Source of the DNA: an uncultured Alphaproteobacteria bacterium
Lineage (GTDB): Bacteria > Pseudomonadota > Alphaproteobacteria > RF32 > CAG-239
Direction: 5' to 3'
DNA: 64,000 bases
NCBI GenBank assembly: GCA_944393665.1
Contig: CALYAX010000006.1
Span: 11,780 to 75,779 of the forward strand
The notes beneath the pieces were generated by a model that searched no databases, was not told the origin of the DNA, and worked only from the letters and a program-made list of their open reading frames with translations. Both the position numbers and the translations under genes were made by a program. Each line of letters opens with the position of its first letter. Position 1 is the stretch's first letter. Below are positions 1 to 64,000 of the stretch, in pieces.

Positions 1-296
1 TGATAAAATTCTTCTTCCGGCAGCTCCGGCAGCAGCGCCCGCGGCGCATACAATCCGGTGCCAATCAGGGTTTCGGCAAGGTTGCGGTCATCGCAGCCCT
101 TGATTTTCACCCGCAATAAGTCCTTGGAACGGCCGACGACCTTTAAGCTGAACTTTTTATCTCCGGCTTCATTTTCAAGAGCGCCGTATTTATCAATGTC
201 CTTATCAACGGCGGTAAAGCTTTTCACTTTGACTTCGCCCTTGATTCCGTGGACGCCGACAATGGCTCCCAAACAAATCCGTTCACTCTGGTTCAT
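1..296 (-). CDS. rimM: 16S rRNA processing protein RimM (3' end outside window)
   Basis: Manual translation MNQSERICLGAIVGVHGIKGEVKVKSFT...DRNLAE...LPELPEEEFY; directly downstream of rpsP. Confidence 0.93.
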   Translation of the reverse strand, partial: MNQSERICLGAIVGVHGIKGEVKVKSFTAVDKDIDKYGALENEAGDKKFSLKVVGRSKDLLRVKIKGCDDRNLAETLIGTGLYAPRALLPELPEEEFY

Positions 297-325
297 GCTT
301 TTGGTCCTTCAGCAGTTAACCTTTA

Positions 326-766
326 TTATTCAGCAGAAGCTTCTTCAGCAGCAGGGGCTTCAGCGGCGGCAGGAACGTCCTGTGCGGCAGGAGCTTCCTG
401 TGCGGCTTTGGCAGCCTCAGCGGCAGCGGCGGCTTTTTCGGCCCGTTCTTTCAAGCGCTCCTGAGCCTTGGCTTTGGGAGCAGATTTCTGCGGCTGATTA
501 CGCAAAACCGGAGCTTTTACCAAACCCAGATTCGACAACATTTTCTGCAGGCGCTCGGTGGGTTCGGCACCCTGAGAGAGCCAATATTTGACGCGCTCTT
601 CATTAATTACAAAACGCTCGGCATGATCCTGAGGGAGCATGGGGTTATAAGAACCCAGTCTTTCAATGAAACGGCCGTCGCGGGGTGCGCGCTGATCTGC
701 GGCAACAACACGGTAAAACGGACGCTTTTTAGAACCACCACGAGACAGTCTGATACGTACTGACAT
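326..766 (-). CDS. rpsP: 30S ribosomal protein S16 with Ala/Glu-rich tail
   Basis: [41 protein letters not shown] signature. Confidence 0.98.
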
Positions 767-829
767 TTATTTTCCTTTCTAAAGTTACTAAATCTTGCCG
801 CTTTTAGACGGCATTCTTTTTCCGCCGTC

Positions 830-2221
830 TTAAAACGGAAACCTTCCACCCATCCCGCCGGGCAAATTCATGCCTTTGGGAAGATTTTTCAACAGCGAAG
901 GGTTCATCATGTTTTTCATGCCGCCCTTCCCCATTTTCTTCATCATGGAGGCCATCTGCTCATAAGACTTGAGCAGTTTGTTGACCTCATGAACTTCTAC
1001 GCCCGCGCCCGCGGCAATGCGTTTTTTGCGCGAGGCTTTAATCACATCGGGGTTTCTCCGCTCCGCTTTGGTCATGGAGAGGATAATCGCCTCCTGTTTT
1101 TTAATCAGACCGTCGCCGACACCGGACGCCTCAATCTGACTTTTGAATTTAGACAGGCCGGGAATCATTCCGATAATATTCCCCAGCGAGCCTATTTTCT
1201 GAACCTGTTTCAGCTGGCTTAACATATCATTTAAGTCAAACCGGCCTTTCATCATTTTGGCAGCAAGTTTTTCCGTTTCTTCCCGGTCAACGTTTTCAAT
1301 CGCTTTTTCGACCAGAGAAACGACATCGCCCTGCCCTAAAATCCGCCCGGCCAGACGGTCGGGGTGATATTCTTCAAACTCATCAAGCTTTTCGCCGGTG
1401 CCCAAAAACTTGATCGGCACGCCGGCGACCATTTTCATCGACAAAGCCGCGCCGGCCCGCGATGAGCCGTCAATCCGGGTCAGCACCAGGCCGGTGACGC
1501 CGACCTGTTCGGAAAAGGCCCTGGCGACGGTACAGGCGTCCTGTCCGGACAAAGCATCTGCCACCAGCAGAACCTCTGCGGGAGCGGCAATTTTTTTAAC
1601 TTCAACCACTTCTTCCATCAGCTGTTGGTCGATATGCAAACGGCCCGCCGAATCGAGAATAACAATATCAAATCCGCCTTTTTTAGCATAATCCAGCGCC
1701 CGGCGGGTGATGGCGGCAGGCTTTTCACCGTTGATAACCGGCAACGCGTGGCCCTTAATCTGTGCGGCCAGCTGGGACAGCTGCTCCTGCGCGGCGGGGC
1801 GATAAATATCGAGCGAAGCCAATAAAACTTTTTTATGATTTTTTTCTGCCAGCCGCTTGGCAATTTTGGCCGCGGAAGTCGTTTTACCGGAGCCCTGCAG
1901 GCCGACCATAAGAATACTCAGCGGCGCCGGGGCATTTAAATTAAGCGGGACAGCCTCGGTGCCGAGAACTTTAACCAGTTCATCATGGACAATCTTAATG
2001 ACCATCTGCCCGGGCTGAACGGAGCGGACGACCTTTTCGCCGATGGCCTGTTCCCTGACCTGATTAATAAACTCTTTGACGACCGGAAGCGCAACATCGG
2101 CTTCAAGCAGGGCAACGCGGATTTCGCGCAGGGCCGAATTAATATCATCCTCGGTCAGCACGCCGCGCGAGGTGATTTTATTAAAGACTGCCGCCAGTTT
2201 ATCGCTCAAAGCTTCAAACAC
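830..2221 (-). CDS. ffh: Signal recognition particle protein Ffh
   Basis: ALLEADV, GLQGSGKTT, DSAGR, Met-rich M domain; ffh-rpsP-rimM order. Confidence 0.98.
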   Translation of the reverse strand: MFEALSDKLAAVFNKITSRGVLTEDDINSALREIRVALLEADVALPVVKEFINQVREQAIGEKVVRSVQPGQMVIKIVHDELVKVLGTEAVPLNLNAPAPLSILMVGLQGSGKTTSAAKIAKRLAEKNHKKVLLASLDIYRPAAQEQLSQLAAQIKGHALPVINGEKPAAITRRALDYAKKGGFDIVILDSAGRLHIDQQLMEEVVEVKKIAAPAEVLLVADALSGQDACTVARAFSEQVGVTGLVLTRIDGSSRAGAALSMKMVAGVPIKFLGTGEKLDEFEEYHPDRLAGRILGQGDVVSLVEKAIENVDREETEKLAAKMMKGRFDLNDMLSQLKQVQKIGSLGNIIGMIPGLSKFKSQIEASGVGDGLIKKQEAIILSMTKAERRNPDVIKASRKKRIAAGAGVEVHEVNKLLKSYEQMASMMKKMGKGGMKNMMNPSLLKNLPKGMNLPGGMGGRFPF

Positions 2222-2274
2222 TGCTTTTCCTTTACTTTTTACGGGTCAGGTTATTTCCAAATTTAAAACCATTT

Positions 2275-2321
2275 CGCGCCAGTGTGCGAACCCTCGCTGA
2301 CTGGCGGCACTCCTTGGAGTG
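2275..2321 (-). promoter_or_regulatory. Probable alphaproteobacterial ffh leader RNA motif
   Basis: CGCCAGT(2277-83)/ACTGGCG(2300-06) stem plus CACTCC/GGAGTG hairpin ~55 nt upstream of ffh; position and shape fit the known ffh motif (not model-verified). Confidence 0.55.
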
Positions 2322-2411
2322 TTATAAATTTTCGGTCGTCATATGAAAATTTACCTTAATTGAGCAGGTTTATATAAGTATTTTTATAAAGAGTCAAGCC
2401 TAAAAAAACAG

Positions 2412-2438
2412 AAAAGCCCGCCGGGAAGCGGACTTTTC
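2412..2438 (-). terminator. Intrinsic terminator candidate
   Basis: AAAAGCCCGC-cggga-AGCGGACTTTT hairpin just after the stop of 2445..3023. Confidence 0.55.
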
Positions 2439-2444
2439 AAAATT

Positions 2445-3023
2445 TTATAATAATCTGCCGGCATCCGGCAAATTTTGCAGCTGCTGCCAGCCTTCAGGAA
2501 TCTGAGCCTGATGCTTCAGGATAATCTCATCCACCTTCTTTTCATTTATTTCAGACAGAGTATCATTATCAACTGCAAAATAATGACGTTCTCCGGAATA
2601 GCCACTTTTTCGCGTTTCCAATATTCCAAATTCGGCTTTGACTGCGTCAAACATCCAAACACCAATGGAAACTCTTGTAATTTTTCCGGTTTTGCTATCG
2701 ACTAACTCGGCATTATTCAAATCGACATAGGTGCTCACTTTGTCATCTTTGCCGATGAGAAGATAATCGTCCAAAAGATAAAAGCACTCTTTTTTATTGT
2801 AAGGACGGCGCAAAAAGATATCATGCGGCAACATCTGGTCCTGACAGCGCATGAAAATATTTTCATGTCCCGAACCAACATTAAAATAGCATTTAATAAA
2901 TTCATTTTTCTTATGTGCCCCCAGGCGGCGCTGAATCAATTTTCCATAATGAGTCCGAAACTCAATCAAACAATTGTTCTCATCCAAAAACAAACCGCTG
3001 AGGGGAAATTCTGCATTTTCCAT
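2445..3023 (-). CDS. Hypothetical protein
   Basis: Open frame; ATG 3023 (MENAEF) preferred to the upstream AT-rich extension; no motif recognised. Confidence 0.6.
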   Translation of the reverse strand: MENAEFPLSGLFLDENNCLIEFRTHYGKLIQRRLGAHKKNEFIKCYFNVGSGHENIFMRCQDQMLPHDIFLRRPYNKKECFYLLDDYLLIGKDDKVSTYVDLNNAELVDSKTGKITRVSIGVWMFDAVKAEFGILETRKSGYSGERHYFAVDNDTLSEINEKKVDEIILKHQAQIPEGWQQLQNLPDAGRLL

Positions 3024-3178
3024 AATTATATTTTTTATTTTGTAAATAATTTTAACTGTAATTCTTTTATTAGCCAAACCCGACGCTTTTGTCAAAACAA
3101 AAAATTTCCGCCGGGGATTTTAATTCCCTAAACAGGGTTTATTTATAAGACGGTGTTAATTTAGCGGAGTTGTTTAAG

Positions 3179-4888
3179 ATGAAAGTGGTGATTATCGGCG
3201 GCGGAACGGCTGGAATTGGCGTGGCAACCGGATTGCGGCGGCAGGATGAAAATGCCGAAATTGTTGTTTTGGAAAAAAGCGACGAATTTGCCGTCGCCCG
3301 TCCGGGACTGACGGATTATCTGAGCGGAAAAATCACCGATGCCGAACAACTGCAAGGCGCCACCATTGAACAAATGGCGGAAATCTTTAAGATTGCCGTC
3401 AAACCCGGGCATGAAGTTGTTAATCTGGACCGCAAAAAGAAACAACTGATTATTGAAGGGCATGAACCGGAAACTTATGATAAGCTGGTTCTGGCTACGG
3501 GAGCCCTGACGCTGCGGCCGGATATTCCGGGAATTTTGGGAGACAATATTTTCACCATTAGTAATTTTCGTTCAGTACAGAAAATCCGCGATTATTATCT
3601 GGGTACCGGCGCGCAAAAAGTCCTGATTCTCGGCGGCGGAGAAATCGGTATCGCCACGGCGGAAGCCTGCCAGAAACTGGGGGCCAAAGTTACGGTTATT
3701 GAGGCGCAAAGCCATATTCTGCCTTATTTTGATGAAGATATGACGGCTTTGCTGCAAAACCATCTGCGTGACAGCGGTATCAAACTTTTTACCAATACGC
3801 TGGTTACCCGCTTTGACGAAGACACCGCGGATTTGGATAACGGGAGTACGATTGATTATGATCTGGCGATTATTTGCACCGGGGTTAAGCCTGATGTCAA
3901 ACTCCCGGTGATGGCTGATCTGGATCTGGGGGTCAGCGGCGGTCTTTGGGTTAACTCCTTTTTACAGACCAATGATAAAGATATTTATGCCTGCGGCGAT
4001 AATATTGAAGTTGTCAGCCTGGTAACCGGAGAAGCTTTCCGCTGGCCCAGCGCTGCCCTTTCCCTCAAAGAAGCGCGGGTTGTTGCTGCAAACCTGGCCG
4101 GAAAAAATCGTGAATTTTCGCCGATTGCAGGCACTTCTTTAGTACGGGCTGCCGGATATTATGCGGTTCTTTGCGGGGCCAGCGAACATGATCTGCAAAG
4201 CCTGGGTATCGGCTACCGCTGTGTTCATCTGTTGCAAAAAGACCATGACTGCTATCTCCCCGGCGGCAACCAGATGATTTTAAAACTGCTGTTTACGCCG
4301 GAAGGTAAAATTCTCGGAGCGCAGGGCATCGGCAAAAGCGGGATTGATAAACGGATAGATGTTATTGCGGAGATTATCCGCAAAGGCGGAACCTATCTCG
4401 ATTTGCTTGAGGCAGAAATAGCCTACGGACCGGAAGACGCGGCGGCCAAAGATGCCGTTAACAATTTGGGGGCGCTTGCTGCCGGCGTGGTTAACGGCGA
4501 AACACGTTATGTTTATATCAATACTTTGGATTGGTGCAAAGTCGGCAACGAGATTATGCTGATCGATACACGGTCACCCCAGCTTTTCAAGGCCGGGCAT
4601 ATTGCCCATGCTGTTAATATTCCTCTCAAAACCCTGCGCGACAATTTGGGTTCCATCCCGCGCGACCGTCAGGTTGTGCTTTACTGCGGACACGGTTACG
4701 GCGCCTACAATGCCTATTGTCTTCTCAACCAGCGCGGTTATGACAATGTATATCTTTTGAGCGGATCGATGGATTTGTACATGGAGATTATGCTGAACGA
4801 GATATATAACGAGCACGCGGCAGAATCCATGGAAGAAGTGTGGAACCGCCTGCAATATGCCAATGACGATGATATAACAGTCCAATAG
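3179..4888 (+). CDS. CoA-disulfide reductase/NADH oxidase-family flavoprotein with C-terminal rhodanese domain
   Basis: GGGTAG and GGGEIG dinucleotide-binding motifs, LVLATGA, IYACGD, DKRIDV; rhodanese IDTR..GHI..AVNIP..VVLYC. Confidence 0.88.
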   Translation: MKVVIIGGGTAGIGVATGLRRQDENAEIVVLEKSDEFAVARPGLTDYLSGKITDAEQLQGATIEQMAEIFKIAVKPGHEVVNLDRKKKQLIIEGHEPETYDKLVLATGALTLRPDIPGILGDNIFTISNFRSVQKIRDYYLGTGAQKVLILGGGEIGIATAEACQKLGAKVTVIEAQSHILPYFDEDMTALLQNHLRDSGIKLFTNTLVTRFDEDTADLDNGSTIDYDLAIICTGVKPDVKLPVMADLDLGVSGGLWVNSFLQTNDKDIYACGDNIEVVSLVTGEAFRWPSAALSLKEARVVAANLAGKNREFSPIAGTSLVRAAGYYAVLCGASEHDLQSLGIGYRCVHLLQKDHDCYLPGGNQMILKLLFTPEGKILGAQGIGKSGIDKRIDVIAEIIRKGGTYLDLLEAEIAYGPEDAAAKDAVNNLGALAAGVVNGETRYVYINTLDWCKVGNEIMLIDTRSPQLFKAGHIAHAVNIPLKTLRDNLGSIPRDRQVVLYCGHGYGAYNAYCLLNQRGYDNVYLLSGSMDLYMEIMLNEIYNEHAAESMEEVWNRLQYANDDDITVQ

Positions 4889-4957
4889 GAAAAAATTGGC
4901 GGCCCTTGAAAAAAACGCTTGCAAGTTAGATTGTTTTAGGTTATTAAGGTGATGTTT

Positions 4958-6535
4958 TCAAATGGTCCCATCGTCTAGTGGCCTAGGACATCGCCCTCTC
5001 ACGGCGAGAACAGGAGTTCGAGTCTCCTTGGGATCACCAATTGCAACACCTTCCGATTTGGAGGGTGTTTTTTTATTTAAAGACTGCACCCAATCGAACG
5101 GTTTTCTAAGGTCATACGAAAATTTCTGACCGTCTAATTTAAAGTTCGCAAGTACAATATTTAAAATCGCCCTTTTTGTTTCAACTTGCGAACTCGAGAA
5201 GATATCATAGGCATTGCTTCCCAAAGACAACACCGTTCCCAGAGCAATAGAAAACCGCTCGTCGGCTTGAGTTAAGGAACTCATCTCATCTTCAAGTTTG
5301 TACTGTTCTTCTTTGAGAACGGAACTAATCTCGTTATATTCATCTGCAGATATCCTCTGTTTAGCGTAATCAAGTCTGATATTCTTCAGTCCGTTAACAC
5401 ATTCATCATATTTTTTACGTGCTTTGGCGAGCTGTCTGCGTTGAAATTCACTTTGATTGTCAATAATCCTCTCCATATCAGCCCTAATATAGTGCATAAT
5501 TTCTTCATCAAGATGTAAATTTTTCAAAGTCGTTTTAACTTGGGCTAGTGCAACATCTTCATTGAGCGGCTTTGTTTTGCAATTACCTTTATAATGTGAA
5601 CAACGAAGATAGGTGTATTTCTCTTTTTTTATGTAAGATGTTATGGTGCATCCACAACTGCATTGTATCAGTCCACGAAAGACAAAAGGTCTAGAACCAT
5701 ATTTAAACTGCCGAGCTTTAGCCTTTCCTTTGCCTTTTAATATTCTCTGGCAGTTTTCAAATGTCCTTTCAGTTATCAGCCTTTCATAGATATGAGGCCT
5801 TTCTTTATTTCTAAAAACGGCAATACCGTGATAAAATTTACAATTTAGAATTCTGTAAACTGCACTTGTATTTATTGGGGCGGTATTACTCCTGTTCATA
5901 AATCCCCATTCTTTGCATTTTTGAGTTATCTCACTTATTGAGTAAAGTCCAGTTTCGTAGTATTCAAACAATTTTTTAACCAATGGCGCCCTTTCTTCAT
6001 CAATTATTACATTTGCTCTACCGTCAGGCATTCTGATATTGTTGTAACCTAGTGGAGCTTTACTCATACAATATCCCTTATCTGCTTGGCACTCCATATT
6101 CTCAGTTACATTATCACGCACGCTTAACGCATAGCTTTGTGCCATAACGATATTTATCCCAAGACGGGTTAAGTCATTGCTTTTAGAATCTTTATCTAGG
6201 ATTAGATTTTCTCTAATAAAATGTAGTTCAAGCCTACCTTGTTGCCTAAGCTCATCAATCATTGTGTAGTTTTTAAAATTTCTGAAAATGCGGTCTGTGG
6301 TTATACAAACAAGAGCAACACAAAACCTCTGCTTTTTTATGAAACTTATTGCTTCCATAAACTGTTTACGCTCGCCACGAGTACTACTCTCAACAATTTC
6401 AAAACTATGTATTATCTCAAGACCTCTCTTTTGACAGTACGCTAATGTGCTATCTTTTTGATTTTTAAGAGAAAACCCTTCAAGCTCTTGCATTCTTGTG
6501 CTGACCCTTTGAATGGTAACGGCTTTTTTATACAA
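4958..6535 (-). CDS. Large serine recombinase (integrase); 3' end runs antisense through the tRNA
   Basis: RVST catalytic Ser motif, DRIFR, PLGY recombinase domain, CSCG..YLRC..C zinc ribbon, coiled coil. Confidence 0.93.
   Translation of the reverse strand: MYKKAVTIQRVSTRMQELEGFSLKNQKDSTLAYCQKRGLEIIHSFEIVESSTRGERKQFMEAISFIKKQRFCVALVCITTDRIFRNFKNYTMIDELRQQGRLELHFIRENLILDKDSKSNDLTRLGINIVMAQSYALSVRDNVTENMECQADKGYCMSKAPLGYNNIRMPDGRANVIIDEERAPLVKKLFEYYETGLYSISEITQKCKEWGFMNRSNTAPINTSAVYRILNCKFYHGIAVFRNKERPHIYERLITERTFENCQRILKGKGKAKARQFKYGSRPFVFRGLIQCSCGCTITSYIKKEKYTYLRCSHYKGNCKTKPLNEDVALAQVKTTLKNLHLDEEIMHYIRADMERIIDNQSEFQRRQLAKARKKYDECVNGLKNIRLDYAKQRISADEYNEISSVLKEEQYKLEDEMSSLTQADERFSIALGTVLSLGSNAYDIFSSSQVETKRAILNIVLANFKLDGQKFSYDLRKPFDWVQSLNKKTPSKSEGVAIGDPKETRTPVLAVRGRCPRPLDDGTI
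4964..5039 (+). tRNA. tRNA-Glu (anticodon CTC)
   Basis: GGTCCCA/TGGGATC acceptor stem, TCGCC-CT-CTC-AC-GGCGA anticodon arm, GTTCGA T-loop, encoded CCA; 76 nt. Confidence 0.97.
5045..5074 (+). terminator. Element-supplied terminator for the tRNA
   Basis: AACACCTTCC-gattt-GGAGGGTGTT hairpin followed by a T-run. Confidence 0.75.
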
Positions 6536-6721
6536 CTTACTAACTCCTTAACCTGAGAATTCAACTGCATTTATGATACGGCAATCATAGACAAAATACA
6601 ATAAATTTAACACGATATTATTACTATATTTTTACGAATAAATATGAAAAATATTCTATAGCATTTGTATATTAAAACCCTAAAAGTATAGGGATTTACA
6701 GCCTTTTATTGTTAACAAAAT

Positions 6722-6946
6722 ATGCTAATCTATAAGCGACTAAAAAGTCAAATATCGTTAAATATTTTGTCTAAAAGGTGGCGAGTGAGAAGTAAAAGGG
6801 AAATAATAAGGAGTTGGTATCCCGAGGATGTCTTGTCTGACGAGCAAGTTGACGAGATGTACTCTCGCTTACTCAATTATTTTCTAACTCTCTACTATGC
6901 TGACAAAGAAAATCAAACAACTCATTCTATAGAAAAGGAAAACTGA
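6722..6946 (+). CDS. Small hypothetical protein
   Basis: ORF divergent from the integrase, abutting the next gene; start uncertain. Confidence 0.45.
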   Translation: MLIYKRLKSQISLNILSKRWRVRSKREIIRSWYPEDVLSDEQVDEMYSRLLNYFLTLYYADKENQTTHSIEKEN

Positions 6947-6947
6947 T

Positions 6948-7730
6948 ATGAGTACAATAAATGAATTAATTGAAACAACGCAAAAGTATTTTAAAGAGCA
7001 TAATGAAATTGAGTGCCAAGGACACGATTATCTGAGAAACGGTCTCTGTGGTTGTTACGAAATTTTGTTAAGAACGACTGATGATGAAATAAAGTGTTTA
7101 CTCAGTGAAGGTAAAATTATCAAGAAATATAAGAAAGAAAACAAAGCTAAATATATTTTGTGGCTGACAATGGGAAAACCGAAAAGTAAAAAGAAAAACC
7201 CTTTTTATGAAAAAGAAAGCTGTCGCATAAGAATGTATGCCAGACTACTGAAACAATTGGAAGAAGTTGATGCCAATATAGAAGATGCGAGAAAATTTAT
7301 AGATGATTATGGCATATATGCGATTGCAAACCTAAAAAAACTTAAAAATAGGGAAGATAATACTGATAGTGAGAACCCCAAACACAAGAAATGTAAAGAT
7401 GAGCTTTTGCACGATAATGAATTTGATGAAGATGATACTTCTGATAATGAAAGTGATGATATCGAGGATGAGGATTATGATGAGGAAGAAGATGATGAAG
7501 ACGAAAACTATGATACGAAAGAGGAGAATAATAAGGAAACAGATAACACACCAAAAAAGTCTTCACAAGTTCGCAGAATGCTAAAAGATAACGGCATTAA
7601 TAAAAAGCGCTTAATACTCATAAAAATTGACAAGAAAATTTTTATTTGCCAGGGCAAAAACAACACTAAACCAATTATAAATTTTATTGAGAAAAATGGC
7701 ATTGAGTTACAAAACATTAATAAAATTTGA
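6948..7730 (+). CDS. Hypothetical protein with long Asp/Glu tract
   Basis: 260 aa ORF, AAGGA RBS, acidic linker between basic domains. Confidence 0.7.
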   Translation: MSTINELIETTQKYFKEHNEIECQGHDYLRNGLCGCYEILLRTTDDEIKCLLSEGKIIKKYKKENKAKYILWLTMGKPKSKKKNPFYEKESCRIRMYARLLKQLEEVDANIEDARKFIDDYGIYAIANLKKLKNREDNTDSENPKHKKCKDELLHDNEFDEDDTSDNESDDIEDEDYDEEEDDEDENYDTKEENNKETDNTPKKSSQVRRMLKDNGINKKRLILIKIDKKIFICQGKNNTKPIINFIEKNGIELQNINKI

Positions 7731-7867
7731 AGGTTGTTTTGTTGGGGGCGTAAAAAGCCCCCAGCAATTCCGTTATTTAATAACGTTTTGATTAAAAAAC
7801 CGCAAATATGTATACAACCACAACAAGAAAACAATGCAGTTAAATCAATAAAATAAAGGGATTACAA

Positions 7868-8620
7868 ATGAAAACTTTTTCAGAAAAATTTGAACAGAAC
7901 GCAAATTTACAATTAAGAAAAGTAACAAGAGCAATCGATTTGTATGTTAAGAATGTTTATATAAAAAGTCGGTTGATACGGTATGTTAGTAGTCAAGCAG
8001 GGTTTGGAATGATGCAACCATTAGCCCTCAAAAACTTTTCGGATGTTGTTTATTCATATTTGGAACCAATTATCGGTAGCGATAACATCTCAATGTTTAC
8101 GGTTGTTGTCGATAAATATAACTTCGGACAGGATAATTGGAATTTTCGATACAAATCATTTCAAAAGAAAATAAAAAAGATTTTTAAAGGATATGATTAT
8201 ATCGCTAATGTTGCTTTAGATGAATTTCCTCGGATATCTTTTCAGCAAGACGGTACTTTGATGACACCGCATATTCACGGAATATTTTTTCGTACATTGA
8301 CACGTTGGGAAAAGTCAAAGTTAGCAAAAGCAATAAAAAAATATTTTCCGGAAAGTCGTATCAGACCATTTGTTGTGAGACCTCAATATGATTTGGAATC
8401 TGCAATTCAATATAGTTTTAAAGCCTTATTTGGCGGGAAAAGAACATTTACGAGAAGAGATTTAACAGTCGGATTAAAAAATACGAGTATGACGTATAAA
8501 GCAATTTATACAAACTTCACTCATCTTAAGCGTTTCAAAATATATGATTTAGCTTTTGCAGGTGGGAAAGGTAAAGAAATTTTACGCAATATTATTAGAG
8601 ACATTGAAAATGGGAGTTAA
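7868..8620 (+). CDS. HUH endonuclease, rolling-circle replication initiator-like
   Basis: FT (motif I-like), PHIHG (HUH) and YSFK (YxxK) in Rep order. Confidence 0.65.
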   Translation: MKTFSEKFEQNANLQLRKVTRAIDLYVKNVYIKSRLIRYVSSQAGFGMMQPLALKNFSDVVYSYLEPIIGSDNISMFTVVVDKYNFGQDNWNFRYKSFQKKIKKIFKGYDYIANVALDEFPRISFQQDGTLMTPHIHGIFFRTLTRWEKSKLAKAIKKYFPESRIRPFVVRPQYDLESAIQYSFKALFGGKRTFTRRDLTVGLKNTSMTYKAIYTNFTHLKRFKIYDLAFAGGKGKEILRNIIRDIENGS

Positions 8621-9165
8621 TTATTCAGGTAATTATACACGGTGCGTCTGGAGATGCCATATTGTTTGGCGATTTGGGTAATCGGTGTGCGATTGGTAAT
8701 GAGCGCTTTTATTTCCTCAACTTGTTGGGCGGTTAGTTTAGGTTGACCGCCTTTATATTTGCCGTGCAGTTTGGCAAGGGCAATTCCCTCTCGTTGGCGT
8801 TCAAGGATTAAATTCCGTTCCAGCTCCGCAACAGCTCCTAACATCGTCATCATCATTTTTTGATAAGGATCTTGTTTGTCGGCGGCAAAAGTCAAATTCT
8901 CCTTGTGAAAAACAATTTTAGCCCCTTTACTGGTTATCTCCTCAACCAAATTTAACAGGTCTTTAGTGTTGCGGGCAAGTCTGTCCATTGAATGAACATT
9001 GATAACATCACCGGCACGAATATTCAGCAACATAGCCTGCAATTCAGGGCGGTCGGTATTTTTACCGCTGATTTTTTCGATATAGGCACGGTCGCACACA
9101 ATATCTAAAAGTTGGCGTTCGGTGTTTTGGTCGGTGGTCGATACTCTCTTGTAATTAAAAATCAT
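8617..9165 (-). CDS. Resolvase/invertase (small serine recombinase)
   Basis: YKRVST.DQ, DRLAR, ERQREGI, C-terminal HTH. Confidence 0.95.
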   Translation of the reverse strand: MIFNYKRVSTTDQNTERQLLDIVCDRAYIEKISGKNTDRPELQAMLLNIRAGDVINVHSMDRLARNTKDLLNLVEEITSKGAKIVFHKENLTFAADKQDPYQKMMMTMLGAVAELERNLILERQREGIALAKLHGKYKGGQPKLTAQQVEEIKALITNRTPITQIAKQYGISRRTVYNYLNN

Positions 9166-9215
9166 ATTTTTTGCTCCTTTGTATGAAATTGATATTTATA
9201 ACTTTGGTTTACACC

Positions 9216-9251
9216 TGTGCAATGAACCGTATTTTTGATGTAGATTGCACA
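9216..9251. promoter_or_regulatory. Candidate res sub-site
   Basis: TGTGCAAT...ATTGCACA inverted repeat upstream of the resolvase start. Confidence 0.4.
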
Positions 9252-9280
9252 TAAAATCATCTGTGAAAGCACGGTATACT

Positions 9281-9805
9281 TCATTTGCATACCCTCGCTT
9301 TGATAACATACACGTCGTTCTTGCTAATTTGGTGAATTTGCGGAATGTTGCGAATTGGGATTTGTTTTATACTGCCGCTGTCCAAAAGCGTGATTGAATT
9401 TTTAACCTTGTCAACGGTTGTCCAGTGTGAATATTTGCCCTCTAGACCGATTAAAACGGCAGTGTCAGGCATTTCTGAATATCGTTTAATCTGGTTTATC
9501 ACTTCATCAACCGGCAGTTTTTTTCTTAACAAAGGACGGGAAACCTTAATGGATATGTCGAAATCAATTTTTAACTTTTCATCAATACAGATAAAATACA
9601 TTTTTAGCAGAGAATTTTCTGTTCCGGTTAAATGAACACTCAATAATTTGCCGCAATTTTCCAGGTTTATATAAATAGCATTCAACAACTCCCTTTGATA
9701 CTCCTTAGAAAGATGTTTGAAGCCACTGATGGCTTTTGTGGTGGATATGACACTTGCAAAACATCCACATAAATAGGTAAAGCCCTGACTGATGATCGCC
9801 GTCAA
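9281..9805 (-). CDS. Hypothetical protein, possibly papain/C39-like peptidase
   Basis: Q..YLCG near the N-terminus, HWTTV...LLDS near the C-terminus. Confidence 0.4.
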   Translation of the reverse strand: MTAIISQGFTYLCGCFASVISTTKAISGFKHLSKEYQRELLNAIYINLENCGKLLSVHLTGTENSLLKMYFICIDEKLKIDFDISIKVSRPLLRKKLPVDEVINQIKRYSEMPDTAVLIGLEGKYSHWTTVDKVKNSITLLDSGSIKQIPIRNIPQIHQISKNDVYVIKARVCK

Positions 9806-10125
9806 TATTCATCTCCACGCATAATGGTTAAGACTCGATTTGTGACATTCGGGTCGCTAGGGGCAGGGCTGAAATAATTATAATCGGTGTCGTAATAGTC
9901 AATTTTCCAGAAATACGTATCGTTTTTGAAATTGATAGCCCCGAAGTCGTGTTCTCCGTATGGATCGTTGTCCTCGGTAAAATTATCAAACTCCTGAACT
10001 TGTTTTATAAGCTCATTTCGGTCATCATCGGTTAATGATTGCACGCAAGGGGTAATAACCACACGTCCACTATTAAATGACTTGCGAAACGAATCGTTTA
10101 ATTGTCTTATTTTTTCAATATTCAT
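9802..10125 (-). CDS. DUF3768-family protein
   Basis: LNDSFR..NDPYGEHDFG..FWKIDYYD..RVLTIM..EY. Confidence 0.85.
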   Translation of the reverse strand: MNIEKIRQLNDSFRKSFNSGRVVITPCVQSLTDDDRNELIKQVQEFDNFTEDNDPYGEHDFGAINFKNDTYFWKIDYYDTDYNYFSPAPSDPNVTNRVLTIMRGDEY

Positions 10126-10474
10126 TTTCTTACCTTTAAAATAAAAAAAGAGCCTCAACACTGGGTTGAAGCTCCGATTGTTAAATTGAGATTGTAAACG
10201 GTTCTAACTGACTTATTTCGAGTTTGTTAGTTAGAAATCGCATATTACACCTCACTTTCAAACATACAAAACCTTTGCTGCCCTTGCTAAAAAACAGCTT
10301 TGTACACGGTTTCATATATTTTGTGATTTATAATAAAAACGAATCGAATCAATTTTTATTATGGTTAAATATAACATATTTCACTAAAAATTGCAAGTAA
10401 AATATTATGAAAAATCAGGCAATTAGTTGATAATTTAGTTGTATAAAAAACAATATATCAGGAGTTTATTACCG

Positions 10475-10681
10475 ATGAAAAAATTAACAGACCCGAATGA
10501 AAAAATAGAACTTACAAATTTATTGGCGGTTTTCCGACTAGAGATGAAAAAGCTCCGGGAACAATTGAACAAAAAGGGCTATGTTTGCCGTTACTGCGGT
10601 AAACAAGCCCCAAAACCACACGGCGGCAAGTGTCCTTACAGCCCGCACCCAAACAAATGCCACGAATTTATTAAGGCATAG
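10475..10681 (+). CDS. Small zinc-finger-like protein
   Basis: AGGAG RBS; CRYCG...CPYSPH..CH. Confidence 0.55.
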   Translation: MKKLTDPNEKIELTNLLAVFRLEMKKLREQLNKKGYVCRYCGKQAPKPHGGKCPYSPHPNKCHEFIKA

Positions 10682-11351
10682 GCTGATTAAGGGGTATATA
10701 TGGAATTTCCAGACCACTCTCTTTAATCAGTTTTTCCCTTTCTCCAAAATCTTTTTGATGATAAATTTGTAATTCTGTATAAAGCCACATATAAAAGGTA
10801 TCTATTAGTTTACTATATTCTGCAAAAATTTTATTGAGATTAATTTCTTGTCCGCTTTCTTCTATGAACTGTTTTGATAGTACATTCCATTGTTCTGGGT
10901 GTTTTAAAAAGTCGTTGGAAACAAAAACAACATCCCAAGATTTATTATCATCTAAAGAACGCACCGGATATGGAAACTCAAGTTGATAATGAGTTTGATA
11001 ATTCCTTAATTTATGAATAAACTGAGCCAATTTATTATCAGCAAACGATTCTTTTATTTTTTGTTGATACTCTTTATGTAAATCAGTTTTTTCATAAAAG
11101 CCAATCAATCTTCTTGCGTGATCTGTTAAAGCAGTAGAAGAGGCGAGAAAGTTAAAAATATATTGTGACAAATGGATATGTTGTTCTTGAAATGTTTCTT
11201 GAGACATATTTGTATCATTGTGTATTCTTTTTAATAGCATTTCCAAGTCAATATAATTTTGCCTAAAAATATGGTGCATTGTTGCAAAAATTCCCATACG
11301 ATTTAAGGCTTTCCATCCGGCACAGTTAAAAACATCTTCTTGAGTAGTCAT
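10671..11351 (-). CDS. Helical protein with HEPN-like Rx4H motif
   Basis: NFLAS...LRNYQTH. Confidence 0.5.
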   Translation of the reverse strand: MTTQEDVFNCAGWKALNRMGIFATMHHIFRQNYIDLEMLLKRIHNDTNMSQETFQEQHIHLSQYIFNFLASSTALTDHARRLIGFYEKTDLHKEYQQKIKESFADNKLAQFIHKLRNYQTHYQLEFPYPVRSLDDNKSWDVVFVSNDFLKHPEQWNVLSKQFIEESGQEINLNKIFAEYSKLIDTFYMWLYTELQIYHQKDFGEREKLIKESGLEIPYIPLNQPMP

Positions 11352-11423
11352 TTTTATTCATCTTTAAAATTATTAATATTATCTGTGAGTCTATAAAAAA
11401 TAACTAAAAATACAAGAATAAAA

Positions 11424-11457
11424 AAATACCCTGCAACCAATCAGCCACAGGGTATTT
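11424..11457. terminator. Intrinsic terminator candidate
   Basis: AAATACCCTG...CAGGGTATTT inverted repeat. Confidence 0.5.
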
Positions 11458-11548
11458 ATATCAGTTGTTAAATATTAAAACTTATATTTAGCGTTAATCA
11501 GTCCGGTGTGGTCTTGGTAATCCTCACGGAATCTATAGCTGTTAATGA

Positions 11549-12046
11549 TTACATAGAGGTTGTTTTTCCTATATTGGATGTATTCTTTCTTTGTTTTGAT
11601 ATTGTCTTGTTGGTTTTTTTAGAGATATTATTTTTTCGGTTAATACTTAAGCTGTCGTCATCAGCATACATATTAACTGATTTTAATAATGTTACTACGT
11701 CAACCATAGCCAAACAAGCCTGTGTGCCACTAAATTTTTGGTAATAGTTTGATTTGATAGGGGATAAAAGAATAGCATTTTCGTTGTAATCTACAAGACA
11801 AGCATAATGCGTTACTTTGTTTGCTTCAATTGACTTAAAAATAGTAAGTTGTGTGTTTTTATCCAATTGCTGTTTACCTTGGCTTTGAGCATATTTATTA
11901 CAACCATCAAGCATATCAATACCAGAGCTTTTAATAATTATAGCTCCATATTTTTCTTTTATTCTTTCTGCACATAAGTCTTTATCATTTGCATATGCGA
12001 TGGTGGAGATAAGGCATAAAGTCAATGTTAAAATTAGTTTTTTCAT
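11549..12046 (-). CDS. Secreted hypothetical protein
   Basis: MKKLILTLTLCLISTIAYA signal peptide. Confidence 0.6.
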   Translation of the reverse strand: MKKLILTLTLCLISTIAYANDKDLCAERIKEKYGAIIIKSSGIDMLDGCNKYAQSQGKQQLDKNTQLTIFKSIEANKVTHYACLVDYNENAILLSPIKSNYYQKFSGTQACLAMVDVVTLLKSVNMYADDDSLSINRKNNISKKTNKTISKQRKNTSNIGKTTSM

Positions 12047-12062
12047 CGTTGAATCCTTTGTG

Positions 12063-12491
12063 TTAGTTGTTAGACAGCATATTTCCAACATCACCCAATC
12101 CAAAGATACAAGATGTTAGAAAATATAGTGGTATGAAAATTATCAGGTATTTTATGATTTTGATTATTCGTTTTCCCCATAAGGTACATAATTCCCAGCG
12201 GTTTGAGAAAAATAATGAGGGTATAAACATAACGATTGCCGTTACTCCACTTGCAACCAACATATTAAATATAAATAATAAGGCATCTGTAACATCTGAC
12301 ATCATCTTAAATGTTTCACTAGTAATCTTATCGCCAAGACTATTGATTTTTAGTCCTAACAATAGAGTTAATATGCCCCAGACAATCGTTAAAATATTCG
12401 TAATCTTTTCGTGTTTGACTTTATCAATGGTTGTTTTCTCTATGCCGACATCTTTAATGAGAATTATTTTTTCTTCTTTGTTCACAGTCAT
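12063..12491 (-). CDS. Membrane protein
   Basis: Three hydrophobic segments; coupled to the upstream ORF. Confidence 0.55.
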   Translation of the reverse strand: MTVNKEEKIILIKDVGIEKTTIDKVKHEKITNILTIVWGILTLLLGLKINSLGDKITSETFKMMSDVTDALLFIFNMLVASGVTAIVMFIPSLFFSNRWELCTLWGKRIIKIIKYLIIFIPLYFLTSCIFGLGDVGNMLSNN

Positions 12492-13120
12492 TGTGCATTC
12501 CTCAATTCTGCTTCAATAGCGGATTGAAATTCACCAATCCAAGATGAAACTTGACAGTTAAATTTGGGTGCAATGTCTCTTATGGCACTGAGTGCTAAGA
12601 ATTCTTCTTGGATAAGGCGATTCATTCCGTAGGAGCGGCTTTCAGTTAGATAACTTTGGTATTCCCAGTTAGCTTCTTCAATATCAGCACAGTTCTTTTT
12701 GTATTTTCCGCTATTTAAGGCTTGTTCATAATTTTGCATATCGCTTATACATAGTTTTTGTGCTTTTTCATTTCCTTTGTAATGCGCATAACAAACAACA
12801 GAGAATGTCTCTGAAAAACTAATGTTTGAGGTTGGTGTAATTGATGGCTCGTTATTGTGCTGAATTACAGAAGCTATCAATAAGCCAAGTGCTAGAATAA
12901 TTGTAATGATTGCACCGATAGCGTAGGCGATATATTTATAGTTTTTATCTTTTTTATAATTAAAAAGACTCCATATAAGTCCTATTGCTGATAGTGAGAT
13001 TGTTCCAAAAATTTGTGATTTTCCCACCAGACCGATAACACTATTTATAATTCCAGCAATAGTTAATATGGCAATTACTGTCGCTATTGCCTCAATTGAT
13101 CCTATAACATATTTCCTCAT
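12488..13120 (-). CDS. Membrane-anchored hypothetical protein
   Basis: Three N-terminal TM segments plus a soluble Cys-containing domain; AGAGGA RBS. Confidence 0.65.
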   Translation of the reverse strand: MRKYVIGSIEAIATVIAILTIAGIINSVIGLVGKSQIFGTISLSAIGLIWSLFNYKKDKNYKYIAYAIGAIITIILALGLLIASVIQHNNEPSITPTSNISFSETFSVVCYAHYKGNEKAQKLCISDMQNYEQALNSGKYKKNCADIEEANWEYQSYLTESRSYGMNRLIQEEFLALSAIRDIAPKFNCQVSSWIGEFQSAIEAELRNAQ

Positions 13121-13202
13121 TTTATCCTCTTTATGAAACTATAGTTGCTGTAACTATAATTACATTTAAATATAGAATGTCAACAGGTAAGTTTGAATTA
13201 TT

Positions 13203-13436
13203 ATGAAAAGAGAATACGCAGAACATATAACCCATAAGGTCGTAGACTTACTTGAAAAAGAAAGGGTTGAAAGAAAAATAACAAAGACCGAAATTAACGA
13301 AAAGACCGGTCTAAGTCGTACTGCGTGGACATTAACTGTTTCAAAAAAGAATAGCCCTACCTTGCGGACACTCTTAATGGTCGCTGATGTTATAGGTGTT
13401 GATTTAAAGCAAATTATTGCTGAAGCTGAAAAGTAG
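13203..13436 (+). CDS. XRE-family HTH regulator
   Basis: Cro/C1-like pattern ..KTGLSRT...NSPTLRTL..VADVIG. Confidence 0.75.
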   Translation: MKREYAEHITHKVVDLLEKERVERKITKTEINEKTGLSRTAWTLTVSKKNSPTLRTLLMVADVIGVDLKQIIAEAEK

Positions 13437-13447
13437 CTTATTACGAT

Positions 13448-13660
13448 ATGAAAAAACTTTTTCTTATATTGATGATTACGTTTTTAACATCATCAGTTCT
13501 AGCAGCTGATAGTCAAACTGTGGTTATGAATACTAAAACATATATCTACCATAACCCAACCTGCAAATGGGCTAAAAAATGCACGAAGAATTGCATCAAA
13601 ACCACCAAACAAAAAGCCCAAACTCAAGGAGCAAGGGCTTGTAAAGTCTGCGGCGGGTAG
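13448..13660 (+). CDS. Secreted small Ada-type metal-binding domain protein
   Basis: Signal peptide; YH..TC....C...A...G.RACKVC. Confidence 0.7.
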   Translation: MKKLFLILMITFLTSSVLAADSQTVVMNTKTYIYHNPTCKWAKKCTKNCIKTTKQKAQTQGARACKVCGG

Positions 13661-13667
13661 GATTTTA

Positions 13668-14951
13668 TTAAACTATTTCTACATTTTTATTTAATGCTTC
13701 CTCTAGTTGTTTTATAAAACTGTTATAAGCTTCAAGGTTAAGTATATGATAATTTTTCTTTAAGTTATTGTACTCTTCTATTAATGAGTAACATTTTTCT
13801 TTACAAGGAAATGATATTTGAAATAATGTAATAGTTAAAAAGACAAATTCTGTAAAAAATATATTCCATTGTTCAAAATTTCTAAAATAACCGTATGGCA
13901 TTTTTAATTTTTTTACAATCTTAGTGTATCTTTGCTCAACTTCATTTTTATATCTACCTTCTATCTTTAACAATATATCGCTATACACATTTGTTAATAC
14001 CATATTTTTACTATAGAAATTCTTAAAATTAATTGCACTTATTTTATCATAAAGCCAAACTATTATTTGCGCTTTTAACTTTTCATTTTCAATATAATCA
14101 ACCATTTGCAATAATATTCCATATGACCAATAATTTGGAGCTAAGTTGTTTAGTAGATCAATATCAATATGTTCTAGTATTTTTGTTGGCTTCAACTTCT
14201 CTAAAAATTCAGTAACCTCTTTTAAATTTTCATCATATCTATAATTATTAAAAATATAATAACAAAGTATATATATTTTTTCCCATTTATTCAAGGTGGA
14301 TGACATAATATCTTGAATGTTACTTTTTTTTGTTGGAAGATTATTTGAAATAGGATAAGTTGTTAATAAATGCAAAGCTTTTATAAAAATATTTTGAGAC
14401 TTGCTAAATTTATCGTCAGTTAATGTTAAGAAATGTCCAAAATTGAATAAGTGTTCAATAAGGAGATATTTTAAATCATTTCTTGATGTTTCTTTCAACC
14501 AAACGTCAAATTCATTAAAAGCATAAATAAGTAAATAATAGAGAAGATATTTAATTCCATACTTATCTTGAAAATATATATTTTCGTGAAACAAAGGAAT
14601 ATGATGAAATAATTCCTTATTTAACTTTGATTCTAATATCCATTTATAAAATTGGATATTAGAATAATGAGGATTATATTCTATCTTGGGAATTTCGGTA
14701 TCAAGTTTTGATATTATTGTTAAAGCATTTTTTTGTACAGCATCTGATAGTATTTGCTGTAATTCTTTATCATTCACATAAGCTAACAATATTGCAACAG
14801 CACAAATATTTTCAAGAGATGAGTTATTATCTAAAAGATGTTGTGCTTTTATTTTCTCAGCTGAACCAACTGTTACTTTTGATAATTCATCTGGCTTCAA
14901 TTCTAAAATATTATTATTTAGCACATCAAAGAATACTTCGTCTTTAATCAT
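13668..14951 (-). CDS. Large helical hypothetical protein (partner of the PLD-like gene)
   Basis: 427 aa, very AT-rich, start overlaps the upstream stop at 14951. Confidence 0.7.
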   Translation of the reverse strand: MIKDEVFFDVLNNNILELKPDELSKVTVGSAEKIKAQHLLDNNSSLENICAVAILLAYVNDKELQQILSDAVQKNALTIISKLDTEIPKIEYNPHYSNIQFYKWILESKLNKELFHHIPLFHENIYFQDKYGIKYLLYYLLIYAFNEFDVWLKETSRNDLKYLLIEHLFNFGHFLTLTDDKFSKSQNIFIKALHLLTTYPISNNLPTKKSNIQDIMSSTLNKWEKIYILCYYIFNNYRYDENLKEVTEFLEKLKPTKILEHIDIDLLNNLAPNYWSYGILLQMVDYIENEKLKAQIIVWLYDKISAINFKNFYSKNMVLTNVYSDILLKIEGRYKNEVEQRYTKIVKKLKMPYGYFRNFEQWNIFFTEFVFLTITLFQISFPCKEKCYSLIEEYNNLKKNYHILNLEAYNSFIKQLEEALNKNVEIV

Positions 14952-16486
14952 TATTCCCCCTCTGGAAACAAGCGATTATCTTCACAACATTTAGAAATTA
15001 ACTCCTCTAAATATTTAGAAGCCAAAATTTTATTTTCTCCATCATATTCAAAAATTGAAATATCGTATCGGGTTAATAAATTATTTAAACTGTTTGTTAA
15101 AGAAAAAACATAGCGGTTTTTTAAGGACTTTATATAAATATATCTATCGTGGAAACATTCTTTAGATAAATTATGCCAAATAAGTCTAGCTGCAGGCAAA
15201 CCGCTTCCTTGAATATTTTTAATCGTTTGAATGGTCTTTTGTTTTATCTTTTCTATTTCCATAATTGAGGAAGATAAATCAGGCTCAGAATCTGGATCCT
15301 TACTCGTCCACGCTGAAATAATTTCAATCTTTATATCATTTTTATTTATTCCCAATATTGGTATAAGTGATTCTTTGGAGATAAAAGGATCAATAAAATA
15401 AATAGTGCTATTGTCATCGACAATACGCTCATTAATATAATTAATAATATCTTGAAGTGTATTCTTGGATTTTGAAAAATATTTTTGCATTGTTTTGTTT
15501 GTATGATTTGTTTTATTTTTTGCCAGCTGATAAATAAGTTGTTGCCGCTCATTTATAATGTTTAATGGGTTTTTTACTGGATATTTTACTTCGGTTTTTA
15601 TTGGACGATTTTCTATTGAAACATTAAGTTCTTTTTCTTCATTTTTACCATATTTGATATTAACACTTCGACCAATCATTCTCATATCCATACTAATCCC
15701 TAATAACCAATGACATTTTTCTGTATGGACAAGTTTGCCATTTTCATCAAATACCCAATATTCATACCCCCCATCATTTATTAAAGGTTTATTAAATGTT
15801 ATTTCTTTTTTTCCTTTGTGGATAATCTGTACTTCATCTAAAAGAATCTCTGAAGTAACTGAAAAAACAGTTAAGTGTATTATATTTTTTACATCACAGA
15901 AGTCCCGTCTAAAAATATACTGATTAGGTTGTTCTTTAGTCGTTCTAATTTTGAAAGGAGGAATATTTTCTATCCATGTTGGCACATCAGCATATTCGTA
16001 GCAACCAACTCTCTTACTATACCCATCTAAGAAATGTTGAGCAGTATCTTTTTCAAGTATATCTAATATCTCTCTAAGTATCTCTTTATTTTCTTCTCGA
16101 AGAAAATATTCATCACGAAAACTAAAGAAATCATCTGTATAATAACTGTGCATTGTTATTGTTGAAGCTACTGGAGAGGATGGAATATCAAAGTCATAAT
16201 GTTTTTTACTTTGAATAATTTCAGAATATTCGTTATATATAACCTCAATAGCTAAGTTATTGTTAATCGAATTAAACTTTATCTTATTATTCTGACAAAA
16301 TTTTTCAGGATGAATATTTATAATGCTGAAAAAAAGATAAATTTCTTCTCCCGAAGATAACCTCCCAATTTTTTGAGGTTTTGAATTCATAGCTACGTTG
16401 TTATCTGTTGGTAAAGATAAACCATACAAAAATATTTGTGATTTATTTTCCTTATTTCCAATAAAGTATAGCCACGAAGCAAACAT
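14951..16486 (-). CDS. VPA1262-like protein with C-terminal PLD-like nuclease domain
   Basis: IYFIDPF...FHDRYIYI...SLTNSLNN motif set. Confidence 0.6.
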   Translation of the reverse strand: MFASWLYFIGNKENKSQIFLYGLSLPTDNNVAMNSKPQKIGRLSSGEEIYLFFSIINIHPEKFCQNNKIKFNSINNNLAIEVIYNEYSEIIQSKKHYDFDIPSSPVASTITMHSYYTDDFFSFRDEYFLREENKEILREILDILEKDTAQHFLDGYSKRVGCYEYADVPTWIENIPPFKIRTTKEQPNQYIFRRDFCDVKNIIHLTVFSVTSEILLDEVQIIHKGKKEITFNKPLINDGGYEYWVFDENGKLVHTEKCHWLLGISMDMRMIGRSVNIKYGKNEEKELNVSIENRPIKTEVKYPVKNPLNIINERQQLIYQLAKNKTNHTNKTMQKYFSKSKNTLQDIINYINERIVDDNSTIYFIDPFISKESLIPILGINKNDIKIEIISAWTSKDPDSEPDLSSSIMEIEKIKQKTIQTIKNIQGSGLPAARLIWHNLSKECFHDRYIYIKSLKNRYVFSLTNSLNNLLTRYDISIFEYDGENKILASKYLEELISKCCEDNRLFPEGE

Positions 16487-16740
16487 CTATTTATCCTTAT
16501 TTAATGAAAATCATTCAACGATTTTACACTCTTGTTAATTGTAAAACAATATTTTATTGTCAATTTATAACGTTTTTTATATAGGAAAATAAAACTTGTT
16601 TCAAAATGATAAATTATATGTCAAAAATCTAAGCACACTTTGCCCAGTCAGGAAAACGACAGGAAATGATATATTAATACAATATATTTGACACGTTATA
16701 CTGAATATGCTTGAATCTTCTCATATTATAAACAATTTGG

Positions 16741-17418
16741 ATGACGGTTATGGTTGTAACACAAAAAGCATTAGAAGAGTTAGATAACGAATTAAGGAAA
16801 CAGAGCAAAGGTAAAAGCCACGTTGTTAAACTTATGGAATATTATGCAAAGTTTAATCTGATAAAAATGATTCCTATGCTTCCTTCAGAAGAAGGTAATC
16901 CGAGATATGAAGTAGAAATTCTATCAAATGAGGATCCTACTCCAGAAATTAATACTAAAGACCCCTGTGTTATGTACTCAATTATTTCATTCAAAAATAA
17001 AAATATGAGACTTTTTCTTCGTGGCATAGATTTTTATTTAGATATAAAATTTAACGAAACTAATGAGAAAAAAGATAATAAAATCGTAAGTGTATTAAAA
17101 AAAGCAGTAAGAAAGAAAAAAGCGATAGATAAAAAGAATAAAGAAACTGGTGAAGGCTTCGATTTCTATTCATCAAAAGTAAGAATTGAAGCAAAAGAAA
17201 TCGCTAATGTTAGGGATTCTTTGAGAATTTTTTTAAAAGAATTCAAATGTAAAGAACTGCTTGATTTATTGTTCTTCAGTAATAAAAGTGAAATTAGTTA
17301 TAAAAAAGAAGTTTATGCTAGTGATTTGAGAAAAGGTAAAATTAAAGAACTAACAATACAAGATATATCTTTCCTCTTTGACCCCAAAAAGAAAAAATGG
17401 ATAGAACAATGCGATTAA
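16741..17418 (+). CDS. Hypothetical basic protein
   Basis: 225 aa ORF near the right end of the element. Confidence 0.6.
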   Translation: MTVMVVTQKALEELDNELRKQSKGKSHVVKLMEYYAKFNLIKMIPMLPSEEGNPRYEVEILSNEDPTPEINTKDPCVMYSIISFKNKNMRLFLRGIDFYLDIKFNETNEKKDNKIVSVLKKAVRKKKAIDKKNKETGEGFDFYSSKVRIEAKEIANVRDSLRIFLKEFKCKELLDLLFFSNKSEISYKKEVYASDLRKGKIKELTIQDISFLFDPKKKKWIEQCD

Positions 17419-17520
17419 GATGCTTTCACGACCTGTTGTAATTCATTGTTGTTTGCACAAAATAAAAGTATCTTCTCATAAGTATCAATTGTCGCATTAT
17501 AGTAAGTTTCTGAGGTCAAA

Positions 17521-17662
17521 AGTTCGCAATTCATTTCAGTCGGTTCACCAATACAAACAGCGCTCTTTTCAGGGCGCTGTTTTGTTATATGGAACACGGC
17601 TTTTGGCGAGTTCGGGTGTTTGACTTTCAAAAATCGCGTTTTGGGAAGTTTTTCCGAACTCG
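17521..17662 (+). repeat. Cassette boundary module copy 1 (includes right att site of the island)
   Basis: AGTTCG-N18-TCACCAAT + CAGCGCTC/GGGCGCTG terminator + CGAGTTCGG..CCGAACTCG inverted repeat. Confidence 0.9.
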
Positions 17663-17760
17663 TTTTGTGATTTTTCTTTATTTTTTAATGCGCCCATTAT
17701 ATTATAATAACAATATATTACAGGGAAAATTTTATAAACAAGCCGTAGAAAGATGAGAAA

Positions 17761-18276
17761 TTGCTTTTAGTTAATATCAATGGTCCGATAAATTCCGGAA
17801 AATCAACAATTTCAAAGTTGTTAGCTCAAACTTTGTCTAATTCTTTATTTATAGAAGTAGATGACTTGCTTTCTGATGAGGAGAAGGATTTGTTGGGCCT
17901 TACGCAATGTGAAGGATGGGCAGAGAGAATTAATAGATTGGCTAAAATAGTAACTCATGAAAAACATATACAGCAATTTGACCATATTATATTTGCATAT
18001 CCAATGACGGAAAAGTTGTTTAAAAAATGGAAACAATGGGAAGATGAAAGTACTAAATTTATTAGCATTACTTTGGCTCCCGATATTGAGGTTTGCGTTA
18101 CTAATCGTGGAAAACGTATTTTGACAGACGAGGAAATTGAGAGAATTAAAGAAATGTATCAAGAAGGTTATCATAACTCAGAATATGCGGATTTGATTAT
18201 TAATAATTCTACACAAGAACCAGAAGAAACACTGCAGCAAGTCACTTCTTTTTTATCAAAGTACATAAAATTTTAA
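17761..18276 (+). CDS. P-loop (shikimate/nucleotide kinase-like) protein
   Basis: INGPINSGKST Walker A; TTG start. Confidence 0.8.
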   Translation: MLLVNINGPINSGKSTISKLLAQTLSNSLFIEVDDLLSDEEKDLLGLTQCEGWAERINRLAKIVTHEKHIQQFDHIIFAYPMTEKLFKKWKQWEDESTKFISITLAPDIEVCVTNRGKRILTDEEIERIKEMYQEGYHNSEYADLIINNSTQEPEETLQQVTSFLSKYIKF

Positions 18277-18303
18277 CATATTTTTATAAAGAGAGAGGTC
18301 AGT

Positions 18304-18771
18304 ATGAAAATCAGAAATTTTGTGAAACAAGATTTGCCTCAAGTTTTAGAACTTTGCCGCGAAGTTAGGCAACATCATATAGATATATTAGGCGGGTACT
18401 TTGCAGAGCAGGATGATTTTTACGAACAACAAGGATTTTTAGAATCTCTTGAGGGTAATAATATGATTGCTTTGGTGGCAGAGGATAATGGTATTATATG
18501 CGGTTATTTGCTGGCGGAGAGAAAAAGTGCACCATATTTGGTAAATTCTAAAGTTATTAATATTGCTAATTTTGGCGTTGCTAAAGCCAGACGCAAGCAA
18601 GGTATTGGCAAGTTGCTAATGGATAAGATATTTGATATATGCAAAAAAGAGGGGGTCGATGAAATCCGCCTCGGTGTGTATAATAAAAATACTGATGCGT
18701 ATCATTTTTATGAAAATTATGGTTTTAAACCATTGGAACAGCGGATAAATATATTGTTGAGCAAAAAATAA
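18304..18771 (+). CDS. GNAT N-acetyltransferase
   Basis: V...RRKQGIGKLLM; N..A.HFYENYGF. Confidence 0.9.
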   Translation: MKIRNFVKQDLPQVLELCREVRQHHIDILGGYFAEQDDFYEQQGFLESLEGNNMIALVAEDNGIICGYLLAERKSAPYLVNSKVINIANFGVAKARRKQGIGKLLMDKIFDICKKEGVDEIRLGVYNKNTDAYHFYENYGFKPLEQRINILLSKK

Positions 18772-18774
18772 AAT

Positions 18775-18916
18775 AGCTCGTAGATTATGAGTTAAGCATT
18801 ACCAATACAAGTAGCGCTCTTTTCAGGGCGCTGTTTTGTTATAGGGAACACGGCTTTCAGCGAGTTCGGGTGTTTGACTTTCAAAAATTGCGGTTTGGGA
18901 AGTTTTTCCGAACTCG
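18775..18916 (+). repeat. Cassette boundary module copy 2
   Basis: AGCTCG-N18-TTACCAAT, then a near-identical ~110 bp to copy 1. Confidence 0.9.
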
Positions 18917-19012
18917 TTTACTAATGTTTCTTTGTTTTACAAGCATTTAATCCTATTGGAATCTCGTTAGGTCTTCGGGATTATCTTTTATCATAAATCA
19001 GATATAAAAAGC

Positions 19013-19447
19013 TTATAATTTTTTGATAAAACAGATAATTCTATTTGCTTCCGTAAAATTCATTGCTTTATGAAATTGAAAACTGTTTTTATTATTTATT
19101 TCGCAATCACTGGCAAATTCACGGCAACCGTTATCTTTTGCCCAAAGCTCACATTCTGCCAGCAGTTCCTTAGCGTAACCTTTGTTGCGATATTCAGGCT
19201 TAACAAAAATTCCCTCCAAATAACCTACAGGGGATGTTTCACTTCCTTCTACATAGTCATATCGTAATTGGCATTGTGCAAAACCTGCCGGAATATCATT
19301 TTCATATTTTATAAAGAATTGCACTTTTTTTGAGGACATAATTTTTGAAAATTCTTCAATCAATTCATTAACTGTATGATTATTCCACATCAAACTGGCT
19401 AAGCTTGCCAGAAGATTTATATCTTTTATTTCTGCTTTTTGTATCAT
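19013..19447 (-). CDS. Aminoglycoside 6'-N-acetyltransferase AAC(6')-I-like GNAT
   Basis: LRYDYVEG..TSPVGYLEGIFV..EYR..G...EFASDC...N..S..FH...F.E. Confidence 0.85.
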   Translation of the reverse strand: MIQKAEIKDINLLASLASLMWNNHTVNELIEEFSKIMSSKKVQFFIKYENDIPAGFAQCQLRYDYVEGSETSPVGYLEGIFVKPEYRNKGYAKELLAECELWAKDNGCREFASDCEINNKNSFQFHKAMNFTEANRIICFIKKL

Positions 19448-19531
19448 ACAAAATCTCCAAGTTTATAAATTTACTTATTACAAAGTTTATACAATATCTG
19501 TTGCAAATTATTTAACAATACTGGTAAATTT

Positions 19532-19671
19532 AGCTCGTAATCCGTGAGTTATGCATCACCAATACAAACGGCGCTCTTTTCAGAGCGCTGTTTTGTTATA
19601 TGGAACACGGCTTTTGGCGAGTTCGGGTGTTTGACTTTCAAAAATCGCGTTTTGGGAAGTTTTTCCGAACT
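19532..19671 (+). repeat. Cassette boundary module copy 3
   Basis: AGCTCG-N18-TCACCAAT, then a near-identical ~110 bp to copy 1. Confidence 0.9.
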
Positions 19672-19750
19672 TATTTTAATTAATGAATTGATTTTTCGAA
19701 CTTTATAATATTATAATGACAGAAAAATCGCTATGGAAGGTTTATAAGGG

Positions 19751-20542
19751 ATGGTTATTAATAAACATAAAGATATCATTATAAATAAATATTCAAATTA
19801 TGATGAAGATAACCGTTTGGTTCGTAACCGTGGTCATAATTTAGAATATTTAACCACCATGCATTATATTCAAAAATTCCTAAAACCCGGACATAAAATA
19901 TTAGAAATTGGTGCGGCAACCGGGCGTTATTCCATTACTTTGGCTAAAATGGGCTATGATGTTACGGCTGTTGACTTAACCCCTAATCATGTTGAAATAA
20001 TGAAAGCCAAAAAGCATAATATGGAAAATTTTAAATGCATGGTCGCGGATGCTTTGGATTTAGGTATGTTTGAAGACAAAACCTTTGATATGGTATTAAA
20101 TCTAGGACCGATGTATCACCTGTTTAATAAAAAAGACAAGCAACAAGCCGTTAATGAAACCATACGCGTAGCAAAAAAAGGCGGAATATGTATGTTTGCC
20201 TATATTCCCTGCGCATCAATTATGACCGGTTTTGGATTGCTTCATAATGGTGCGGCCCACCTAAACAAATTAATGGATAAAGCCGGCCGCTTTAAAGATG
20301 TTCCTGACGAAGTATTTAATTGCTTTTATATAGAAGATTTCAAGAAACTGTTAGCCAAGACCAATACCAAATATATTACAAATGTAGCAACAGACGGGAT
20401 AGCTTACGTTATGAGAGACTATTTGGAACAATTATCCGAAGAAGGTTATCAAACATATTTAAAATGGCATTTTATTACCTGTGAAAGGCCAGACCAACAA
20501 GGATATAGCGCCCACTTGCTCTATATTTGTAAGAAAAAATAA
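19751..20542 (+). CDS. Class I SAM-dependent methyltransferase
   Basis: ILEIGAATGRYS; FDMVLNLGPMYHL. Confidence 0.9.
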   Translation: MVINKHKDIIINKYSNYDEDNRLVRNRGHNLEYLTTMHYIQKFLKPGHKILEIGAATGRYSITLAKMGYDVTAVDLTPNHVEIMKAKKHNMENFKCMVADALDLGMFEDKTFDMVLNLGPMYHLFNKKDKQQAVNETIRVAKKGGICMFAYIPCASIMTGFGLLHNGAAHLNKLMDKAGRFKDVPDEVFNCFYIEDFKKLLAKTNTKYITNVATDGIAYVMRDYLEQLSEEGYQTYLKWHFITCERPDQQGYSAHLLYICKKK

Positions 20543-20565
20543 ATCATAATTTCACAAAGTAACAC

Positions 20566-20630
20566 AACTCGTAAACCGCGGGTTAATTATCGCCAGTACA
20601 AAACAGCACTCTTTTAAGGGGGCTGTTTTT
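20566..20630 (+). repeat. Cassette boundary module copy 4 (partial: arm, tail and terminator only)
   Basis: AACTCG-N18-TCGCCAGT-AC-AAAACAGC..GCTGTTTT; lacks the 52-bp inverted repeat. Confidence 0.75.
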
Positions 20631-20748
20631 GCATTTAAACCAAAATATTATGTGAGGTTTGGCGTTCTGTTTTTAATTGACAATTCAAAATAATAACTTT
20701 ATAAAATAGTCAAATATTGGACTATAATGCAATTATCAAAGGAAATAA

Positions 20749-21201
20749 ATGAAACGAGAAAGTGTCAGAGCGTATGTCAATCAATATTGCCATTTAAGAG
20801 ACGTGCAATATGCGGCGTATAGCCAATGTGCACGCCGGCATAAATTAACAACTAATGAATTGTTTGTTTTGGATATAATCTGGTTTTCGGCAGAGGGGTG
20901 TTTGCAATCGTCTATTTGCGAACGGATGTCGGCAACCAAGCAGACAATCAGCGCAATTATCAAAAAGTTCTCAAAACTGGGATATTTGAGTTTAACAGAA
21001 GCAACAGATGACCGCAGGAACAAGGTTATTCACTTTACACCTGCCGGTTATGAGTATGCGGCTAAAATTATTCCTCCGGCGGCTGATGCTGAAATTGAGG
21101 CCATGGCGGAACTGGCTGACAGAGAAAACATTGCCGAACTTATACGCCTTACAAAATTATTTTCAGATTTGATGAAAGAAAAATTTAACAATCTTAAATA
21201 A
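20749..21201 (+). CDS. MarR-family regulator
   Basis: Q..I......KQTIS..IK.....GY......DRRNK.I.FT..G. Confidence 0.88.
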   Translation: MKRESVRAYVNQYCHLRDVQYAAYSQCARRHKLTTNELFVLDIIWFSAEGCLQSSICERMSATKQTISAIIKKFSKLGYLSLTEATDDRRNKVIHFTPAGYEYAAKIIPPAADAEIEAMAELADRENIAELIRLTKLFSDLMKEKFNNLK

Positions 21202-21214
21202 AAGGGGATTAGAA

Positions 21215-21838
21215 ATGGAACTTTATGAAGCAATTAACAGACGCAGAACAATTCGTGATTTTGAAGACAGAATCATTGATATGGATATTGTAAAGAAAAT
21301 TCTTTCAGCAGGATTAAAAGCTCCGACAAACAATCATCTGAGAGAATGGGAGTTTGTCATTGTCAATGACAAAAAAGAACGCTCAAAAGTCCTTAATTTG
21401 AAAGACATGACCAACCCTGACGAATGTGATAAAATGTTGGACGGTTTTGGAATGACTGATACTGATCAACGGGGGATGTATCATATTGCAATGCCGAAAC
21501 AATTTTCAATGCTTTATAATTCCGGCTGCCTGATTTTACCATTTTTCAAGATGAGAGAACCCTTATTAAAACCGACATCTTTAAGTTCACTCAACGAATT
21601 TGCCTCGATTTGGCTTTGTATAGAAAATATACTTTTGGCGGCAGCGGCCGAAGGAATTTTTGGCGTAACACGTATTCCGATGACAGAAGAACTCGAGCAC
21701 ATAAAAAAAACCGTTTTACACCCGGACGACTATGCTATGCCTTGTTATATCGCTTTAGGATATCCGAGCAATAATGCTAAAATACCCGTGCAAAAAGTTA
21801 TTAATGTCGAAGACAGAATGCATTTTAATCAATGGTAA
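21215..21838 (+). CDS. Nitroreductase-family protein
   Basis: RRTIRDF, APT..H.REWEF, ENILLAA.AEG, IALGYP. Confidence 0.9.
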   Translation: MELYEAINRRRTIRDFEDRIIDMDIVKKILSAGLKAPTNNHLREWEFVIVNDKKERSKVLNLKDMTNPDECDKMLDGFGMTDTDQRGMYHIAMPKQFSMLYNSGCLILPFFKMREPLLKPTSLSSLNEFASIWLCIENILLAAAAEGIFGVTRIPMTEELEHIKKTVLHPDDYAMPCYIALGYPSNNAKIPVQKVINVEDRMHFNQW

Positions 21839-21850
21839 AACTTTTCAGCA

Positions 21851-21883
21851 AAAAAACGGCAGTGATAAAAACTGCCGTTTTTT
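21851..21883. terminator. Bidirectional intrinsic terminator
   Basis: AAAAAACGGCAGT-loop-ACTGCCGTTTTTT between convergent genes. Confidence 0.85.
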
Positions 21884-21927
21884 GATAAGCTAATCATTTT
21901 TTAAGATTAACATTTTCGGGGAGTTTT

Positions 21928-22746
21928 TTAAAACGGAGCCGCATATTGTATGATATCCAGGGCGATTGATTTTGCATAACGGCTTGCCTGATAACGATAA
22001 TCTTCAATTTTATTTTCCTGATCGGCCAGCCGTACTGCAAAAAAGATCTTTTGTGAATTGCGTTCATAAAAACCGATAAACCAGGCGTCTTGAACGAGAT
22101 TATTCTTTATTCCGAGTCCTGTTTTGCCGTAAACTTTCAGGACTGATGTTTCAACCAGCATTATTTTTTTCAACGTTTCGGTTATCTGATTTTCCCCCTC
22201 AAATATTTTTGCAAGGACATTAACCTGCTCTACCGGAGAAATCTGCAAAGATGATTCAATCCAAAAACCTTTCAGTTCTGCCTGATCTGTATTCGTATTC
22301 AATGTCCCTTGCCAATCTGACACATCATGATTTCCATACTGATATTTTTGCAAATATTTTTCTACCGTTTCCGGCGGAATCTTATCTATCAGCGCACGAA
22401 AATACCAGACACAAGAACTTTTGAAAGCTTCCGTCAAATTCATATCTTTGTTCCACAACGGATAGCCGTAAGTTTTCCGGTTCCACTTCATATCTGAATT
22501 TTGCAGCGTAATAATCTGTTCTGATAACGCGATGAAAGAGGAAATAATCTTAAATGTGGAGCAAGGAGAAGAGCGCTTCCGACTTAAAGGGACATTATAA
22601 ATTTTATATTCATTCCCTGCAGGATTAAAAAATACAGCAGTTCCCTGAATATTTTTAAAATATTCCGCAACGTTTATTTCGGTGATTTTTTTATCATCAC
22701 ACGAAAACAGTAAAAATATTAAAACAACTAACCGGAGTAACTTCAT
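21928..22746 (-). CDS. Class D beta-lactamase-like (OXA/YbxI/BlaR sensor fold) lipoprotein
   Basis: STFK, SCV, YGN and KTG motifs; LLFSC lipobox. Confidence 0.8.
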   Translation of the reverse strand: MKLLRLVVLIFLLFSCDDKKITEINVAEYFKNIQGTAVFFNPAGNEYKIYNVPLSRKRSSPCSTFKIISSFIALSEQIITLQNSDMKWNRKTYGYPLWNKDMNLTEAFKSSCVWYFRALIDKIPPETVEKYLQKYQYGNHDVSDWQGTLNTNTDQAELKGFWIESSLQISPVEQVNVLAKIFEGENQITETLKKIMLVETSVLKVYGKTGLGIKNNLVQDAWFIGFYERNSQKIFFAVRLADQENKIEDYRYQASRYAKSIALDIIQYAAPF

Positions 22747-22894
22747 TACGCTTCATCTCTGTTCTGCTTTATGGCAGATATTAGATTAGATCGTTTTTTC
22801 AGTCAACAGAGTTTCAGCTTGTCACTTTGGGAAAACGGCTTGCGCATACTGGGTATTTTGTACGACAATTTTAACAGCCATATTTCTCAACTCA

Positions 22895-23383
22895 TTAAAC
22901 AAGCGAAGCGATTTGAAAACGCAATACTTTTTGCAGCTCTGCCAAGGCGATTTCAACCTGGCAGCCGATTTTTCCGGCACTGAATATAATGGTTGGAAAG
23001 TTTTCCGCACCAGAATCGATTGTGACCATAAACTGTTTTTTCATGCCTAAAGGAGAACAACCGCCGTGAACATAGCCGGTGAGCGGGAAAAGTTCCTTCT
23101 GTTTTATCATTTCAATATTTTTCTCTCCGACGGCAGCGGCAGCTTTTTTCAAATCCAATTCACAGCAGACCGGAAGCATGAAAACATAATGATTTTTTGT
23201 TTTGCCCACTGTTACCAGAGTTTTAAAAACCTGCAGGGGATTTTGCCCCAGAGCGGCGGCAATTTCCTCACCGTTAGTAACCGGCCGGTCCGAATAATCA
23301 TAAGTCCGGTAATTTAATTTCTGCCTGTCAAACAGGCGCATAACATTAGTTTTAACTTCCACGGTCTTTTCCTCCGTTTTCAA
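22895..23383 (-). CDS. ybaK: Cys-tRNA(Pro) deacylase YbaK
   Basis: KTNVMR, VFKTLV, TGYVHGGCSPLGMKK, SAGKIG; TTG start inferred. Confidence 0.85.
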   Translation of the reverse strand: MKTEEKTVEVKTNVMRLFDRQKLNYRTYDYSDRPVTNGEEIAAALGQNPLQVFKTLVTVGKTKNHYVFMLPVCCELDLKKAAAAVGEKNIEMIKQKELFPLTGYVHGGCSPLGMKKQFMVTIDSGAENFPTIIFSAGKIGCQVEIALAELQKVLRFQIASLV

Positions 23384-23489
23384 ATTAAATCCGCCTAACG
23401 CATAATGCAAGAACAAAAATTTATCCCCTTGAAACAAACTAGGTTTTCAATTATAGTTCGGTTATATTTATTAAAGGAAAGCAGGAACA

Positions 23490-24455
23490 ATGGCGGCAGA
23501 GATTTCGGTTATCATCCCGGTATGGAACGGTGAAACATATGTTACCGACGGTTTGACAAGTGTGTTTAAGCAGAGTTTTTCCGATTTGGAGATTATTGCC
23601 GTTAATGACGGCAGCACTGACAAAACCGCGCAGATACTTGAGCAGCTGGCTGCTCGGGAACCGCGGCTGAAAGTTCTGCATCAGCCCAATCAGGGTGCAG
23701 CGGCAGCACGCAATTATGGCCTGGACAATGCCGGCGGAAAATATGTCTTTTTTCTGGACAGCGACGATTATTTACATCCCCAGGCCTTGGAAATTCTTCA
23801 TGACATCATGATCAGATTTAAAGTCCCCGCCGTTGAATGCCGGTTTCTGGATATTGAGGACAGGGCCGACCTTGTTCAAACCTCACCGCTCAGTTCCGCA
23901 AACTGCCAGTTGATCGAGGCGCCGCTAGCCTCTCTGTTGGAAAGAAGCAAAAAATTCACCCCGACAATCTGGAATAAATTATATCTGCGTTCAGCTATCG
24001 GGGATTTGCGTTTTCCGCCGTGCCGGATTTTTGAAGATGCGGCTTTTGCTGTTTGTCTGAGTGCCAAAATCAAGACAGCTGCTTTTACCGGCCTGCCGCT
24101 GATTCATTATTATGTCGGCAACACATCGCTGACGAGGGGAAAATTTAAAGCAGAAAATCTGGAGGCTTATGACCGGGGTTTCCGCTATATAACCCAATTT
24201 TTCAGCACTCATTTTCCGGATTTGCTGTCCCAAGTCAGACGGCGCTATATCAGCTGGTATGTGCGCGTGATGATTAATGCCGTCAGGAAAAGCCGCGGCA
24301 AACAGGATGACTATCCGGAACTGGAGCGCAAACTTTCCCGCCATATATACCAGCTTTTTCATGACGGCATTATCGGGCTGTGCGGGCTGACCTGGAGCAA
24401 GAAACTGCAATTCATAAAGTTTTTAATTAAAGGAAAATATTATGGAAAAAATTAA
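23490..24455 (+). CDS. Glycosyltransferase family 2
   Basis: ISVIIPVWN, VNDGSTD, ARNYG, FLDSDD. Confidence 0.92.
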   Translation: MAAEISVIIPVWNGETYVTDGLTSVFKQSFSDLEIIAVNDGSTDKTAQILEQLAAREPRLKVLHQPNQGAAAARNYGLDNAGGKYVFFLDSDDYLHPQALEILHDIMIRFKVPAVECRFLDIEDRADLVQTSPLSSANCQLIEAPLASLLERSKKFTPTIWNKLYLRSAIGDLRFPPCRIFEDAAFAVCLSAKIKTAAFTGLPLIHYYVGNTSLTRGKFKAENLEAYDRGFRYITQFFSTHFPDLLSQVRRRYISWYVRVMINAVRKSRGKQDDYPELERKLSRHIYQLFHDGIIGLCGLTWSKKLQFIKFLIKGKYYGKN

Positions 24456-25497
24456 ACCGGCTTTTAAGCAAAATAAAACCGTTATTGTTTTTTCAATCGA
24501 CAATGCTTATGTGCCTTATCTGGGCGCCGCCCTCACCTCTTTGGCGGATAACAGCAAAGCTGGCAAATTTTATGACATTGTCATTTTTATCGAAAAGATT
24601 TCCGAGACCAACCGCCGTACCCTGCTGGATATTTTCAAGGGCCGGGAAAATTTCTCGCTGCGCTTTTTCGACATTACAAGTTATGTCCAGCAGCACCGGG
24701 AAACATTGTATGTCAATTCCTATTTTACGATTGCCATTTACTACCGTATTTTTATTCCGGAAATATTCAGCGCTTTTGACCGCGCGCTTTATCTGGACAG
24801 CGACATGATTTTTAATGCCGACCTAGCCGAGCTGGCAGAAACCGATCTGGAAGGAAAACTTCTGGCAGCCGTTAACGATTTTGGCGTCCTGCCGGAATAC
24901 AAGCAGAAAAACAATCATTTTTATAAGTATATCGAACAGGAATTGAAAATGAAAGATTACCGGCATTATTTTAATTCCGGTATGCTGGTTATGGATGTTC
25001 AAAAATTGAAAAATATGGATATCACTCAAAAATGCCTGACAAAAATGAAAGAACTTCCTGACCTCAAATTTCCCGATCAGGATCTCTTGAACGTGATGTT
25101 TGAAGGACAAGTGAAATATCTTGATAAGAACTGGAACTTTCAGAGCGGCAGCCTGATTAACTCTCCGGAACAGATTCCCGAAGGCCTGTGCCCGCAGATT
25201 ATCCACTATACCTCTGAATTTAAGCCCTGGAACACACCGGATATTCCGCTGGCGGTTTTGTTCTGGCGCTATGCCCGCAAATGCGATTTTTATGAGCAGA
25301 TTATTTATTTAAACACCCGCGAACTGGCTTTGCAAGGCCTGAAACTGGCAATGCGCCGTTTTCAGATTAATTGCCGTTATTTTGCGGCCAAACTGGGCTG
25401 CCTGGTCACGCAGGGAAAACTCTATGACAAAATAAACCGCCTGAAAAAGCAGTATAAGAACCAGCTTAAAAAGGTTAAAAAACTTTTATCCCTCTGA
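24442..25497 (+). CDS. Glycosyltransferase family 8
   Basis: LYLDSD, YFNSGML, DQDLLN, IIHYT..KPW. Confidence 0.92.
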   Translation: MEKIKPAFKQNKTVIVFSIDNAYVPYLGAALTSLADNSKAGKFYDIVIFIEKISETNRRTLLDIFKGRENFSLRFFDITSYVQQHRETLYVNSYFTIAIYYRIFIPEIFSAFDRALYLDSDMIFNADLAELAETDLEGKLLAAVNDFGVLPEYKQKNNHFYKYIEQELKMKDYRHYFNSGMLVMDVQKLKNMDITQKCLTKMKELPDLKFPDQDLLNVMFEGQVKYLDKNWNFQSGSLINSPEQIPEGLCPQIIHYTSEFKPWNTPDIPLAVLFWRYARKCDFYEQIIYLNTRELALQGLKLAMRRFQINCRYFAAKLGCLVTQGKLYDKINRLKKQYKNQLKKVKKLLSL

Positions 25498-25626
25498 GAT
25501 TGCGGAAAGCAGCAAAAAACAGGCATCATTTCAGGCTGCGTATAAAACTGAAAAAATCCCTTTGACTGCCGGAGCAGATCAAAGGGATTAAATTCATTCT
25601 TCATCCGGGCGGGACGTTTTCTCAGC

Positions 25627-26298
25627 TTATTTTGACAACGGAACCGGAAAAACGCGGACATTGTATTTCAAATCCACTTTTATTTCCGCTGCAGCCTGGG
25701 AAGCGCAGACCTCCATGGCGAGTTCATCAAACGGATCCCCAAATAAAAAATATTTAACAACCTGCGGATAAAGCTTGTGTTCTACCACCAGGCCAATCCG
25801 GCGCAGCGTGTCGGCACATTCCTCCGGGGTTCCGCTTTCATAAACCTTTTGAGGTATTCTGAAAGCCATCTGGGCAATGACCGGGCCGGCATCAACATCG
25901 GCGGTTACATGGTGCACGGTGCAGCCGGACAAAGTATCCCCGTGGGTAATCGCGTCCAAATAACCATCTTCCGACCCCTGATACTTAGGCAGCAAAGACG
26001 GATGAATATTAATGACCGGATACTCCAAGGCATTAATAATTTCCGGCGGTATAACCCGCATATATCCGGCAAGAACGATTAAATCGTATTTATTTTCAGC
26101 CAGATGTTTTTCCAGAGCCGAAAAATCTGTTCCCGGAGAGGGAAGATAAGCAACCGGCACATTTAGCTTACGCTGCCAGATTCCGGCATTTTTGCGGTTA
26201 CAGCCAATTGTGATTTCAACTTCCCTGCCTTCCAGCTCTTTCACAATTGCCGCAGCATTGGAACCGGAGCCGGACACTAAAATTAAAAGCTTTTTCAT
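25627..26298 (-). CDS. purN: Phosphoribosylglycinamide formyltransferase
   Basis: SGSGSN, LAGYMR, INIHPSLLP, GCTVH.V...D.GP. Confidence 0.9.
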   Translation of the reverse strand: MKKLLILVSGSGSNAAAIVKELEGREVEITIGCNRKNAGIWQRKLNVPVAYLPSPGTDFSALEKHLAENKYDLIVLAGYMRVIPPEIINALEYPVINIHPSLLPKYQGSEDGYLDAITHGDTLSGCTVHHVTADVDAGPVIAQMAFRIPQKVYESGTPEECADTLRRIGLVVEHKLYPQVVKYFLFGDPFDELAMEVCASQAAAEIKVDLKYNVRVFPVPLSK

Positions 26299-26421
26299 AA
26301 TGAATATGTTTTTAGTTTATAAATTATAATTTTTGTCTTTTTTGTTTATCACGCCGGAGAATATTTGGCAAGAAATTTTTAAACAGCAAAAAATAAAGCG
26401 CCCGGAAGGACGCTTTATAAC

Positions 26422-27201
26422 TTACTGTAACAGCTCATTTTTGATTAGAAAATCAATAATCTGCCGCCCGGGCTCAATAAAGTTGAGTTTTCTGAGTTCT
26501 TTCACCCCGGCCCAGGTTACATCGCTGTGGGCGTTGCCGGGAGAAATCTCCTTATCCGGACTGTCAGCCAGAACGGCAAAGACGGTGTAGATTTTTTCCT
26601 CATTATGGCTGATGACGTTTAACAGCTGCTTTTTAGGAAAAATCCGGCAGTTAAGCTCTTCCATCATTTCGCGGACAACCGCCTGTTCCGGTTTTTCGCC
26701 TTTTTCAATTTTACCGCCGGGAAATTCCCACAAACCGGCATAACTCTTATCAGCCGCTCGGCGGGCAACCAAAACCTTGCCGGCGCGGATAATGACAGCT
26801 ACGGCGACTCTTGAAATCCGTTTCACCGGCCAGACCTGCCGGGCGCGGCGGAACGATTTTCGGGACCTGCGGGTGGGCAACAGCTTGTAATTGATGATAT
26901 CGCCCACTTTTATTTCTCTGGCCAGTTTAGCCGCGGAAATATATATTTTTTCGCCATTTTCGAGGAGAAAAAACCAAAAATCCTGATAATGCGCCGGCGT
27001 CAGAAACGAAGTTTCGCCAAACAGAGCCGTGTTGATGTTCCGGGGAAATTTTTTAATTGCGGCAACCGTTGACTGGCGGCGGCCAAGGAAATTAAAGAAA
27101 TTGCTCAAAAAATCAAGCACCGGGTTCTGAAAAGCCAAATAAATTATCGCAAGGATCAGAATTCCTATCAGGCCCTTGCAGAGAAGCGTAATAATGTCCA
27201 T
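26422..27201 (-). CDS. MutT-like NUDIX hydrolase with N-terminal membrane extension
   Basis: WEFPGGKIEKGE......REMMEEL Nudix box; hydrophobic N-terminus. Confidence 0.8.
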   Translation of the reverse strand: MDIITLLCKGLIGILILAIIYLAFQNPVLDFLSNFFNFLGRRQSTVAAIKKFPRNINTALFGETSFLTPAHYQDFWFFLLENGEKIYISAAKLAREIKVGDIINYKLLPTRRSRKSFRRARQVWPVKRISRVAVAVIIRAGKVLVARRAADKSYAGLWEFPGGKIEKGEKPEQAVVREMMEELNCRIFPKKQLLNVISHNEEKIYTVFAVLADSPDKEISPGNAHSDVTWAGVKELRKLNFIEPGRQIIDFLIKNELLQ

Positions 27202-27324
27202 AATATTCGTTTTTAATTTTAATTTGGACAGAATTGTATAAGAAAACCAAGGCCTTGGCAAGCCAAAAATTTCAATTTACAAATTCGGCGCAGGTGATTA
27301 TCCTGTCCGGGAAGGAGAATAAAG

Positions 27325-27795
27325 ATGAGTATTGAAAAAGTCCGGCAATATCTGCAGCCTTACGGCCTGGAAAACCAAATCCGCGAATTTGACACCTCAA
27401 GCGCCACGGTTGAGCTGGCGGCGCAGGCCTTGGGCGTGGAAGCGGGGCGGATTGCCAAAACGCTGTCTTTTAAATCGGCAGCCGGAGCCATTATCGTGGT
27501 GACGGCGGGCGACACCAAAATCGACAATGCCAAATATAAGGCGCAATTCGGGCTCAAGGCCAAGATGCTGACTGCCGAAGAAGCACTGGACTGCACCGGG
27601 CATGCCGTCGGCGGGGTCTGCCCTTTCGGAATTGACGGAACCCGGGCGGAAATATTTTTGGATAATTCGCTGAAGCGGTTTAACACGGTTTTTCCGGCCT
27701 GCGGGTCAGCGAACTCGGCGATTGAGCTGACGCCTGACAAACTGGCGGAAATTGTGCCGCTGAAAAGCTGGGTTGATGTCAGCAAACCGATATAA
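27325..27795 (+). CDS. YbaK/EbsC (ProX-like) editing domain protein
   Basis: SSATVELAA, IAKTLSF, TGHAVGGVCPFG, PACGS. Confidence 0.88.
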   Translation: MSIEKVRQYLQPYGLENQIREFDTSSATVELAAQALGVEAGRIAKTLSFKSAAGAIIVVTAGDTKIDNAKYKAQFGLKAKMLTAEEALDCTGHAVGGVCPFGIDGTRAEIFLDNSLKRFNTVFPACGSANSAIELTPDKLAEIVPLKSWVDVSKPI

Positions 27796-27834
27796 AAAAA
27801 GCCCCGGACGGTTAAAACCGACGGGGCTGAAAAA

Positions 27835-28959
27835 TTATAAGACTTCCTCAAGCCGGCGTTTTTTCTTTTTTAATTCCGCAGGTGTCACAAAGCGGAAACA
27901 ATAGATAATATCCTCATCCATTGCAAAAAAAGGCAGCTCCGGCAGCGGAAAATCAGGCTCGACGCAATTAATGACAATGGTTTTGCCACCGTCATTTTTC
28001 CGGAATGTTTCCAGCAAAGCTTCAACCCTTTTAACACTTTCATCCGGATAAATCATATCCAGCTGAAGATTGATGAAGGGGCAGTTTTCTTTGCCTTTAA
28101 TCCCTCCGTCGAGAATGGTCTGGATTATCCCGGAAATATTGCAGAAATCCGCAATATAAAGATCTTCCTGCACTGAGACTCCGTCACAACTTTCGACCAA
28201 ATCCGCAATCAGCTTTTTCCAATACCTGCCGTTAAACCTCTGATCGCACAAAAGCTGGGCAAAGGTGGTTTTGGCGCTGTCGGCGAGATGATATTCCGGG
28301 GCGTGCCTGGCCATTCTGTCAAGCAGAAATATCTTCCAGTCGCTGAGGTGGTATTTGAGCGCGGCGAGAGCTTTTTCCCTGGTTTGGCAGGGATCAACCT
28401 TTTCATTGCCGCGAACCGTCTGCAGATAGTCTTTAAATTTTTCCGGCGCAACGGGCCGAAAAAATATCATCATCTCCACAGAACAACCGGACAGGGAAAA
28501 ATACATATCGGTAAGACCGTCAAGTCCCTCTACTGGCGCGGCCAGCTCCATTATCAAAAAATTAAGGCTCTCATAAAAAACCGAGCGATAAAAGAACTGG
28601 CTGACGGCAAGCGGTTCGCTGCCTTCCGGCACTTCTGGCTCAAACAGCTCCCAGTTCAGGACTGCTCCGGGACGAAAGCGCGGATAACCTCCGGCCATGG
28701 TCACCAGGCACAAAAACTGCGGATTATGTAATAATTCCGCCCACATTTCCGGTTCAACCATTTTTTTGACCGGGCTCAGGGACTGGACAATTTCACAAAC
28801 CAGCTCTTCGCTTATTCCCTCCCCGGTGAGCAAATCAAAAAAACTCAGCTCATACGGGCGGGAAATAAATTTTCTGGTTGATTTGTAAATCAGGTCGGCA
28901 ATTGCGCATTTGCTTTCCTCGAAAGCGAAATTAATGCGCCGGATTTCCTGTGTGTTCAT
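27835..28959 (-). CDS. Hypothetical protein
   Basis: 374 aa ORF, no motif recognised. Confidence 0.65.
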   Translation of the reverse strand: MNTQEIRRINFAFEESKCAIADLIYKSTRKFISRPYELSFFDLLTGEGISEELVCEIVQSLSPVKKMVEPEMWAELLHNPQFLCLVTMAGGYPRFRPGAVLNWELFEPEVPEGSEPLAVSQFFYRSVFYESLNFLIMELAAPVEGLDGLTDMYFSLSGCSVEMMIFFRPVAPEKFKDYLQTVRGNEKVDPCQTREKALAALKYHLSDWKIFLLDRMARHAPEYHLADSAKTTFAQLLCDQRFNGRYWKKLIADLVESCDGVSVQEDLYIADFCNISGIIQTILDGGIKGKENCPFINLQLDMIYPDESVKRVEALLETFRKNDGGKTIVINCVEPDFPLPELPFFAMDEDIIYCFRFVTPAELKKKKRRLEEVL

Positions 28960-29116
28960 AATATATAATTAGATTAGTAATTGACAATTTAAGATTATTT
29001 TGTCTAAATCCTAGCGCATAAAATATTAAAACACAAGAAATTTGTTCGCTGCCTCTTCGCATTTTAAAATTCAGGGATTACTTATAAAGCGGTATGAATA
29101 AGCCAAGCGAGGGAAT

Positions 29117-29816
29117 ATGATTGAAGAAATTTTAACGGAGATGAAAACCCAGGCTGACCCTAAGCTGTCGACCCACCAGCAGAAATATTTCAAAACCGGG
29201 CATGGCGGCTATGGCGAGGGCGATCTGTTTTTGGGGCTGACGGTGCCGCAGGTGCGCAAAATCAGCAAAAAATATGCTCATAAATGCGATGAAACCTGCC
29301 TGAATGAAATGCTGAAAAGCCAATATCACGATATCCGGCTGGCGGCACTTTTGATGATGATTGAGAAATTTGAACTGGGCAAGCCGGAAGAACAATGCCG
29401 TTTGTACCAGCTTTATCTGGATAATATTCCGACGATTAACAACTGGGATTTGGTTGATGTGTCGGCGGCGAAAATCATCGGCGCCTATATTTATCCGAAT
29501 CCGGAGGTTTTGTGGCAGCTGGCGGACAAGAATCATCTGTGGAGCCAGCGGATTGCCATGCTGGCGAGCAACTATTTTGTGCAGCAGGGCGATTATGCCC
29601 CTACCCTGCGGCTGGCGGAAAAGTTTATTGCCAGCCAGCATGACCTCATGCACAAGGCCAGCGGCTGGATTCTGCGCGAAGTGGGGAAAAAAGACCTGGG
29701 CAGCCTGTGCCGCTTTTTGGACAAGAATGCCGCGAATCATGCTGCGCTATGCGGTAGAAAAACTGGAACCGCGCCAGCGGCAGACTTATCTGGCGCAGAA
29801 AACGCTGCGGTGGTAA
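29117..29816 (+). pseudogene. DNA alkylation repair protein (AlkD-like), frameshifted near 29730
   Basis: YFKTG.G.YGEGD.FLG, INNWDLVD, HKASGWILREVGK in one frame; conserved tail MPRIMLRYAVEK in another. Confidence 0.8.
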
Positions 29817-29885
29817 TGCGCCCAATGAAAAACCCCGCTTTCCGAAAAGGCTGGCGGGGTTTTAGCAAAAACTATCCGGCGAAAC

Positions 29886-30233
29886 TTACTGCAGGGCGGC
29901 TTCTTCCCAGTTTTTGAGCCCGATTTTGGACCAGTCGACCGGGATATTGTCGACCATATTCATGGTGGCGATATAACAATCCTTAATATTTTCGAGAATC
30001 GTTTCAACCACAATCACTTCCCGCGATTTGCGGAGTTTGTCGCGCACCTCGGGATTGATGTAATCGAGAATAATCTTTTGGTCGGGGTTGCGGATAAAAA
30101 CGGCGTGATCCTTGCCGTCATAAATAATCCGCGGCGCCTGCGGCGTTTCAGATTTGGCATGCATATAGATATAGAGTTCGCCCTCGGAACCCTCGGCAAT
30201 CATAAAACTGTCTTCAGTCGTATATTCGCTCAT
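29886..30233 (-). CDS. Hypothetical protein
   Basis: 115 aa ORF directly downstream of 30237..30725. Confidence 0.7.
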   Translation of the reverse strand: MSEYTTEDSFMIAEGSEGELYIYMHAKSETPQAPRIIYDGKDHAVFIRNPDQKIILDYINPEVRDKLRKSREVIVVETILENIKDCYIATMNMVDNIPVDWSKIGLKNWEEAALQ

Positions 30234-30236
30234 TGT

Positions 30237-30725
30237 CTACCCCTGAGTACGAACCCTGCGGGATTGCATTATATTATTTAATGCCGTGGAATTCTTATTT
30301 AAATGGCCGTTAATAACTTTTTTAAAACCGGCGGACAGTTTGTCGCGCGAGTTTTTAAGGCCGGTGCTCAAATCTTTATAAAGTTTGCTGGCGTGGCGGT
30401 TGTCAACAGCGTACCAGGCGAGGACTCCGGCGGTTACTACGGCGGCCCCTTCAATCACTGCCGCGGTTGAGCCTACGCCGCCCGCAAAATAATGGCTGTT
30501 GCTCATTGAGAAACTGGCTTGCCGCGCCATCTCGGCCAAACCGGCAACATTGGCGGCAATAACGGCTTTTACAGCCGCACCGTTAACTTTGCGGTCATTT
30601 CCGGTGGTGTATTCGACAAATTTGGCTTGGGCTTTTTCTTTGGCGGCGCAAAGACGGCCGTGGACTTTCCCCCAAATTGATTGATCCTGCTGAGTGGTTT
30701 TTCCACCGTTTTTATACATTTTCAT
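30237..30725 (-). CDS. Hypothetical protein with Ala/Gly-rich hydrophobic segments
   Basis: GGGGGA RBS; 162 aa. Confidence 0.6.
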   Translation of the reverse strand: MKMYKNGGKTTQQDQSIWGKVHGRLCAAKEKAQAKFVEYTTGNDRKVNGAAVKAVIAANVAGLAEMARQASFSMSNSHYFAGGVGSTAAVIEGAAVVTAGVLAWYAVDNRHASKLYKDLSTGLKNSRDKLSAGFKKVINGHLNKNSTALNNIMQSRRVRTQG

Positions 30726-31215
30726 TTGCAGTCCCCCGTGCGTGAAGGTTAGTTCCTGAGTTTAGAATAGTCCTTTAGACAAAATTTGTCAATACAAAAG
30801 CACTCATCTCATAGAATATAGCCATAGATTACTTAAGGATTGTTTAATTGTACAGAAAAAAAGCCGGGATACCCGTATTTGTCCACCGGATTCGGAAGAC
30901 CCGGCGGGGGAACGGGTGAGGCATGAAGATCGGAGGTGCGGGAGAACGGGGTACGGGGCACAGGGTGCAGGATTTGGGGGGCATGGCTCGAGGTGGGGGG
31001 GGGCGGAGGCGCGAGGATACGCAAGGAAAGCAAGCGCTGCCTTGCCCTAAACCGCCGTAGGAGTGCGCTGGTTATGGTATCGGGGAGTGTTGGTAAGCGC
31101 CGGGGTGCTGGTTGAGCGGCGGGAAAACTGCTGTGGCGGCGGAACAATGAGAAAGCTGATGTGAACAGACTAAACGAATGGTCAGGCTGACTTTGCGGAA
31201 AAACCGTTTATAAAT

Positions 31216-31230
31216 GTTCTTGTTTTGTTC
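31216..31230 (+). promoter_or_regulatory. Alphaproteobacterial LexA (SOS) box
   Basis: GTTC-TTGTTTT-GTTC (GTTC-N7-GTTC) 20 nt upstream of an AGGAGG-led ORF. Confidence 0.7.
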
Positions 31231-31250
31231 TATATTACCAAGGAGGAAAA

Positions 31251-31397
31251 ATGATTTATATTGTAAGTTACCGGAGCCAGTTTGACAGCCGTGTGGTGGC
31301 GGCGTTTTATGATGAGAATCTGGCGCAAAGTTTTGTGGAAGACAAGGGCTACCATTATGTGATTGAATGTTTTATGGGGCCGCACAAAATTTATTAA
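31251..31397 (+). CDS. 48-aa small protein, absent from the ORF track
   Basis: AGGAGG RBS; MIYIVSYRSQFDSRVVAAFYDENLAQSFVEDKGYHYVIECFMGPHKIY; followed by CCGCCGG/CCGGCGG terminator. Confidence 0.7.
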   Translation: MIYIVSYRSQFDSRVVAAFYDENLAQSFVEDKGYHYVIECFMGPHKIY

Positions 31398-31512
31398 TCT
31401 GAAAACCGCCGGGAAACCGGCGGCTTTTTACCCTTATGGTGTATTGACATTGTAATGATTTTGCACTATATTATAATATATATGTAATACATTTAATCAG
31501 TTGAGAAAGAAA

Positions 31513-31803
31513 ATGAATTCAGTTATTCAAGCCCGTGTTGACACGGCAAGCAAAAAGGAAGCCGAGGCTATTCTCAATCAGATGGGAATGAGCCTGAGTG
31601 ACGGTATCCGAATTTTTATACGCCAGGTCATTCACCAGCGTGCCCTGCCTTTCCGCCCAACGCTGGCAGAGGTTCCAAACGAGGAAACCTGCAAGGCAAT
31701 GAAACGGGCCGATGATTATATTTCCGGCCGGAACCCCAAAGGCTATAAATCTTTTGAAACCGTTGATGAAGCTATGGCCGATCTGTTGAACGAGGACGAT
31801 TAA
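31513..31803 (+). CDS. dinJ: RelB/DinJ-family antitoxin
   Basis: IQARVD...K.EAE.IL..MG.S.S..IRIF......LPF....PN.ET..AM. Confidence 0.85.
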   Translation: MNSVIQARVDTASKKEAEAILNQMGMSLSDGIRIFIRQVIHQRALPFRPTLAEVPNEETCKAMKRADDYISGRNPKGYKSFETVDEAMADLLNEDD

Positions 31804-32072
31804 TGCTGAAAATTGTCTACGACTCCTACTTTAAACGTCAACTTAAAAGCTGCCAGAAAAAAAGATACAACATGCAAATTTTTGAGACGGTCCTTAGCCT
31901 TTTGGCAAAAGGAAATGATCTACCTGCAAAATATAAAGACCATGCTTTAAGCGGCGGCTGGAAAGGCTGCCTCGAATGTCATATCTGCCCTGACTGGCTG
32001 TTGATTTATCAGACAACTGAAACAGAACTTGTTCTGATTGCAACCGGTTCGCATGATGATTTATTTAAATGA
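31803..32072 (+). CDS. yafQ: YafQ-family mRNA interferase toxin
   Basis: LPAKYKDHAL.G.W....ECHI.PDWLLIY...L.L..TGSHDDLF. Confidence 0.92.
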   Translation: MLKIVYDSYFKRQLKSCQKKRYNMQIFETVLSLLAKGNDLPAKYKDHALSGGWKGCLECHICPDWLLIYQTTETELVLIATGSHDDLFK

Positions 32073-32103
32073 GTAAACTGTTATTTCTTCAAATACTCTA
32101 ACA

Positions 32104-32187
32104 AATTGCTAATGCAATTCGAGGTATGACGGTGTGGGGTTTTAGATGCCTGGACGGGCTGCGCCCGAGGCATGACGGTGTGGGGTT
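32104..32187 (-). repeat. REP-like palindromic repeat (same family as 48556-48731)
   Basis: GCAATTCGAGGTATGAC and AGATGCC..CGAGGCATGAC match the reverse complement of GTCATGCCTCGAATTGC..GGCATCT. Confidence 0.6.
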
Positions 32188-32201
32188 CATGGCAAGTTTG
32201 A

Positions 32202-32561
32202 TTATTTTTTGAGAGCGGGGAGAAGCAGTTCAATCTGTTTTTGAATCAGTTCCAGAGTCTGCTCGTCTTGATTATGCAGCAGCTCCACAATTTCATAAAG
32301 TTTTTTTGATTTAACCAAAGGCATATTTTCAAATTCTGAAAAGACTTCCGCCAAACTGAAATTTGCAGCTTTTGCCAGTCGGTAAATTGTAAAAATACGG
32401 CTGTTCTGCTCTCCCCGTTCTAAATCCGAAATAGTATTGACAGTCATTTCAGTTTTATCTGAAACGTCTTCTTGCGTCATTTTATTTCTTTTACGGTATA
32501 ACGCTAATAACGAACCAAATTTATGTAAAAATTCATCTTTTTCCATGTAGTTATTGTACAA
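32202..32561 (-). CDS. XRE-family HTH regulator
   Basis: RK...MTQEDVS......NTISDLERG..N......LAKA. Confidence 0.85.
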   Translation of the reverse strand: MYNNYMEKDEFLHKFGSLLALYRKRNKMTQEDVSDKTEMTVNTISDLERGEQNSRIFTIYRLAKAANFSLAEVFSEFENMPLVKSKKLYEIVELLHNQDEQTLELIQKQIELLLPALKK

Positions 32562-32675
32562 TTACAACACTAATTTTCCACCTAGATATACTATGTAGAA
32601 ATATGTTGACATATACAATTAATCCTGATATTTCTGGTAGTGTAATAAGACAAAATTAGTATCTATCAATTAGAT

Positions 32676-32973
32676 GTGGACTAGGAGTTCGGCTCTCTTA
32701 CCTAGGGAGAGCCGGGGGAGCTCAAGATAGTCCGGGTGAATTAGCATTCACTTAGTAACACAGACAGTGCAAAGAGATGAAAGCGCTGTAACTCGGTTGT
32801 GGGCAAAATTCGAAATTCAATAGAATTCTGCTGCAAACGGGATTATCATCTCCGGTACGCGACGCGTTCAAACGGCCGGAGAGGCTCCTAAAAGGTTTAT
32901 CCTTGGCGGGGCGCCATTATCTGTGTTATGGTATGCTAACTCTCCGGCCGCCTTTTTAAGGCGGTTTTATTTT
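32676..32973 (+). ncRNA. Candidate structured leader RNA ending in a terminator
   Basis: TTGACA promoter element at 32606; several nested and crossing helices; CCGCCTT/AAGGCGG + T-run before ATG 32994. Confidence 0.55.
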
Positions 32974-32993
32974 AACCAAAACCAGGGGGCACA

Positions 32994-33866
32994 ATGAACG
33001 CAGAAGACCGCAACAGCGCCACGCCGCTGACAGACAGCAACAAATTTTTACAACAACTTTACATTAACAGCAATTTATTCGCTGATGACTGCCGCGCCGA
33101 AATCGCTTCGGAGCTGCATATGCAGCGTTACGAATACCACATGCCCCTGCAGGACTGCGCCAGACGTTTGGGAGTTACGCCGCTGCAAATCGAACAGTTG
33201 GAAACCACTTATACCCCGCAGGTTGATTTTTATCTGGCGGTCAGAATGGCGCGGCTGTTTGGCTGCAAATTCAGAATCGAACTCGAAATTGACCAGGATT
33301 GTCTTGAGGTTTCCGCCGGGGAAGAAGACGGGAGTTGGGAAGCGGAAAGTGCGGCGGAGAGAAAAGAGGATTGGCGTGCAGAGGGTACGGCGGAAAACGG
33401 GGATTGGAACGACGGGCGTGCCGGCAGTGTGGGAAACAGGGATTGGAACGGTGCAAATGCCGCGGAGGAAGACAGGGATTGGAACGGCGGACGTGCGGCA
33501 GTGGATAACGAAAGTTGGCGTGGCGGGTGTCCCGGCGGCGCGGACAGGGTGCCGACGACCAGGCCTTATATTCTGCCCCGCTCCCTTTTCCATGTCGACA
33601 ATCTGTATTCTTTAAGCTACGAGCTTTATGAAGCGCGCAATCTTCACAAAATGAGCCTGTCCGATGCCGCCAGACAATCCGGGCTGACGCTTGAAGAAAT
33701 TGACGCGTTGGAAAGCGGTATCGGCGACATTAATTTCACCCAGGCCGCCCGGCTGCTGGACTTATACAACAGGCGTCTGGATTTGTTCCCGGAATGTTTT
33801 CCGGGGCTTCCGGCGGAATATTACCGCGCTTATTTCAAGAGAGGCTGCCATGGCCAGGCGGTTTAA
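32994..33866 (+). CDS. Protein with two XRE-like HTH domains and a low-complexity DWNG-repeat linker
   Basis: M.L.DCARRLGVT..QIEQLE and MSLSDAARQSGLT.EEIDALE.G. Confidence 0.65.
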   Translation: MNAEDRNSATPLTDSNKFLQQLYINSNLFADDCRAEIASELHMQRYEYHMPLQDCARRLGVTPLQIEQLETTYTPQVDFYLAVRMARLFGCKFRIELEIDQDCLEVSAGEEDGSWEAESAAERKEDWRAEGTAENGDWNDGRAGSVGNRDWNGANAAEEDRDWNGGRAAVDNESWRGGCPGGADRVPTTRPYILPRSLFHVDNLYSLSYELYEARNLHKMSLSDAARQSGLTLEEIDALESGIGDINFTQAARLLDLYNRRLDLFPECFPGLPAEYYRAYFKRGCHGQAV

Positions 33867-34428
33867 CAAACACCACGCGCCGCTGAGTTTGAGCGAGTGC
33901 CGCGGGCGCGGCCCCGACGGTTCGCCCAATCCGATTGATGTTTATATCGGCTCGCGGATAAAACTGCGGCGGGAGCTGCTGGGGCTGTCGCAACAACGGC
34001 TGTCAACGCTGATGGGCATTACTTTTCAGCAGATTCAAAAATATGAAAAAGGCGGCAACCGTATCGGGGGAAGCCGGTTATGGGATTTTTGCTGTGTTTT
34101 GGGAGTGGAGCCGTATTATTTTTATGCGGAAATGCCGGAAGAGGTGCGCCATTCAAGCCCGCGGCTGCAAAGCTTTGACCCTGAACATCTCAAAGAAGCG
34201 GATGAATTTTTTTACCGGGTTCCCTCCGACCCGATGTGGGAGGAAGAGTCAATCACGCTGGTGACGGCGTTCAAAAAAATCAACAACCGCCCCCTGGCGA
34301 ACAGCCTGCGGGAAGCGATGATTGCGGCGTCAAAAGCTTATAGTCCGGCAGATGAAAAATATGCGGATGCTCCCGAGAAGAAGGCGTCTCATAAGAAAAT
34401 CATTGCACAAGAGGGGAAAACAAGATAG
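33850..34428 (+). CDS. Alphaproteobacterial XRE-family regulator
   Basis: PNPIDVYIGSRIKLRR..LGLSQ..L...GITFQQIQKYEKG.NR; ATG 33850. Confidence 0.88.
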   Translation: MARRFNKHHAPLSLSECRGRGPDGSPNPIDVYIGSRIKLRRELLGLSQQRLSTLMGITFQQIQKYEKGGNRIGGSRLWDFCCVLGVEPYYFYAEMPEEVRHSSPRLQSFDPEHLKEADEFFYRVPSDPMWEEESITLVTAFKKINNRPLANSLREAMIAASKAYSPADEKYADAPEKKASHKKIIAQEGKTR

Positions 34429-34525
34429 CCCCCCGGAGGCGCGGCCTCCGAGGGGTGACGGTATTAAAAAAGTACCGCGAGCGGGGATAGTATTAAAGCA
34501 GGCTGAGAGGCAACAGCAGGGCTGC

Positions 34526-35107
34526 TTATTCTTCCAGCGCCGGCCAATTAACCAGATGATCGAGCCATTTTTCAACAAAATCGGCGCGGCGGTTCTGGTA
34601 GTCCAGATAATAAGCGTGTTCCCAGACATCAATATTTATCAGGGGTTTCATCCCGCGGGCGACCGGCGTGTCACCGTTGGCGGTTTTCATGACCGAGAGT
34701 TTGCCGTCGTGCCAGACCAGCCAGGCCCAACCGCTGCCAAACTGGGTAACGGCGGCGTTTTTCAACTCTTCTTTCAGTTTTTCATAAGAACCGAAATCCT
34801 TTTTAATCTGTTCGGCGAGGCGCCCTTTGGGCTCTTTGCCGCCGTCAGGGGCCATGGATTTCCAAAACAGCTGGTGATTATAGACCTGTCCGGCGTTATT
34901 AAAAACCGCCTGATGTTCCGGTTTTTGATAGGCGGCCTGAATAATCTCCTCCAGCCCCATGTCCTCAAACCCGGTGTCTTTTATCAGTTTGTTGAGGGTA
35001 TCAACATAATTTTTATAATGTTTGCCATAGTGAAATTCCATCGTGGTCTGGGGCATATAGGGATCCAGAGCGTCCATATCATACGGCAGGGGCTGCATTT
35101 CAAACAT
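34526..35107 (-). CDS. sodB: Fe/Mn superoxide dismutase
   Basis: HYGKH, FNNAGQVYNH, QFGSGWAW, DVWEHAYY. Confidence 0.95.
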   Translation of the reverse strand: MFEMQPLPYDMDALDPYMPQTTMEFHYGKHYKNYVDTLNKLIKDTGFEDMGLEEIIQAAYQKPEHQAVFNNAGQVYNHQLFWKSMAPDGGKEPKGRLAEQIKKDFGSYEKLKEELKNAAVTQFGSGWAWLVWHDGKLSVMKTANGDTPVARGMKPLINIDVWEHAYYLDYQNRRADFVEKWLDHLVNWPALEE

Positions 35108-35126
35108 ATTTGTTCTCCTAAAGGGT

Positions 35127-35302
35127 CCGGTCGGCGTTTAAGGCCGAGGCGGGGTTTGTTGAGCCGGGTCGGCGTTGAATTGCCGAGCGGGGTTGTTGAG
35201 CCGGGTCGGCGTTGAATTGCCGAGCGGGATTGTTGAGCCGGGTCGGCGTTAAATTGCCGAGCGGGGTTGTTGAGCCGGGTCGGCGTTTAACCACCGAGGC
35301 GG
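35127..35302. repeat. 37-bp tandem repeat (~4.5 copies) with internal hairpin
   Basis: GAGCCGGGTCGGCGTTGAATTGCCGAGCGGGGTTGTT units at 35161, 35198 and 35235, plus degenerate flanks. Confidence 0.9.
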
Positions 35303-35310
35303 CGTTGCGG

Positions 35311-35727
35311 TTATTGTTTACGTTTTATATAGGTATTGGTGCCGATTTCATCAAGCATTTTTTGTTCTTTGGCGTCAATTTCTTTTTGGGCGGCGCGGCG
35401 GCGGTTGTCATCAACGATTTCATAAGTTTTCTGCTCCTTAAACAGATCGGCGATAACCTCGCGGATGGCGGCAATCTTCTGGCGGACGGCGTTTATCCGC
35501 GTTTCCAGGTCATCGCGCGCGGCCATATATTTTTTGACATACAGCCCAAAATCGCCCAGTCCGGAGTGGCTGCGCGAAAATTCCTTCTCCTGCTCAAACT
35601 GCCAATTGAGGTCGGCCAGCGCCTTAATCAGCTCCTCCTCCCGGGTGAGCTGTTCCGTCAGGAGTTTGCGCTGCTCGTCAATATTAAACTTCTGTATCCG
35701 GGTCAGGGTTTTCAGGGAGTTTTTCAT
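35311..35727 (-). CDS. fliJ: Flagellar export protein FliJ
   Basis: Coiled coil, L.TL.R..KF.IDEQR...EQK.LDEIG; immediately after fliI. Confidence 0.8.
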   Translation of the reverse strand: MKNSLKTLTRIQKFNIDEQRKLLTEQLTREEELIKALADLNWQFEQEKEFSRSHSGLGDFGLYVKKYMAARDDLETRINAVRQKIAAIREVIADLFKEQKTYEIVDDNRRRAAQKEIDAKEQKMLDEIGTNTYIKRKQ

Positions 35728-35736
35728 TGTTTATGC

Positions 35737-37077
35737 CTAAGCCTCGGGATTATAAGGCTGTGCCAGAATCTCGCCCAGAAGCTGATAGCATTCCGGCAGG
35801 GTAAATTTTTCCTGTTTGCCCTGGCTTAAAAATTCCTCAATTTTGGGATAGTAGAAAATCGCCTCGTCTACCTCGCGGTTGGAGCCTTTTTTATAAGCGC
35901 CGAGGCGGATCAGCTCCGCCATGTCCTCATAAGCGGCAATATATTTGCGGGCTTTGGCAACCAGGGCGTATTCCTCTTTGGTGTCGCAGTCGGGCATGGT
36001 ACGCGAAATGGAGCGCAGAATATTAATCGCGGGGTAGCGGTTGCGTTCGGCAATAGAACGGTCCAGCACGATATGGCCGTCGAGAATCGAGCGCACGGCA
36101 TCGGCCACCGGTTCATTGTGGTCATCACCGTCAACCAGCACGGTAAACAGCCCGGTAATCGTTCCGTTGCCGGAACCCGGCCCGGCACGTTCCAGCAGGC
36201 GGGGCAGCTCGGCAAAAACGCTGGGCGTATAGCCTTTGGAGGCCGGCGGCTCGCCCACCGAGAGGGCAATCTCGCGCTGGGCCATGGCAAAACGGGTGAT
36301 GGAGTCCATCATGCAGAGGACATCTTTATTATGGTCGCGGAAAAACTCCGCCACCGCCATGGTGGTATACGCGGCCTGGCGGCGCATGAGCGGGCTTTCA
36401 TCAGAAGTTGCCAGCACCAGGACCGATTTTTCCAGCCCTTCGACGCCCAGAACATCTTCCACAAATTCCTTGGCCTCGCGCCCGCGCTCGCCAATAAGGC
36501 CGATGACCGAAACATCGGAACTGGTATGGCGCGCCATCATCGACATCAGGGTCGATTTGCCGACGCCGGAGCCTGCAAAAATGCCCATACGCTGGCCTTT
36601 GCAGATGGTCAGAAACGTATTGACGGCCTTAACGCCCAAATCGACCTTGCCCTTAACCCGGTCGCGGAACTGCGCCGGCGGCGGCGAGGATTTGATATGA
36701 TAGGGTTTGTCGCCTTTTATCAGCGGGCCTTTTCCGTCGATGGCCTCGCCGAAAGCGTTGATAATCCGCCCCAGCCAGGACGGATGCGGATAAATCACCG
36801 GAGCGGCGTTTTCAACCTCGACCTTGCAGTCAACGCCAATCCCCTCCAGCGAGCCGTAAGGCATGAGCAAAATCTTATCGCCTTTGAAAGAAACCACCTC
36901 GCAGGGAATGTGCTGGCAGCGGTTGTTGATGATATTGCAGCGGTCGCCTATCGAAAGCCGGCGGCGGACGCCCCCCACCTCCACGAACAGCCCCTGCACC
37001 CCGGTCACCCGCCCGTAATAAGCGGCGTCTTCCAGGTTTTCAATTTCATGCAGAATATTTTCCATCAGCAGCGGCAA
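35737..37077 (-). CDS. fliI: Flagellar export ATPase FliI
   Basis: GQRMGIFAGSGVGKS, IGERGRE, DSITRFAMAQREI, GEPP..KGY. Confidence 0.95.
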   Translation of the reverse strand: MPLLMENILHEIENLEDAAYYGRVTGVQGLFVEVGGVRRRLSIGDRCNIINNRCQHIPCEVVSFKGDKILLMPYGSLEGIGVDCKVEVENAAPVIYPHPSWLGRIINAFGEAIDGKGPLIKGDKPYHIKSSPPPAQFRDRVKGKVDLGVKAVNTFLTICKGQRMGIFAGSGVGKSTLMSMMARHTSSDVSVIGLIGERGREAKEFVEDVLGVEGLEKSVLVLATSDESPLMRRQAAYTTMAVAEFFRDHNKDVLCMMDSITRFAMAQREIALSVGEPPASKGYTPSVFAELPRLLERAGPGSGNGTITGLFTVLVDGDDHNEPVADAVRSILDGHIVLDRSIAERNRYPAINILRSISRTMPDCDTKEEYALVAKARKYIAAYEDMAELIRLGAYKKGSNREVDEAIFYYPKIEEFLSQGKQEKFTLPECYQLLGEILAQPYNPEA

Positions 37078-37268
37078 AGGCTTTCTCCTTCTTTATCGGC
37101 TTATAATATACTGCTTTAAGATTAAATTTCAGCAGTTTTTAATGTTATCAACACCAAAGTAAAAGGCTTTTGTTAATAATTATTAACAGCCCCGTATAAA
37201 AAGTTAACAAATCAAAAAATAGGCATTAAGATAGCCTCATAAAAATAATAAATTAAGGGGGAAGAAAT

Positions 37269-37958
37269 ATGCGGGTCTTGCTAGTTGAAGACGATTATGC
37301 CATTTCGCAGAGCATTGAAACCATGCTTAAAAAAGAAGGCATGATTGTAGATACCACCGATTTGGGCGAAGACGGCCTCGAAATCGGAAAATTATATGAT
37401 TATGACATCATTATCCTTGATTTAATGCTGCCGGACATGAACGGCTATGAAGTGCTTAAAAATCTGCGCGCCTCCAAGGTTAACACCCCGGTTCTGATTC
37501 TCTCGGGCCTGAGCGAACCTGATAAAAAAGTCAAAGGCCTGGGTTACGGCGCTGACGATTATCTGACCAAGCCGTTTGACAAAGCCGAGCTGCTGGCAAG
37601 AATTCAGGCGGTGGTCCGCCGCTCCAAAGGGCATTCCAATTCCGTTATCCGCACCGGCGACGTTGAGGTCAACCTTGATAATCAGACCGTGACGGTTAAA
37701 GGGAAAGCCCTGCATCTGACCGGCAAAGAATACGGAATTATGGAGCTGTTGTCGCTGCGCAAGGGCTCGACTCTGAACAAAGACCAGTTCTTAAACCACC
37801 TGTATGGCGGAATCGATGAGCCGGAGCTTAAGATTATTGACGTTTTCATCTGCAAACTGCGCAAAAAACTGGAAAAAGCCAGCGGCGGCAAAAATTACAT
37901 CGAAACAGTATGGGGGCGCGGTTATGTCTTGCGCGACCCGGACGAGCTGAAGAAATAA
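37269..37958 (+). CDS. ctrA: Cell-cycle response regulator CtrA
   Basis: [52 protein letters not shown]; divergent from fliI. Confidence 0.95.
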
Positions 37959-38029
37959 GCTGTTTTATTTATGACAATCCTCGTTTTTAATAACGGGGAT
38001 TTTTTTTGTCGAGGGGTGTAAATATAATA

Positions 38030-38058
38030 TTGACTATCTCTTGAGAATAGAGTATCCT
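38030..38058 (+). promoter_or_regulatory. Sigma70-type promoter shared by the Cys-rich gene family
   Basis: TTGACT-N17-TATCCT; equivalent elements upstream of 60206 and 62834. Confidence 0.65.
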
Positions 38059-38100
38059 AAAAACAGTTTCCGGTTCTGATATTATTAAGAGGAGAACAGA

Positions 38101-39018
38101 ATGTTGATTGGAACTGCCTTAATCTGCCTGCTGTCGGCTGGGATCACTCCTGCCGGGGCAGCGGTTTTGCCTCTGAACAGCTTACACACGCCACACATCT
38201 GCATAGAACCGGAAACGTTTTCTTCACAAGGATTCAAAACCGCGGCGGTTTGGTTCCTTCCCGACTATCAAAACCGGGGGAACAGTTATTCCGGCCGGGT
38301 GGAAGACGAACCCTATCCTTATCAGCCGTCCTGCGGAATTGAATATCAATTTACCGAAGCAAACTGCCAGCCCCCCAACTATGTCCGCGGACAACCTTGT
38401 CAGGGCCGTTATCCCGAATGTCAGCCGGATCTTCCGCGGGCCTGTTCCGGCTATGTGCAAAAATGTGCTGCCGGCTGGCAGCTTTCGTCCGGCGGACGCT
38501 GCCCTTATGATAACAGTTTCGGCACCTGCTGCAACCTTTGCCAGGGGTATGATTATGCCGAGGTTCCGGAAGGGTATACCGAGCTGGCACGCTGTGAAGG
38601 CTGTGCCGGGATAAGATATCAAATCCAAATCAATCCCTGTGAGGGGTACAGCGAATGCCAATACGGAGCGGCCGCGGGAGCCAGGGTTTGTTACAGCGGC
38701 AGTGTCGCCAAATACAACAACTGCAAGACCTGCGCCAATTCCTGCACGCTGGCAAGCTGTCCGAAAGGCAGCGACTGTACTTATGAAGCCTGTTCAGGCA
38801 AATACTGCGCCGTGGGCTGCGCGGTGAATTATCAGCCGAAAGAAAATCTGTGGTGCGACGGCTCCGTCAGCTGCTGGGTAGCTATTGACCCGGAACAAAG
38901 CTGCGTTGCGCTGCCGGATTGCGGAGATCTCGGCTATACCAAAACGCTGGAAGACTGCTGGTGCAAAACCTATTTGCGCTGCCCGTTTGACCCAGCCAGA
39001 CTTTACTGTGCCGACTAG
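38101..39018 (+). CDS. Cys-rich exported protein
   Basis: Signal peptide, AAVWFLPDY motif, dense Cys, C-terminal PDCGDLGYT module. Confidence 0.8.
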   Translation: MLIGTALICLLSAGITPAGAAVLPLNSLHTPHICIEPETFSSQGFKTAAVWFLPDYQNRGNSYSGRVEDEPYPYQPSCGIEYQFTEANCQPPNYVRGQPCQGRYPECQPDLPRACSGYVQKCAAGWQLSSGGRCPYDNSFGTCCNLCQGYDYAEVPEGYTELARCEGCAGIRYQIQINPCEGYSECQYGAAAGARVCYSGSVAKYNNCKTCANSCTLASCPKGSDCTYEACSGKYCAVGCAVNYQPKENLWCDGSVSCWVAIDPEQSCVALPDCGDLGYTKTLEDCWCKTYLRCPFDPARLYCAD

Positions 39019-39050
39019 GCGGAAAAATTATACCGATGAGGAGAAAAACA

Positions 39051-39788
39051 ATGAAACAAAATCTGAATATGGTGATGACCGGTCTTTGTTTGCTGACTGC
39101 CGGAGAAGCTCTTGCCGCCGCCTGCGCTACCCCGCCCGACTGTGCCTCCCTCGGGTATACCATGACAACAGCCGACTGCAGCGGCCTGAATACTATAAAA
39201 TGTCCCTCCGATCCCGCTAAAGTCTGGTGCGATAAACCGGCTGAAGACGGCCTGAGAATCGGTGACATTCTTTATTCCGACAAAACCACTTCTCCGGCTC
39301 TTGTTTCCGGTAAAACGCCTATCGGTATCGTTATTGATGCTATTGGCCGTATTGCTGTTTCTTTGGAAGAAAAAACTTTAGAATGGGCGAAAGCAAAAAG
39401 CAGTTGTATAAGAGCCGCAATTTCCTCCGGGGAAGGAAGCTGGAATCGGACTAAAATTATTTATGATGTTTGTTCTTCTAACGCACCTGCCGCTGAGTTT
39501 TGCTATACTCACAAAACTGAAGGAACACAAGAAGGGGATTGGGCAATTCCTGCCATGAACGATTTCAGCAAAATAATGGGAAATTGCAAAGAGGCTAAGT
39601 GGAAGGATTGTTTATCCGTTATCAATCAAAACCTGAATAAAATAAATAAACCTAAATTAGAAGGTTTTTGGACTTCTACACCAGTAACTGAATACAGTTC
39701 TAATATTTATTATTATGAAAAAGATTTCGCCAGGCTTTACCAAGAATATGACACTTTCTATCCCGTCCGTTGTATCACCCACTTTTAA
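39051..39788 (+). CDS. Exported protein with PDCASLGYT module and DUF1566/C-type-lectin-like C-terminus
   Basis: GAGGAG RBS; IGDILYSD..PIGIV..W.IP...FWTST...VRC. Confidence 0.65.
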   Translation: MKQNLNMVMTGLCLLTAGEALAAACATPPDCASLGYTMTTADCSGLNTIKCPSDPAKVWCDKPAEDGLRIGDILYSDKTTSPALVSGKTPIGIVIDAIGRIAVSLEEKTLEWAKAKSSCIRAAISSGEGSWNRTKIIYDVCSSNAPAAEFCYTHKTEGTQEGDWAIPAMNDFSKIMGNCKEAKWKDCLSVINQNLNKINKPKLEGFWTSTPVTEYSSNIYYYEKDFARLYQEYDTFYPVRCITHF

Positions 39789-39822
39789 CATCTTTAGAAA
39801 TGTAAAAAACAGGCGTCTTATT

Positions 39823-40773
39823 TTATTTCCCGGTCAGACTATCGGAAGCGAACGGATGGCCGCCAATGGTTTTGGGACGGACAAAGCTCGGCATGATATT
39901 ATCATCACGTACGGTGGCCAGTTTGGCCGGGCTGCGCTCCAGCGGTTTGGGCTCGGTTTTTGTCATTGTTTTCCGGCTATAGGCGCAATTGTAGCCGGGA
40001 AGCTTGTCATAGAACTGTTCAACCGGCCCAATATGCTCATTTTTGCCCAAATACAGGATTCCGCCCTCGGTCTGGGCCGCGCTTAATCTGGCAAGGATTT
40101 TTTCCTGATATTCCGGCGTGAAAAAGCGCAGGACGTTCCGGCAGAAAATAATTTCAAACTTATCGGTAAACGTGAAATCATCCAACAGGTTATACCGTCT
40201 GAATTCTACCATCTGGCGGAGATCGTCATTGACCTGCCACTGGTCGCCGTCCAAATGGAAAAACTCCAATATAGAACGGGCATTGAGCCCCATTTGGACT
40301 TCAAAATTATTATATACGCCGCGCTGTGCCTTAGAAATGGCAACACCGGAAATATCTGTCCCGATAATATCAATATCCCATTCCCCGAGCCCCAGAAACT
40401 TATGACGGATTCCCATGGCAATTGAATAAGTTTCCTGCCCGGTTGAACAGCCGACGCTCCAAATACGCAGTTTTTTCGATGAGCGGTTGGTTTCTTTAAA
40501 AGCCGGCAGAATAGTATTTTCAAACCGTGAAAAGACATCATAATCCCGGTAAAAAGAAGTGTCCGACAGAGCCAGGCTTTCCACCACCTGAGATATCAGG
40601 GGACGGGATCCGAGTTTGAGTTCGGCAACCAAATCCTCAACACTGGCATAACCTTTTTCTCGGATGAAATTGGAAATTTTTTTATCGACCACGAAATACT
40701 GTTCTTCATCAAAATTCCAGCCGGCATAATTGCGGAGCAAGGTAATCAGAAATTCAAAATCGTTTCTGCGCAT
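39823..40773 (-). CDS. cheR: Chemotaxis methyltransferase CheR
   Basis: TSFYRD, RIWSVGCSTGQETYS, TDIS, IIFCRNVL. Confidence 0.92.
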   Translation of the reverse strand: MRRNDFEFLITLLRNYAGWNFDEEQYFVVDKKISNFIREKGYASVEDLVAELKLGSRPLISQVVESLALSDTSFYRDYDVFSRFENTILPAFKETNRSSKKLRIWSVGCSTGQETYSIAMGIRHKFLGLGEWDIDIIGTDISGVAISKAQRGVYNNFEVQMGLNARSILEFFHLDGDQWQVNDDLRQMVEFRRYNLLDDFTFTDKFEIIFCRNVLRFFTPEYQEKILARLSAAQTEGGILYLGKNEHIGPVEQFYDKLPGYNCAYSRKTMTKTEPKPLERSPAKLATVRDDNIMPSFVRPKTIGGHPFASDSLTGK

Positions 40774-40784
40774 GGCGGTTTCCT

Positions 40785-41150
40785 TTACAACAAACCTAAA
40801 ATAGCCAGCTTGCTGGCGATGATATCTTCATCAAACGGCCGCATGACAAAATCATCGGCGCCGCCGTCCAGCGCCTGCTGCATTTTGGAAGTATCGGTAA
40901 CAAGGGAACAAAACATAAATTTGGGCTGGGTAATTTTTTTATCGCTGCGGAGTTTGTAGAGCACGTCAATCCCGTCCATGACCGGCAGGCTCCAATCGCA
41001 GATAACAAGTTCGGGCTCCTGAGCCAAAACCAGTTCCAGAACCTCTTCCCCGTCTTCGGCCTCATGCACTTCAAAACCGAAATTTTCCATAATTTTGACA
41101 AGCAGCATGCGGATAATTTTAGAATCGTCAGCGATGATACATTTGGTCAT
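40785..41150 (-). CDS. cheY: CheY-like single-domain response regulator
   Basis: IIADDS, DWSLPVMDG, GADDFVMRPFD. Confidence 0.8.
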   Translation of the reverse strand: MTKCIIADDSKIIRMLLVKIMENFGFEVHEAEDGEEVLELVLAQEPELVICDWSLPVMDGIDVLYKLRSDKKITQPKFMFCSLVTDTSKMQQALDGGADDFVMRPFDEDIIASKLAILGLL

Positions 41151-41785
41151 TAATTATTGTCCTTTGTTGAGGCCATAATAAAGCCAAGCTGGCCGTTGCC
41201 TTGTAAATAGAGGTTTATTTTAGCCTTTTTCAGCCAGGATAGCAAATAAAAAACCGGGGCAAACTGAGCATTAAGCTCCGTATTTTCTCCGGTGAGGACA
41301 GCGCGGATCTGCGCCAATTTTTCAGCCGAAGGGGGAACAGAACACTCGGCCGAAACGACAACACGGCCGGAAGCATCCATTCCGATACGCAGGCTGCCGC
41401 CGCGAATCAGACAGTCAGCGATAATCATCACCGCGAGCAGAACGCCCTTGCTGTACTGCGAATCGCGGAGATTAAAGTCCAGTTCGACCGGAAAATTCTG
41501 GTTGCCGATGGTTTTGAGATAACCGCGAATGGTTTCTTCCACCAGATCAAGCTTATCCAGATTGGCATTATCGAGCCCGAAAGCCAGGCGGAAAAACTTG
41601 AGCCGTGCCGAAAGCACTGCCGAGCTGGTTTTGAGAATCGACTTAATATCGTCCAGAAAATCCATGTCGCCTTCTTCCAAAAGCTCCACCGCATTGGCAA
41701 CGGCTCCGATATTGCCGATGACATCATGGCTTAAACGGGTGCAGACAAGTTCGGCGATTTCAGCGTCAGAAGGTTGGTTGCTCAT
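41150..41785 (-). CDS. chpT: Histidine phosphotransferase ChpT
   Basis: AELVCTRLSHD..G.IGAVANAVELL; ARLKFFRLAFG. Confidence 0.88.
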   Translation of the reverse strand: MSNQPSDAEIAELVCTRLSHDVIGNIGAVANAVELLEEGDMDFLDDIKSILKTSSAVLSARLKFFRLAFGLDNANLDKLDLVEETIRGYLKTIGNQNFPVELDFNLRDSQYSKGVLLAVMIIADCLIRGGSLRIGMDASGRVVVSAECSVPPSAEKLAQIRAVLTGENTELNAQFAPVFYLLSWLKKAKINLYLQGNGQLGFIMASTKDNN

Positions 41786-41799
41786 GGTTATCCTTAAAA

Positions 41800-42939
41800 C
41801 TAAAAACTATACAGATCGGTGTTCATATAACGCTGGTCTTCCCGCGACATACGGGTATAGTCCAGCTCGCGGAACATGGGGTCTTCAAGCAGCAGCCAGC
41901 CGGTTTTGGCTTTCAGGTACGGTTTGTTGCCGCCCATGCCCCAGGTTACATCGTTCTTGTTATCGGGCTTACCATACTTTTGGTTAATTTTTTTCCAAAA
42001 GTCGTAAATTTTTATATTGCGCAAATAAACGGCCTTGGGCGAATTGCCGGTAATATTGGCGGCCATGCTTTTATACTGGATTTTATAAACCCGGTTATCG
42101 GTAAAATTACTGGTGAAAGTAACCTCAATTTCTTCTTTGGTATCAAATTTCTGATATTTGGTAACCTGGATAAACTGCTGTTTTTCTTTTTTGGCCTGTT
42201 CATTGACGCAGGCCTCAATTCTTTCATAACCAACAACACCGGAATTGCGGCATTTTTCTTCATTGCGCCATTTAATAAAATTGGGCACGGAATACTTTTC
42301 CAGCAGTTTGCGGAAACCGCGGTTCTGCATCGTTTCATCAACCTGCCTGACGCTCATGCGGAGCATAATGCCCGAGATATCAAAAACCGACGCGTTGGAA
42401 CGGCCGCTGCGGCCGGAAGGTTTGCGCGCCTGCTCGACCAGGCTTTCCAAAGTGGCCTCTCCGTCCAAATCCGGCGTTTCTTCCGCCGGCTTGTTTTTAT
42501 CCGACAACAAAGACAGAGGGTTGGTCGTGGCCAGTTTTTCGACCCAGGTTCCCTCCACCTTCGGCAACGGCAGGCGCGAGGTTCCGCCTGACTCGTTTGC
42601 CGCCTCCTGCTTGAGATTATCGGTCAGAGGCTTGGTTTTATCAACCTTGACGGTTTCAGGCTCAGGTTCGGGTGCGGCTTCTTCTTCAGAGGGGCCGGCG
42701 GGGCGCTGCAGCATCGGCACCGGGTTTGAAAGCTTTGCGGCGGCATCGGACGGCGGCGGGGCAAAGTCTTTTACCGGCATCACCGGAGCAGCCTGAGCCG
42801 AATCGTCATTGGAAAATCCGCCGAATTCTTCATAGTTGACATCACCGCCAAACAAAAACGGATCGGCGTCTTCGCTGGCGAAAACAGCCGGGGCAAACAG
42901 AATTGCGGCAACAGCCGCTATGATAAATTTTTGGACCAT
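41800..42939 (-). CDS. Secreted hypothetical protein
   Basis: Signal peptide, Pro/Glu-rich linker, basic C-terminal domain. Confidence 0.7.
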   Translation of the reverse strand: MVQKFIIAAVAAILFAPAVFASEDADPFLFGGDVNYEEFGGFSNDDSAQAAPVMPVKDFAPPPSDAAAKLSNPVPMLQRPAGPSEEEAAPEPEPETVKVDKTKPLTDNLKQEAANESGGTSRLPLPKVEGTWVEKLATTNPLSLLSDKNKPAEETPDLDGEATLESLVEQARKPSGRSGRSNASVFDISGIMLRMSVRQVDETMQNRGFRKLLEKYSVPNFIKWRNEEKCRNSGVVGYERIEACVNEQAKKEKQQFIQVTKYQKFDTKEEIEVTFTSNFTDNRVYKIQYKSMAANITGNSPKAVYLRNIKIYDFWKKINQKYGKPDNKNDVTWGMGGNKPYLKAKTGWLLLEDPMFRELDYTRMSREDQRYMNTDLYSF

Positions 42940-43086
42940 TCTCTGAATATACTTGGTTAACCTGTGTTTATAATATCATTTTTGCGGCAGATAGCAAATA
43001 TAATGCTTTAGTTATCATAAGAAGTTTTTTGTTGGCATAACGGCAAGAAGAGGCTATAAAGAGAGGAAATATTGAGGAGAAATGTC

Positions 43087-44442
43087 TTGACCCAACCTAT
43101 TGTCCATATTGTCGGCGCCGGGCTGGCAGGCTCTGAAGCCGCCTGGCAGCTGGCCGAGCGGGGAATTAAAGCGGTTATTCATGAAATGCGCCCCGCCAAA
43201 AGCTCTCCGGCGCATAAAACCGCCTGGTGCGCCGAACTGGTTTGCTCCAACTCGCTGCGTTCTGACGATTTTGAGCATAATGCGGTGGGGCTGCTGCACG
43301 AAGAAATGCGGCGGCTGGGCTCGCTGATTATGGCCTGCGCCGACGCGACCAAAGTTCCGGCCGGGGGCGCCCTGGCGGTTGACCGCGACGGGTTTGCGGC
43401 ACTGGTAACCGATAAACTGGCGCACCATCCCAACATCAGCCTTGTTGAGGAGGAAATCACCGCCCTGCCCGGCGCAGACGACGGGTTGTGGATTATTGCC
43501 AGCGGGCCGCTGTCGTCTCCGGCGCTGATTGAGGCGGTTTTAACGGAAGTCAACGGCCAGTCGCTTAATTTTTATGACGCCATCGCCCCGGTGATTTTCA
43601 AAGAAAGCATTGATTTTGACAAAGCCTGGTACCAGTCGCGCTATGACAAGGGCGACAAGTTTGACTATATCAACTGCCCGCTGACCCGTGAACAGTACAA
43701 TGCCTTTATTGACGCGCTGCTGGCGGCGGAAAAAGTCACTTTTCACGAGTTTGAAAAAGAGGCGGCTTATTTTGACGGCTGCCTGCCGATTGAGGTGATG
43801 GCCGAACGCGGGCGCGACACGCTGCAATGGGGACCGATGAAACCGGTGGGGCTGACCAACCCGCACCAGCCGGAAGTCAAGCCTTATGCCGTGGTTCAGC
43901 TGCGGCAGGACAACAAAGAAGACACGCTGCGCAACATGGTCGGCTTTCAGACCAAACTCAAATACGGCGAACAGCAGCGGATTTTCCGCATGATTCCGGG
44001 ATTGGAACAGGCTGAGTTTGCACGGCTGGGCGGCATTCACCGCAATACTTTTATCAAAAGCCCGGTGCTGCTGGATAATTTTCTGCGCCTGAAAAGCCGT
44101 CCGAATCTCCGGTTTGCAGGGCAAATCACCGGCTGCGAAGGTTATATCGAAAGTGCCTCGACCGGCTGGCTGGCAGGTTATTTTGCCGCCACCGAAGCGC
44201 TCGGAAAACCCGCCGTCCTGCCGCCGCCGGAAACCGCCATGGGCGCCATGCTGGGACATTTGCAGGACACAACCAACCCGGACGACTATCAGCCGATGAA
44301 CATCAATTTTGGAATATTCCCGACCATCAGCGGCGAAACGACCGTCAACGGCAAATTCCGCAAAATTAAAGGCATGGAGCGCAAGGAGGCCTATTGCCGC
44401 CGGGCGCTTGAGGCCTTGCGGAACTGGAAGGAGCAGTTATGA
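43087..44442 (+). CDS. trmFO: tRNA (uracil-5-)-methyltransferase TrmFO
   Basis: [46 protein letters not shown]; TTG start after GAGGAG. Confidence 0.95.
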
Positions 44443-45299
44443 CAAAGACGCCGCAGGGGGCAATGCGCCATAAAACCGGCCGCGATGAAAACTTTTCCGT
44501 CGGGCTGCTGGTCAGCAAAAAGCTGAAACCGCTGGTGGCGGCCTATTACCGCGCGGCGCGGGCGGCAGATGATATTGCCGACAACCCGGCGCTGACGGTT
44601 GAGCAGAAACTGGCAGCCTTAGACGGGGCGGAGGCGGCTTTTTACGGCCGGGATGAAACGACTGACCGGGGAGAAACCCCGGACTTTCCCGAAGCACGGG
44701 ATTTGGGCCGCCTGTTCCGGGCAGAAAATCTGGACAGCCGCCTGTATACCGACCTGCTGACGGCATTCCGGCGCGATGCGCTCAACCAGCCGCCGGAAAT
44801 CTGGGAACAGCTGACCGATTACTGCAATTATTCCGCCGTTCCGGTGGGGCGATTTATGCTGGCCATTCATGACGAAAACCCCTCGACTTATCTTCCGGCG
44901 GCGTCTTTATGCACGGCTTTGCAGCTGGTGAACCATCTGCAGGACCTTAAATATGACGCAATGACGCTGCGGCGGTTTTATCTGCCCAAAGAGATGATGG
45001 CGCGGCATGACGTGGTTCCCGGAGATGTGTATCTTAACGCCGCCACCCCGGGGTTAAAAGCGCTGATTCTGGAAATCTGCGGGCGGATCCGCGGACAGAT
45101 GAAAGACGCCGCCGCCCTGCCCCGGCTGGTTAAAAGTTTCCGGCTGCGGTGGGAGATCGGCGTTATCGTTTCCTTAACCAATTCCATGTTAAAAAAGATA
45201 GAAAAGCATGATGTCATCAGCCAGCGGATTGAGCTGTCGCGGGCGGACTGGCTGAAAGCCCTGGGCGCAGGATTAATAACGGCGCTGATTAAGAGATAG
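44439..45299 (+). CDS. hpnC: Squalene synthase HpnC
   Basis: ENFSVG, AR.ADDIAD, YC.YSA.PVGRF, LQL.NHLQD. Confidence 0.88.
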
Positions 45300-45308
45300 G
45301 ACGGTGTA

Positions 45309-46142
45309 ATGAACAATATAAAAAACATGGTGAAAAAATCCGGCACTTCGTTCTTCTGGAGCATGCGTTTACTGCCAAACGCCAAGCGCAATGCGATGTA
45401 TACGATTTATGCCTTTTTCCGTCATATTGACGATATTGTTGACGGCAACGCGCCGCTGGAAGAAAAGCAGGAACTGCTTTCGGCCTGGCGCGAGGAACTT
45501 GATAATATTTATGACAAGAAGCTGCCCACCACCGACATCGGGCGGCGGATTTATAAAAACTGCATGCGGTTCAAACTGCCCAAAGAAGAGTTTATCGAGC
45601 TGCTGGACTGCATTTCCATGGATATTCCCAAGCCGGTGCAGGCCCCGACAATGCAGGAGTTTGAACGCTATTGCAGCGGCGTGGCGGGCGTGCCGGGCAA
45701 CCTGACCCTGCGGGTGCTGGGCGTGAAAGACCAGGAGCTGATTAAGGAACTGTCCAAAACACTGGGAACCGCTCTGCAGATTACCAATATCCTGCGCGAC
45801 GTGAAAGAAGACGCTTATGCCCAGCGGCTGTATATTCCCGAGGAATGCCTGCAAAAGGCGGGGATTTCTTCCCGCGACCCGATGACGGTGCTGGTGGATA
45901 AAAACCTGGCAATCGCGCGGGAGGATCTGGCGCGGCAGGCCGCAGCCTATTATGACCGGGCTTTTGAACTGCTGAAAAAAATTGACAAGAAAAACGCCAG
46001 GCCGGTCAAGGCCATTGCTTATATTTACAAACGCTATTTTGACATTATGTCAAACCGCGGCTGGGAAATCGTCTCCCCGAAACCGCATATCGGCAAAATG
46101 AGCAAACTGTGCCTGGCCCTGAAAGCTTTTATGGGCAAATAA
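45309..46142 (+). CDS. hpnD: Presqualene diphosphate synthase HpnD
   Basis: SGTSFFWSMR.LP, YAF.R.IDDIVD, LQITNILRDVKED. Confidence 0.88.
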   Translation: MNNIKNMVKKSGTSFFWSMRLLPNAKRNAMYTIYAFFRHIDDIVDGNAPLEEKQELLSAWREELDNIYDKKLPTTDIGRRIYKNCMRFKLPKEEFIELLDCISMDIPKPVQAPTMQEFERYCSGVAGVPGNLTLRVLGVKDQELIKELSKTLGTALQITNILRDVKEDAYAQRLYIPEECLQKAGISSRDPMTVLVDKNLAIAREDLARQAAAYYDRAFELLKKIDKKNARPVKAIAYIYKRYFDIMSNRGWEIVSPKPHIGKMSKLCLALKAFMGK

Positions 46143-47221
46143 TGAGCGAAACCCGGCAGACATATCACATTATCGGCGGCGGAATTGCCGGGTTGTGCTG
46201 TGCCAAATTTATCAAACAAAAGAATCCTGAAATCCGCACCGTGGTTTATGAGGCCGGAGAAAAAATCGGCGGGCGCTGCTATTCTTATGACGACAAAGAC
46301 CTGGGCTGCCGCCTGGACAATGCCACCCACGTGATTATCGGCGCCAATAAAAACGCCGCCGGGCTGCTGGGCAAACCGGACTGGCAGAAACAATGCTGGT
46401 TTTGGGACGCGGCGGCCAACACCCTCAGCCGCGACCTGCGCCGCCACAGCGGCCATATCCTGAAATCGATGTGCAACACCCCGGCGGAACAGGTGCCGCA
46501 GAGCATGGTTAAAAAAATTCTCTGGAAACTGTTTCCCTGGACACCGGGACAGCGAAAAGTTTATTTCTCCAAACAGGATTTGAGCCAGTATCTGATTAAC
46601 CCGCTGCTGGCGCAGGTGGACGAGCTTTATCTCAACAAAAAACTGGTTAAAATCGACAGCCAGTTCGGTCGCGCCGTCCAGCTGACTTTTGGCGACGGCA
46701 TGGTTGACATCGGCGCGGACGACAAAGTTATCCTGGCGCTGGACTCCCGCGGCTACCACGCGCTGCTGGGCGGAGAAAGCTTTGAGTACAACAGCATTAT
46801 CAATATTGTTTACAAAACCTCGCAAACCATCACCCTGCCCCGCGGTGCCCGCTATGTGGCGGTGGTTAACGGTCTGGCGGACTGGATTTTTGTGAGCGAA
46901 AATCTGGTGGGGGCGACTATTTCCGCGGTGCCGCCGGAAACGGCCAGACTTGACGAGCTGGCGCGGCAAATCTGGCGGGAGCTGGACGGCCTGCGCGGCG
47001 TCAACTCGGCTTTTGTGCCCTCGTTTAAGGTTTTTAACCACAAGATTGCCACCATCCGGCAGGACGCGGCCAACAACGCCAAACGGCCGGACAGCGCCGA
47101 GAGCATTTATCCGAATGTTTTTCTGGCCGGCGACTGGACGATGAAAGACCTGCCCTGCTCGATTGAAACGGCGATTTTATCAGCCAAGCGGGCGGTGAAA
47201 ACGGCCGCCAAATCCCAGTAA
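46142..47221 (+). CDS. hpnE: Hydroxysqualene dehydroxylase HpnE-like FAD oxidoreductase
   Basis: IIGGGIAGL, GGRCYS, DNATH, LAGDWT..LP.SIE.AI.S; follows hpnCD. Confidence 0.82.
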   Translation: MSETRQTYHIIGGGIAGLCCAKFIKQKNPEIRTVVYEAGEKIGGRCYSYDDKDLGCRLDNATHVIIGANKNAAGLLGKPDWQKQCWFWDAAANTLSRDLRRHSGHILKSMCNTPAEQVPQSMVKKILWKLFPWTPGQRKVYFSKQDLSQYLINPLLAQVDELYLNKKLVKIDSQFGRAVQLTFGDGMVDIGADDKVILALDSRGYHALLGGESFEYNSIINIVYKTSQTITLPRGARYVAVVNGLADWIFVSENLVGATISAVPPETARLDELARQIWRELDGLRGVNSAFVPSFKVFNHKIATIRQDAANNAKRPDSAESIYPNVFLAGDWTMKDLPCSIETAILSAKRAVKTAAKSQ

Positions 47222-47227
47222 GGTGCG

Positions 47228-48430
47228 CTAGCCCATCTCCGGGCTGAAAATACTTATCATAAAGGTGATAAAGATAAACAGCATTAAGGCAATTCCGGCG
47301 GCGATAATAAAACCGGAAGCGCCGGTTTCTTTGCGCAAAATCCAGCTGGCGGCAAACACGCCCAGATAACTGACCAGATAAGCGCCGCTGGAAAAGTTGA
47401 CAATCGAGCTGAAATCAAAATAAACCGTGGCGACGGCGAGCAAAAAAGTGGAAAGCACGTTTCCCTTGGTGCCGTGCTGCCAGAATTTTTCATGATAAAA
47501 TCTGGGAAGGATTTTGAAATCGCTCAAAGAGCGCGAAATGCGGAAAATGCTGAAATAGGTGGCGCTGATTCCGGACACAAAAGCCAGCAAAGCGGCAAAA
47601 TACATAATTGCAAAGCCGTATTTGCCCAACAGGCGGTCGGCGGCAATGGCCACCGCGGTGTCGGCGTTTTGGCGGAGGTCGTGGGCGGGAATAAAGTTGA
47701 GCACCACATAGGCCAGGCCGATGTACATCAACATCACAAACCCCAGAGTGAGAAAGATGGCCCAGCCGACGGTGCGTTTGGGGTTTTTGACCTCGGCGGC
47801 GGCGTTGGTGACAATCCCATAGCCGGCATAAGCAAAAAAGGTGATACCGACGGAGCCCAGAAACTTCATCGGGGTGGTTTGAATCAGCTCCTGTTCAACC
47901 GCCAGTTCCAGGTGCCAGAGGGCGGCGAAAATCAGGCTGAGCAAAATGCCCATTTTGATGGCGACCATCAGGATCTCACTGTTGCCGACATCGGAGGCGC
48001 GCATCATGTTCAGCACCGCCAGGCTGACGACCAGCGCGCCGGCGACGGTGTTCATAAGCAGGTCATGGTCGGGAAAATGCGGAAACAGCGAGGCGACGTA
48101 TATGCCGAACGATTTGGCCATCATGGCGATGGAAACCAGTGAGGCGAGCATATAGATGATGGAAAGGGTTCCGGTGATGGTTTTGTTTTTGAACGCAAAA
48201 TGGAAATAGTCGGTCATGCCGCCGGACTCGGGATATTTTCCGGCGAGCTTGGCGTAGGTGTAACCGGAGAGCATGGCGGCGGTTCCGGCGAGAATAAAAG
48301 CGGCATAGGTCCAGTTTCCGGCCAGCAGGATAACCTGTCCGAGCAGCGCAAAAATTCCCGCGCCGACGACCGAGCCAATTCCCATCGCCGTCAGGCTGAC
48401 GATGTTCATATCATATTTTTTTGACAACAT
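47228..48430 (-). CDS. APC-family amino acid permease
   Basis: GIGSVVGAGIF, P.SGG, FFAYAGY, EVKNPKRT; many TM segments. Confidence 0.9.
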   Translation of the reverse strand: MLSKKYDMNIVSLTAMGIGSVVGAGIFALLGQVILLAGNWTYAAFILAGTAAMLSGYTYAKLAGKYPESGGMTDYFHFAFKNKTITGTLSIIYMLASLVSIAMMAKSFGIYVASLFPHFPDHDLLMNTVAGALVVSLAVLNMMRASDVGNSEILMVAIKMGILLSLIFAALWHLELAVEQELIQTTPMKFLGSVGITFFAYAGYGIVTNAAAEVKNPKRTVGWAIFLTLGFVMLMYIGLAYVVLNFIPAHDLRQNADTAVAIAADRLLGKYGFAIMYFAALLAFVSGISATYFSIFRISRSLSDFKILPRFYHEKFWQHGTKGNVLSTFLLAVATVYFDFSSIVNFSSGAYLVSYLGVFAASWILRKETGASGFIIAAGIALMLFIFITFMISIFSPEMG

Positions 48431-48555
48431 TGCCGTATCTCCCCTTAAACTGCAGAGGATATAATTCTTGCCGGCGAAAATTCAAACCTGCGGCGCGATT
48501 TTTCCGAAAAACACAAGGAGAAGTTTGGGGGGCTCGGAGGGGTGGGCGGGTTTCC

Positions 48556-48731
48556 GTCATGCCTCGAATTGCGACAGCAATTCGTCAGGGCATCTTATAA
48601 CAGACCCCTTGACGCGGTGTTCCACCGCGAGGGGTGACAGGTTCCGGTCATGCCTCGAATTGCGACAGCAATGCGTCAAGGCATCTTATAATAGACCCCT
48701 TGACGCGGTGATCCACCGCGAGGGGTGACAG
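48556..48731 (+). repeat. Two tandem ~85-bp REP-like double-hairpin elements
   Basis: GTCATGCCTCGAATTGCGACAGCAAT..GGCATCTTATAA.AGACCCCTTGACGCGGTG.TCCACCGCGAGGGGTGACAG at 48556 and 48647. Confidence 0.85.
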
Positions 48732-48937
48732 GATAATAGGGTGTGCCGCGAGGGGCGCAACGTGGGGAGCGGCTCCGGTGGAGCTGCGAGGCCGTTGCGG
48801 CGCAGTCTTGTTAACGAGCGATGAGCGGCAGCGATAAGAGCGAGTGTTACAAGACAAGCAGGGATGTTCTGCGCAGAGCAATAAAAAAATTTATTTTTCC
48901 TCTTGCCTTTTAATTTAGAGTCAGATAATATTACAAC

Positions 48938-49163
48938 TAGGAAGACGGTAAAGCCGTCGCGGCCGGGTACGGCTGCGGAGCCAGCCGTCTGAACGGGAGA
49001 GATCCCGCCGGAATTACACAGTTTCCTCGTAAACCCAAAACCCCTCGATATGTGAGGGAGCTTTCGAAATAAGCGCCCTCGCGGTGTCGAATAAGAGAGA
49101 CTGGTTGGTTTACGACAGTTGTGTACTCCCTCGCACCTGATTTAATGTGCGGGGGTTTTGTTT
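48938..49163 (+). ncRNA. Candidate ~220-nt sRNA
   Basis: TTGCCT-N17-TAATAT promoter (48903-31), three small hairpins, ~110-nt rod, terminator; no credible ORF. Confidence 0.55.
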
Positions 49164-49279
49164 TAAGGTACAGTTCCGTTAGTCCATAAAAAAAACCAGC
49201 CTTAAAAACAATACGCGCGAAAGCAGTCCTCTATAAATAAATTGCTTGCAAGTTCGCGTTGAGTACACTAAAATTGTTG

Positions 49280-49710
49280 AACGTCAGCGCTGCCCGTTCA
49301 ACTCTTACCGGCTCAGGCAGCGACGTTCCATAGCCTTCGCTCCGGAACGGGATAAATAAGAACCCTGGGTCAGGTTCGGGAGAGTAAGACCTCCTTCACG
49401 ATACGTGCCGGGCTGTCACTTCTTGCGGTGACAGCAAGGGCATAGGGTTTAAAACCCTTTTAGCAAGATTACCTACCTTTTGGCGGGTGAACCAGTTAAG
49501 GCTGCGGTGATGCCGCAGCAGGCTGACATGTGGCAGCTCGTTTCGGTTAACTGGCACCTGCCGCTTACGGCGGGGTAGTCGTGTCAAAGCTGCAGGCACT
49601 GCAGCGTGTCTTTTCACGTATCAGACATAGTCTTACTTGATCCGGCTCCCCGCCACCCTTTTTTAAACCGTCTTTTACGGCAGTCTGTTTTGGGTGACGG
49701 GAGTTGTTTG
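49280..49710 (+). ncRNA. Candidate ~430-nt multibranched structured RNA or leader
   Basis: TTGCAA-N17-TAAAAT promoter (49246-74); at least 8 nested helices; final GC-rich hairpin before ATG 49735. Confidence 0.55.
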
Positions 49711-49734
49711 TAACCTATTACTCAGGATAAGACG

Positions 49735-50472
49735 ATGAAACAAAAGCAAGCTGACGATTCCGGACTATCTGAAAACACTCAAAATCACGGCAAAATTCTG
49801 GTTAAACGGAGTATCCGCGGGCGCACTCCCACCGGCGATCCCAATCCGGTTGACGTTTATATCGGCTCGCGGATAAAACTGCGCCGCCAGGCGCTGGCGC
49901 TCAGCCAGGAAAAACTGGCAGATTTGATGGGAACCACCTTTCAGCAGGTGCAGAAATACGAACGCGGCGCGAACCGGGTGAGCGGCAGCCGCATGTGGGA
50001 TTTGTGCTGTATTTTGGAGGTGGACCCTTCTTATTTTTATGCCGAAATGCCCAAGAAAATACGGGAGGGCAGCCCGCGGTTTCAATATCTGAACCCCATC
50101 CGCCTGCACGAAGGCGAGAATGATATACTAACAGCGGTTGAAGACCCGATGATGAAAGCCGAATCGATAATTCTGGTGACGGCTTATGAAAAAATCCCCA
50201 ACCGCAAGCTGGCGAAAAGCCTGTATAACGCGATGATTAACGCGTCGTACAGTTATGAACCCAAAGAGGGCGGGCCCGAAGATGATGATCTGGACGATGC
50301 GGTGATAGAAAGTCTGCAGGCAGTAAAGTTAAAGCAGGTGAAACCGGTACGGAAGAAGGCGGGACCGCGGAAAACAGAAGAGGAACGGAAAGCGGAGCCG
50401 CCGCGGAAAGCTGAAAAAGCACGGAAAGCGGAACTGCCGCGGGAAGACAAGCAGCCGCGGAAAGAGGCGTAA
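49735..50472 (+). CDS. Alphaproteobacterial XRE-family regulator (paralogue of 33850..34428)
   Basis: PNPVDVYIGSRIKLRR..LSQEKLA..MG.TFQQVQKYERG.NR; shared YFYAEMP, SPR.Q, DPM..ESI.LVTA. Confidence 0.88.
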   Translation: MKQKQADDSGLSENTQNHGKILVKRSIRGRTPTGDPNPVDVYIGSRIKLRRQALALSQEKLADLMGTTFQQVQKYERGANRVSGSRMWDLCCILEVDPSYFYAEMPKKIREGSPRFQYLNPIRLHEGENDILTAVEDPMMKAESIILVTAYEKIPNRKLAKSLYNAMINASYSYEPKEGGPEDDDLDDAVIESLQAVKLKQVKPVRKKAGPRKTEEERKAEPPRKAEKARKAELPREDKQPRKEA

Positions 50473-50489
50473 TTTCCGGCCGCTCCGGG

Positions 50490-51710
50490 TCAGGAAACGG
50501 CGCGGAGCGGGCTGGTTTCCGCCTCGCCGACCGCCAGTTTATAACTGTCGCGGGCGATGACCAGTTCCTCGTTGGTGGGAATCACCAAAACACGGACTTT
50601 TGAGCCGGGTTTGGTGATTTCGACCGCGGCGCCGCGGGTCCGGTTGGCGTTTTCATCCAGTTCGATTCCCAGATAAGCCAGGCGCTCACACACCAATTTA
50701 CGGATAAAAGACGAATTTTCCCCTGCCCCGGCGGTAAAGACGATGGCATCGACTCCGCCCAAAACCGCGACATAGCCGCCGATATATTTAATCAGGCAAT
50801 GGACATAGGTATTGACGGCGTCGATAACCTTCTGATTGCCCTGCAAAACCCCGGCTTCAATATCGCGCAGATCGCTCAGGCCCCCGGTCAGGCCGCAGAG
50901 GCCGCTCTGTTTGTTGAGCATGGCGTTAACCTCATCGGCGGAGAGATTCTGCGTTTTCATGATATGGAGCGGGATATAGGGGTCGATATCGCCGCAGCGG
51001 GTGTTCATCATCATTCCGGCCATGGGGGTGAAACCCATGGAGGTATCAACCGATTTGCCGTCTTTGACCGCGGTTACCGAGGCGCCGCCGCCCAGGTGGC
51101 AGGTGATGAATTTTCCGGCAAAGCCGAGCATTTTGGCCGCCTCGGCCGCAACATAGCCGTGCGAAGTTCCGTGAAAGCCATAACGGCGGATACGGTGTTT
51201 TTCGTACTGCTCCAAAGGAATCGGATACAGATAGGACTCTTTGGGCATGGTCTGGTGAAACGCCGAGTCAAATGTGGCAATCTGTTTCATCTGCGGAAAC
51301 AGGGCGCTGACCGCCTCAACACCATGGACAAAAGCGGCGCCGTGCAAAGGCAGCAGGTCCATGGTATCATAAATCTTTTCCATCACGCCGGCATCAATAA
51401 GGACCGACTTGTCAAAATATTCGCCGCCGTGCCCCATGCGGTGCCCCACGGCCGACAGCTCGTCCACGCTTGTCAGCGCGGTGCCGAGCAAAGCCTCAAA
51501 CATTGCCCGGACCGCCGCTTTGTGGTCCGGCAGCGGCAAATCGCGGCTTTGTTTTTCGCCGGAGCCGAGCTGGTACAGCAGGCGGGAGGCGTTGTCGCCG
51601 ATACGTTCGGCGAGGCCTTTGGCAATGACGGAAAAATCTGTGCCGTCAGTTTGAAAAAGCTGGAATTTGAGAGTGGTTGAGCCGGAGTTAAGGACTAATA
51701 TTTTGTGCAT
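50490..51710 (-). CDS. ackA: Acetate kinase
   Basis: ILVLNSGSTTLKF, GHR..HGG, YGFHGTSH, HLG.GAS, DTSMGFTP, IPTNEEL; ATG 51710. Confidence 0.95.
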   Translation of the reverse strand: MHKILVLNSGSTTLKFQLFQTDGTDFSVIAKGLAERIGDNASRLLYQLGSGEKQSRDLPLPDHKAAVRAMFEALLGTALTSVDELSAVGHRMGHGGEYFDKSVLIDAGVMEKIYDTMDLLPLHGAAFVHGVEAVSALFPQMKQIATFDSAFHQTMPKESYLYPIPLEQYEKHRIRRYGFHGTSHGYVAAEAAKMLGFAGKFITCHLGGGASVTAVKDGKSVDTSMGFTPMAGMMMNTRCGDIDPYIPLHIMKTQNLSADEVNAMLNKQSGLCGLTGGLSDLRDIEAGVLQGNQKVIDAVNTYVHCLIKYIGGYVAVLGGVDAIVFTAGAGENSSFIRKLVCERLAYLGIELDENANRTRGAAVEITKPGSKVRVLVIPTNEELVIARDSYKLAVGEAETSPLRAVS

Positions 51711-52109
51711 AGTGATAACTTTCGCGGTTGTTAAATCAGAAATACGGTAACCAAAAAACGGCAATTTAGCAAGCCCTTTTATGCGGTTGCCGGAAGGTAT
51801 AAATTCCCGGGCGGGGGGAGAATCGCAGCGGGCTCTCGGGCACAATCGCGGCGGGCGGCGGGAAAAACACGGCGGCTCCCGGGCACACACGGGCGCGGGC
51901 GGCGGACGGGAGAATCGCGGCTGACATACACGGCCTCAATCGCGGCGCCCCCTGGACGCGGGAGGAGAACAACACGGGCGTGGGAGGAAAGCATACACGG
52001 GCGCGGGCGAAATTCGGAGCCCGCGGGCACGGGCAAAACTCCCCGGATACACACGAACCCCGTCACAGCGGCGGGGTCCGGTGGTTTATTATAATCCAGT
52101 CAACACCGA

Positions 52110-52721
52110 TTATTTAATCTCATCCAAGGTCATTTCCGTCGCCTGTTCCTCGAACTCAACCGGAGCGGAAACCGGTTCTGCCCGGGTTACGGTACGGCGG
52201 GCCGGACGGCTGGTGCGGACGTTAACCTGTCCGGTATAAGGCTCTTTTTCATAGCTGACCGAAGAGGTGGTTTTGGGTTCATAGACCGTTTTATAAGTGG
52301 TTTTCTTATAAACAACTTCTACCGGCTCGCGGGTGGTGCGGATTTTGGGAGCGCAATTGCCGGAATTATCTTCCAGGACAACCGGCTCGGGCTCGGAATA
52401 GCTGTCAACATAGCTCACAGCCGGACGCGGGCGGCGATAACGGACAACCTCGCGCGGCGCTTCATAATAGCGCGGTGCCGGAGCAACATACCGCGGTGCC
52501 GGGGCATATACCGGAGCCGGAGCAACCGGCTGGGTGCGGACATAACGGTAGCAGGTATTGTTATCCACATAATCGCAATCCATATTGGCAGAAGCCTGAT
52601 AGGAGCGGTAAACAACTTTGCGCTCTTCAACAGTGGGCTCTTTGCTGTTCATGCAGGCGCAGGCAGAAAGGGCAAACAGAGCAGCGGCTAAAACAAGAAT
52701 TTTTTTCATGAGTTTTTCCAT
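52110..52721 (-). CDS. Hypothetical lipoprotein with Pro/Tyr-rich repeats
   Basis: LSAC lipobox; repeated APAPRY. Confidence 0.7.
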   Translation of the reverse strand: MEKLMKKILVLAAALFALSACACMNSKEPTVEERKVVYRSYQASANMDCDYVDNNTCYRYVRTQPVAPAPVYAPAPRYVAPAPRYYEAPREVVRYRRPRPAVSYVDSYSEPEPVVLEDNSGNCAPKIRTTREPVEVVYKKTTYKTVYEPKTTSSVSYEKEPYTGQVNVRTSRPARRTVTRAEPVSAPVEFEEQATEMTLDEIK

Positions 52722-52823
52722 TCTTCAATTAAAAAAATTGTGATCTTTCAACGGTCTTTTTTTGTTTATTACCGATAATTTTTGTTTAATATAGCAAAAA
52801 TTTTTAATTAATCAAGAAAATTC

Positions 52824-52838
52824 TTAACTAATCATTAA
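52824..52838. promoter_or_regulatory. Possible CtrA-binding site
   Basis: TTAA-CTAATCA-TTAA (TTAA-N7-TTAA) ~100 nt upstream of the lipoprotein gene; the AT-rich context weakens it. Confidence 0.4.
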
Positions 52839-53196
52839 GATTCTTTCGTGAAAAACGGCGCAGGCGGGCGGAATTGCCGCCGTTGTCCCTCTATTTAATC
52901 GTCAAATCAAAATAATAAAGGGGTTCCTAATATGAAAATGGCTGCCGGGCGAGCCGGGCCTTTGCCGCGGATTGCTGTTAGCGGAAATTGCGCGGCGGGG
53001 ACATGCGCAGAGAGCGGGGGAGTTTGGGACAGGCGAATTTATGCGCGGCGGGGCCATGCACGAGGAAAAAGGGGAAAGACCGGGACAGGCGGGACCGTGC
53101 ACGGAAAGCGGCGGCGTTTTGGAACAGGCGGGCTTTCCGGCGCTTTGGGCCGGAAGAGATTACACGCGGAAAGCGGCGGAATCAGGACTGGAGAAA

Positions 53197-53715
53197 TTAA
53201 GGCAAGTCAGCCGTTTTGGGGGCCAGGTAATGGATAATCTTCTTTCCGGATTTGGTGCGCTCTACTTTCGTCTTTGGCGTGGCTTCCGGCCGGTAGCCGC
53301 CTTTAATGCACAGCTGTTTATCAAACTCATGATCCTTGCATTTGACCGGGAAAGAAAAATCTTCATAATACAAATCGCCGTCTGCGTCCAAAGTATAACG
53401 CTGTGCGGCACAGCCCTCCTGCGCGCAGTTAAACGGCGCTTTGAGGATAAAAACATAACTTTGGTCGGGATAGCGGGCGACATAAAAATCTTCCAGCCGG
53501 ACATCAAGCGGAATTTGTTCCGCCGCCTGACCGAACTGGTCGTCAAAAACCTGTACGACCTGACGGCGGGTCAGCCCGATTTCATTTTCCAGCGCGCCGG
53601 AATTCACATTATAAAAAAGGTAAAATTTGCTGTCTTCCGCCCGCGGCAAAGGAGCCGCCGCTGCGGAAACCGCAGAAAATGCCAAAGCCAGAGCGCCAAA
53701 CAAAGCTGTTTTCAT
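53197..53715 (-). CDS. Secreted hypothetical protein
   Basis: MKTALFGALALAFSAVSAAA signal peptide; paired Cys. Confidence 0.7.
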   Translation of the reverse strand: MKTALFGALALAFSAVSAAAAPLPRAEDSKFYLFYNVNSGALENEIGLTRRQVVQVFDDQFGQAAEQIPLDVRLEDFYVARYPDQSYVFILKAPFNCAQEGCAAQRYTLDADGDLYYEDFSFPVKCKDHEFDKQLCIKGGYRPEATPKTKVERTKSGKKIIHYLAPKTADLP

Positions 53716-53775
53716 AACCAGACCTTTCGGATTAAATATTGGGTTTAGTATATTCCCGATTGGTTAAAATAAAGT

Positions 53776-55632
53776 TTAGCGGCTGAGCGTTTCAATTTTG
53801 GCCGACTGTTCGAGCCAGGCCTCTTCGGTTTCGGCAATCTGATTATCCAGCCAGGAAAGATTTTTCTGGTTTTCGACAATCTGTGCCGGGGTCATATCCG
53901 TTTCGAAAGCGGCCGTCAGTTCGTCACGCCGGGCGTTCAGCTCTGCCAGTTTCTTTTCCAGCCGCGCCACCTGCCCTTTAAGCATATTCAGTTCCGAGCG
54001 GCGGGCCAGCGCCTGTTCGCGCAAAAGTTTTCCATCCGGTTTGACGGCGGGGGTTCCGGTTTTTACGGCCGGGGCCGACGTGCCCAGCAGCAGGCGGCGG
54101 TAATCCTCGAGGTCGCCGTCATAGGGTTTGACGGTGCCGTCCTTAACCAGCCAGAGGGTATCGGCAATCAGCTCGGTGAGATGGAGGTCGTGCGTAATCA
54201 GAATCACCGACCCGCGGTAATCGTTGAGGGCGGCGATGAGCGCGTCGCGCCCGTCGATATCCAAATGGTTGGTCGGTTCGTCCAAAATGAGCAGGCCCGG
54301 GGCATTATAAGTCATGGCGGCAAACAGCAGGCGCGCCTTTTCGCCGCCGGAGAGGTCGGCGATTTTGGTGACGGCCTTTTCCTGCCCAAGTCCGAAGGCT
54401 GCCAGATGAGCCCGGACTTTCGGCTCCGGCGCGCCGGGCATCAGCGTGCCCATAAAGGCGGCTGCGGTCTGTTCAAGCGGCAGTTCCTCGCTCTGGTGCT
54501 GGGCGAAGTATCCCACGCCCAATTTGCCGGAACGCTTGAGGGTTCCTTCCATCAGCGGCAGGCGGCCGGAAATCAGTTTGGCCAGCGTTGATTTTCCGTT
54601 GCCGTTGGCGCCGAGCAGAGCGATCCGGTCGTTATCGACAACCGAGAAATTAAGTTTTTTCAGTACCGGGCGCCCGTCATAGCCGACAACGCCGTCCTCT
54701 ACGGTGAGCAGCGGCGGCGGCAGTTCAAGCGGCTGCGGAAACTCAAACCGGGTAGAGTATTCATCGGCCAGCGGCGGCAGGACTTCCATTTTTTCAAGCA
54801 TTTTAAGACGGCTCTGCGCCTGTTTGGCCTTGCTGGCCTTGTAGCGGAAGCGGTCGACATAAGACTGCAGGTGGGCACGCTGTTTTTCCTGTTTGGCGGC
54901 CTGTTTGCCCAAAAGCTCGCGGCGCTCGGCGCGGGTACGCTGAAACGTATCGTAATTGCCGCTGTAAGTATTCAGCCGGCAAGCCTCAATATGGACGATA
55001 TGGTCGCACAGGGCGTTCAAAATCCGGCGGTCATGGCTGATAAGCAGCAAAGTGCCGCGGTATTTGGCAAGGTGGGAGGTCAGCCAGATTGTGGCTTCAA
55101 GGTCCAGGTGGTTGGTCGGCTCGTCCAGGAGCAAAATATCCGAGGGCTGAAACAGCGCGGCGGCCAAAGCCAGGCGCATCCGCCAGCCGCCGGAAAACTC
55201 CCGCACCGGACACGTCAAGTCCTCCTGCTTAAAACCCAGGCCGTTTAGAATAGCCGCCGCCCGCGCCTCCGCCGAGGCCGCCCCGATGAGGTTCAGGCGC
55301 TCGTGAATTTCTCCCAGCTCCTCGGGCGCTGCCTTTTCCAAGCGGGCCAGCAGCGATGACCGCTCGGTATCGCGCGCCAGAACAAAAGGCAAAATCGGCG
55401 TGTCAATATCCTGCAGTTCCTGCTCGACAAAGACCACCCTTGCCTGCCCCGGAAAAGCCACCGCGCCGTGCTCGGTGTCCAGCTGGTTTTGCAGGACCCG
55501 GAACAAGGTGGATTTGCCGCAGCCGTTGGCACCGACAAGGCCGACTTTCCAGCCGTCGGAAATATGGGCGGACGCCCTTTCGAGCAGGACTTTGCTGCCG
55601 ATGCGCACGGTGATGTCATTTATATCTATCAT
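53776..55632 (-). CDS. ABC-F family ATP-binding protein (YheS/Uup-like)
   Basis: Two ABC domains (GANGCGKS, FSGGWRMR, LDEPTNHLD; GANGNGKS, LSGGEK), no TM segments. Confidence 0.93.
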   Translation of the reverse strand: MIDINDITVRIGSKVLLERASAHISDGWKVGLVGANGCGKSTLFRVLQNQLDTEHGAVAFPGQARVVFVEQELQDIDTPILPFVLARDTERSSLLARLEKAAPEELGEIHERLNLIGAASAEARAAAILNGLGFKQEDLTCPVREFSGGWRMRLALAAALFQPSDILLLDEPTNHLDLEATIWLTSHLAKYRGTLLLISHDRRILNALCDHIVHIEACRLNTYSGNYDTFQRTRAERRELLGKQAAKQEKQRAHLQSYVDRFRYKASKAKQAQSRLKMLEKMEVLPPLADEYSTRFEFPQPLELPPPLLTVEDGVVGYDGRPVLKKLNFSVVDNDRIALLGANGNGKSTLAKLISGRLPLMEGTLKRSGKLGVGYFAQHQSEELPLEQTAAAFMGTLMPGAPEPKVRAHLAAFGLGQEKAVTKIADLSGGEKARLLFAAMTYNAPGLLILDEPTNHLDIDGRDALIAALNDYRGSVILITHDLHLTELIADTLWLVKDGTVKPYDGDLEDYRRLLLGTSAPAVKTGTPAVKPDGKLLREQALARRSELNMLKGQVARLEKKLAELNARRDELTAAFETDMTPAQIVENQKNLSWLDNQIAETEEAWLEQSAKIETLSR

Positions 55633-55732
55633 GGGGCGGTTTATGCCACAGACGGCGGATATTGTCAACAAATTGCTTGCGCCGGCGTTTCCGGGGTTTA
55701 TAATAAATCGTTATTTAAGTGAAGGACGTTTC

Positions 55733-56908
55733 ATGTACAGCCGCAACATCAGAATGTTTCCGTGGTTTTACGGGCTTTGGGGGTTTTGCCCGTTTTCAAT
55801 TATTGCCATTTTATATTACGAGCAGCTGACGGGGTCTTATGCGGTGGCGATGAGCGTGTTTGCGGCAAGTTCGGTCTTTTCCTCGCTGTTTGAAATTCCC
55901 ATGGGGGTGGTTTCCGACCTTATCGGGCGCCGGCGGACGATGATTGCGGGCGGAATTGCCTTCTTCTGCGGCGATGCCTTTTATGTGCTGGCGGGTTTTT
56001 ATCCCGACAAGGCTTTGATTATCCTCTATGCCGGAGCGGTTTGCAAAGGCTTGAGTGTTGCCCTGTTCAGCGGCACCGACGAGGCGATTATGTATGAAAG
56101 CCTCAAGGCTCTCGGCAAGCAGAAAGAATTTGACCGCTGTTACGGCAAAGCCCGCAGCCTGAACCAGTTTGCGGTCGGGTTTGCGGCGGTTTTGGGCAGT
56201 CTGATTGCCTATTATTATTCGTATCATGCGGTTTATGAAATTGCTTTAATCAGCTCGGCGGCGCTGCTGGTTTTTAATTTTGGCTGGAAAGAGCCGCCGG
56301 AGGAAAATTTTGGCAGCGAGCTGTCGGTGTGGAAGCATTTGAACGAGGCGGCGGCCGCTTTCCGTGCCAAGCCGCGGCTGCGCTGGCTGGCGCTGGCGGA
56401 TATTATCGACCATTCTACCGGAATGGTGAACATGCGTTTTGAAACGGCTTATTCGCAGCTGCTGATTCCAACCTGGTTGCTGGGGGCGCCCCGGGTGCTT
56501 AAACAGATTTTCGGCACCATGAGTTTTTGGTTCGCCGGGCTGGTTATTAAAAAGTATAAAGCCATCCGGGTGATGATTTATGCCGAATACGGGCAAATGC
56601 TGCCGCGGCTGGCGGGGCTGGCGCTTAACAATTTTTTCAGCCCGTTTATCCTGATGTTTTCAAATATTTTTTACGGGCTGTCGGTAACCGGGCTGAAAAG
56701 CCTGCTGCAAAAGCAATATCTGAGCCGGCAGCGGGCGACCATGTCATCCATGATTTCGATGGGAACCAACGCGGCTTTTGCCATTTTATCGGTGGTTATC
56801 GGCTGGCTGGCCGATTTGACCTCGGTGCGGACGGCGCTGTTTATCTTTGTCGGCTTCCGGGTCATTATCCTGCTGATTTATTACCGGCTGGGGCGGCGCA
56901 GGTCATAA
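55733..56908 (+). CDS. MFS transporter
   Basis: FEIPMGVVSDLIGRRRT motif A; SGTDEAIMYESL; ATG 55733. Confidence 0.88.
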   Translation: MYSRNIRMFPWFYGLWGFCPFSIIAILYYEQLTGSYAVAMSVFAASSVFSSLFEIPMGVVSDLIGRRRTMIAGGIAFFCGDAFYVLAGFYPDKALIILYAGAVCKGLSVALFSGTDEAIMYESLKALGKQKEFDRCYGKARSLNQFAVGFAAVLGSLIAYYYSYHAVYEIALISSAALLVFNFGWKEPPEENFGSELSVWKHLNEAAAAFRAKPRLRWLALADIIDHSTGMVNMRFETAYSQLLIPTWLLGAPRVLKQIFGTMSFWFAGLVIKKYKAIRVMIYAEYGQMLPRLAGLALNNFFSPFILMFSNIFYGLSVTGLKSLLQKQYLSRQRATMSSMISMGTNAAFAILSVVIGWLADLTSVRTALFIFVGFRVIILLIYYRLGRRRS

Positions 56909-56961
56909 AAAATTAAATAATTTCAGCTAAAGTGGCATAAATTTAACTAAGGACAAAAATC

Positions 56962-58362
56962 ATGAAACTCAACCAATTAATTGACCAGGCGCCGGAAATT
57001 GAAATTTGCGGCCTGACTGACGACTCCCGGCAGGTAAAGCCCGGCTTTTTATTTGTTTCCACAACGGAGAATGATTACACCGAAAGCGCGGTACAGAACG
57101 GTGCGGCTGCCATTGTGGTTCCTCTGGACTATAGCCGCACCCTTCCTGTTCCGGTGATAAAAACCGCTCATCCCGGCAAAACGCTGGCCCGGGCGGCGGC
57201 AAAATTTTACGGCGCAATGCCGGAACACATTGCCGGCGTAACCGGAACCAACGGCAAAACCTCAATTGTTGATTTTGTGCGGCAGATTTTAACCATGATG
57301 ACCTACAAAGCCGCAAGCATGGGAACACTGGGTTATATCAAAGGCAACGAAGAACCGGTTCCGGCTCCGAACACAACCGTTAATCAGGTCTCTCTGCACC
57401 GTGAATTGGCAGAGCTGGCAAAAGACGGCTATAATTATGTGGCAATGGAGGCCTCCAGCCACGGTTTGTGCCAATACCGGGTCGGCGGCGTGCGTTTTGA
57501 TACGGCGGGTTTTACCAACCTGACCCGCGATCATCTGGATTATCACAAGACAATGGAAAATTATCTGGCTGCCAAACTGATTTTGTTTACCGAGCAGCTT
57601 AAAGAAGGCGGCACGGCGGTTCTGAATGCCGATATTGATGTTTTTGCCCAGATTAAACAAGCTTGTCTGGACAGCGGCAAAAAAGTTGCCGCCTACGGTT
57701 ACAACGGCGATGTTATCAAACTGCTGAAAGCCGTTCCCCTCACCCATGGGCAAAAATTAAATCTGGAATTTTACGGCAAATTGTATGAAATAGAAATCCC
57801 GCTGGCGGGAACTTTTCAGGCAATGAATGTTTTATGTGCCCTGGGACTGGCTGCAGAACTGACCGGAAAACCGGAAGAAGTCATTCAATACGCCGCTAAA
57901 ATTCACGGAGCCAAAGGGCGAATGGAACTGGCGGGAATTAAAAACGGCGCGGCTGTTTATATTGACTATGCCCACACGCCCGATGCCTTGGAAAATGTCA
58001 TTAAGGCGCTGCGGCCGCATACCCGGGGACGCCTGAGGGTTTTGTTTGGCTGCGGCGGCGACCGTGATGCCGGAAAGCGCCCGATTATGGGCCGGCTGGC
58101 CAATGACCTGGCTGATGTGGCTTATGTTACCGATGACAACCCGCGGACGGAAGACGCGGTTCAAATCCGCAGCCAGATTATGGCCGCCTGCCCCAAGGGA
58201 CGCAATATCGGCGACCGGGCGGCCGCCATTCGGACAGCCATGGCGGAACTGGAACCCGGCGATGTCTTGATTCTGGCCGGCAAGGGGCACGAAACCGGGC
58301 AATATATTAACGGGGAAATCCATCATTTCAGCGACCACGAAGAAGTTGCCAAAAACTTATAA
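56962..58362 (+). CDS. murE: UDP-MurNAc-tripeptide synthetase MurE
   Basis: GVTGTNGKTS, MEASSHGL, FTNLTRDHLDYH, DYAHTPD, DNPR, AGKGHE. Confidence 0.96.
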   Translation: MKLNQLIDQAPEIEICGLTDDSRQVKPGFLFVSTTENDYTESAVQNGAAAIVVPLDYSRTLPVPVIKTAHPGKTLARAAAKFYGAMPEHIAGVTGTNGKTSIVDFVRQILTMMTYKAASMGTLGYIKGNEEPVPAPNTTVNQVSLHRELAELAKDGYNYVAMEASSHGLCQYRVGGVRFDTAGFTNLTRDHLDYHKTMENYLAAKLILFTEQLKEGGTAVLNADIDVFAQIKQACLDSGKKVAAYGYNGDVIKLLKAVPLTHGQKLNLEFYGKLYEIEIPLAGTFQAMNVLCALGLAAELTGKPEEVIQYAAKIHGAKGRMELAGIKNGAAVYIDYAHTPDALENVIKALRPHTRGRLRVLFGCGGDRDAGKRPIMGRLANDLADVAYVTDDNPRTEDAVQIRSQIMAACPKGRNIGDRAAAIRTAMAELEPGDVLILAGKGHETGQYINGEIHHFSDHEEVAKNL

Positions 58363-58366
58363 AAGT

Positions 58367-58396
58367 AAAATCCCGGCCGGTTGACCGGGATTTTTA
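58367..58396. terminator. Bidirectional terminator
   Basis: AAAATCCCGG..CCGGGATTTT between convergent genes. Confidence 0.75.
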
Positions 58397-58403
58397 TTAT
58401 TCT

Positions 58404-60206
58404 CTAACATCCCCAGAAATTACAAACATATGAAGCGCCGATATTATATTCGTTCATCATACTCCGGTAATCTGTGCCGGACATATAACAGTTTTGTTCC
58501 AGTAAGGTTGCCAAAGCAACCAAATCCCCCTCGTCGCTCTCGCAATTGTTTCGGATATAACTGGCGGGACATTTGTTAACATATTGGCTGACAAAGTTAT
58601 TATACAATGTTCTAAACTCGTTTTCATAAACCGCGCAATCTTCTGTCTTACAACAGGTGAAGGTTCTTTCGCAGCCGTCATCCTGGACAATAAGCTTACC
58701 GATTTCATATCCTGAATTACCGCAAGACTCTCCGTTATCGGGATAATAGCCGGAAACTTCGGTCCAGCCGAGATCTTCATTCAAATCAAGGCATTTACGG
58801 GAATAAGTTATGCCGCAGCTGCTGAAACTTTCTTCAACATAACTGCTGTTTGAGGCATAACAGGAGCCGCTTCCGGTTCCGGTGGTCCCGGTCGGGGTGA
58901 TTGAAACCGAAGGTTCCGGCACATAAGTTATTTTTGCGGGGACAAAACTTAACCCAGTTTGCGAAGCGTCTACTTCCGTAACATAGTAACCATAATTGCA
59001 TGAAGGATAATCAGCATTCCAGCCGTTGAAATCAAATCCGCAGCCATAGGGCATTTTGCAGCAGCGGGAATAAGTCACATTGCATTTATCTGTCTGGGAT
59101 TGTTTGGCCAGATAAACTTCCTCTAAGCCTAAATCTGAGCAGGTAACTGAAATTCCCCACCCCTGGGAAGCATCGGGACTGACACAATCTTTACATTCGT
59201 AGCAGGGATCTTCACCGGAATAATAACCATTTGCTACGGCTGTCTGGTTTTGAAGGCAGCTGGTACTCCCCGCCGTGCAGGGGATGACTTCGCATTTGTA
59301 ACAGGGCGTGGCTCCCGACTGTCCGGATTGCAAACGTTTGTATCCGGCACCGCAGGTTTTGCCCGCTTCATACCCGCCGGGACAGCTGTCGGCGACACAG
59401 CTGAGTTCGTCGGAACTTAAATGATATCCGGTGTCGCATTTGGCCTTACAGCCGACGGAACATTTGGAGGAACAATCGGCATAAGTCTTGCCCTGGGCAC
59501 AGCCGTTGGCACAAGACGAAGCTGCAGGCTTAGAGCTGTAATTCCGGCAGTTGTCAGGATAGGCTTTTTCACATTTACTTTTACAATCGTCGAAATACTT
59601 TTCGCAGCCATAGGGCGCTGATACCGCCGTGTGGCTGTGACAGTTATCCGGGTAGGCCTCTTTGCATTTTTCGGGGCAATCATCATAATATTCTTTGCAG
59701 CCGAAAGCTCCTTCGTCTACGCCGTTATACAAGCGGCAATTATCAGGATAAGCCTTCTCACATTTGGAAGCGCAGTCGCTGAAATATTTTTCGCAGCCAT
59801 AAGGGGCGTCCACGGCGGTACGGGCATCACAGGGATTGACACATCCCTTGCAGATGTCGGAAGAACTGGCGGGAACAAACCCGGATTTGCAGGAACAGGA
59901 TTTATAACAGGTTTTGCCGTCGACGGTAAAGTCGTCGGAACAGGTCATATTGGCGGGGATACCGAGACAACCGCCATACACCGAACAAGTAAGGTCGTGG
60001 CGGTCGCCGGAACCGGCGGGAGCAGTATCGGTGCGAGCGCTTATTCCGGCCTGCCAGTCTGGGAGGAACCAGGTTGCGGCGAGTTGGAAAGACTGTTCCG
60101 GAACAGCAAAGGCGGTGTGATGTGTGTATGTATTATACGGAGAGGCAGCAAGAGCAGGCAAAGTGCTTGCGATAAACAAACCCAGGGCTAAAAAGACTGT
60201 TCTCAT
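58404..60206 (-). CDS. Large Cys-rich exported protein with YGCEKY..DC..KCEKAYPDNC repeats
   Basis: Signal peptide, AATWFLPDW motif, three ~30-aa repeats. Confidence 0.82.
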   Translation of the reverse strand: MRTVFLALGLFIASTLPALAASPYNTYTHHTAFAVPEQSFQLAATWFLPDWQAGISARTDTAPAGSGDRHDLTCSVYGGCLGIPANMTCSDDFTVDGKTCYKSCSCKSGFVPASSSDICKGCVNPCDARTAVDAPYGCEKYFSDCASKCEKAYPDNCRLYNGVDEGAFGCKEYYDDCPEKCKEAYPDNCHSHTAVSAPYGCEKYFDDCKSKCEKAYPDNCRNYSSKPAASSCANGCAQGKTYADCSSKCSVGCKAKCDTGYHLSSDELSCVADSCPGGYEAGKTCGAGYKRLQSGQSGATPCYKCEVIPCTAGSTSCLQNQTAVANGYYSGEDPCYECKDCVSPDASQGWGISVTCSDLGLEEVYLAKQSQTDKCNVTYSRCCKMPYGCGFDFNGWNADYPSCNYGYYVTEVDASQTGLSFVPAKITYVPEPSVSITPTGTTGTGSGSCYASNSSYVEESFSSCGITYSRKCLDLNEDLGWTEVSGYYPDNGESCGNSGYEIGKLIVQDDGCERTFTCCKTEDCAVYENEFRTLYNNFVSQYVNKCPASYIRNNCESDEGDLVALATLLEQNCYMSGTDYRSMMNEYNIGASYVCNFWGC

Positions 60207-60362
60207 GACCGTTCTCCAATAATTGCTGTTCCGGAACTTCTTCCAGATTACATTAATTATTAAAGATAGTCAACAATTAGTTTAAGTGGGTAGACGAAAT
60301 CTTCATACATGACACCGCTGTATTTTTTAAGAATCTGAGATTTTCAGTTAATAAGCAGATTT

Positions 60363-62834
60363 TTACTTACAGCACCGGTACTTGTTTTTCATCGTGTCAA
60401 AATACCAATTTCCTTTGCTGGAATTATCCCAGTCACATTCCCAGTAATTATTATCATCCGAGTTACTGGTGCCAAATCCGGGATTAATAATACAGGAATT
60501 TTTAGTGGCCCGGGTATTCCGTCCGCCGGTTGTCCCTTTTGTAATAGTTCCCCGATAGTTAATCTGAGCAACACTTCCGCCGGAAGGAACGCCATAGTAA
60601 CAAATTTGTGTCCGCCAGCCATCGGTATTTTGATAGCACATATCCATATACTGGACTTGCAGATAAGACCCGTAATTCATTCTTATTTTTGCCGACTGGT
60701 TCATTTTCAAACTATAAACATCCAGACGAGCGTTTTGGTACAGGAACAGGTTGGCCGGAACCTTATTGGTGGAACTATAATCATTCAAAACCAAAGCGTT
60801 AACATTAGCATTGGAAATAATATGCAAGGCTCCCCATGGTTTGACATAAACAGTATTTACCCCGCTGCTGTATAACCTTGCGATTCCGCCGTCAATTGTC
60901 AGTTTAGGAGTTGTCACATTGTTGAGATAGGCTTCACCATTGCTATTTGCCGTTTCACCGCCGCCGGAAAAATTGACGGAAACCGAATCGCTCACAGTCG
61001 TGTTACTCAATGATATATATCCGTCTGCGGCAACTTTATTAAGCGTGGCCCCGCTGCCATAAAACTTGGCATCGGTGTAAACGGCAACAGTTCCTCCGGT
61101 ATGCTTTACGCCGCTGCCAAATGTCAGGCTGCCCCGTCTGACAATCACCTCGCCCTTATATTCACCTGCCTGAATTGAATTGGAAGTACCGGAATTATCC
61201 AAAGTTCCAAAGTCGATATTTCCGCTGGTGGTTAATTTGGCTGTTGTCCAAACTGCCAAGAGTTTTGCCTTGTGAACCGGCGTTCCGGAGGCCGGCCCTT
61301 TTACAGTCATTTTAGCACCGTCACGAATGTTATACTGCAACCCGTTATTGGTTCCAAAATCTGCGTTTAAGCCGAGTGTTACATTTCCCGGGCTGTTAAT
61401 TTCAACGGTTCCGCTGCCGGAACTCAGAAATTTGACATTATCCCACACCACAGTGGCGTCAATATAATAGCTTGCACTGCCGGCTAATTTAACATTTACG
61501 CCATCCAGACTTTTGTTTAATATCCATTCTGCCGATTCAAATCCGGTTGAGGTTGCCGTTAAGGTCGGAACCGGCAGCGCCGCGCATTTTGAAAACTGCG
61601 CCAGTTTGGAAGGACCGTAGACATAACGATAATCTTTAACCGTTTCAGCAATACCGGGATTTTTAAACGGCATGGCTCCGTCGGCAATGACATAAGCCGT
61701 GTTTGGTGCACTTTTGCTGTAAATAACCCCGTTGGCATCCTGAGCATAATTACCCGAACTCATAATTTGAGATAAGCAGGTTTCATTATTGACGCAAACT
61801 CCGTTTTTACAGGTTTCATTGGGCTGGCAGCCGCCGCAGCATTCAGAAACGGCGATACAGGAACCGTTGCAGGTTTTGAGGCCTTTATCTTCACAGGTTT
61901 GGGCAATGCAGATGTTGTCAAAGCATTTCATGCCGCTGGCACAGTCCCCGCTCACACAGCAGGCTGTTTTTGCAATGCACTTACCTTCGCAGTTTTTCTG
62001 CCCCATTTCCTCGCAGGTTTTATCGATACAAGAACCTGAAGAACATTTTTTGCCGCTGCCGCAATCAGTGTCCGTACAGCAGGCGGAAGCCGCGATACAA
62101 GAACCGTTACAGGTCTTCTGCCCCATCTCCTCGCAGGTTTTATCGATACAAGAACCTGAAGAACATTTTTTGCCGCTGCCGCAATCAGTGTCCGTACAGC
62201 AGGCGGAAGCCGCGATACAAGAACCGTTACAGGTCTTCTGCCCCATCTCCTCGCAGGTTTTGTTGATACAGGAACCCGAAGAACATTTTTTGCCGCTGCC
62301 GCAATCGGTGTCCGTACAGCAGGCGGAGGTTGCGATACAACCGCTCCCGCAAGTTTTGAGACCGCGTTCTTCGCAAGTCAGGCTGCGGCAGTCGGTATAC
62401 TTGCCGTCACAAACCGAGCCGGAAGGTTTCTTGTCGCCGGAACAATTGGAAGACGTGTATTTGTAACTGTCGGGGCAAACACATTCGACCGGACAGAAGA
62501 GGTCCCCGGCAGCCCGGACCTCTATACCGCCCAGAATATGGGGAGAATTACATTTGGGAGAATATTTCTCGCAGCCGAGAGGAATATCCCCTCCGCCGGT
62601 GTCAACATCAGTACGGTGATTGGTATCGATATTACTCTTAAGATAATCCGGAAGCCAGTAAATTCCGGCGAGCTGGTAAGGTGCACCGGTTTCAGCAACT
62701 GCCGTGTTGGGGGAAACGTCAAGTTCCGAAGCAGCCAGGGCGGCATGATGTGTGTATGCATTATGTGGAGAAGCGGCGTGAGCAGGCAAAGCGCTTGCGA
62801 TTAGCAAACTCAGGGCTAAAAAGACTGTTTTCAT
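60363..62834 (-). CDS. Large Cys-rich exported protein with 40-aa repeats and beta-helix-like C-terminal half
   Basis: Signal peptide, AGIYWLPDY motif, tandem CEEMGQKTCNGSCI.. repeats, Gly/Asn/Thr/Val-rich distal region. Confidence 0.82.
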   Translation of the reverse strand: MKTVFLALSLLIASALPAHAASPHNAYTHHAALAASELDVSPNTAVAETGAPYQLAGIYWLPDYLKSNIDTNHRTDVDTGGGDIPLGCEKYSPKCNSPHILGGIEVRAAGDLFCPVECVCPDSYKYTSSNCSGDKKPSGSVCDGKYTDCRSLTCEERGLKTCGSGCIATSACCTDTDCGSGKKCSSGSCINKTCEEMGQKTCNGSCIAASACCTDTDCGSGKKCSSGSCIDKTCEEMGQKTCNGSCIAASACCTDTDCGSGKKCSSGSCIDKTCEEMGQKNCEGKCIAKTACCVSGDCASGMKCFDNICIAQTCEDKGLKTCNGSCIAVSECCGGCQPNETCKNGVCVNNETCLSQIMSSGNYAQDANGVIYSKSAPNTAYVIADGAMPFKNPGIAETVKDYRYVYGPSKLAQFSKCAALPVPTLTATSTGFESAEWILNKSLDGVNVKLAGSASYYIDATVVWDNVKFLSSGSGTVEINSPGNVTLGLNADFGTNNGLQYNIRDGAKMTVKGPASGTPVHKAKLLAVWTTAKLTTSGNIDFGTLDNSGTSNSIQAGEYKGEVIVRRGSLTFGSGVKHTGGTVAVYTDAKFYGSGATLNKVAADGYISLSNTTVSDSVSVNFSGGGETANSNGEAYLNNVTTPKLTIDGGIARLYSSGVNTVYVKPWGALHIISNANVNALVLNDYSSTNKVPANLFLYQNARLDVYSLKMNQSAKIRMNYGSYLQVQYMDMCYQNTDGWRTQICYYGVPSGGSVAQINYRGTITKGTTGGRNTRATKNSCIINPGFGTSNSDDNNYWECDWDNSSKGNWYFDTMKNKYRCCK
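61985..62345. repeat. 120-bp intragenic tandem repeat (~3 copies)
   Basis: 62001-62120 and 62121-62240 nearly identical; third copy slightly diverged. Confidence 0.9.
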
Positions 62835-63005
62835 GACCGTTCTCCAATAATTGCTGTTCCGGAACTGATTTTAGAATAACACAAATTAAAAAGATGGTCA
62901 ATAATTTGTTTAAGGGGTTGGACAGAAGATTTATTTCAAAAAATGGCACGCAATTTGCATATATTTTTTTAAGTTTAACTTTGACAATTTGAAGGCTCTG
63001 ACAGC

Positions 63006-64000
63006 ATGATGTATCATAAGTCCTTACAAACCGCCGCTTTGGCACTCGTTTTCAGCTTTATCTGCCTGTTTCCCAACGGGGCGGCAGCCAGCTCGCGCAT
63101 AAAAGATATTGCCGATTTTGAAGGCGTTCGTGACAACCAATTGGTCGGATACGGCCTGGTGGTCGGTTTAAACGGTACCGGTGATAATATCAAATCGGTT
63201 GATTTTACTAAAGAAAGCCTGATTTCCATGCTGGATCAGATCGGGATTAACGCCCGCGGCGGACAGATTAAGGCAAAAAATATTGCCTCGGTTATGGTAA
63301 CGGCCAATCTGCCGGCTTTTGCCCGTCAAGGCAGCCGGATTGACGTGATGGTCAGCGCCTTGGGCGATGCCAAAAACCTGCAGGGCGGCACTCTGCTTGC
63401 AACCCCTCTGGTGGGCGCCAACGGCGAGGTTTATGCCGTTGCGCAGGGGCAGATTGCGGTTTCCGGCGTCACGGCCAAAGGGGCAACCCAGTCGATTGTG
63501 AAGGGAGTTCCGACAGCCGGGCGGATTTCCAGCGGTGCAATTATTGAAAATGAAATTCCTTTTGAACTGGACAGCCTGAAGACAATTCAGCTGGCGCTGC
63601 GCAACCCCGATTTTACCACCTCGCGCCGGATTGCCGATGCGATTAATGCCATGCTCGGCACCCCTTCGGCCCAGGCCCTGGACCCAGGCACGGTTTCTCT
63701 GACTATTCCCTGGAAATACCGCGGCAAAGTCGTGGATTTAATGACTAAAGTCGAACAACTGCAGGTTCAGCCCGATTTGCTGGCCAAAGTCGTCATTGAC
63801 GAAAGCTCGGGTATTGTGGTGATCGGCAAAGATGTAAAGATTAACCGACTGGCAATTGCCCAGGGCAATCTGACAATCCGTATCACCGATGTACCGATGG
63901 TTTCGCAGCCGCTGCCGTTTACCGGCGGAGAAACGGTCGTCACCTCGGTATCGGCTGTTAATATTAATGAGGGCGTCGATGCCAAGCTGAGTGTGCTGAA
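63006..64000 (+). CDS. flgI: Flagellar P-ring protein FlgI (runs off window)
   Basis: Manual translation: signal peptide, then SRIKDIADFEGVRDNQLVGYGLVVGLNGTGD. Confidence 0.95.
   Translation, partial: MMYHKSLQTAALALVFSFICLFPNGAAASSRIKDIADFEGVRDNQLVGYGLVVGLNGTGDNIKSVDFTKESLISMLDQIGINARGGQIKAKNIASVMVTANLPAFARQGSRIDVMVSALGDAKNLQGGTLLATPLVGANGEVYAVAQGQIAVSGVTAKGATQSIVKGVPTAGRISSGAIIENEIPFELDSLKTIQLALRNPDFTTSRRIADAINAMLGTPSAQALDPGTVSLTIPWKYRGKVVDLMTKVEQLQVQPDLLAKVVIDESSGIVVIGKDVKINRLAIAQGNLTIRITDVPMVSQPLPFTGGETVVTSVSAVNINEGVDAKLSVL

Follow-up and report, generated by a model that had tools for sequence, protein, structure and literature searches.

In this report, we found that the 64,000-nucleotide stretch of DNA under analysis (the window), from an uncultured alphaproteobacterium, carries three small gene cassettes in tandem downstream of a tRNA-Glu(CTC) gene. 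These are discrete units with exact boundaries; there are presence/absence variants in other samples, their cargo turns over between relatives, their end arms are offset by 5 nt from those of tRNA-Glu genes, and one cassette is common to the two tRNA-Glu genes. On this comparative evidence, the cassettes are probably mini-elements of the cis-mobilizable kind, which build up at tRNA-Glu and depend for their movement on large serine recombinases (LSRs) that are specific for that tRNA gene and act in trans. The relevant features of the window are as follows.

4958-6535, minus strand: LSR with Resolvase, Recombinase and Zn-ribbon domains
4964-5039, plus strand: tRNA-Glu(CTC), called by ARAGORN; its T-arm and acceptor end are the attB left arm, with GTTCG 14 nt before CACCA
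5033-5041, plus strand: core ATCACCAAT at the tRNA end, site of the joints (8 and 9 shared letters)
5042-17552, plus strand: low-GC island, an autonomous element of 12,511 bp, ending in a GTTCG-N19-CACCAAT arm (17521-17552)
5139-5196, plus strand: inverted repeat that falls within the LSR gene and looks homologous to the one in the cassettes (fold z = -4.45)
8617-9165, minus strand: small serine recombinase (resolvase/invertase, 182 aa; Pfam Resolvase, E 5e-37, and HTH_7)
17553-18806, plus strand: cassette 1, 1254 bp; terminator 17555-17582, inverted repeat 17607-17662, end arm 18775-18806
17761-18276: SKI/AAA_18-like (P-loop) kinase of cassette 1
18304-18771: GNAT of cassette 1
18807-19563, plus strand: cassette 2, 757 bp; module and AAC(6') acetyltransferase
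19013-19447, minus strand: GNAT/AAC(6') acetyltransferase of cassette 2
19564-20597, plus strand: cassette 3, 1034 bp; terminator 19566-19593, inverted repeat, degenerate end arm (TCGCCAGT)
19751-20542: SAM methyltransferase of cassette 3
20598-20640, plus strand: native flank (B') that includes the old tRNA terminator but no inverted-repeat half

An earlier note, made from the sequence alone, had described units of 1254, 757 and 1034 bp that lack a recombinase and carry unrelated cargo (a kinase plus a GNAT; an AAC(6')-like gene on the opposite strand; a SAM methyltransferase). Remeasurement returned the same lengths, no recombinase was found inside any of the three units, and domain and NCBIfam matches agree with the cargo as described. 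The product of 19013-19447 passes the NCBIfam model NF043067 (aminoglycoside 6'-N-acetyltransferase) with 193 bits against a cut-off of 140. A sigma-70 scan gave 7 promoter-like sites against 15.5 expected and is thus uninformative, apart from a 10-of-12 match at 19688-19717, upstream of the methyltransferase gene. The native flank beyond cassette 3 resembles the sequence that lies right after tRNA-Glu(CTC) at locus L086.

The units are delimited by a boundary module, which had been noted at 17521, 18775, 19532 and, in part, 20566. A repeat finder recovers it as a 146-nt unit in three copies (17520-17665, 18774-18919 and 19531-19676, spaced by 1254 and 757 and respectively 84%, 100% and 88% identical to the reference copy), and a partial fourth copy at about 20566-20640 comprises the first half only: arm, TCGCCAGT and terminator. 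Within the array, modules are 88-97% identical over 120-146 nt, the figure of 97% applying to 122 nt. Terminator-like hairpins were called at 17555-17582, which folds at z = -7.8, and at 19566-19593. The inverted repeat described earlier as 52 bp is present, but measures 54-57 nt overall, with 9-bp arms (GAGTTCGG.. / ..CCGAACTC) around approximately 38 nt; GTTCG lies on its 5' arm and CGAAC on its 3' arm. We considered the repeat as a selected hairpin and rejected this idea. The three copies fold at z = -2.5, -2.4 and -1.2, and 78.5% of cells pair, but stem covariation is at the level of shuffled alignments (0.126 vs. 0.123, a value reached by 183 of 500 shuffles); the repeat is therefore read as a conserved dyad, not as a selected stem. 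A scan of 16500-21500 against Rfam at E values up to 1 yielded only a chance snoRNA (24 bits, the gathering score being 45). In its T-rich and inverted-repeat part, the module is similar to the 3' end of LSR genes, and the repeat internal to the LSR of the window also occurs in the LSR gene at tRNA-Leu.

Between the tRNA and the cassettes lies the island, whose GC content is 25-38% against about 50% elsewhere. Its LSR matches PF00239, PF07508 and PF13408 as well as a PHROG integrase family (E 1.3e-56), and the open frame passes through the core into the antisense of the tRNA. The small serine recombinase has counterparts beside each LSR at tRNA-His and tRNA-Leu. Searches of the island's ORFs with PHROGs and PADLOC returned only the two recombinases and one family of unknown function. 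The genome has a second array, on contig C7 behind tRNA-Glu(TTC); in each case, the distance from the tRNA-Glu to the array is about 12.5 kb and is occupied by an island.

Island and cassettes stand in tandem and have a common core and a common arm geometry. The copy of the tRNA tail in the earlier description was located as TCACCAAT at 5034-5041, at the end of tRNA-Glu(CTC), and the island uses this 8-nt core of the cassettes. A cassette's right end is an arm of about 32 nt, AG[CT]TCG-N19-CACCAAT. Of 63 ends of cassettes and islands, 42 have G[CT]TCG at exactly 19 nt upstream of CACCA and none has it at a different distance; GTTC[GA] stands 14 nt before CACCA in 91 of 92 tRNA-Glu copies. Textbook attP and attB sites carry their motif mirrored on both arms; at the cassette junctions, such a mirror copy was not seen in the right half. 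The zinc-ribbon motif has been placed 5 bp closer to the center in attB than in attP (Rutherford 2013, PMC3783163), and the left-arm offset between the ends (N19) and the tRNAs (N14) equals the 5-nt attP/attB difference given for LSRs in that paper. The cassette end arms (AGCTCGTAAAC.GTGAG.TAAGCAT) differ from those of LSR islands of this genome's type (AAGTTCGA.ATTC.TTGCG...), and the cognate LSR may thus belong to another clade; a search for the right end of a clade-B LSR island did not find one.

Joints in other samples were sought in the contigs of four sequencing runs. One contig (run X3) joins 5033 to 17545, so that the island is precisely absent, with 8 shared letters. Contigs from two other studies (X4 and X5) join 5032 to 19555, and thus lack the island and cassettes 1 and 2, with 9 shared letters; the X5 contig shows 0 differences over 19555-21782. 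These joints of the tRNA to cassette 1 or to cassette 3, which come from three other studies, fall within ATCACCAAT. Two further joints, 8194 to 17131 and 15350 to 19787, were set aside as too weak (sides of 21-24 letters). No circle-type joints occurred in the four runs, the material being contigs, where circles cannot be expected.

The module is widespread among relatives. Of the 139 genomes sampled from the family, 121 have a match to it. A profile (R1) hits all 56 genomes of the genus, a figure inflated because the model includes the tRNA-Glu end itself; we therefore rely on a DNA search (26 of 36) and on a locus survey. That survey retrieved 92 of the 103 tRNA-Glu loci listed for the genus. 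Among loci with at least 1 kb downstream, parts of the module lie behind 24 of 44 CTC and 30 of 37 TTC genes, and at least one complete cassette was present at 16 CTC and 16 TTC loci. Arrays in relatives start directly at a genuine tRNA-Glu 3' end; together with the contigs that join the tRNA to cassette 1 or 3, this supports the outward stacking proposed before. Cassettes are about 0.7-1.5 kb in size. In the 53 units that could be delimited, identity stops at CACCAAT, and cargo almost never recurs, the 80 ORFs falling into 73 clusters. A metagenome scan with an 18-nt cassette-arm pattern matched 100 stretches and returned 80 loci, 42 of them with the dyad module and 18 with tRNA-Glu; the others probably reflect chance, the pattern being short and the collection very large. 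The same pattern had 0 matches in viral contigs, which is no evidence on a phage vehicle.

We propose that a cassette is built from a conserved left module (terminator, T-rich stretch and a GTTCG...CGAAC dyad of about 50 bp), a middle that holds one or two cargo genes and promoter-like sites for them, and the right end arm. Recombination would take place inside the 9-nt core ATCACCAAT common to the cassette end and the acceptor/CCA end of the tRNA, so that the tRNA would stay intact and gain a fresh terminator, and newer insertions would push older units outward. The enzyme would most likely be a tRNA-Glu-specific LSR supplied in trans by sibling islands such as 5042-17552; in 25 of 32 LSR loci of this clade, a tRNA gene lies at the LSR 3' end. 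Cassettes presumably pass through a circle on which the LSR would act, and the tRNA junction may then behave as attB again, because only left arms carry a recognizable motif. Several points weigh against this proposal: cognate LSRs are lacking in many array-bearing genomes, the end arms of cassettes differ from those of this genome's type of island, the right half of the site has no mirrored motif, and homologous recombination between modules is another possible route to the loss of cassettes 1 and 2.

It could be argued that the units are fossils: autonomous LSR islands that decayed by deletion of the recombinase, leaving small, immobile scars in an array of serial integrations. The likeness of part of the module to LSR gene 3' ends fits this idea, as does the island on contig C7, with its two broken LSR remnants and an internal junction. 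So does the scarcity of the enzyme. Of the 55 other genomes in the genus, just 4 have a close LSR orthologue (52-54% identity), with one fragment in addition; most array-bearing genomes lack a cognate LSR, and one 100% complete genome (G006) has three modules and zero Resolvase-family matches. Several observations speak against decay. The sizes of the units are uniformly small, ends and module are kept in the 121 family genomes, and the 61 distinct module copies are strongly conserved. Further, the cargo, far from invariant, differs between close species at one site: four species with flanks 94-96% identical carry four different cargos within the same boundaries. Finally, a near-identical cassette (94.9% over 680 bp) occupies different tRNA-Glu genes in two species, in the CTC array of G021 and in the TTC array of G026, although their orthologous tRNA flanks are only 82-85% identical. 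We consider decay unlikely as the general explanation.

Another possibility is that modules and tRNA serve merely as homology arms, and that RecA-type exchange after DNA uptake swaps and removes cassettes with no dedicated recombinase. The similarity of modules within an array would permit this, the joint that lacks cassettes 1 and 2 is compatible with it, and one cassette (L058) has a hybrid left end, a native-type terminator fused to the module. Yet the island's absence from the X3 contig rests on only 8 shared letters; in the cassette common to G021 and G026, identity ends at the core and the right flanks are unrelated; and terminal cassettes adjoin species-specific flanks exactly at CACCAAT. 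Such precision makes homology an improbable main route.

We find it just as difficult to credit that another recombinase, host XerC/XerD or an unrecognized enzyme, moves the cassettes while LSR islands merely share the hot spot. Arrays do occur without any LSR, and two Xer-like tyrosine recombinases are the only site-specific recombinases common to all six genomes checked. In the genome studied, the two PF00589 proteins (313 and 334 aa, contigs C1 and C13) are encoded far from the arrays, the array contigs have no PF00589 match, and the ORFs around the array lack such a domain. A script search for the genome's own dif site found none, which is uninformative on the Xer reading. Against such an enzyme, a dyad with 11-bp arms on either side of a 6-8-bp spacer is not seen at the cassette junctions, and islands and cassettes have the same core and N19 arm geometry. 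Lastly, despite its terminator and conserved inverted repeat, the module is hardly an ordinary intergenic REP/MITE or a regulatory leader, as a whole-genome profile search (1.74 Mb) placed full copies only in the two tRNA-Glu arrays and two weak relatives behind tRNA-Trp rather than scattered about, the module lies behind tRNA-Glu in relatives as well, it has no Rfam match, and its stem covaries no better than shuffles.

Movement of the cassettes by LSRs thus remains our preferred reading, and a bolder version of it may be entertained tentatively: that the arrays are a serine-recombinase counterpart of integrons, in which the tRNA-Glu 3' end is a fixed capture site for cassettes of about 1 kb, whose own compact site has two parts: an arm that mimics the tRNA, and the module of terminator and dyad. 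With the zinc-ribbon motif on left arms only, each insertion would give the tRNA a functional attB again, with an attP-like site left at the distal end. One and the same LSR might then suffice, with no directionality factor, both for insertion at the tRNA and for excision of the blocks closest to it. The dyad, also embedded in LSR genes, would be a putative accessory LSR-binding site, and parallel systems could exist at tRNA-Trp and other tRNAs.

If LSRs do move the cassettes, array-type gene capture is not confined to the tyrosine-recombinase integrons, and a serine-recombinase platform would do the same job across a whole uncultured family of gut Alphaproteobacteria. Its cargo genes encode enzymes that modify small molecules, among them an AAC(6') that scores above NCBI's curated threshold. 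The results also indicate a set of natural LSRs with defined tRNA targets (Glu, His, Leu, Asp, Thr, Gln and Lys), in whose sites the 5-bp attP/attB rule can be read directly from the left-arm sequence; this helps both to understand serine integrases and to choose among them. Behind tRNA-Glu, the arrays are also a probable cause of assembly breaks in these metagenome-assembled genomes.

The likeness to integrons is that cassettes without a recombinase, mostly of one gene each, form arrays with highly varied cargo and a single proximal insertion site; GNAT and AAC(6')-type genes are cargo in both. In contrast to integrons, there is no IntI or other tyrosine recombinase near the arrays, the insertion site is a tRNA end, and a terminator heads the cassettes, which also contain promoter-like sites of their own. 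Nor is the repeat an attC site, an imperfect palindrome that folds as a single strand and has AAC on its 5' arm and GTT on its 3' arm; here, GTT is on the 5' arm and the stem lacks pairing covariation.

Staphylococcal SCC and pseudo-SCC elements are LSR-driven (CcrAB/CcrC) and stack at the 3' end of one housekeeping gene, rlmH; some units have no recombinase genes and rely on Ccr in trans. The cassettes resemble the latter and cis-mobilizable elements in structure, being recombinase-less, in tandem with an autonomous island and equipped with common att features. As in LSR elements, where the short stretch includes the crossover dinucleotide, identity at the junctions is short (8-9 shared letters); an LSR beside the attachment site is found in the island only, the cassettes carrying none. 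The target gene and the LSR family differ from those of SCC (53.7 bits for the CcrB NCBIfam model, whose cut-off is 900). An SCC unit spans many kb, and we know of no conserved internal dyad module in such units. The CIMEs of streptococcal ICEs have been described with tyrosine integrases and as few large units, and not, to our knowledge, as family-wide arrays of uniform mini-cassettes. They share with the cassettes the att sites of an autonomous relative, the lack of their own recombinase and the tandem position at the target (PMC3146451).

Prochlorococcus tycheposons also integrate at tRNA genes, with later arrivals pushing earlier ones outward, and their islands accumulate remnants and partial tRNAs (bioRxiv 10.1101/2020.12.28.424599). 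Of 937 elements there, 910 use tyrosine recombinases; unlike the cassettes, tycheposons carry their own integrase and replication modules, and they are bounded by partial copies of tRNAs instead of a 9-nt core with a mimic arm.

A precedent comes from the Dehalococcoides ssrA islands DsiB and DsiA, which lie in tandem downstream of a tRNA-like gene and are bounded by 3'-end repeats (McMurdie et al. 2011, PMC3146451). Beside attL, on the reverse strand, they have an integration module of an approximately 540-aa serine recombinase and an approximately 200-aa small serine recombinase, whose counterparts here are 4958-6535 and 8617-9165; units without the module were suggested to be cis-mobilizable elements. 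The statement in the earlier note that the arrays are not a described system was thus too strong, since the literature already has LSR islands in tandem at t(m)RNA genes, and cis-mobilizable elements there that lack a recombinase. The two systems differ in the target (tRNA-Glu here, with other tRNAs for paralogues, vs. the tmRNA gene, which in this genome lies on contig C15, away from the arrays), in the shared core (9 nt vs. a 20-bp direct repeat), in the units (single-gene cassettes of about 1 kb with a conserved end module of about 150 nt vs. islands of 10-30 kb) and in the host, here gut Alphaproteobacteria of one family. The novelty lies in a miniature form that resembles integrons and extends across the family.

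The array in this window is built on a boundary repeat of 146 nt, the module, which a repeat finder places at 17520, 18774 and 19531, these copies being 84-100% identical to the one used as reference; of a fourth, at about 20566, the first half alone is present. From left to right, each copy reads as an arm (AG[CT]TCG-N19-CACCAAT), ACAAAC, a strong terminator, a T-rich stretch and an inverted repeat whose arms of 9 bp, GAGTTCGG and CCGAACTC, stand about 38 nt apart. The 3' end of tRNA-Glu(CTC) reads ...GGGATCACCA and is followed by AT, giving TCACCAAT at 5034-5041. The three units, measured from one CACCAAT end to the next, contain no recombinase gene. The features concerned are as follows.

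4964-5039: tRNA-Glu(CTC)
4958-6535, minus strand: predicted large serine recombinase (LSR), 525 codons
8617-9165: resolvase/invertase, 182 aa
17553-18806: cassette 1, 1254 bp, with a SKI/AAA_18-like kinase and a GNAT acetyltransferase
17555-17582: terminator hairpin, called by prediction, fold z = -7.8
18807-19563: cassette 2, 757 bp
19013-19447, minus strand: GNAT acetyltransferase of cassette 2, 193 bits against the NCBIfam aminoglycoside 6'-N-acetyltransferase model (cut-off 140)
19564-20597: cassette 3, 1034 bp, with a SAM methyltransferase
19566-19593: terminator hairpin, called by prediction

The acetyltransferase of cassette 2 exceeds the curated NCBIfam threshold for a group E aminoglycoside 6'-N-acetyltransferase. 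Its gene is of a resistance type and lies on a putatively mobile cassette, the host being a gut commensal of chicken and bovine metagenomes. Several G+C-rich tandem repeats occur in the window's host part, at 35115-35335 (37 nt, five times), 48540-48721 (91 nt, twice), 61924-62340 (120-nt spacing, three times) and 33376-33496 (about 38 nt, three times).

In several relatives the module begins right at a genuine tRNA-Glu gene (CTC in L004, L005, L007 and L011; TTC in L009 and L012). We surveyed 103 tRNA-Glu places in 56 genomes of the genus and fetched 92 with up to 10 kb downstream, omitting 11 that were partial or at contig edges. Module parts follow 24 of the 44 CTC loci having at least 1 kb downstream, and at least one complete cassette follows 16; for TTC, the corresponding counts are 30 and 16 of 37. 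The remaining loci are empty or lead directly into an LSR island. Modules seemingly apart from tRNA-Glu (G005:C4, G018:C24, G013:C5, G030:C11 and G034:C5) lie on contigs whose start or end is near, or behind larger units, and not all of them could be placed. Ten minus-strand tRNA-Glu genes of the genus have a contig start within about 500 nt on the downstream side. This agrees with assembly breaks at a repeated or variable region; the arrays probably break metagenome assemblies. A further observation concerns the native flank of tRNA-Glu(TTC) (e.g. L119, L127, L096 and L097), a long palindrome that encloses the terminator and pairs ACCAATACAAAAA with TTTTTGTATTGGT, such that the core recurs inverted about 45 nt downstream.

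Of 36 other genomes searched within the genus, 26 contain the module at the DNA level, as against none of 24 genomes from 24 other families of the class. A module profile matched 121 of 139 same-family genomes in a sample of the order (E <= 1e-6), many of the matches being near full length and several genomes having at least three copies about 1 kb apart; the one genome from the order's other family gave no match. By their records, the hosts of related loci are uncultured gut Alphaproteobacteria. Among 80 metagenome loci listed, the dyad module accompanies the arm in 42 and tRNA-Glu is present in 18, the largest array having up to five modules (L155).

We delimited 53 units, each ending in ...AGCATCACCAAT and followed by the next module or by species-specific flank. 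Their contents are diverse: units up to 3.5 kb long hold 80 ORFs of 60 aa or more, which form 73 clusters. Cargo ORFs of at least 100 aa number 62, with 48 directed away from the tRNA and 14 towards it. Pfam matches among the 62 include GNAT (8), P-loop kinases (AAA_18, 4; AAA_33, 3; Zeta-toxin-like, 2), HAD (3), HD (2), an EcoRV endonuclease, a D12 methylase, one resolvase, one rve transposase, a GDSL lipase, an M20 peptidase and a hexapeptide acetyltransferase. Four species (L055, L058, L053 and L049) have flanks that are 94-96% identical and four unrelated cargos within identical boundaries, from tRNA-Glu(CTC) to a gene that we call crcB-like from a reading of its translation. Directly behind the tRNA, at about 278-800 in tRNA orientation, the same loci carry one to three tandem "empty" units of about 178 nt, each of which repeats the native downstream flank and ends in CTGGGATCACCAAT. 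One cassette is shared, at 94.9% identity over 680 bp, by a CTC array in one genome (G021) and a TTC array in another (G026); identity ends at the core. Between the two genomes, the orthologous tRNA flanks have 82-85% identity, and there is otherwise no alignment.

In the genome at hand the array does not touch the tRNA, as an LSR island of 12,511 bp (5042-17552) intervenes. G+C is low from 5042 to about 23000 (25-38% vs about 50%). The 525-codon ORF that adjoins tRNA-Glu(CTC) encodes Resolvase, Recombinase and zinc-ribbon domains, by which we identify it as an LSR, and its reading frame extends past the core into tRNA-Glu antisense. The stretch 4958-5041 of that frame crosses the crossover core, so excision would alter the last 27 or so codons; in four orthologues a TGA stands within the aligned stretch instead. 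Apart from the LSR and the small resolvase, the island's ORFs gave no informative match in Pfam, PHROGs or PADLOC. The island's right end, at 17552, carries the arm GTTCG-N19-CACCAAT, with the same geometry as the cassette arms.

Public metagenome runs document other states of this locus. Twenty runs contain part of 16800-21200, and four, from four studies, were compared with 4500-23500 at the level of contigs. A contig from run X3 joins 5033 to 17545, skipping 12,511 bp, with 8 letters that fit either side; in this form cassette 1 follows the tRNA directly and the island is absent. One contig each from X4 and X5 joins 5032 to 19555, skipping 14,522 bp, with 9 letters that fit either side; in this form it is cassette 3 that follows the tRNA. 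These variants rest on three contigs at a depth of 3-10, evidence that is thin but exact. As to the island relatives themselves, 741 bp (10680-11420) are missing from those in X3 and X5, and in X5 762 other letters replace 8611-9279, the small resolvase gene included.

The three forms (tRNA-cassette 3, tRNA-cassettes 1-2-3 and tRNA-island-cassettes 1-2-3) fit serial insertion at the tRNA. Excision of tRNA-proximal blocks fits the same three forms equally well. Cassettes 1 and 2 could also have been lost by homologous recombination between modules, which are 97% identical over 122 nt; the absence of the island is not accounted for in this way, because only 8 letters are common to its two ends. 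A switch of the assembly graph within the shared part of the module does not explain the X5 joint, because that contig matches 19555-21782 with zero differences, including the two positions that separate the cassette-3 from the cassette-1 terminator.

What enzyme might drive serial insertion or excision at the tRNA? The genome has two tyrosine recombinases, both of Xer-like size and on contigs other than those of the arrays. Its LSRs include ones beside tRNA-Glu, tRNA-His and tRNA-Leu(CAG), and a small resolvase is encoded 2-3 kb from each; the latter two LSRs, paralogues at C21:24288-25846 and C27:7104-8647, are 36-41% identical and lie tail to tail with their respective tRNA genes. In the genus and other gut Alphaproteobacteria, the LSR 3' end adjoins a tRNA gene (Glu, His, Asp, Thr, Leu, Gln or Lys) in 25 of 32 loci, which marks these LSRs, as judged from sequence, as a clade of tRNA-targeting serine integrases.

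The geometry of the unit ends fits such an enzyme. G[CT]TCG stands exactly 19 nt ahead of CACCA in 42 of 63 unit ends and at no other spacing in any; the other 21 lack the strict motif or core pattern and mostly have, by eye, a one-letter variant in place. In 91 of 92 tRNA-Glu copies, the T-loop GTTC[GA] stands at 14 nt. Rutherford et al. 2013 (PMC3783163) put the zinc-ribbon motif at attP half-site positions 16-24 and, in attB, 5 bp nearer the centre. The att logic of unit ends (attP) and tRNA (attB) thus appears to fit an LSR. Crossover would be located within the core ATCACCAAT and, by the numbering in that paper, we infer that it would fall on the CA of AT-CA-CCAAT. The right half of the site differs in sequence between species and contains no mirrored motif. 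We hypothesize that the left arm alone decides the identity of the site; the tRNA-cassette junction would then be attB-like again and the distal junction attP-like, which would account for the stacking as well as for deletions next to the tRNA.

Several observations weaken the proposal that an LSR acts on the cassettes, or bear on which LSR it would be. Among 55 further genomes of the genus, 4 have close orthologues of the window LSR, and there is one fragment besides; a genome complete by marker genes (G006), with three modules, gave zero Resolvase-family matches. Cassette-type arms are unlike the end arms of islands of this genome's LSR type. On a short contig (L036), a cassette-type arm is joined to the left end of an element of a second LSR clade, clade B; this joint may be either a tandem junction or the attP of that element. 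In its left part, the module is closely similar to the last codons of this second clade (about 33% identical to the window LSR), which is also found at tRNA-Glu(TTC) in G062, G003 and G002.

Among 61 distinct copies, the T-rich stretch and inverted repeat show strong conservation. Compensatory change in the stem is no greater than in shuffles; a hairpin reading was therefore set aside, and the result points to a conserved dyad recognized as sequence. From GTTCG to CGAAC the dyad spans 50 bp, counted on the sequence, and is thereby as long as an attP; a homologous-looking dyad lies within the LSR coding region (5139-5196) and in the tRNA-Leu LSR gene. Since a dyad of similar look stands in LSR genes and the module resembles the last codons of an LSR, the cassettes look like islands reduced to their two ends. 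Our guess is that the dyad is an accessory LSR-binding site.

The assembly (1.74 Mb, 42 contigs) holds a second array. By module profile, full copies on the genome's contigs are confined to C6, of which the window is 11780-75779, and to C7:34368 and C7:35110, with a partial copy at C7:36322. On C7 the cargo is a GNAT and a 328-aa protein with no family match, and the array is 12.7 kb behind tRNA-Glu(TTC). The intervening stretch begins with a left end homologous to that of the C6 island, contains two broken LSR remnants and has an internal junction (L014, about 4035) where a degenerate arm is joined to a second island left end; these traits identify it as what appear to be two decayed islands in tandem. 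Behind tRNA-Trp(CCA), on C26 (1942-4400, outside the window), two weaker relatives of the module flank three cargo genes. They share its architecture of terminator, T-rich stretch and dyad, with a different dyad sequence (GAGTCCGTGT...ACACGGACT); the second junction reads CCCTGTCA, and the tRNA itself has CCCTGCCA. This resembles a parallel array at a different tRNA.

The array is similar in look to an integron, but because there is neither IntI nor attC it is not one by the tests that define integrons. Our literature search, of a limited collection, found no account of single-gene cassettes arrayed at a tRNA by an LSR. The SCC and pseudo-SCC arrays are among the nearest described systems. Tycheposons (bioRxiv 10.1101/2020.12.28.424599) are also among the nearest. 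The Dehalococcoides ssrA islands are alike in that, in PMC3146451, tandem units are described at a tRNA-like gene, with an LSR and a small serine recombinase beside attL; units without an integration module are there proposed to be cis-mobilizable. The cassette system would seem to work like the accretion of cis-mobilizable elements by a serine integrase.
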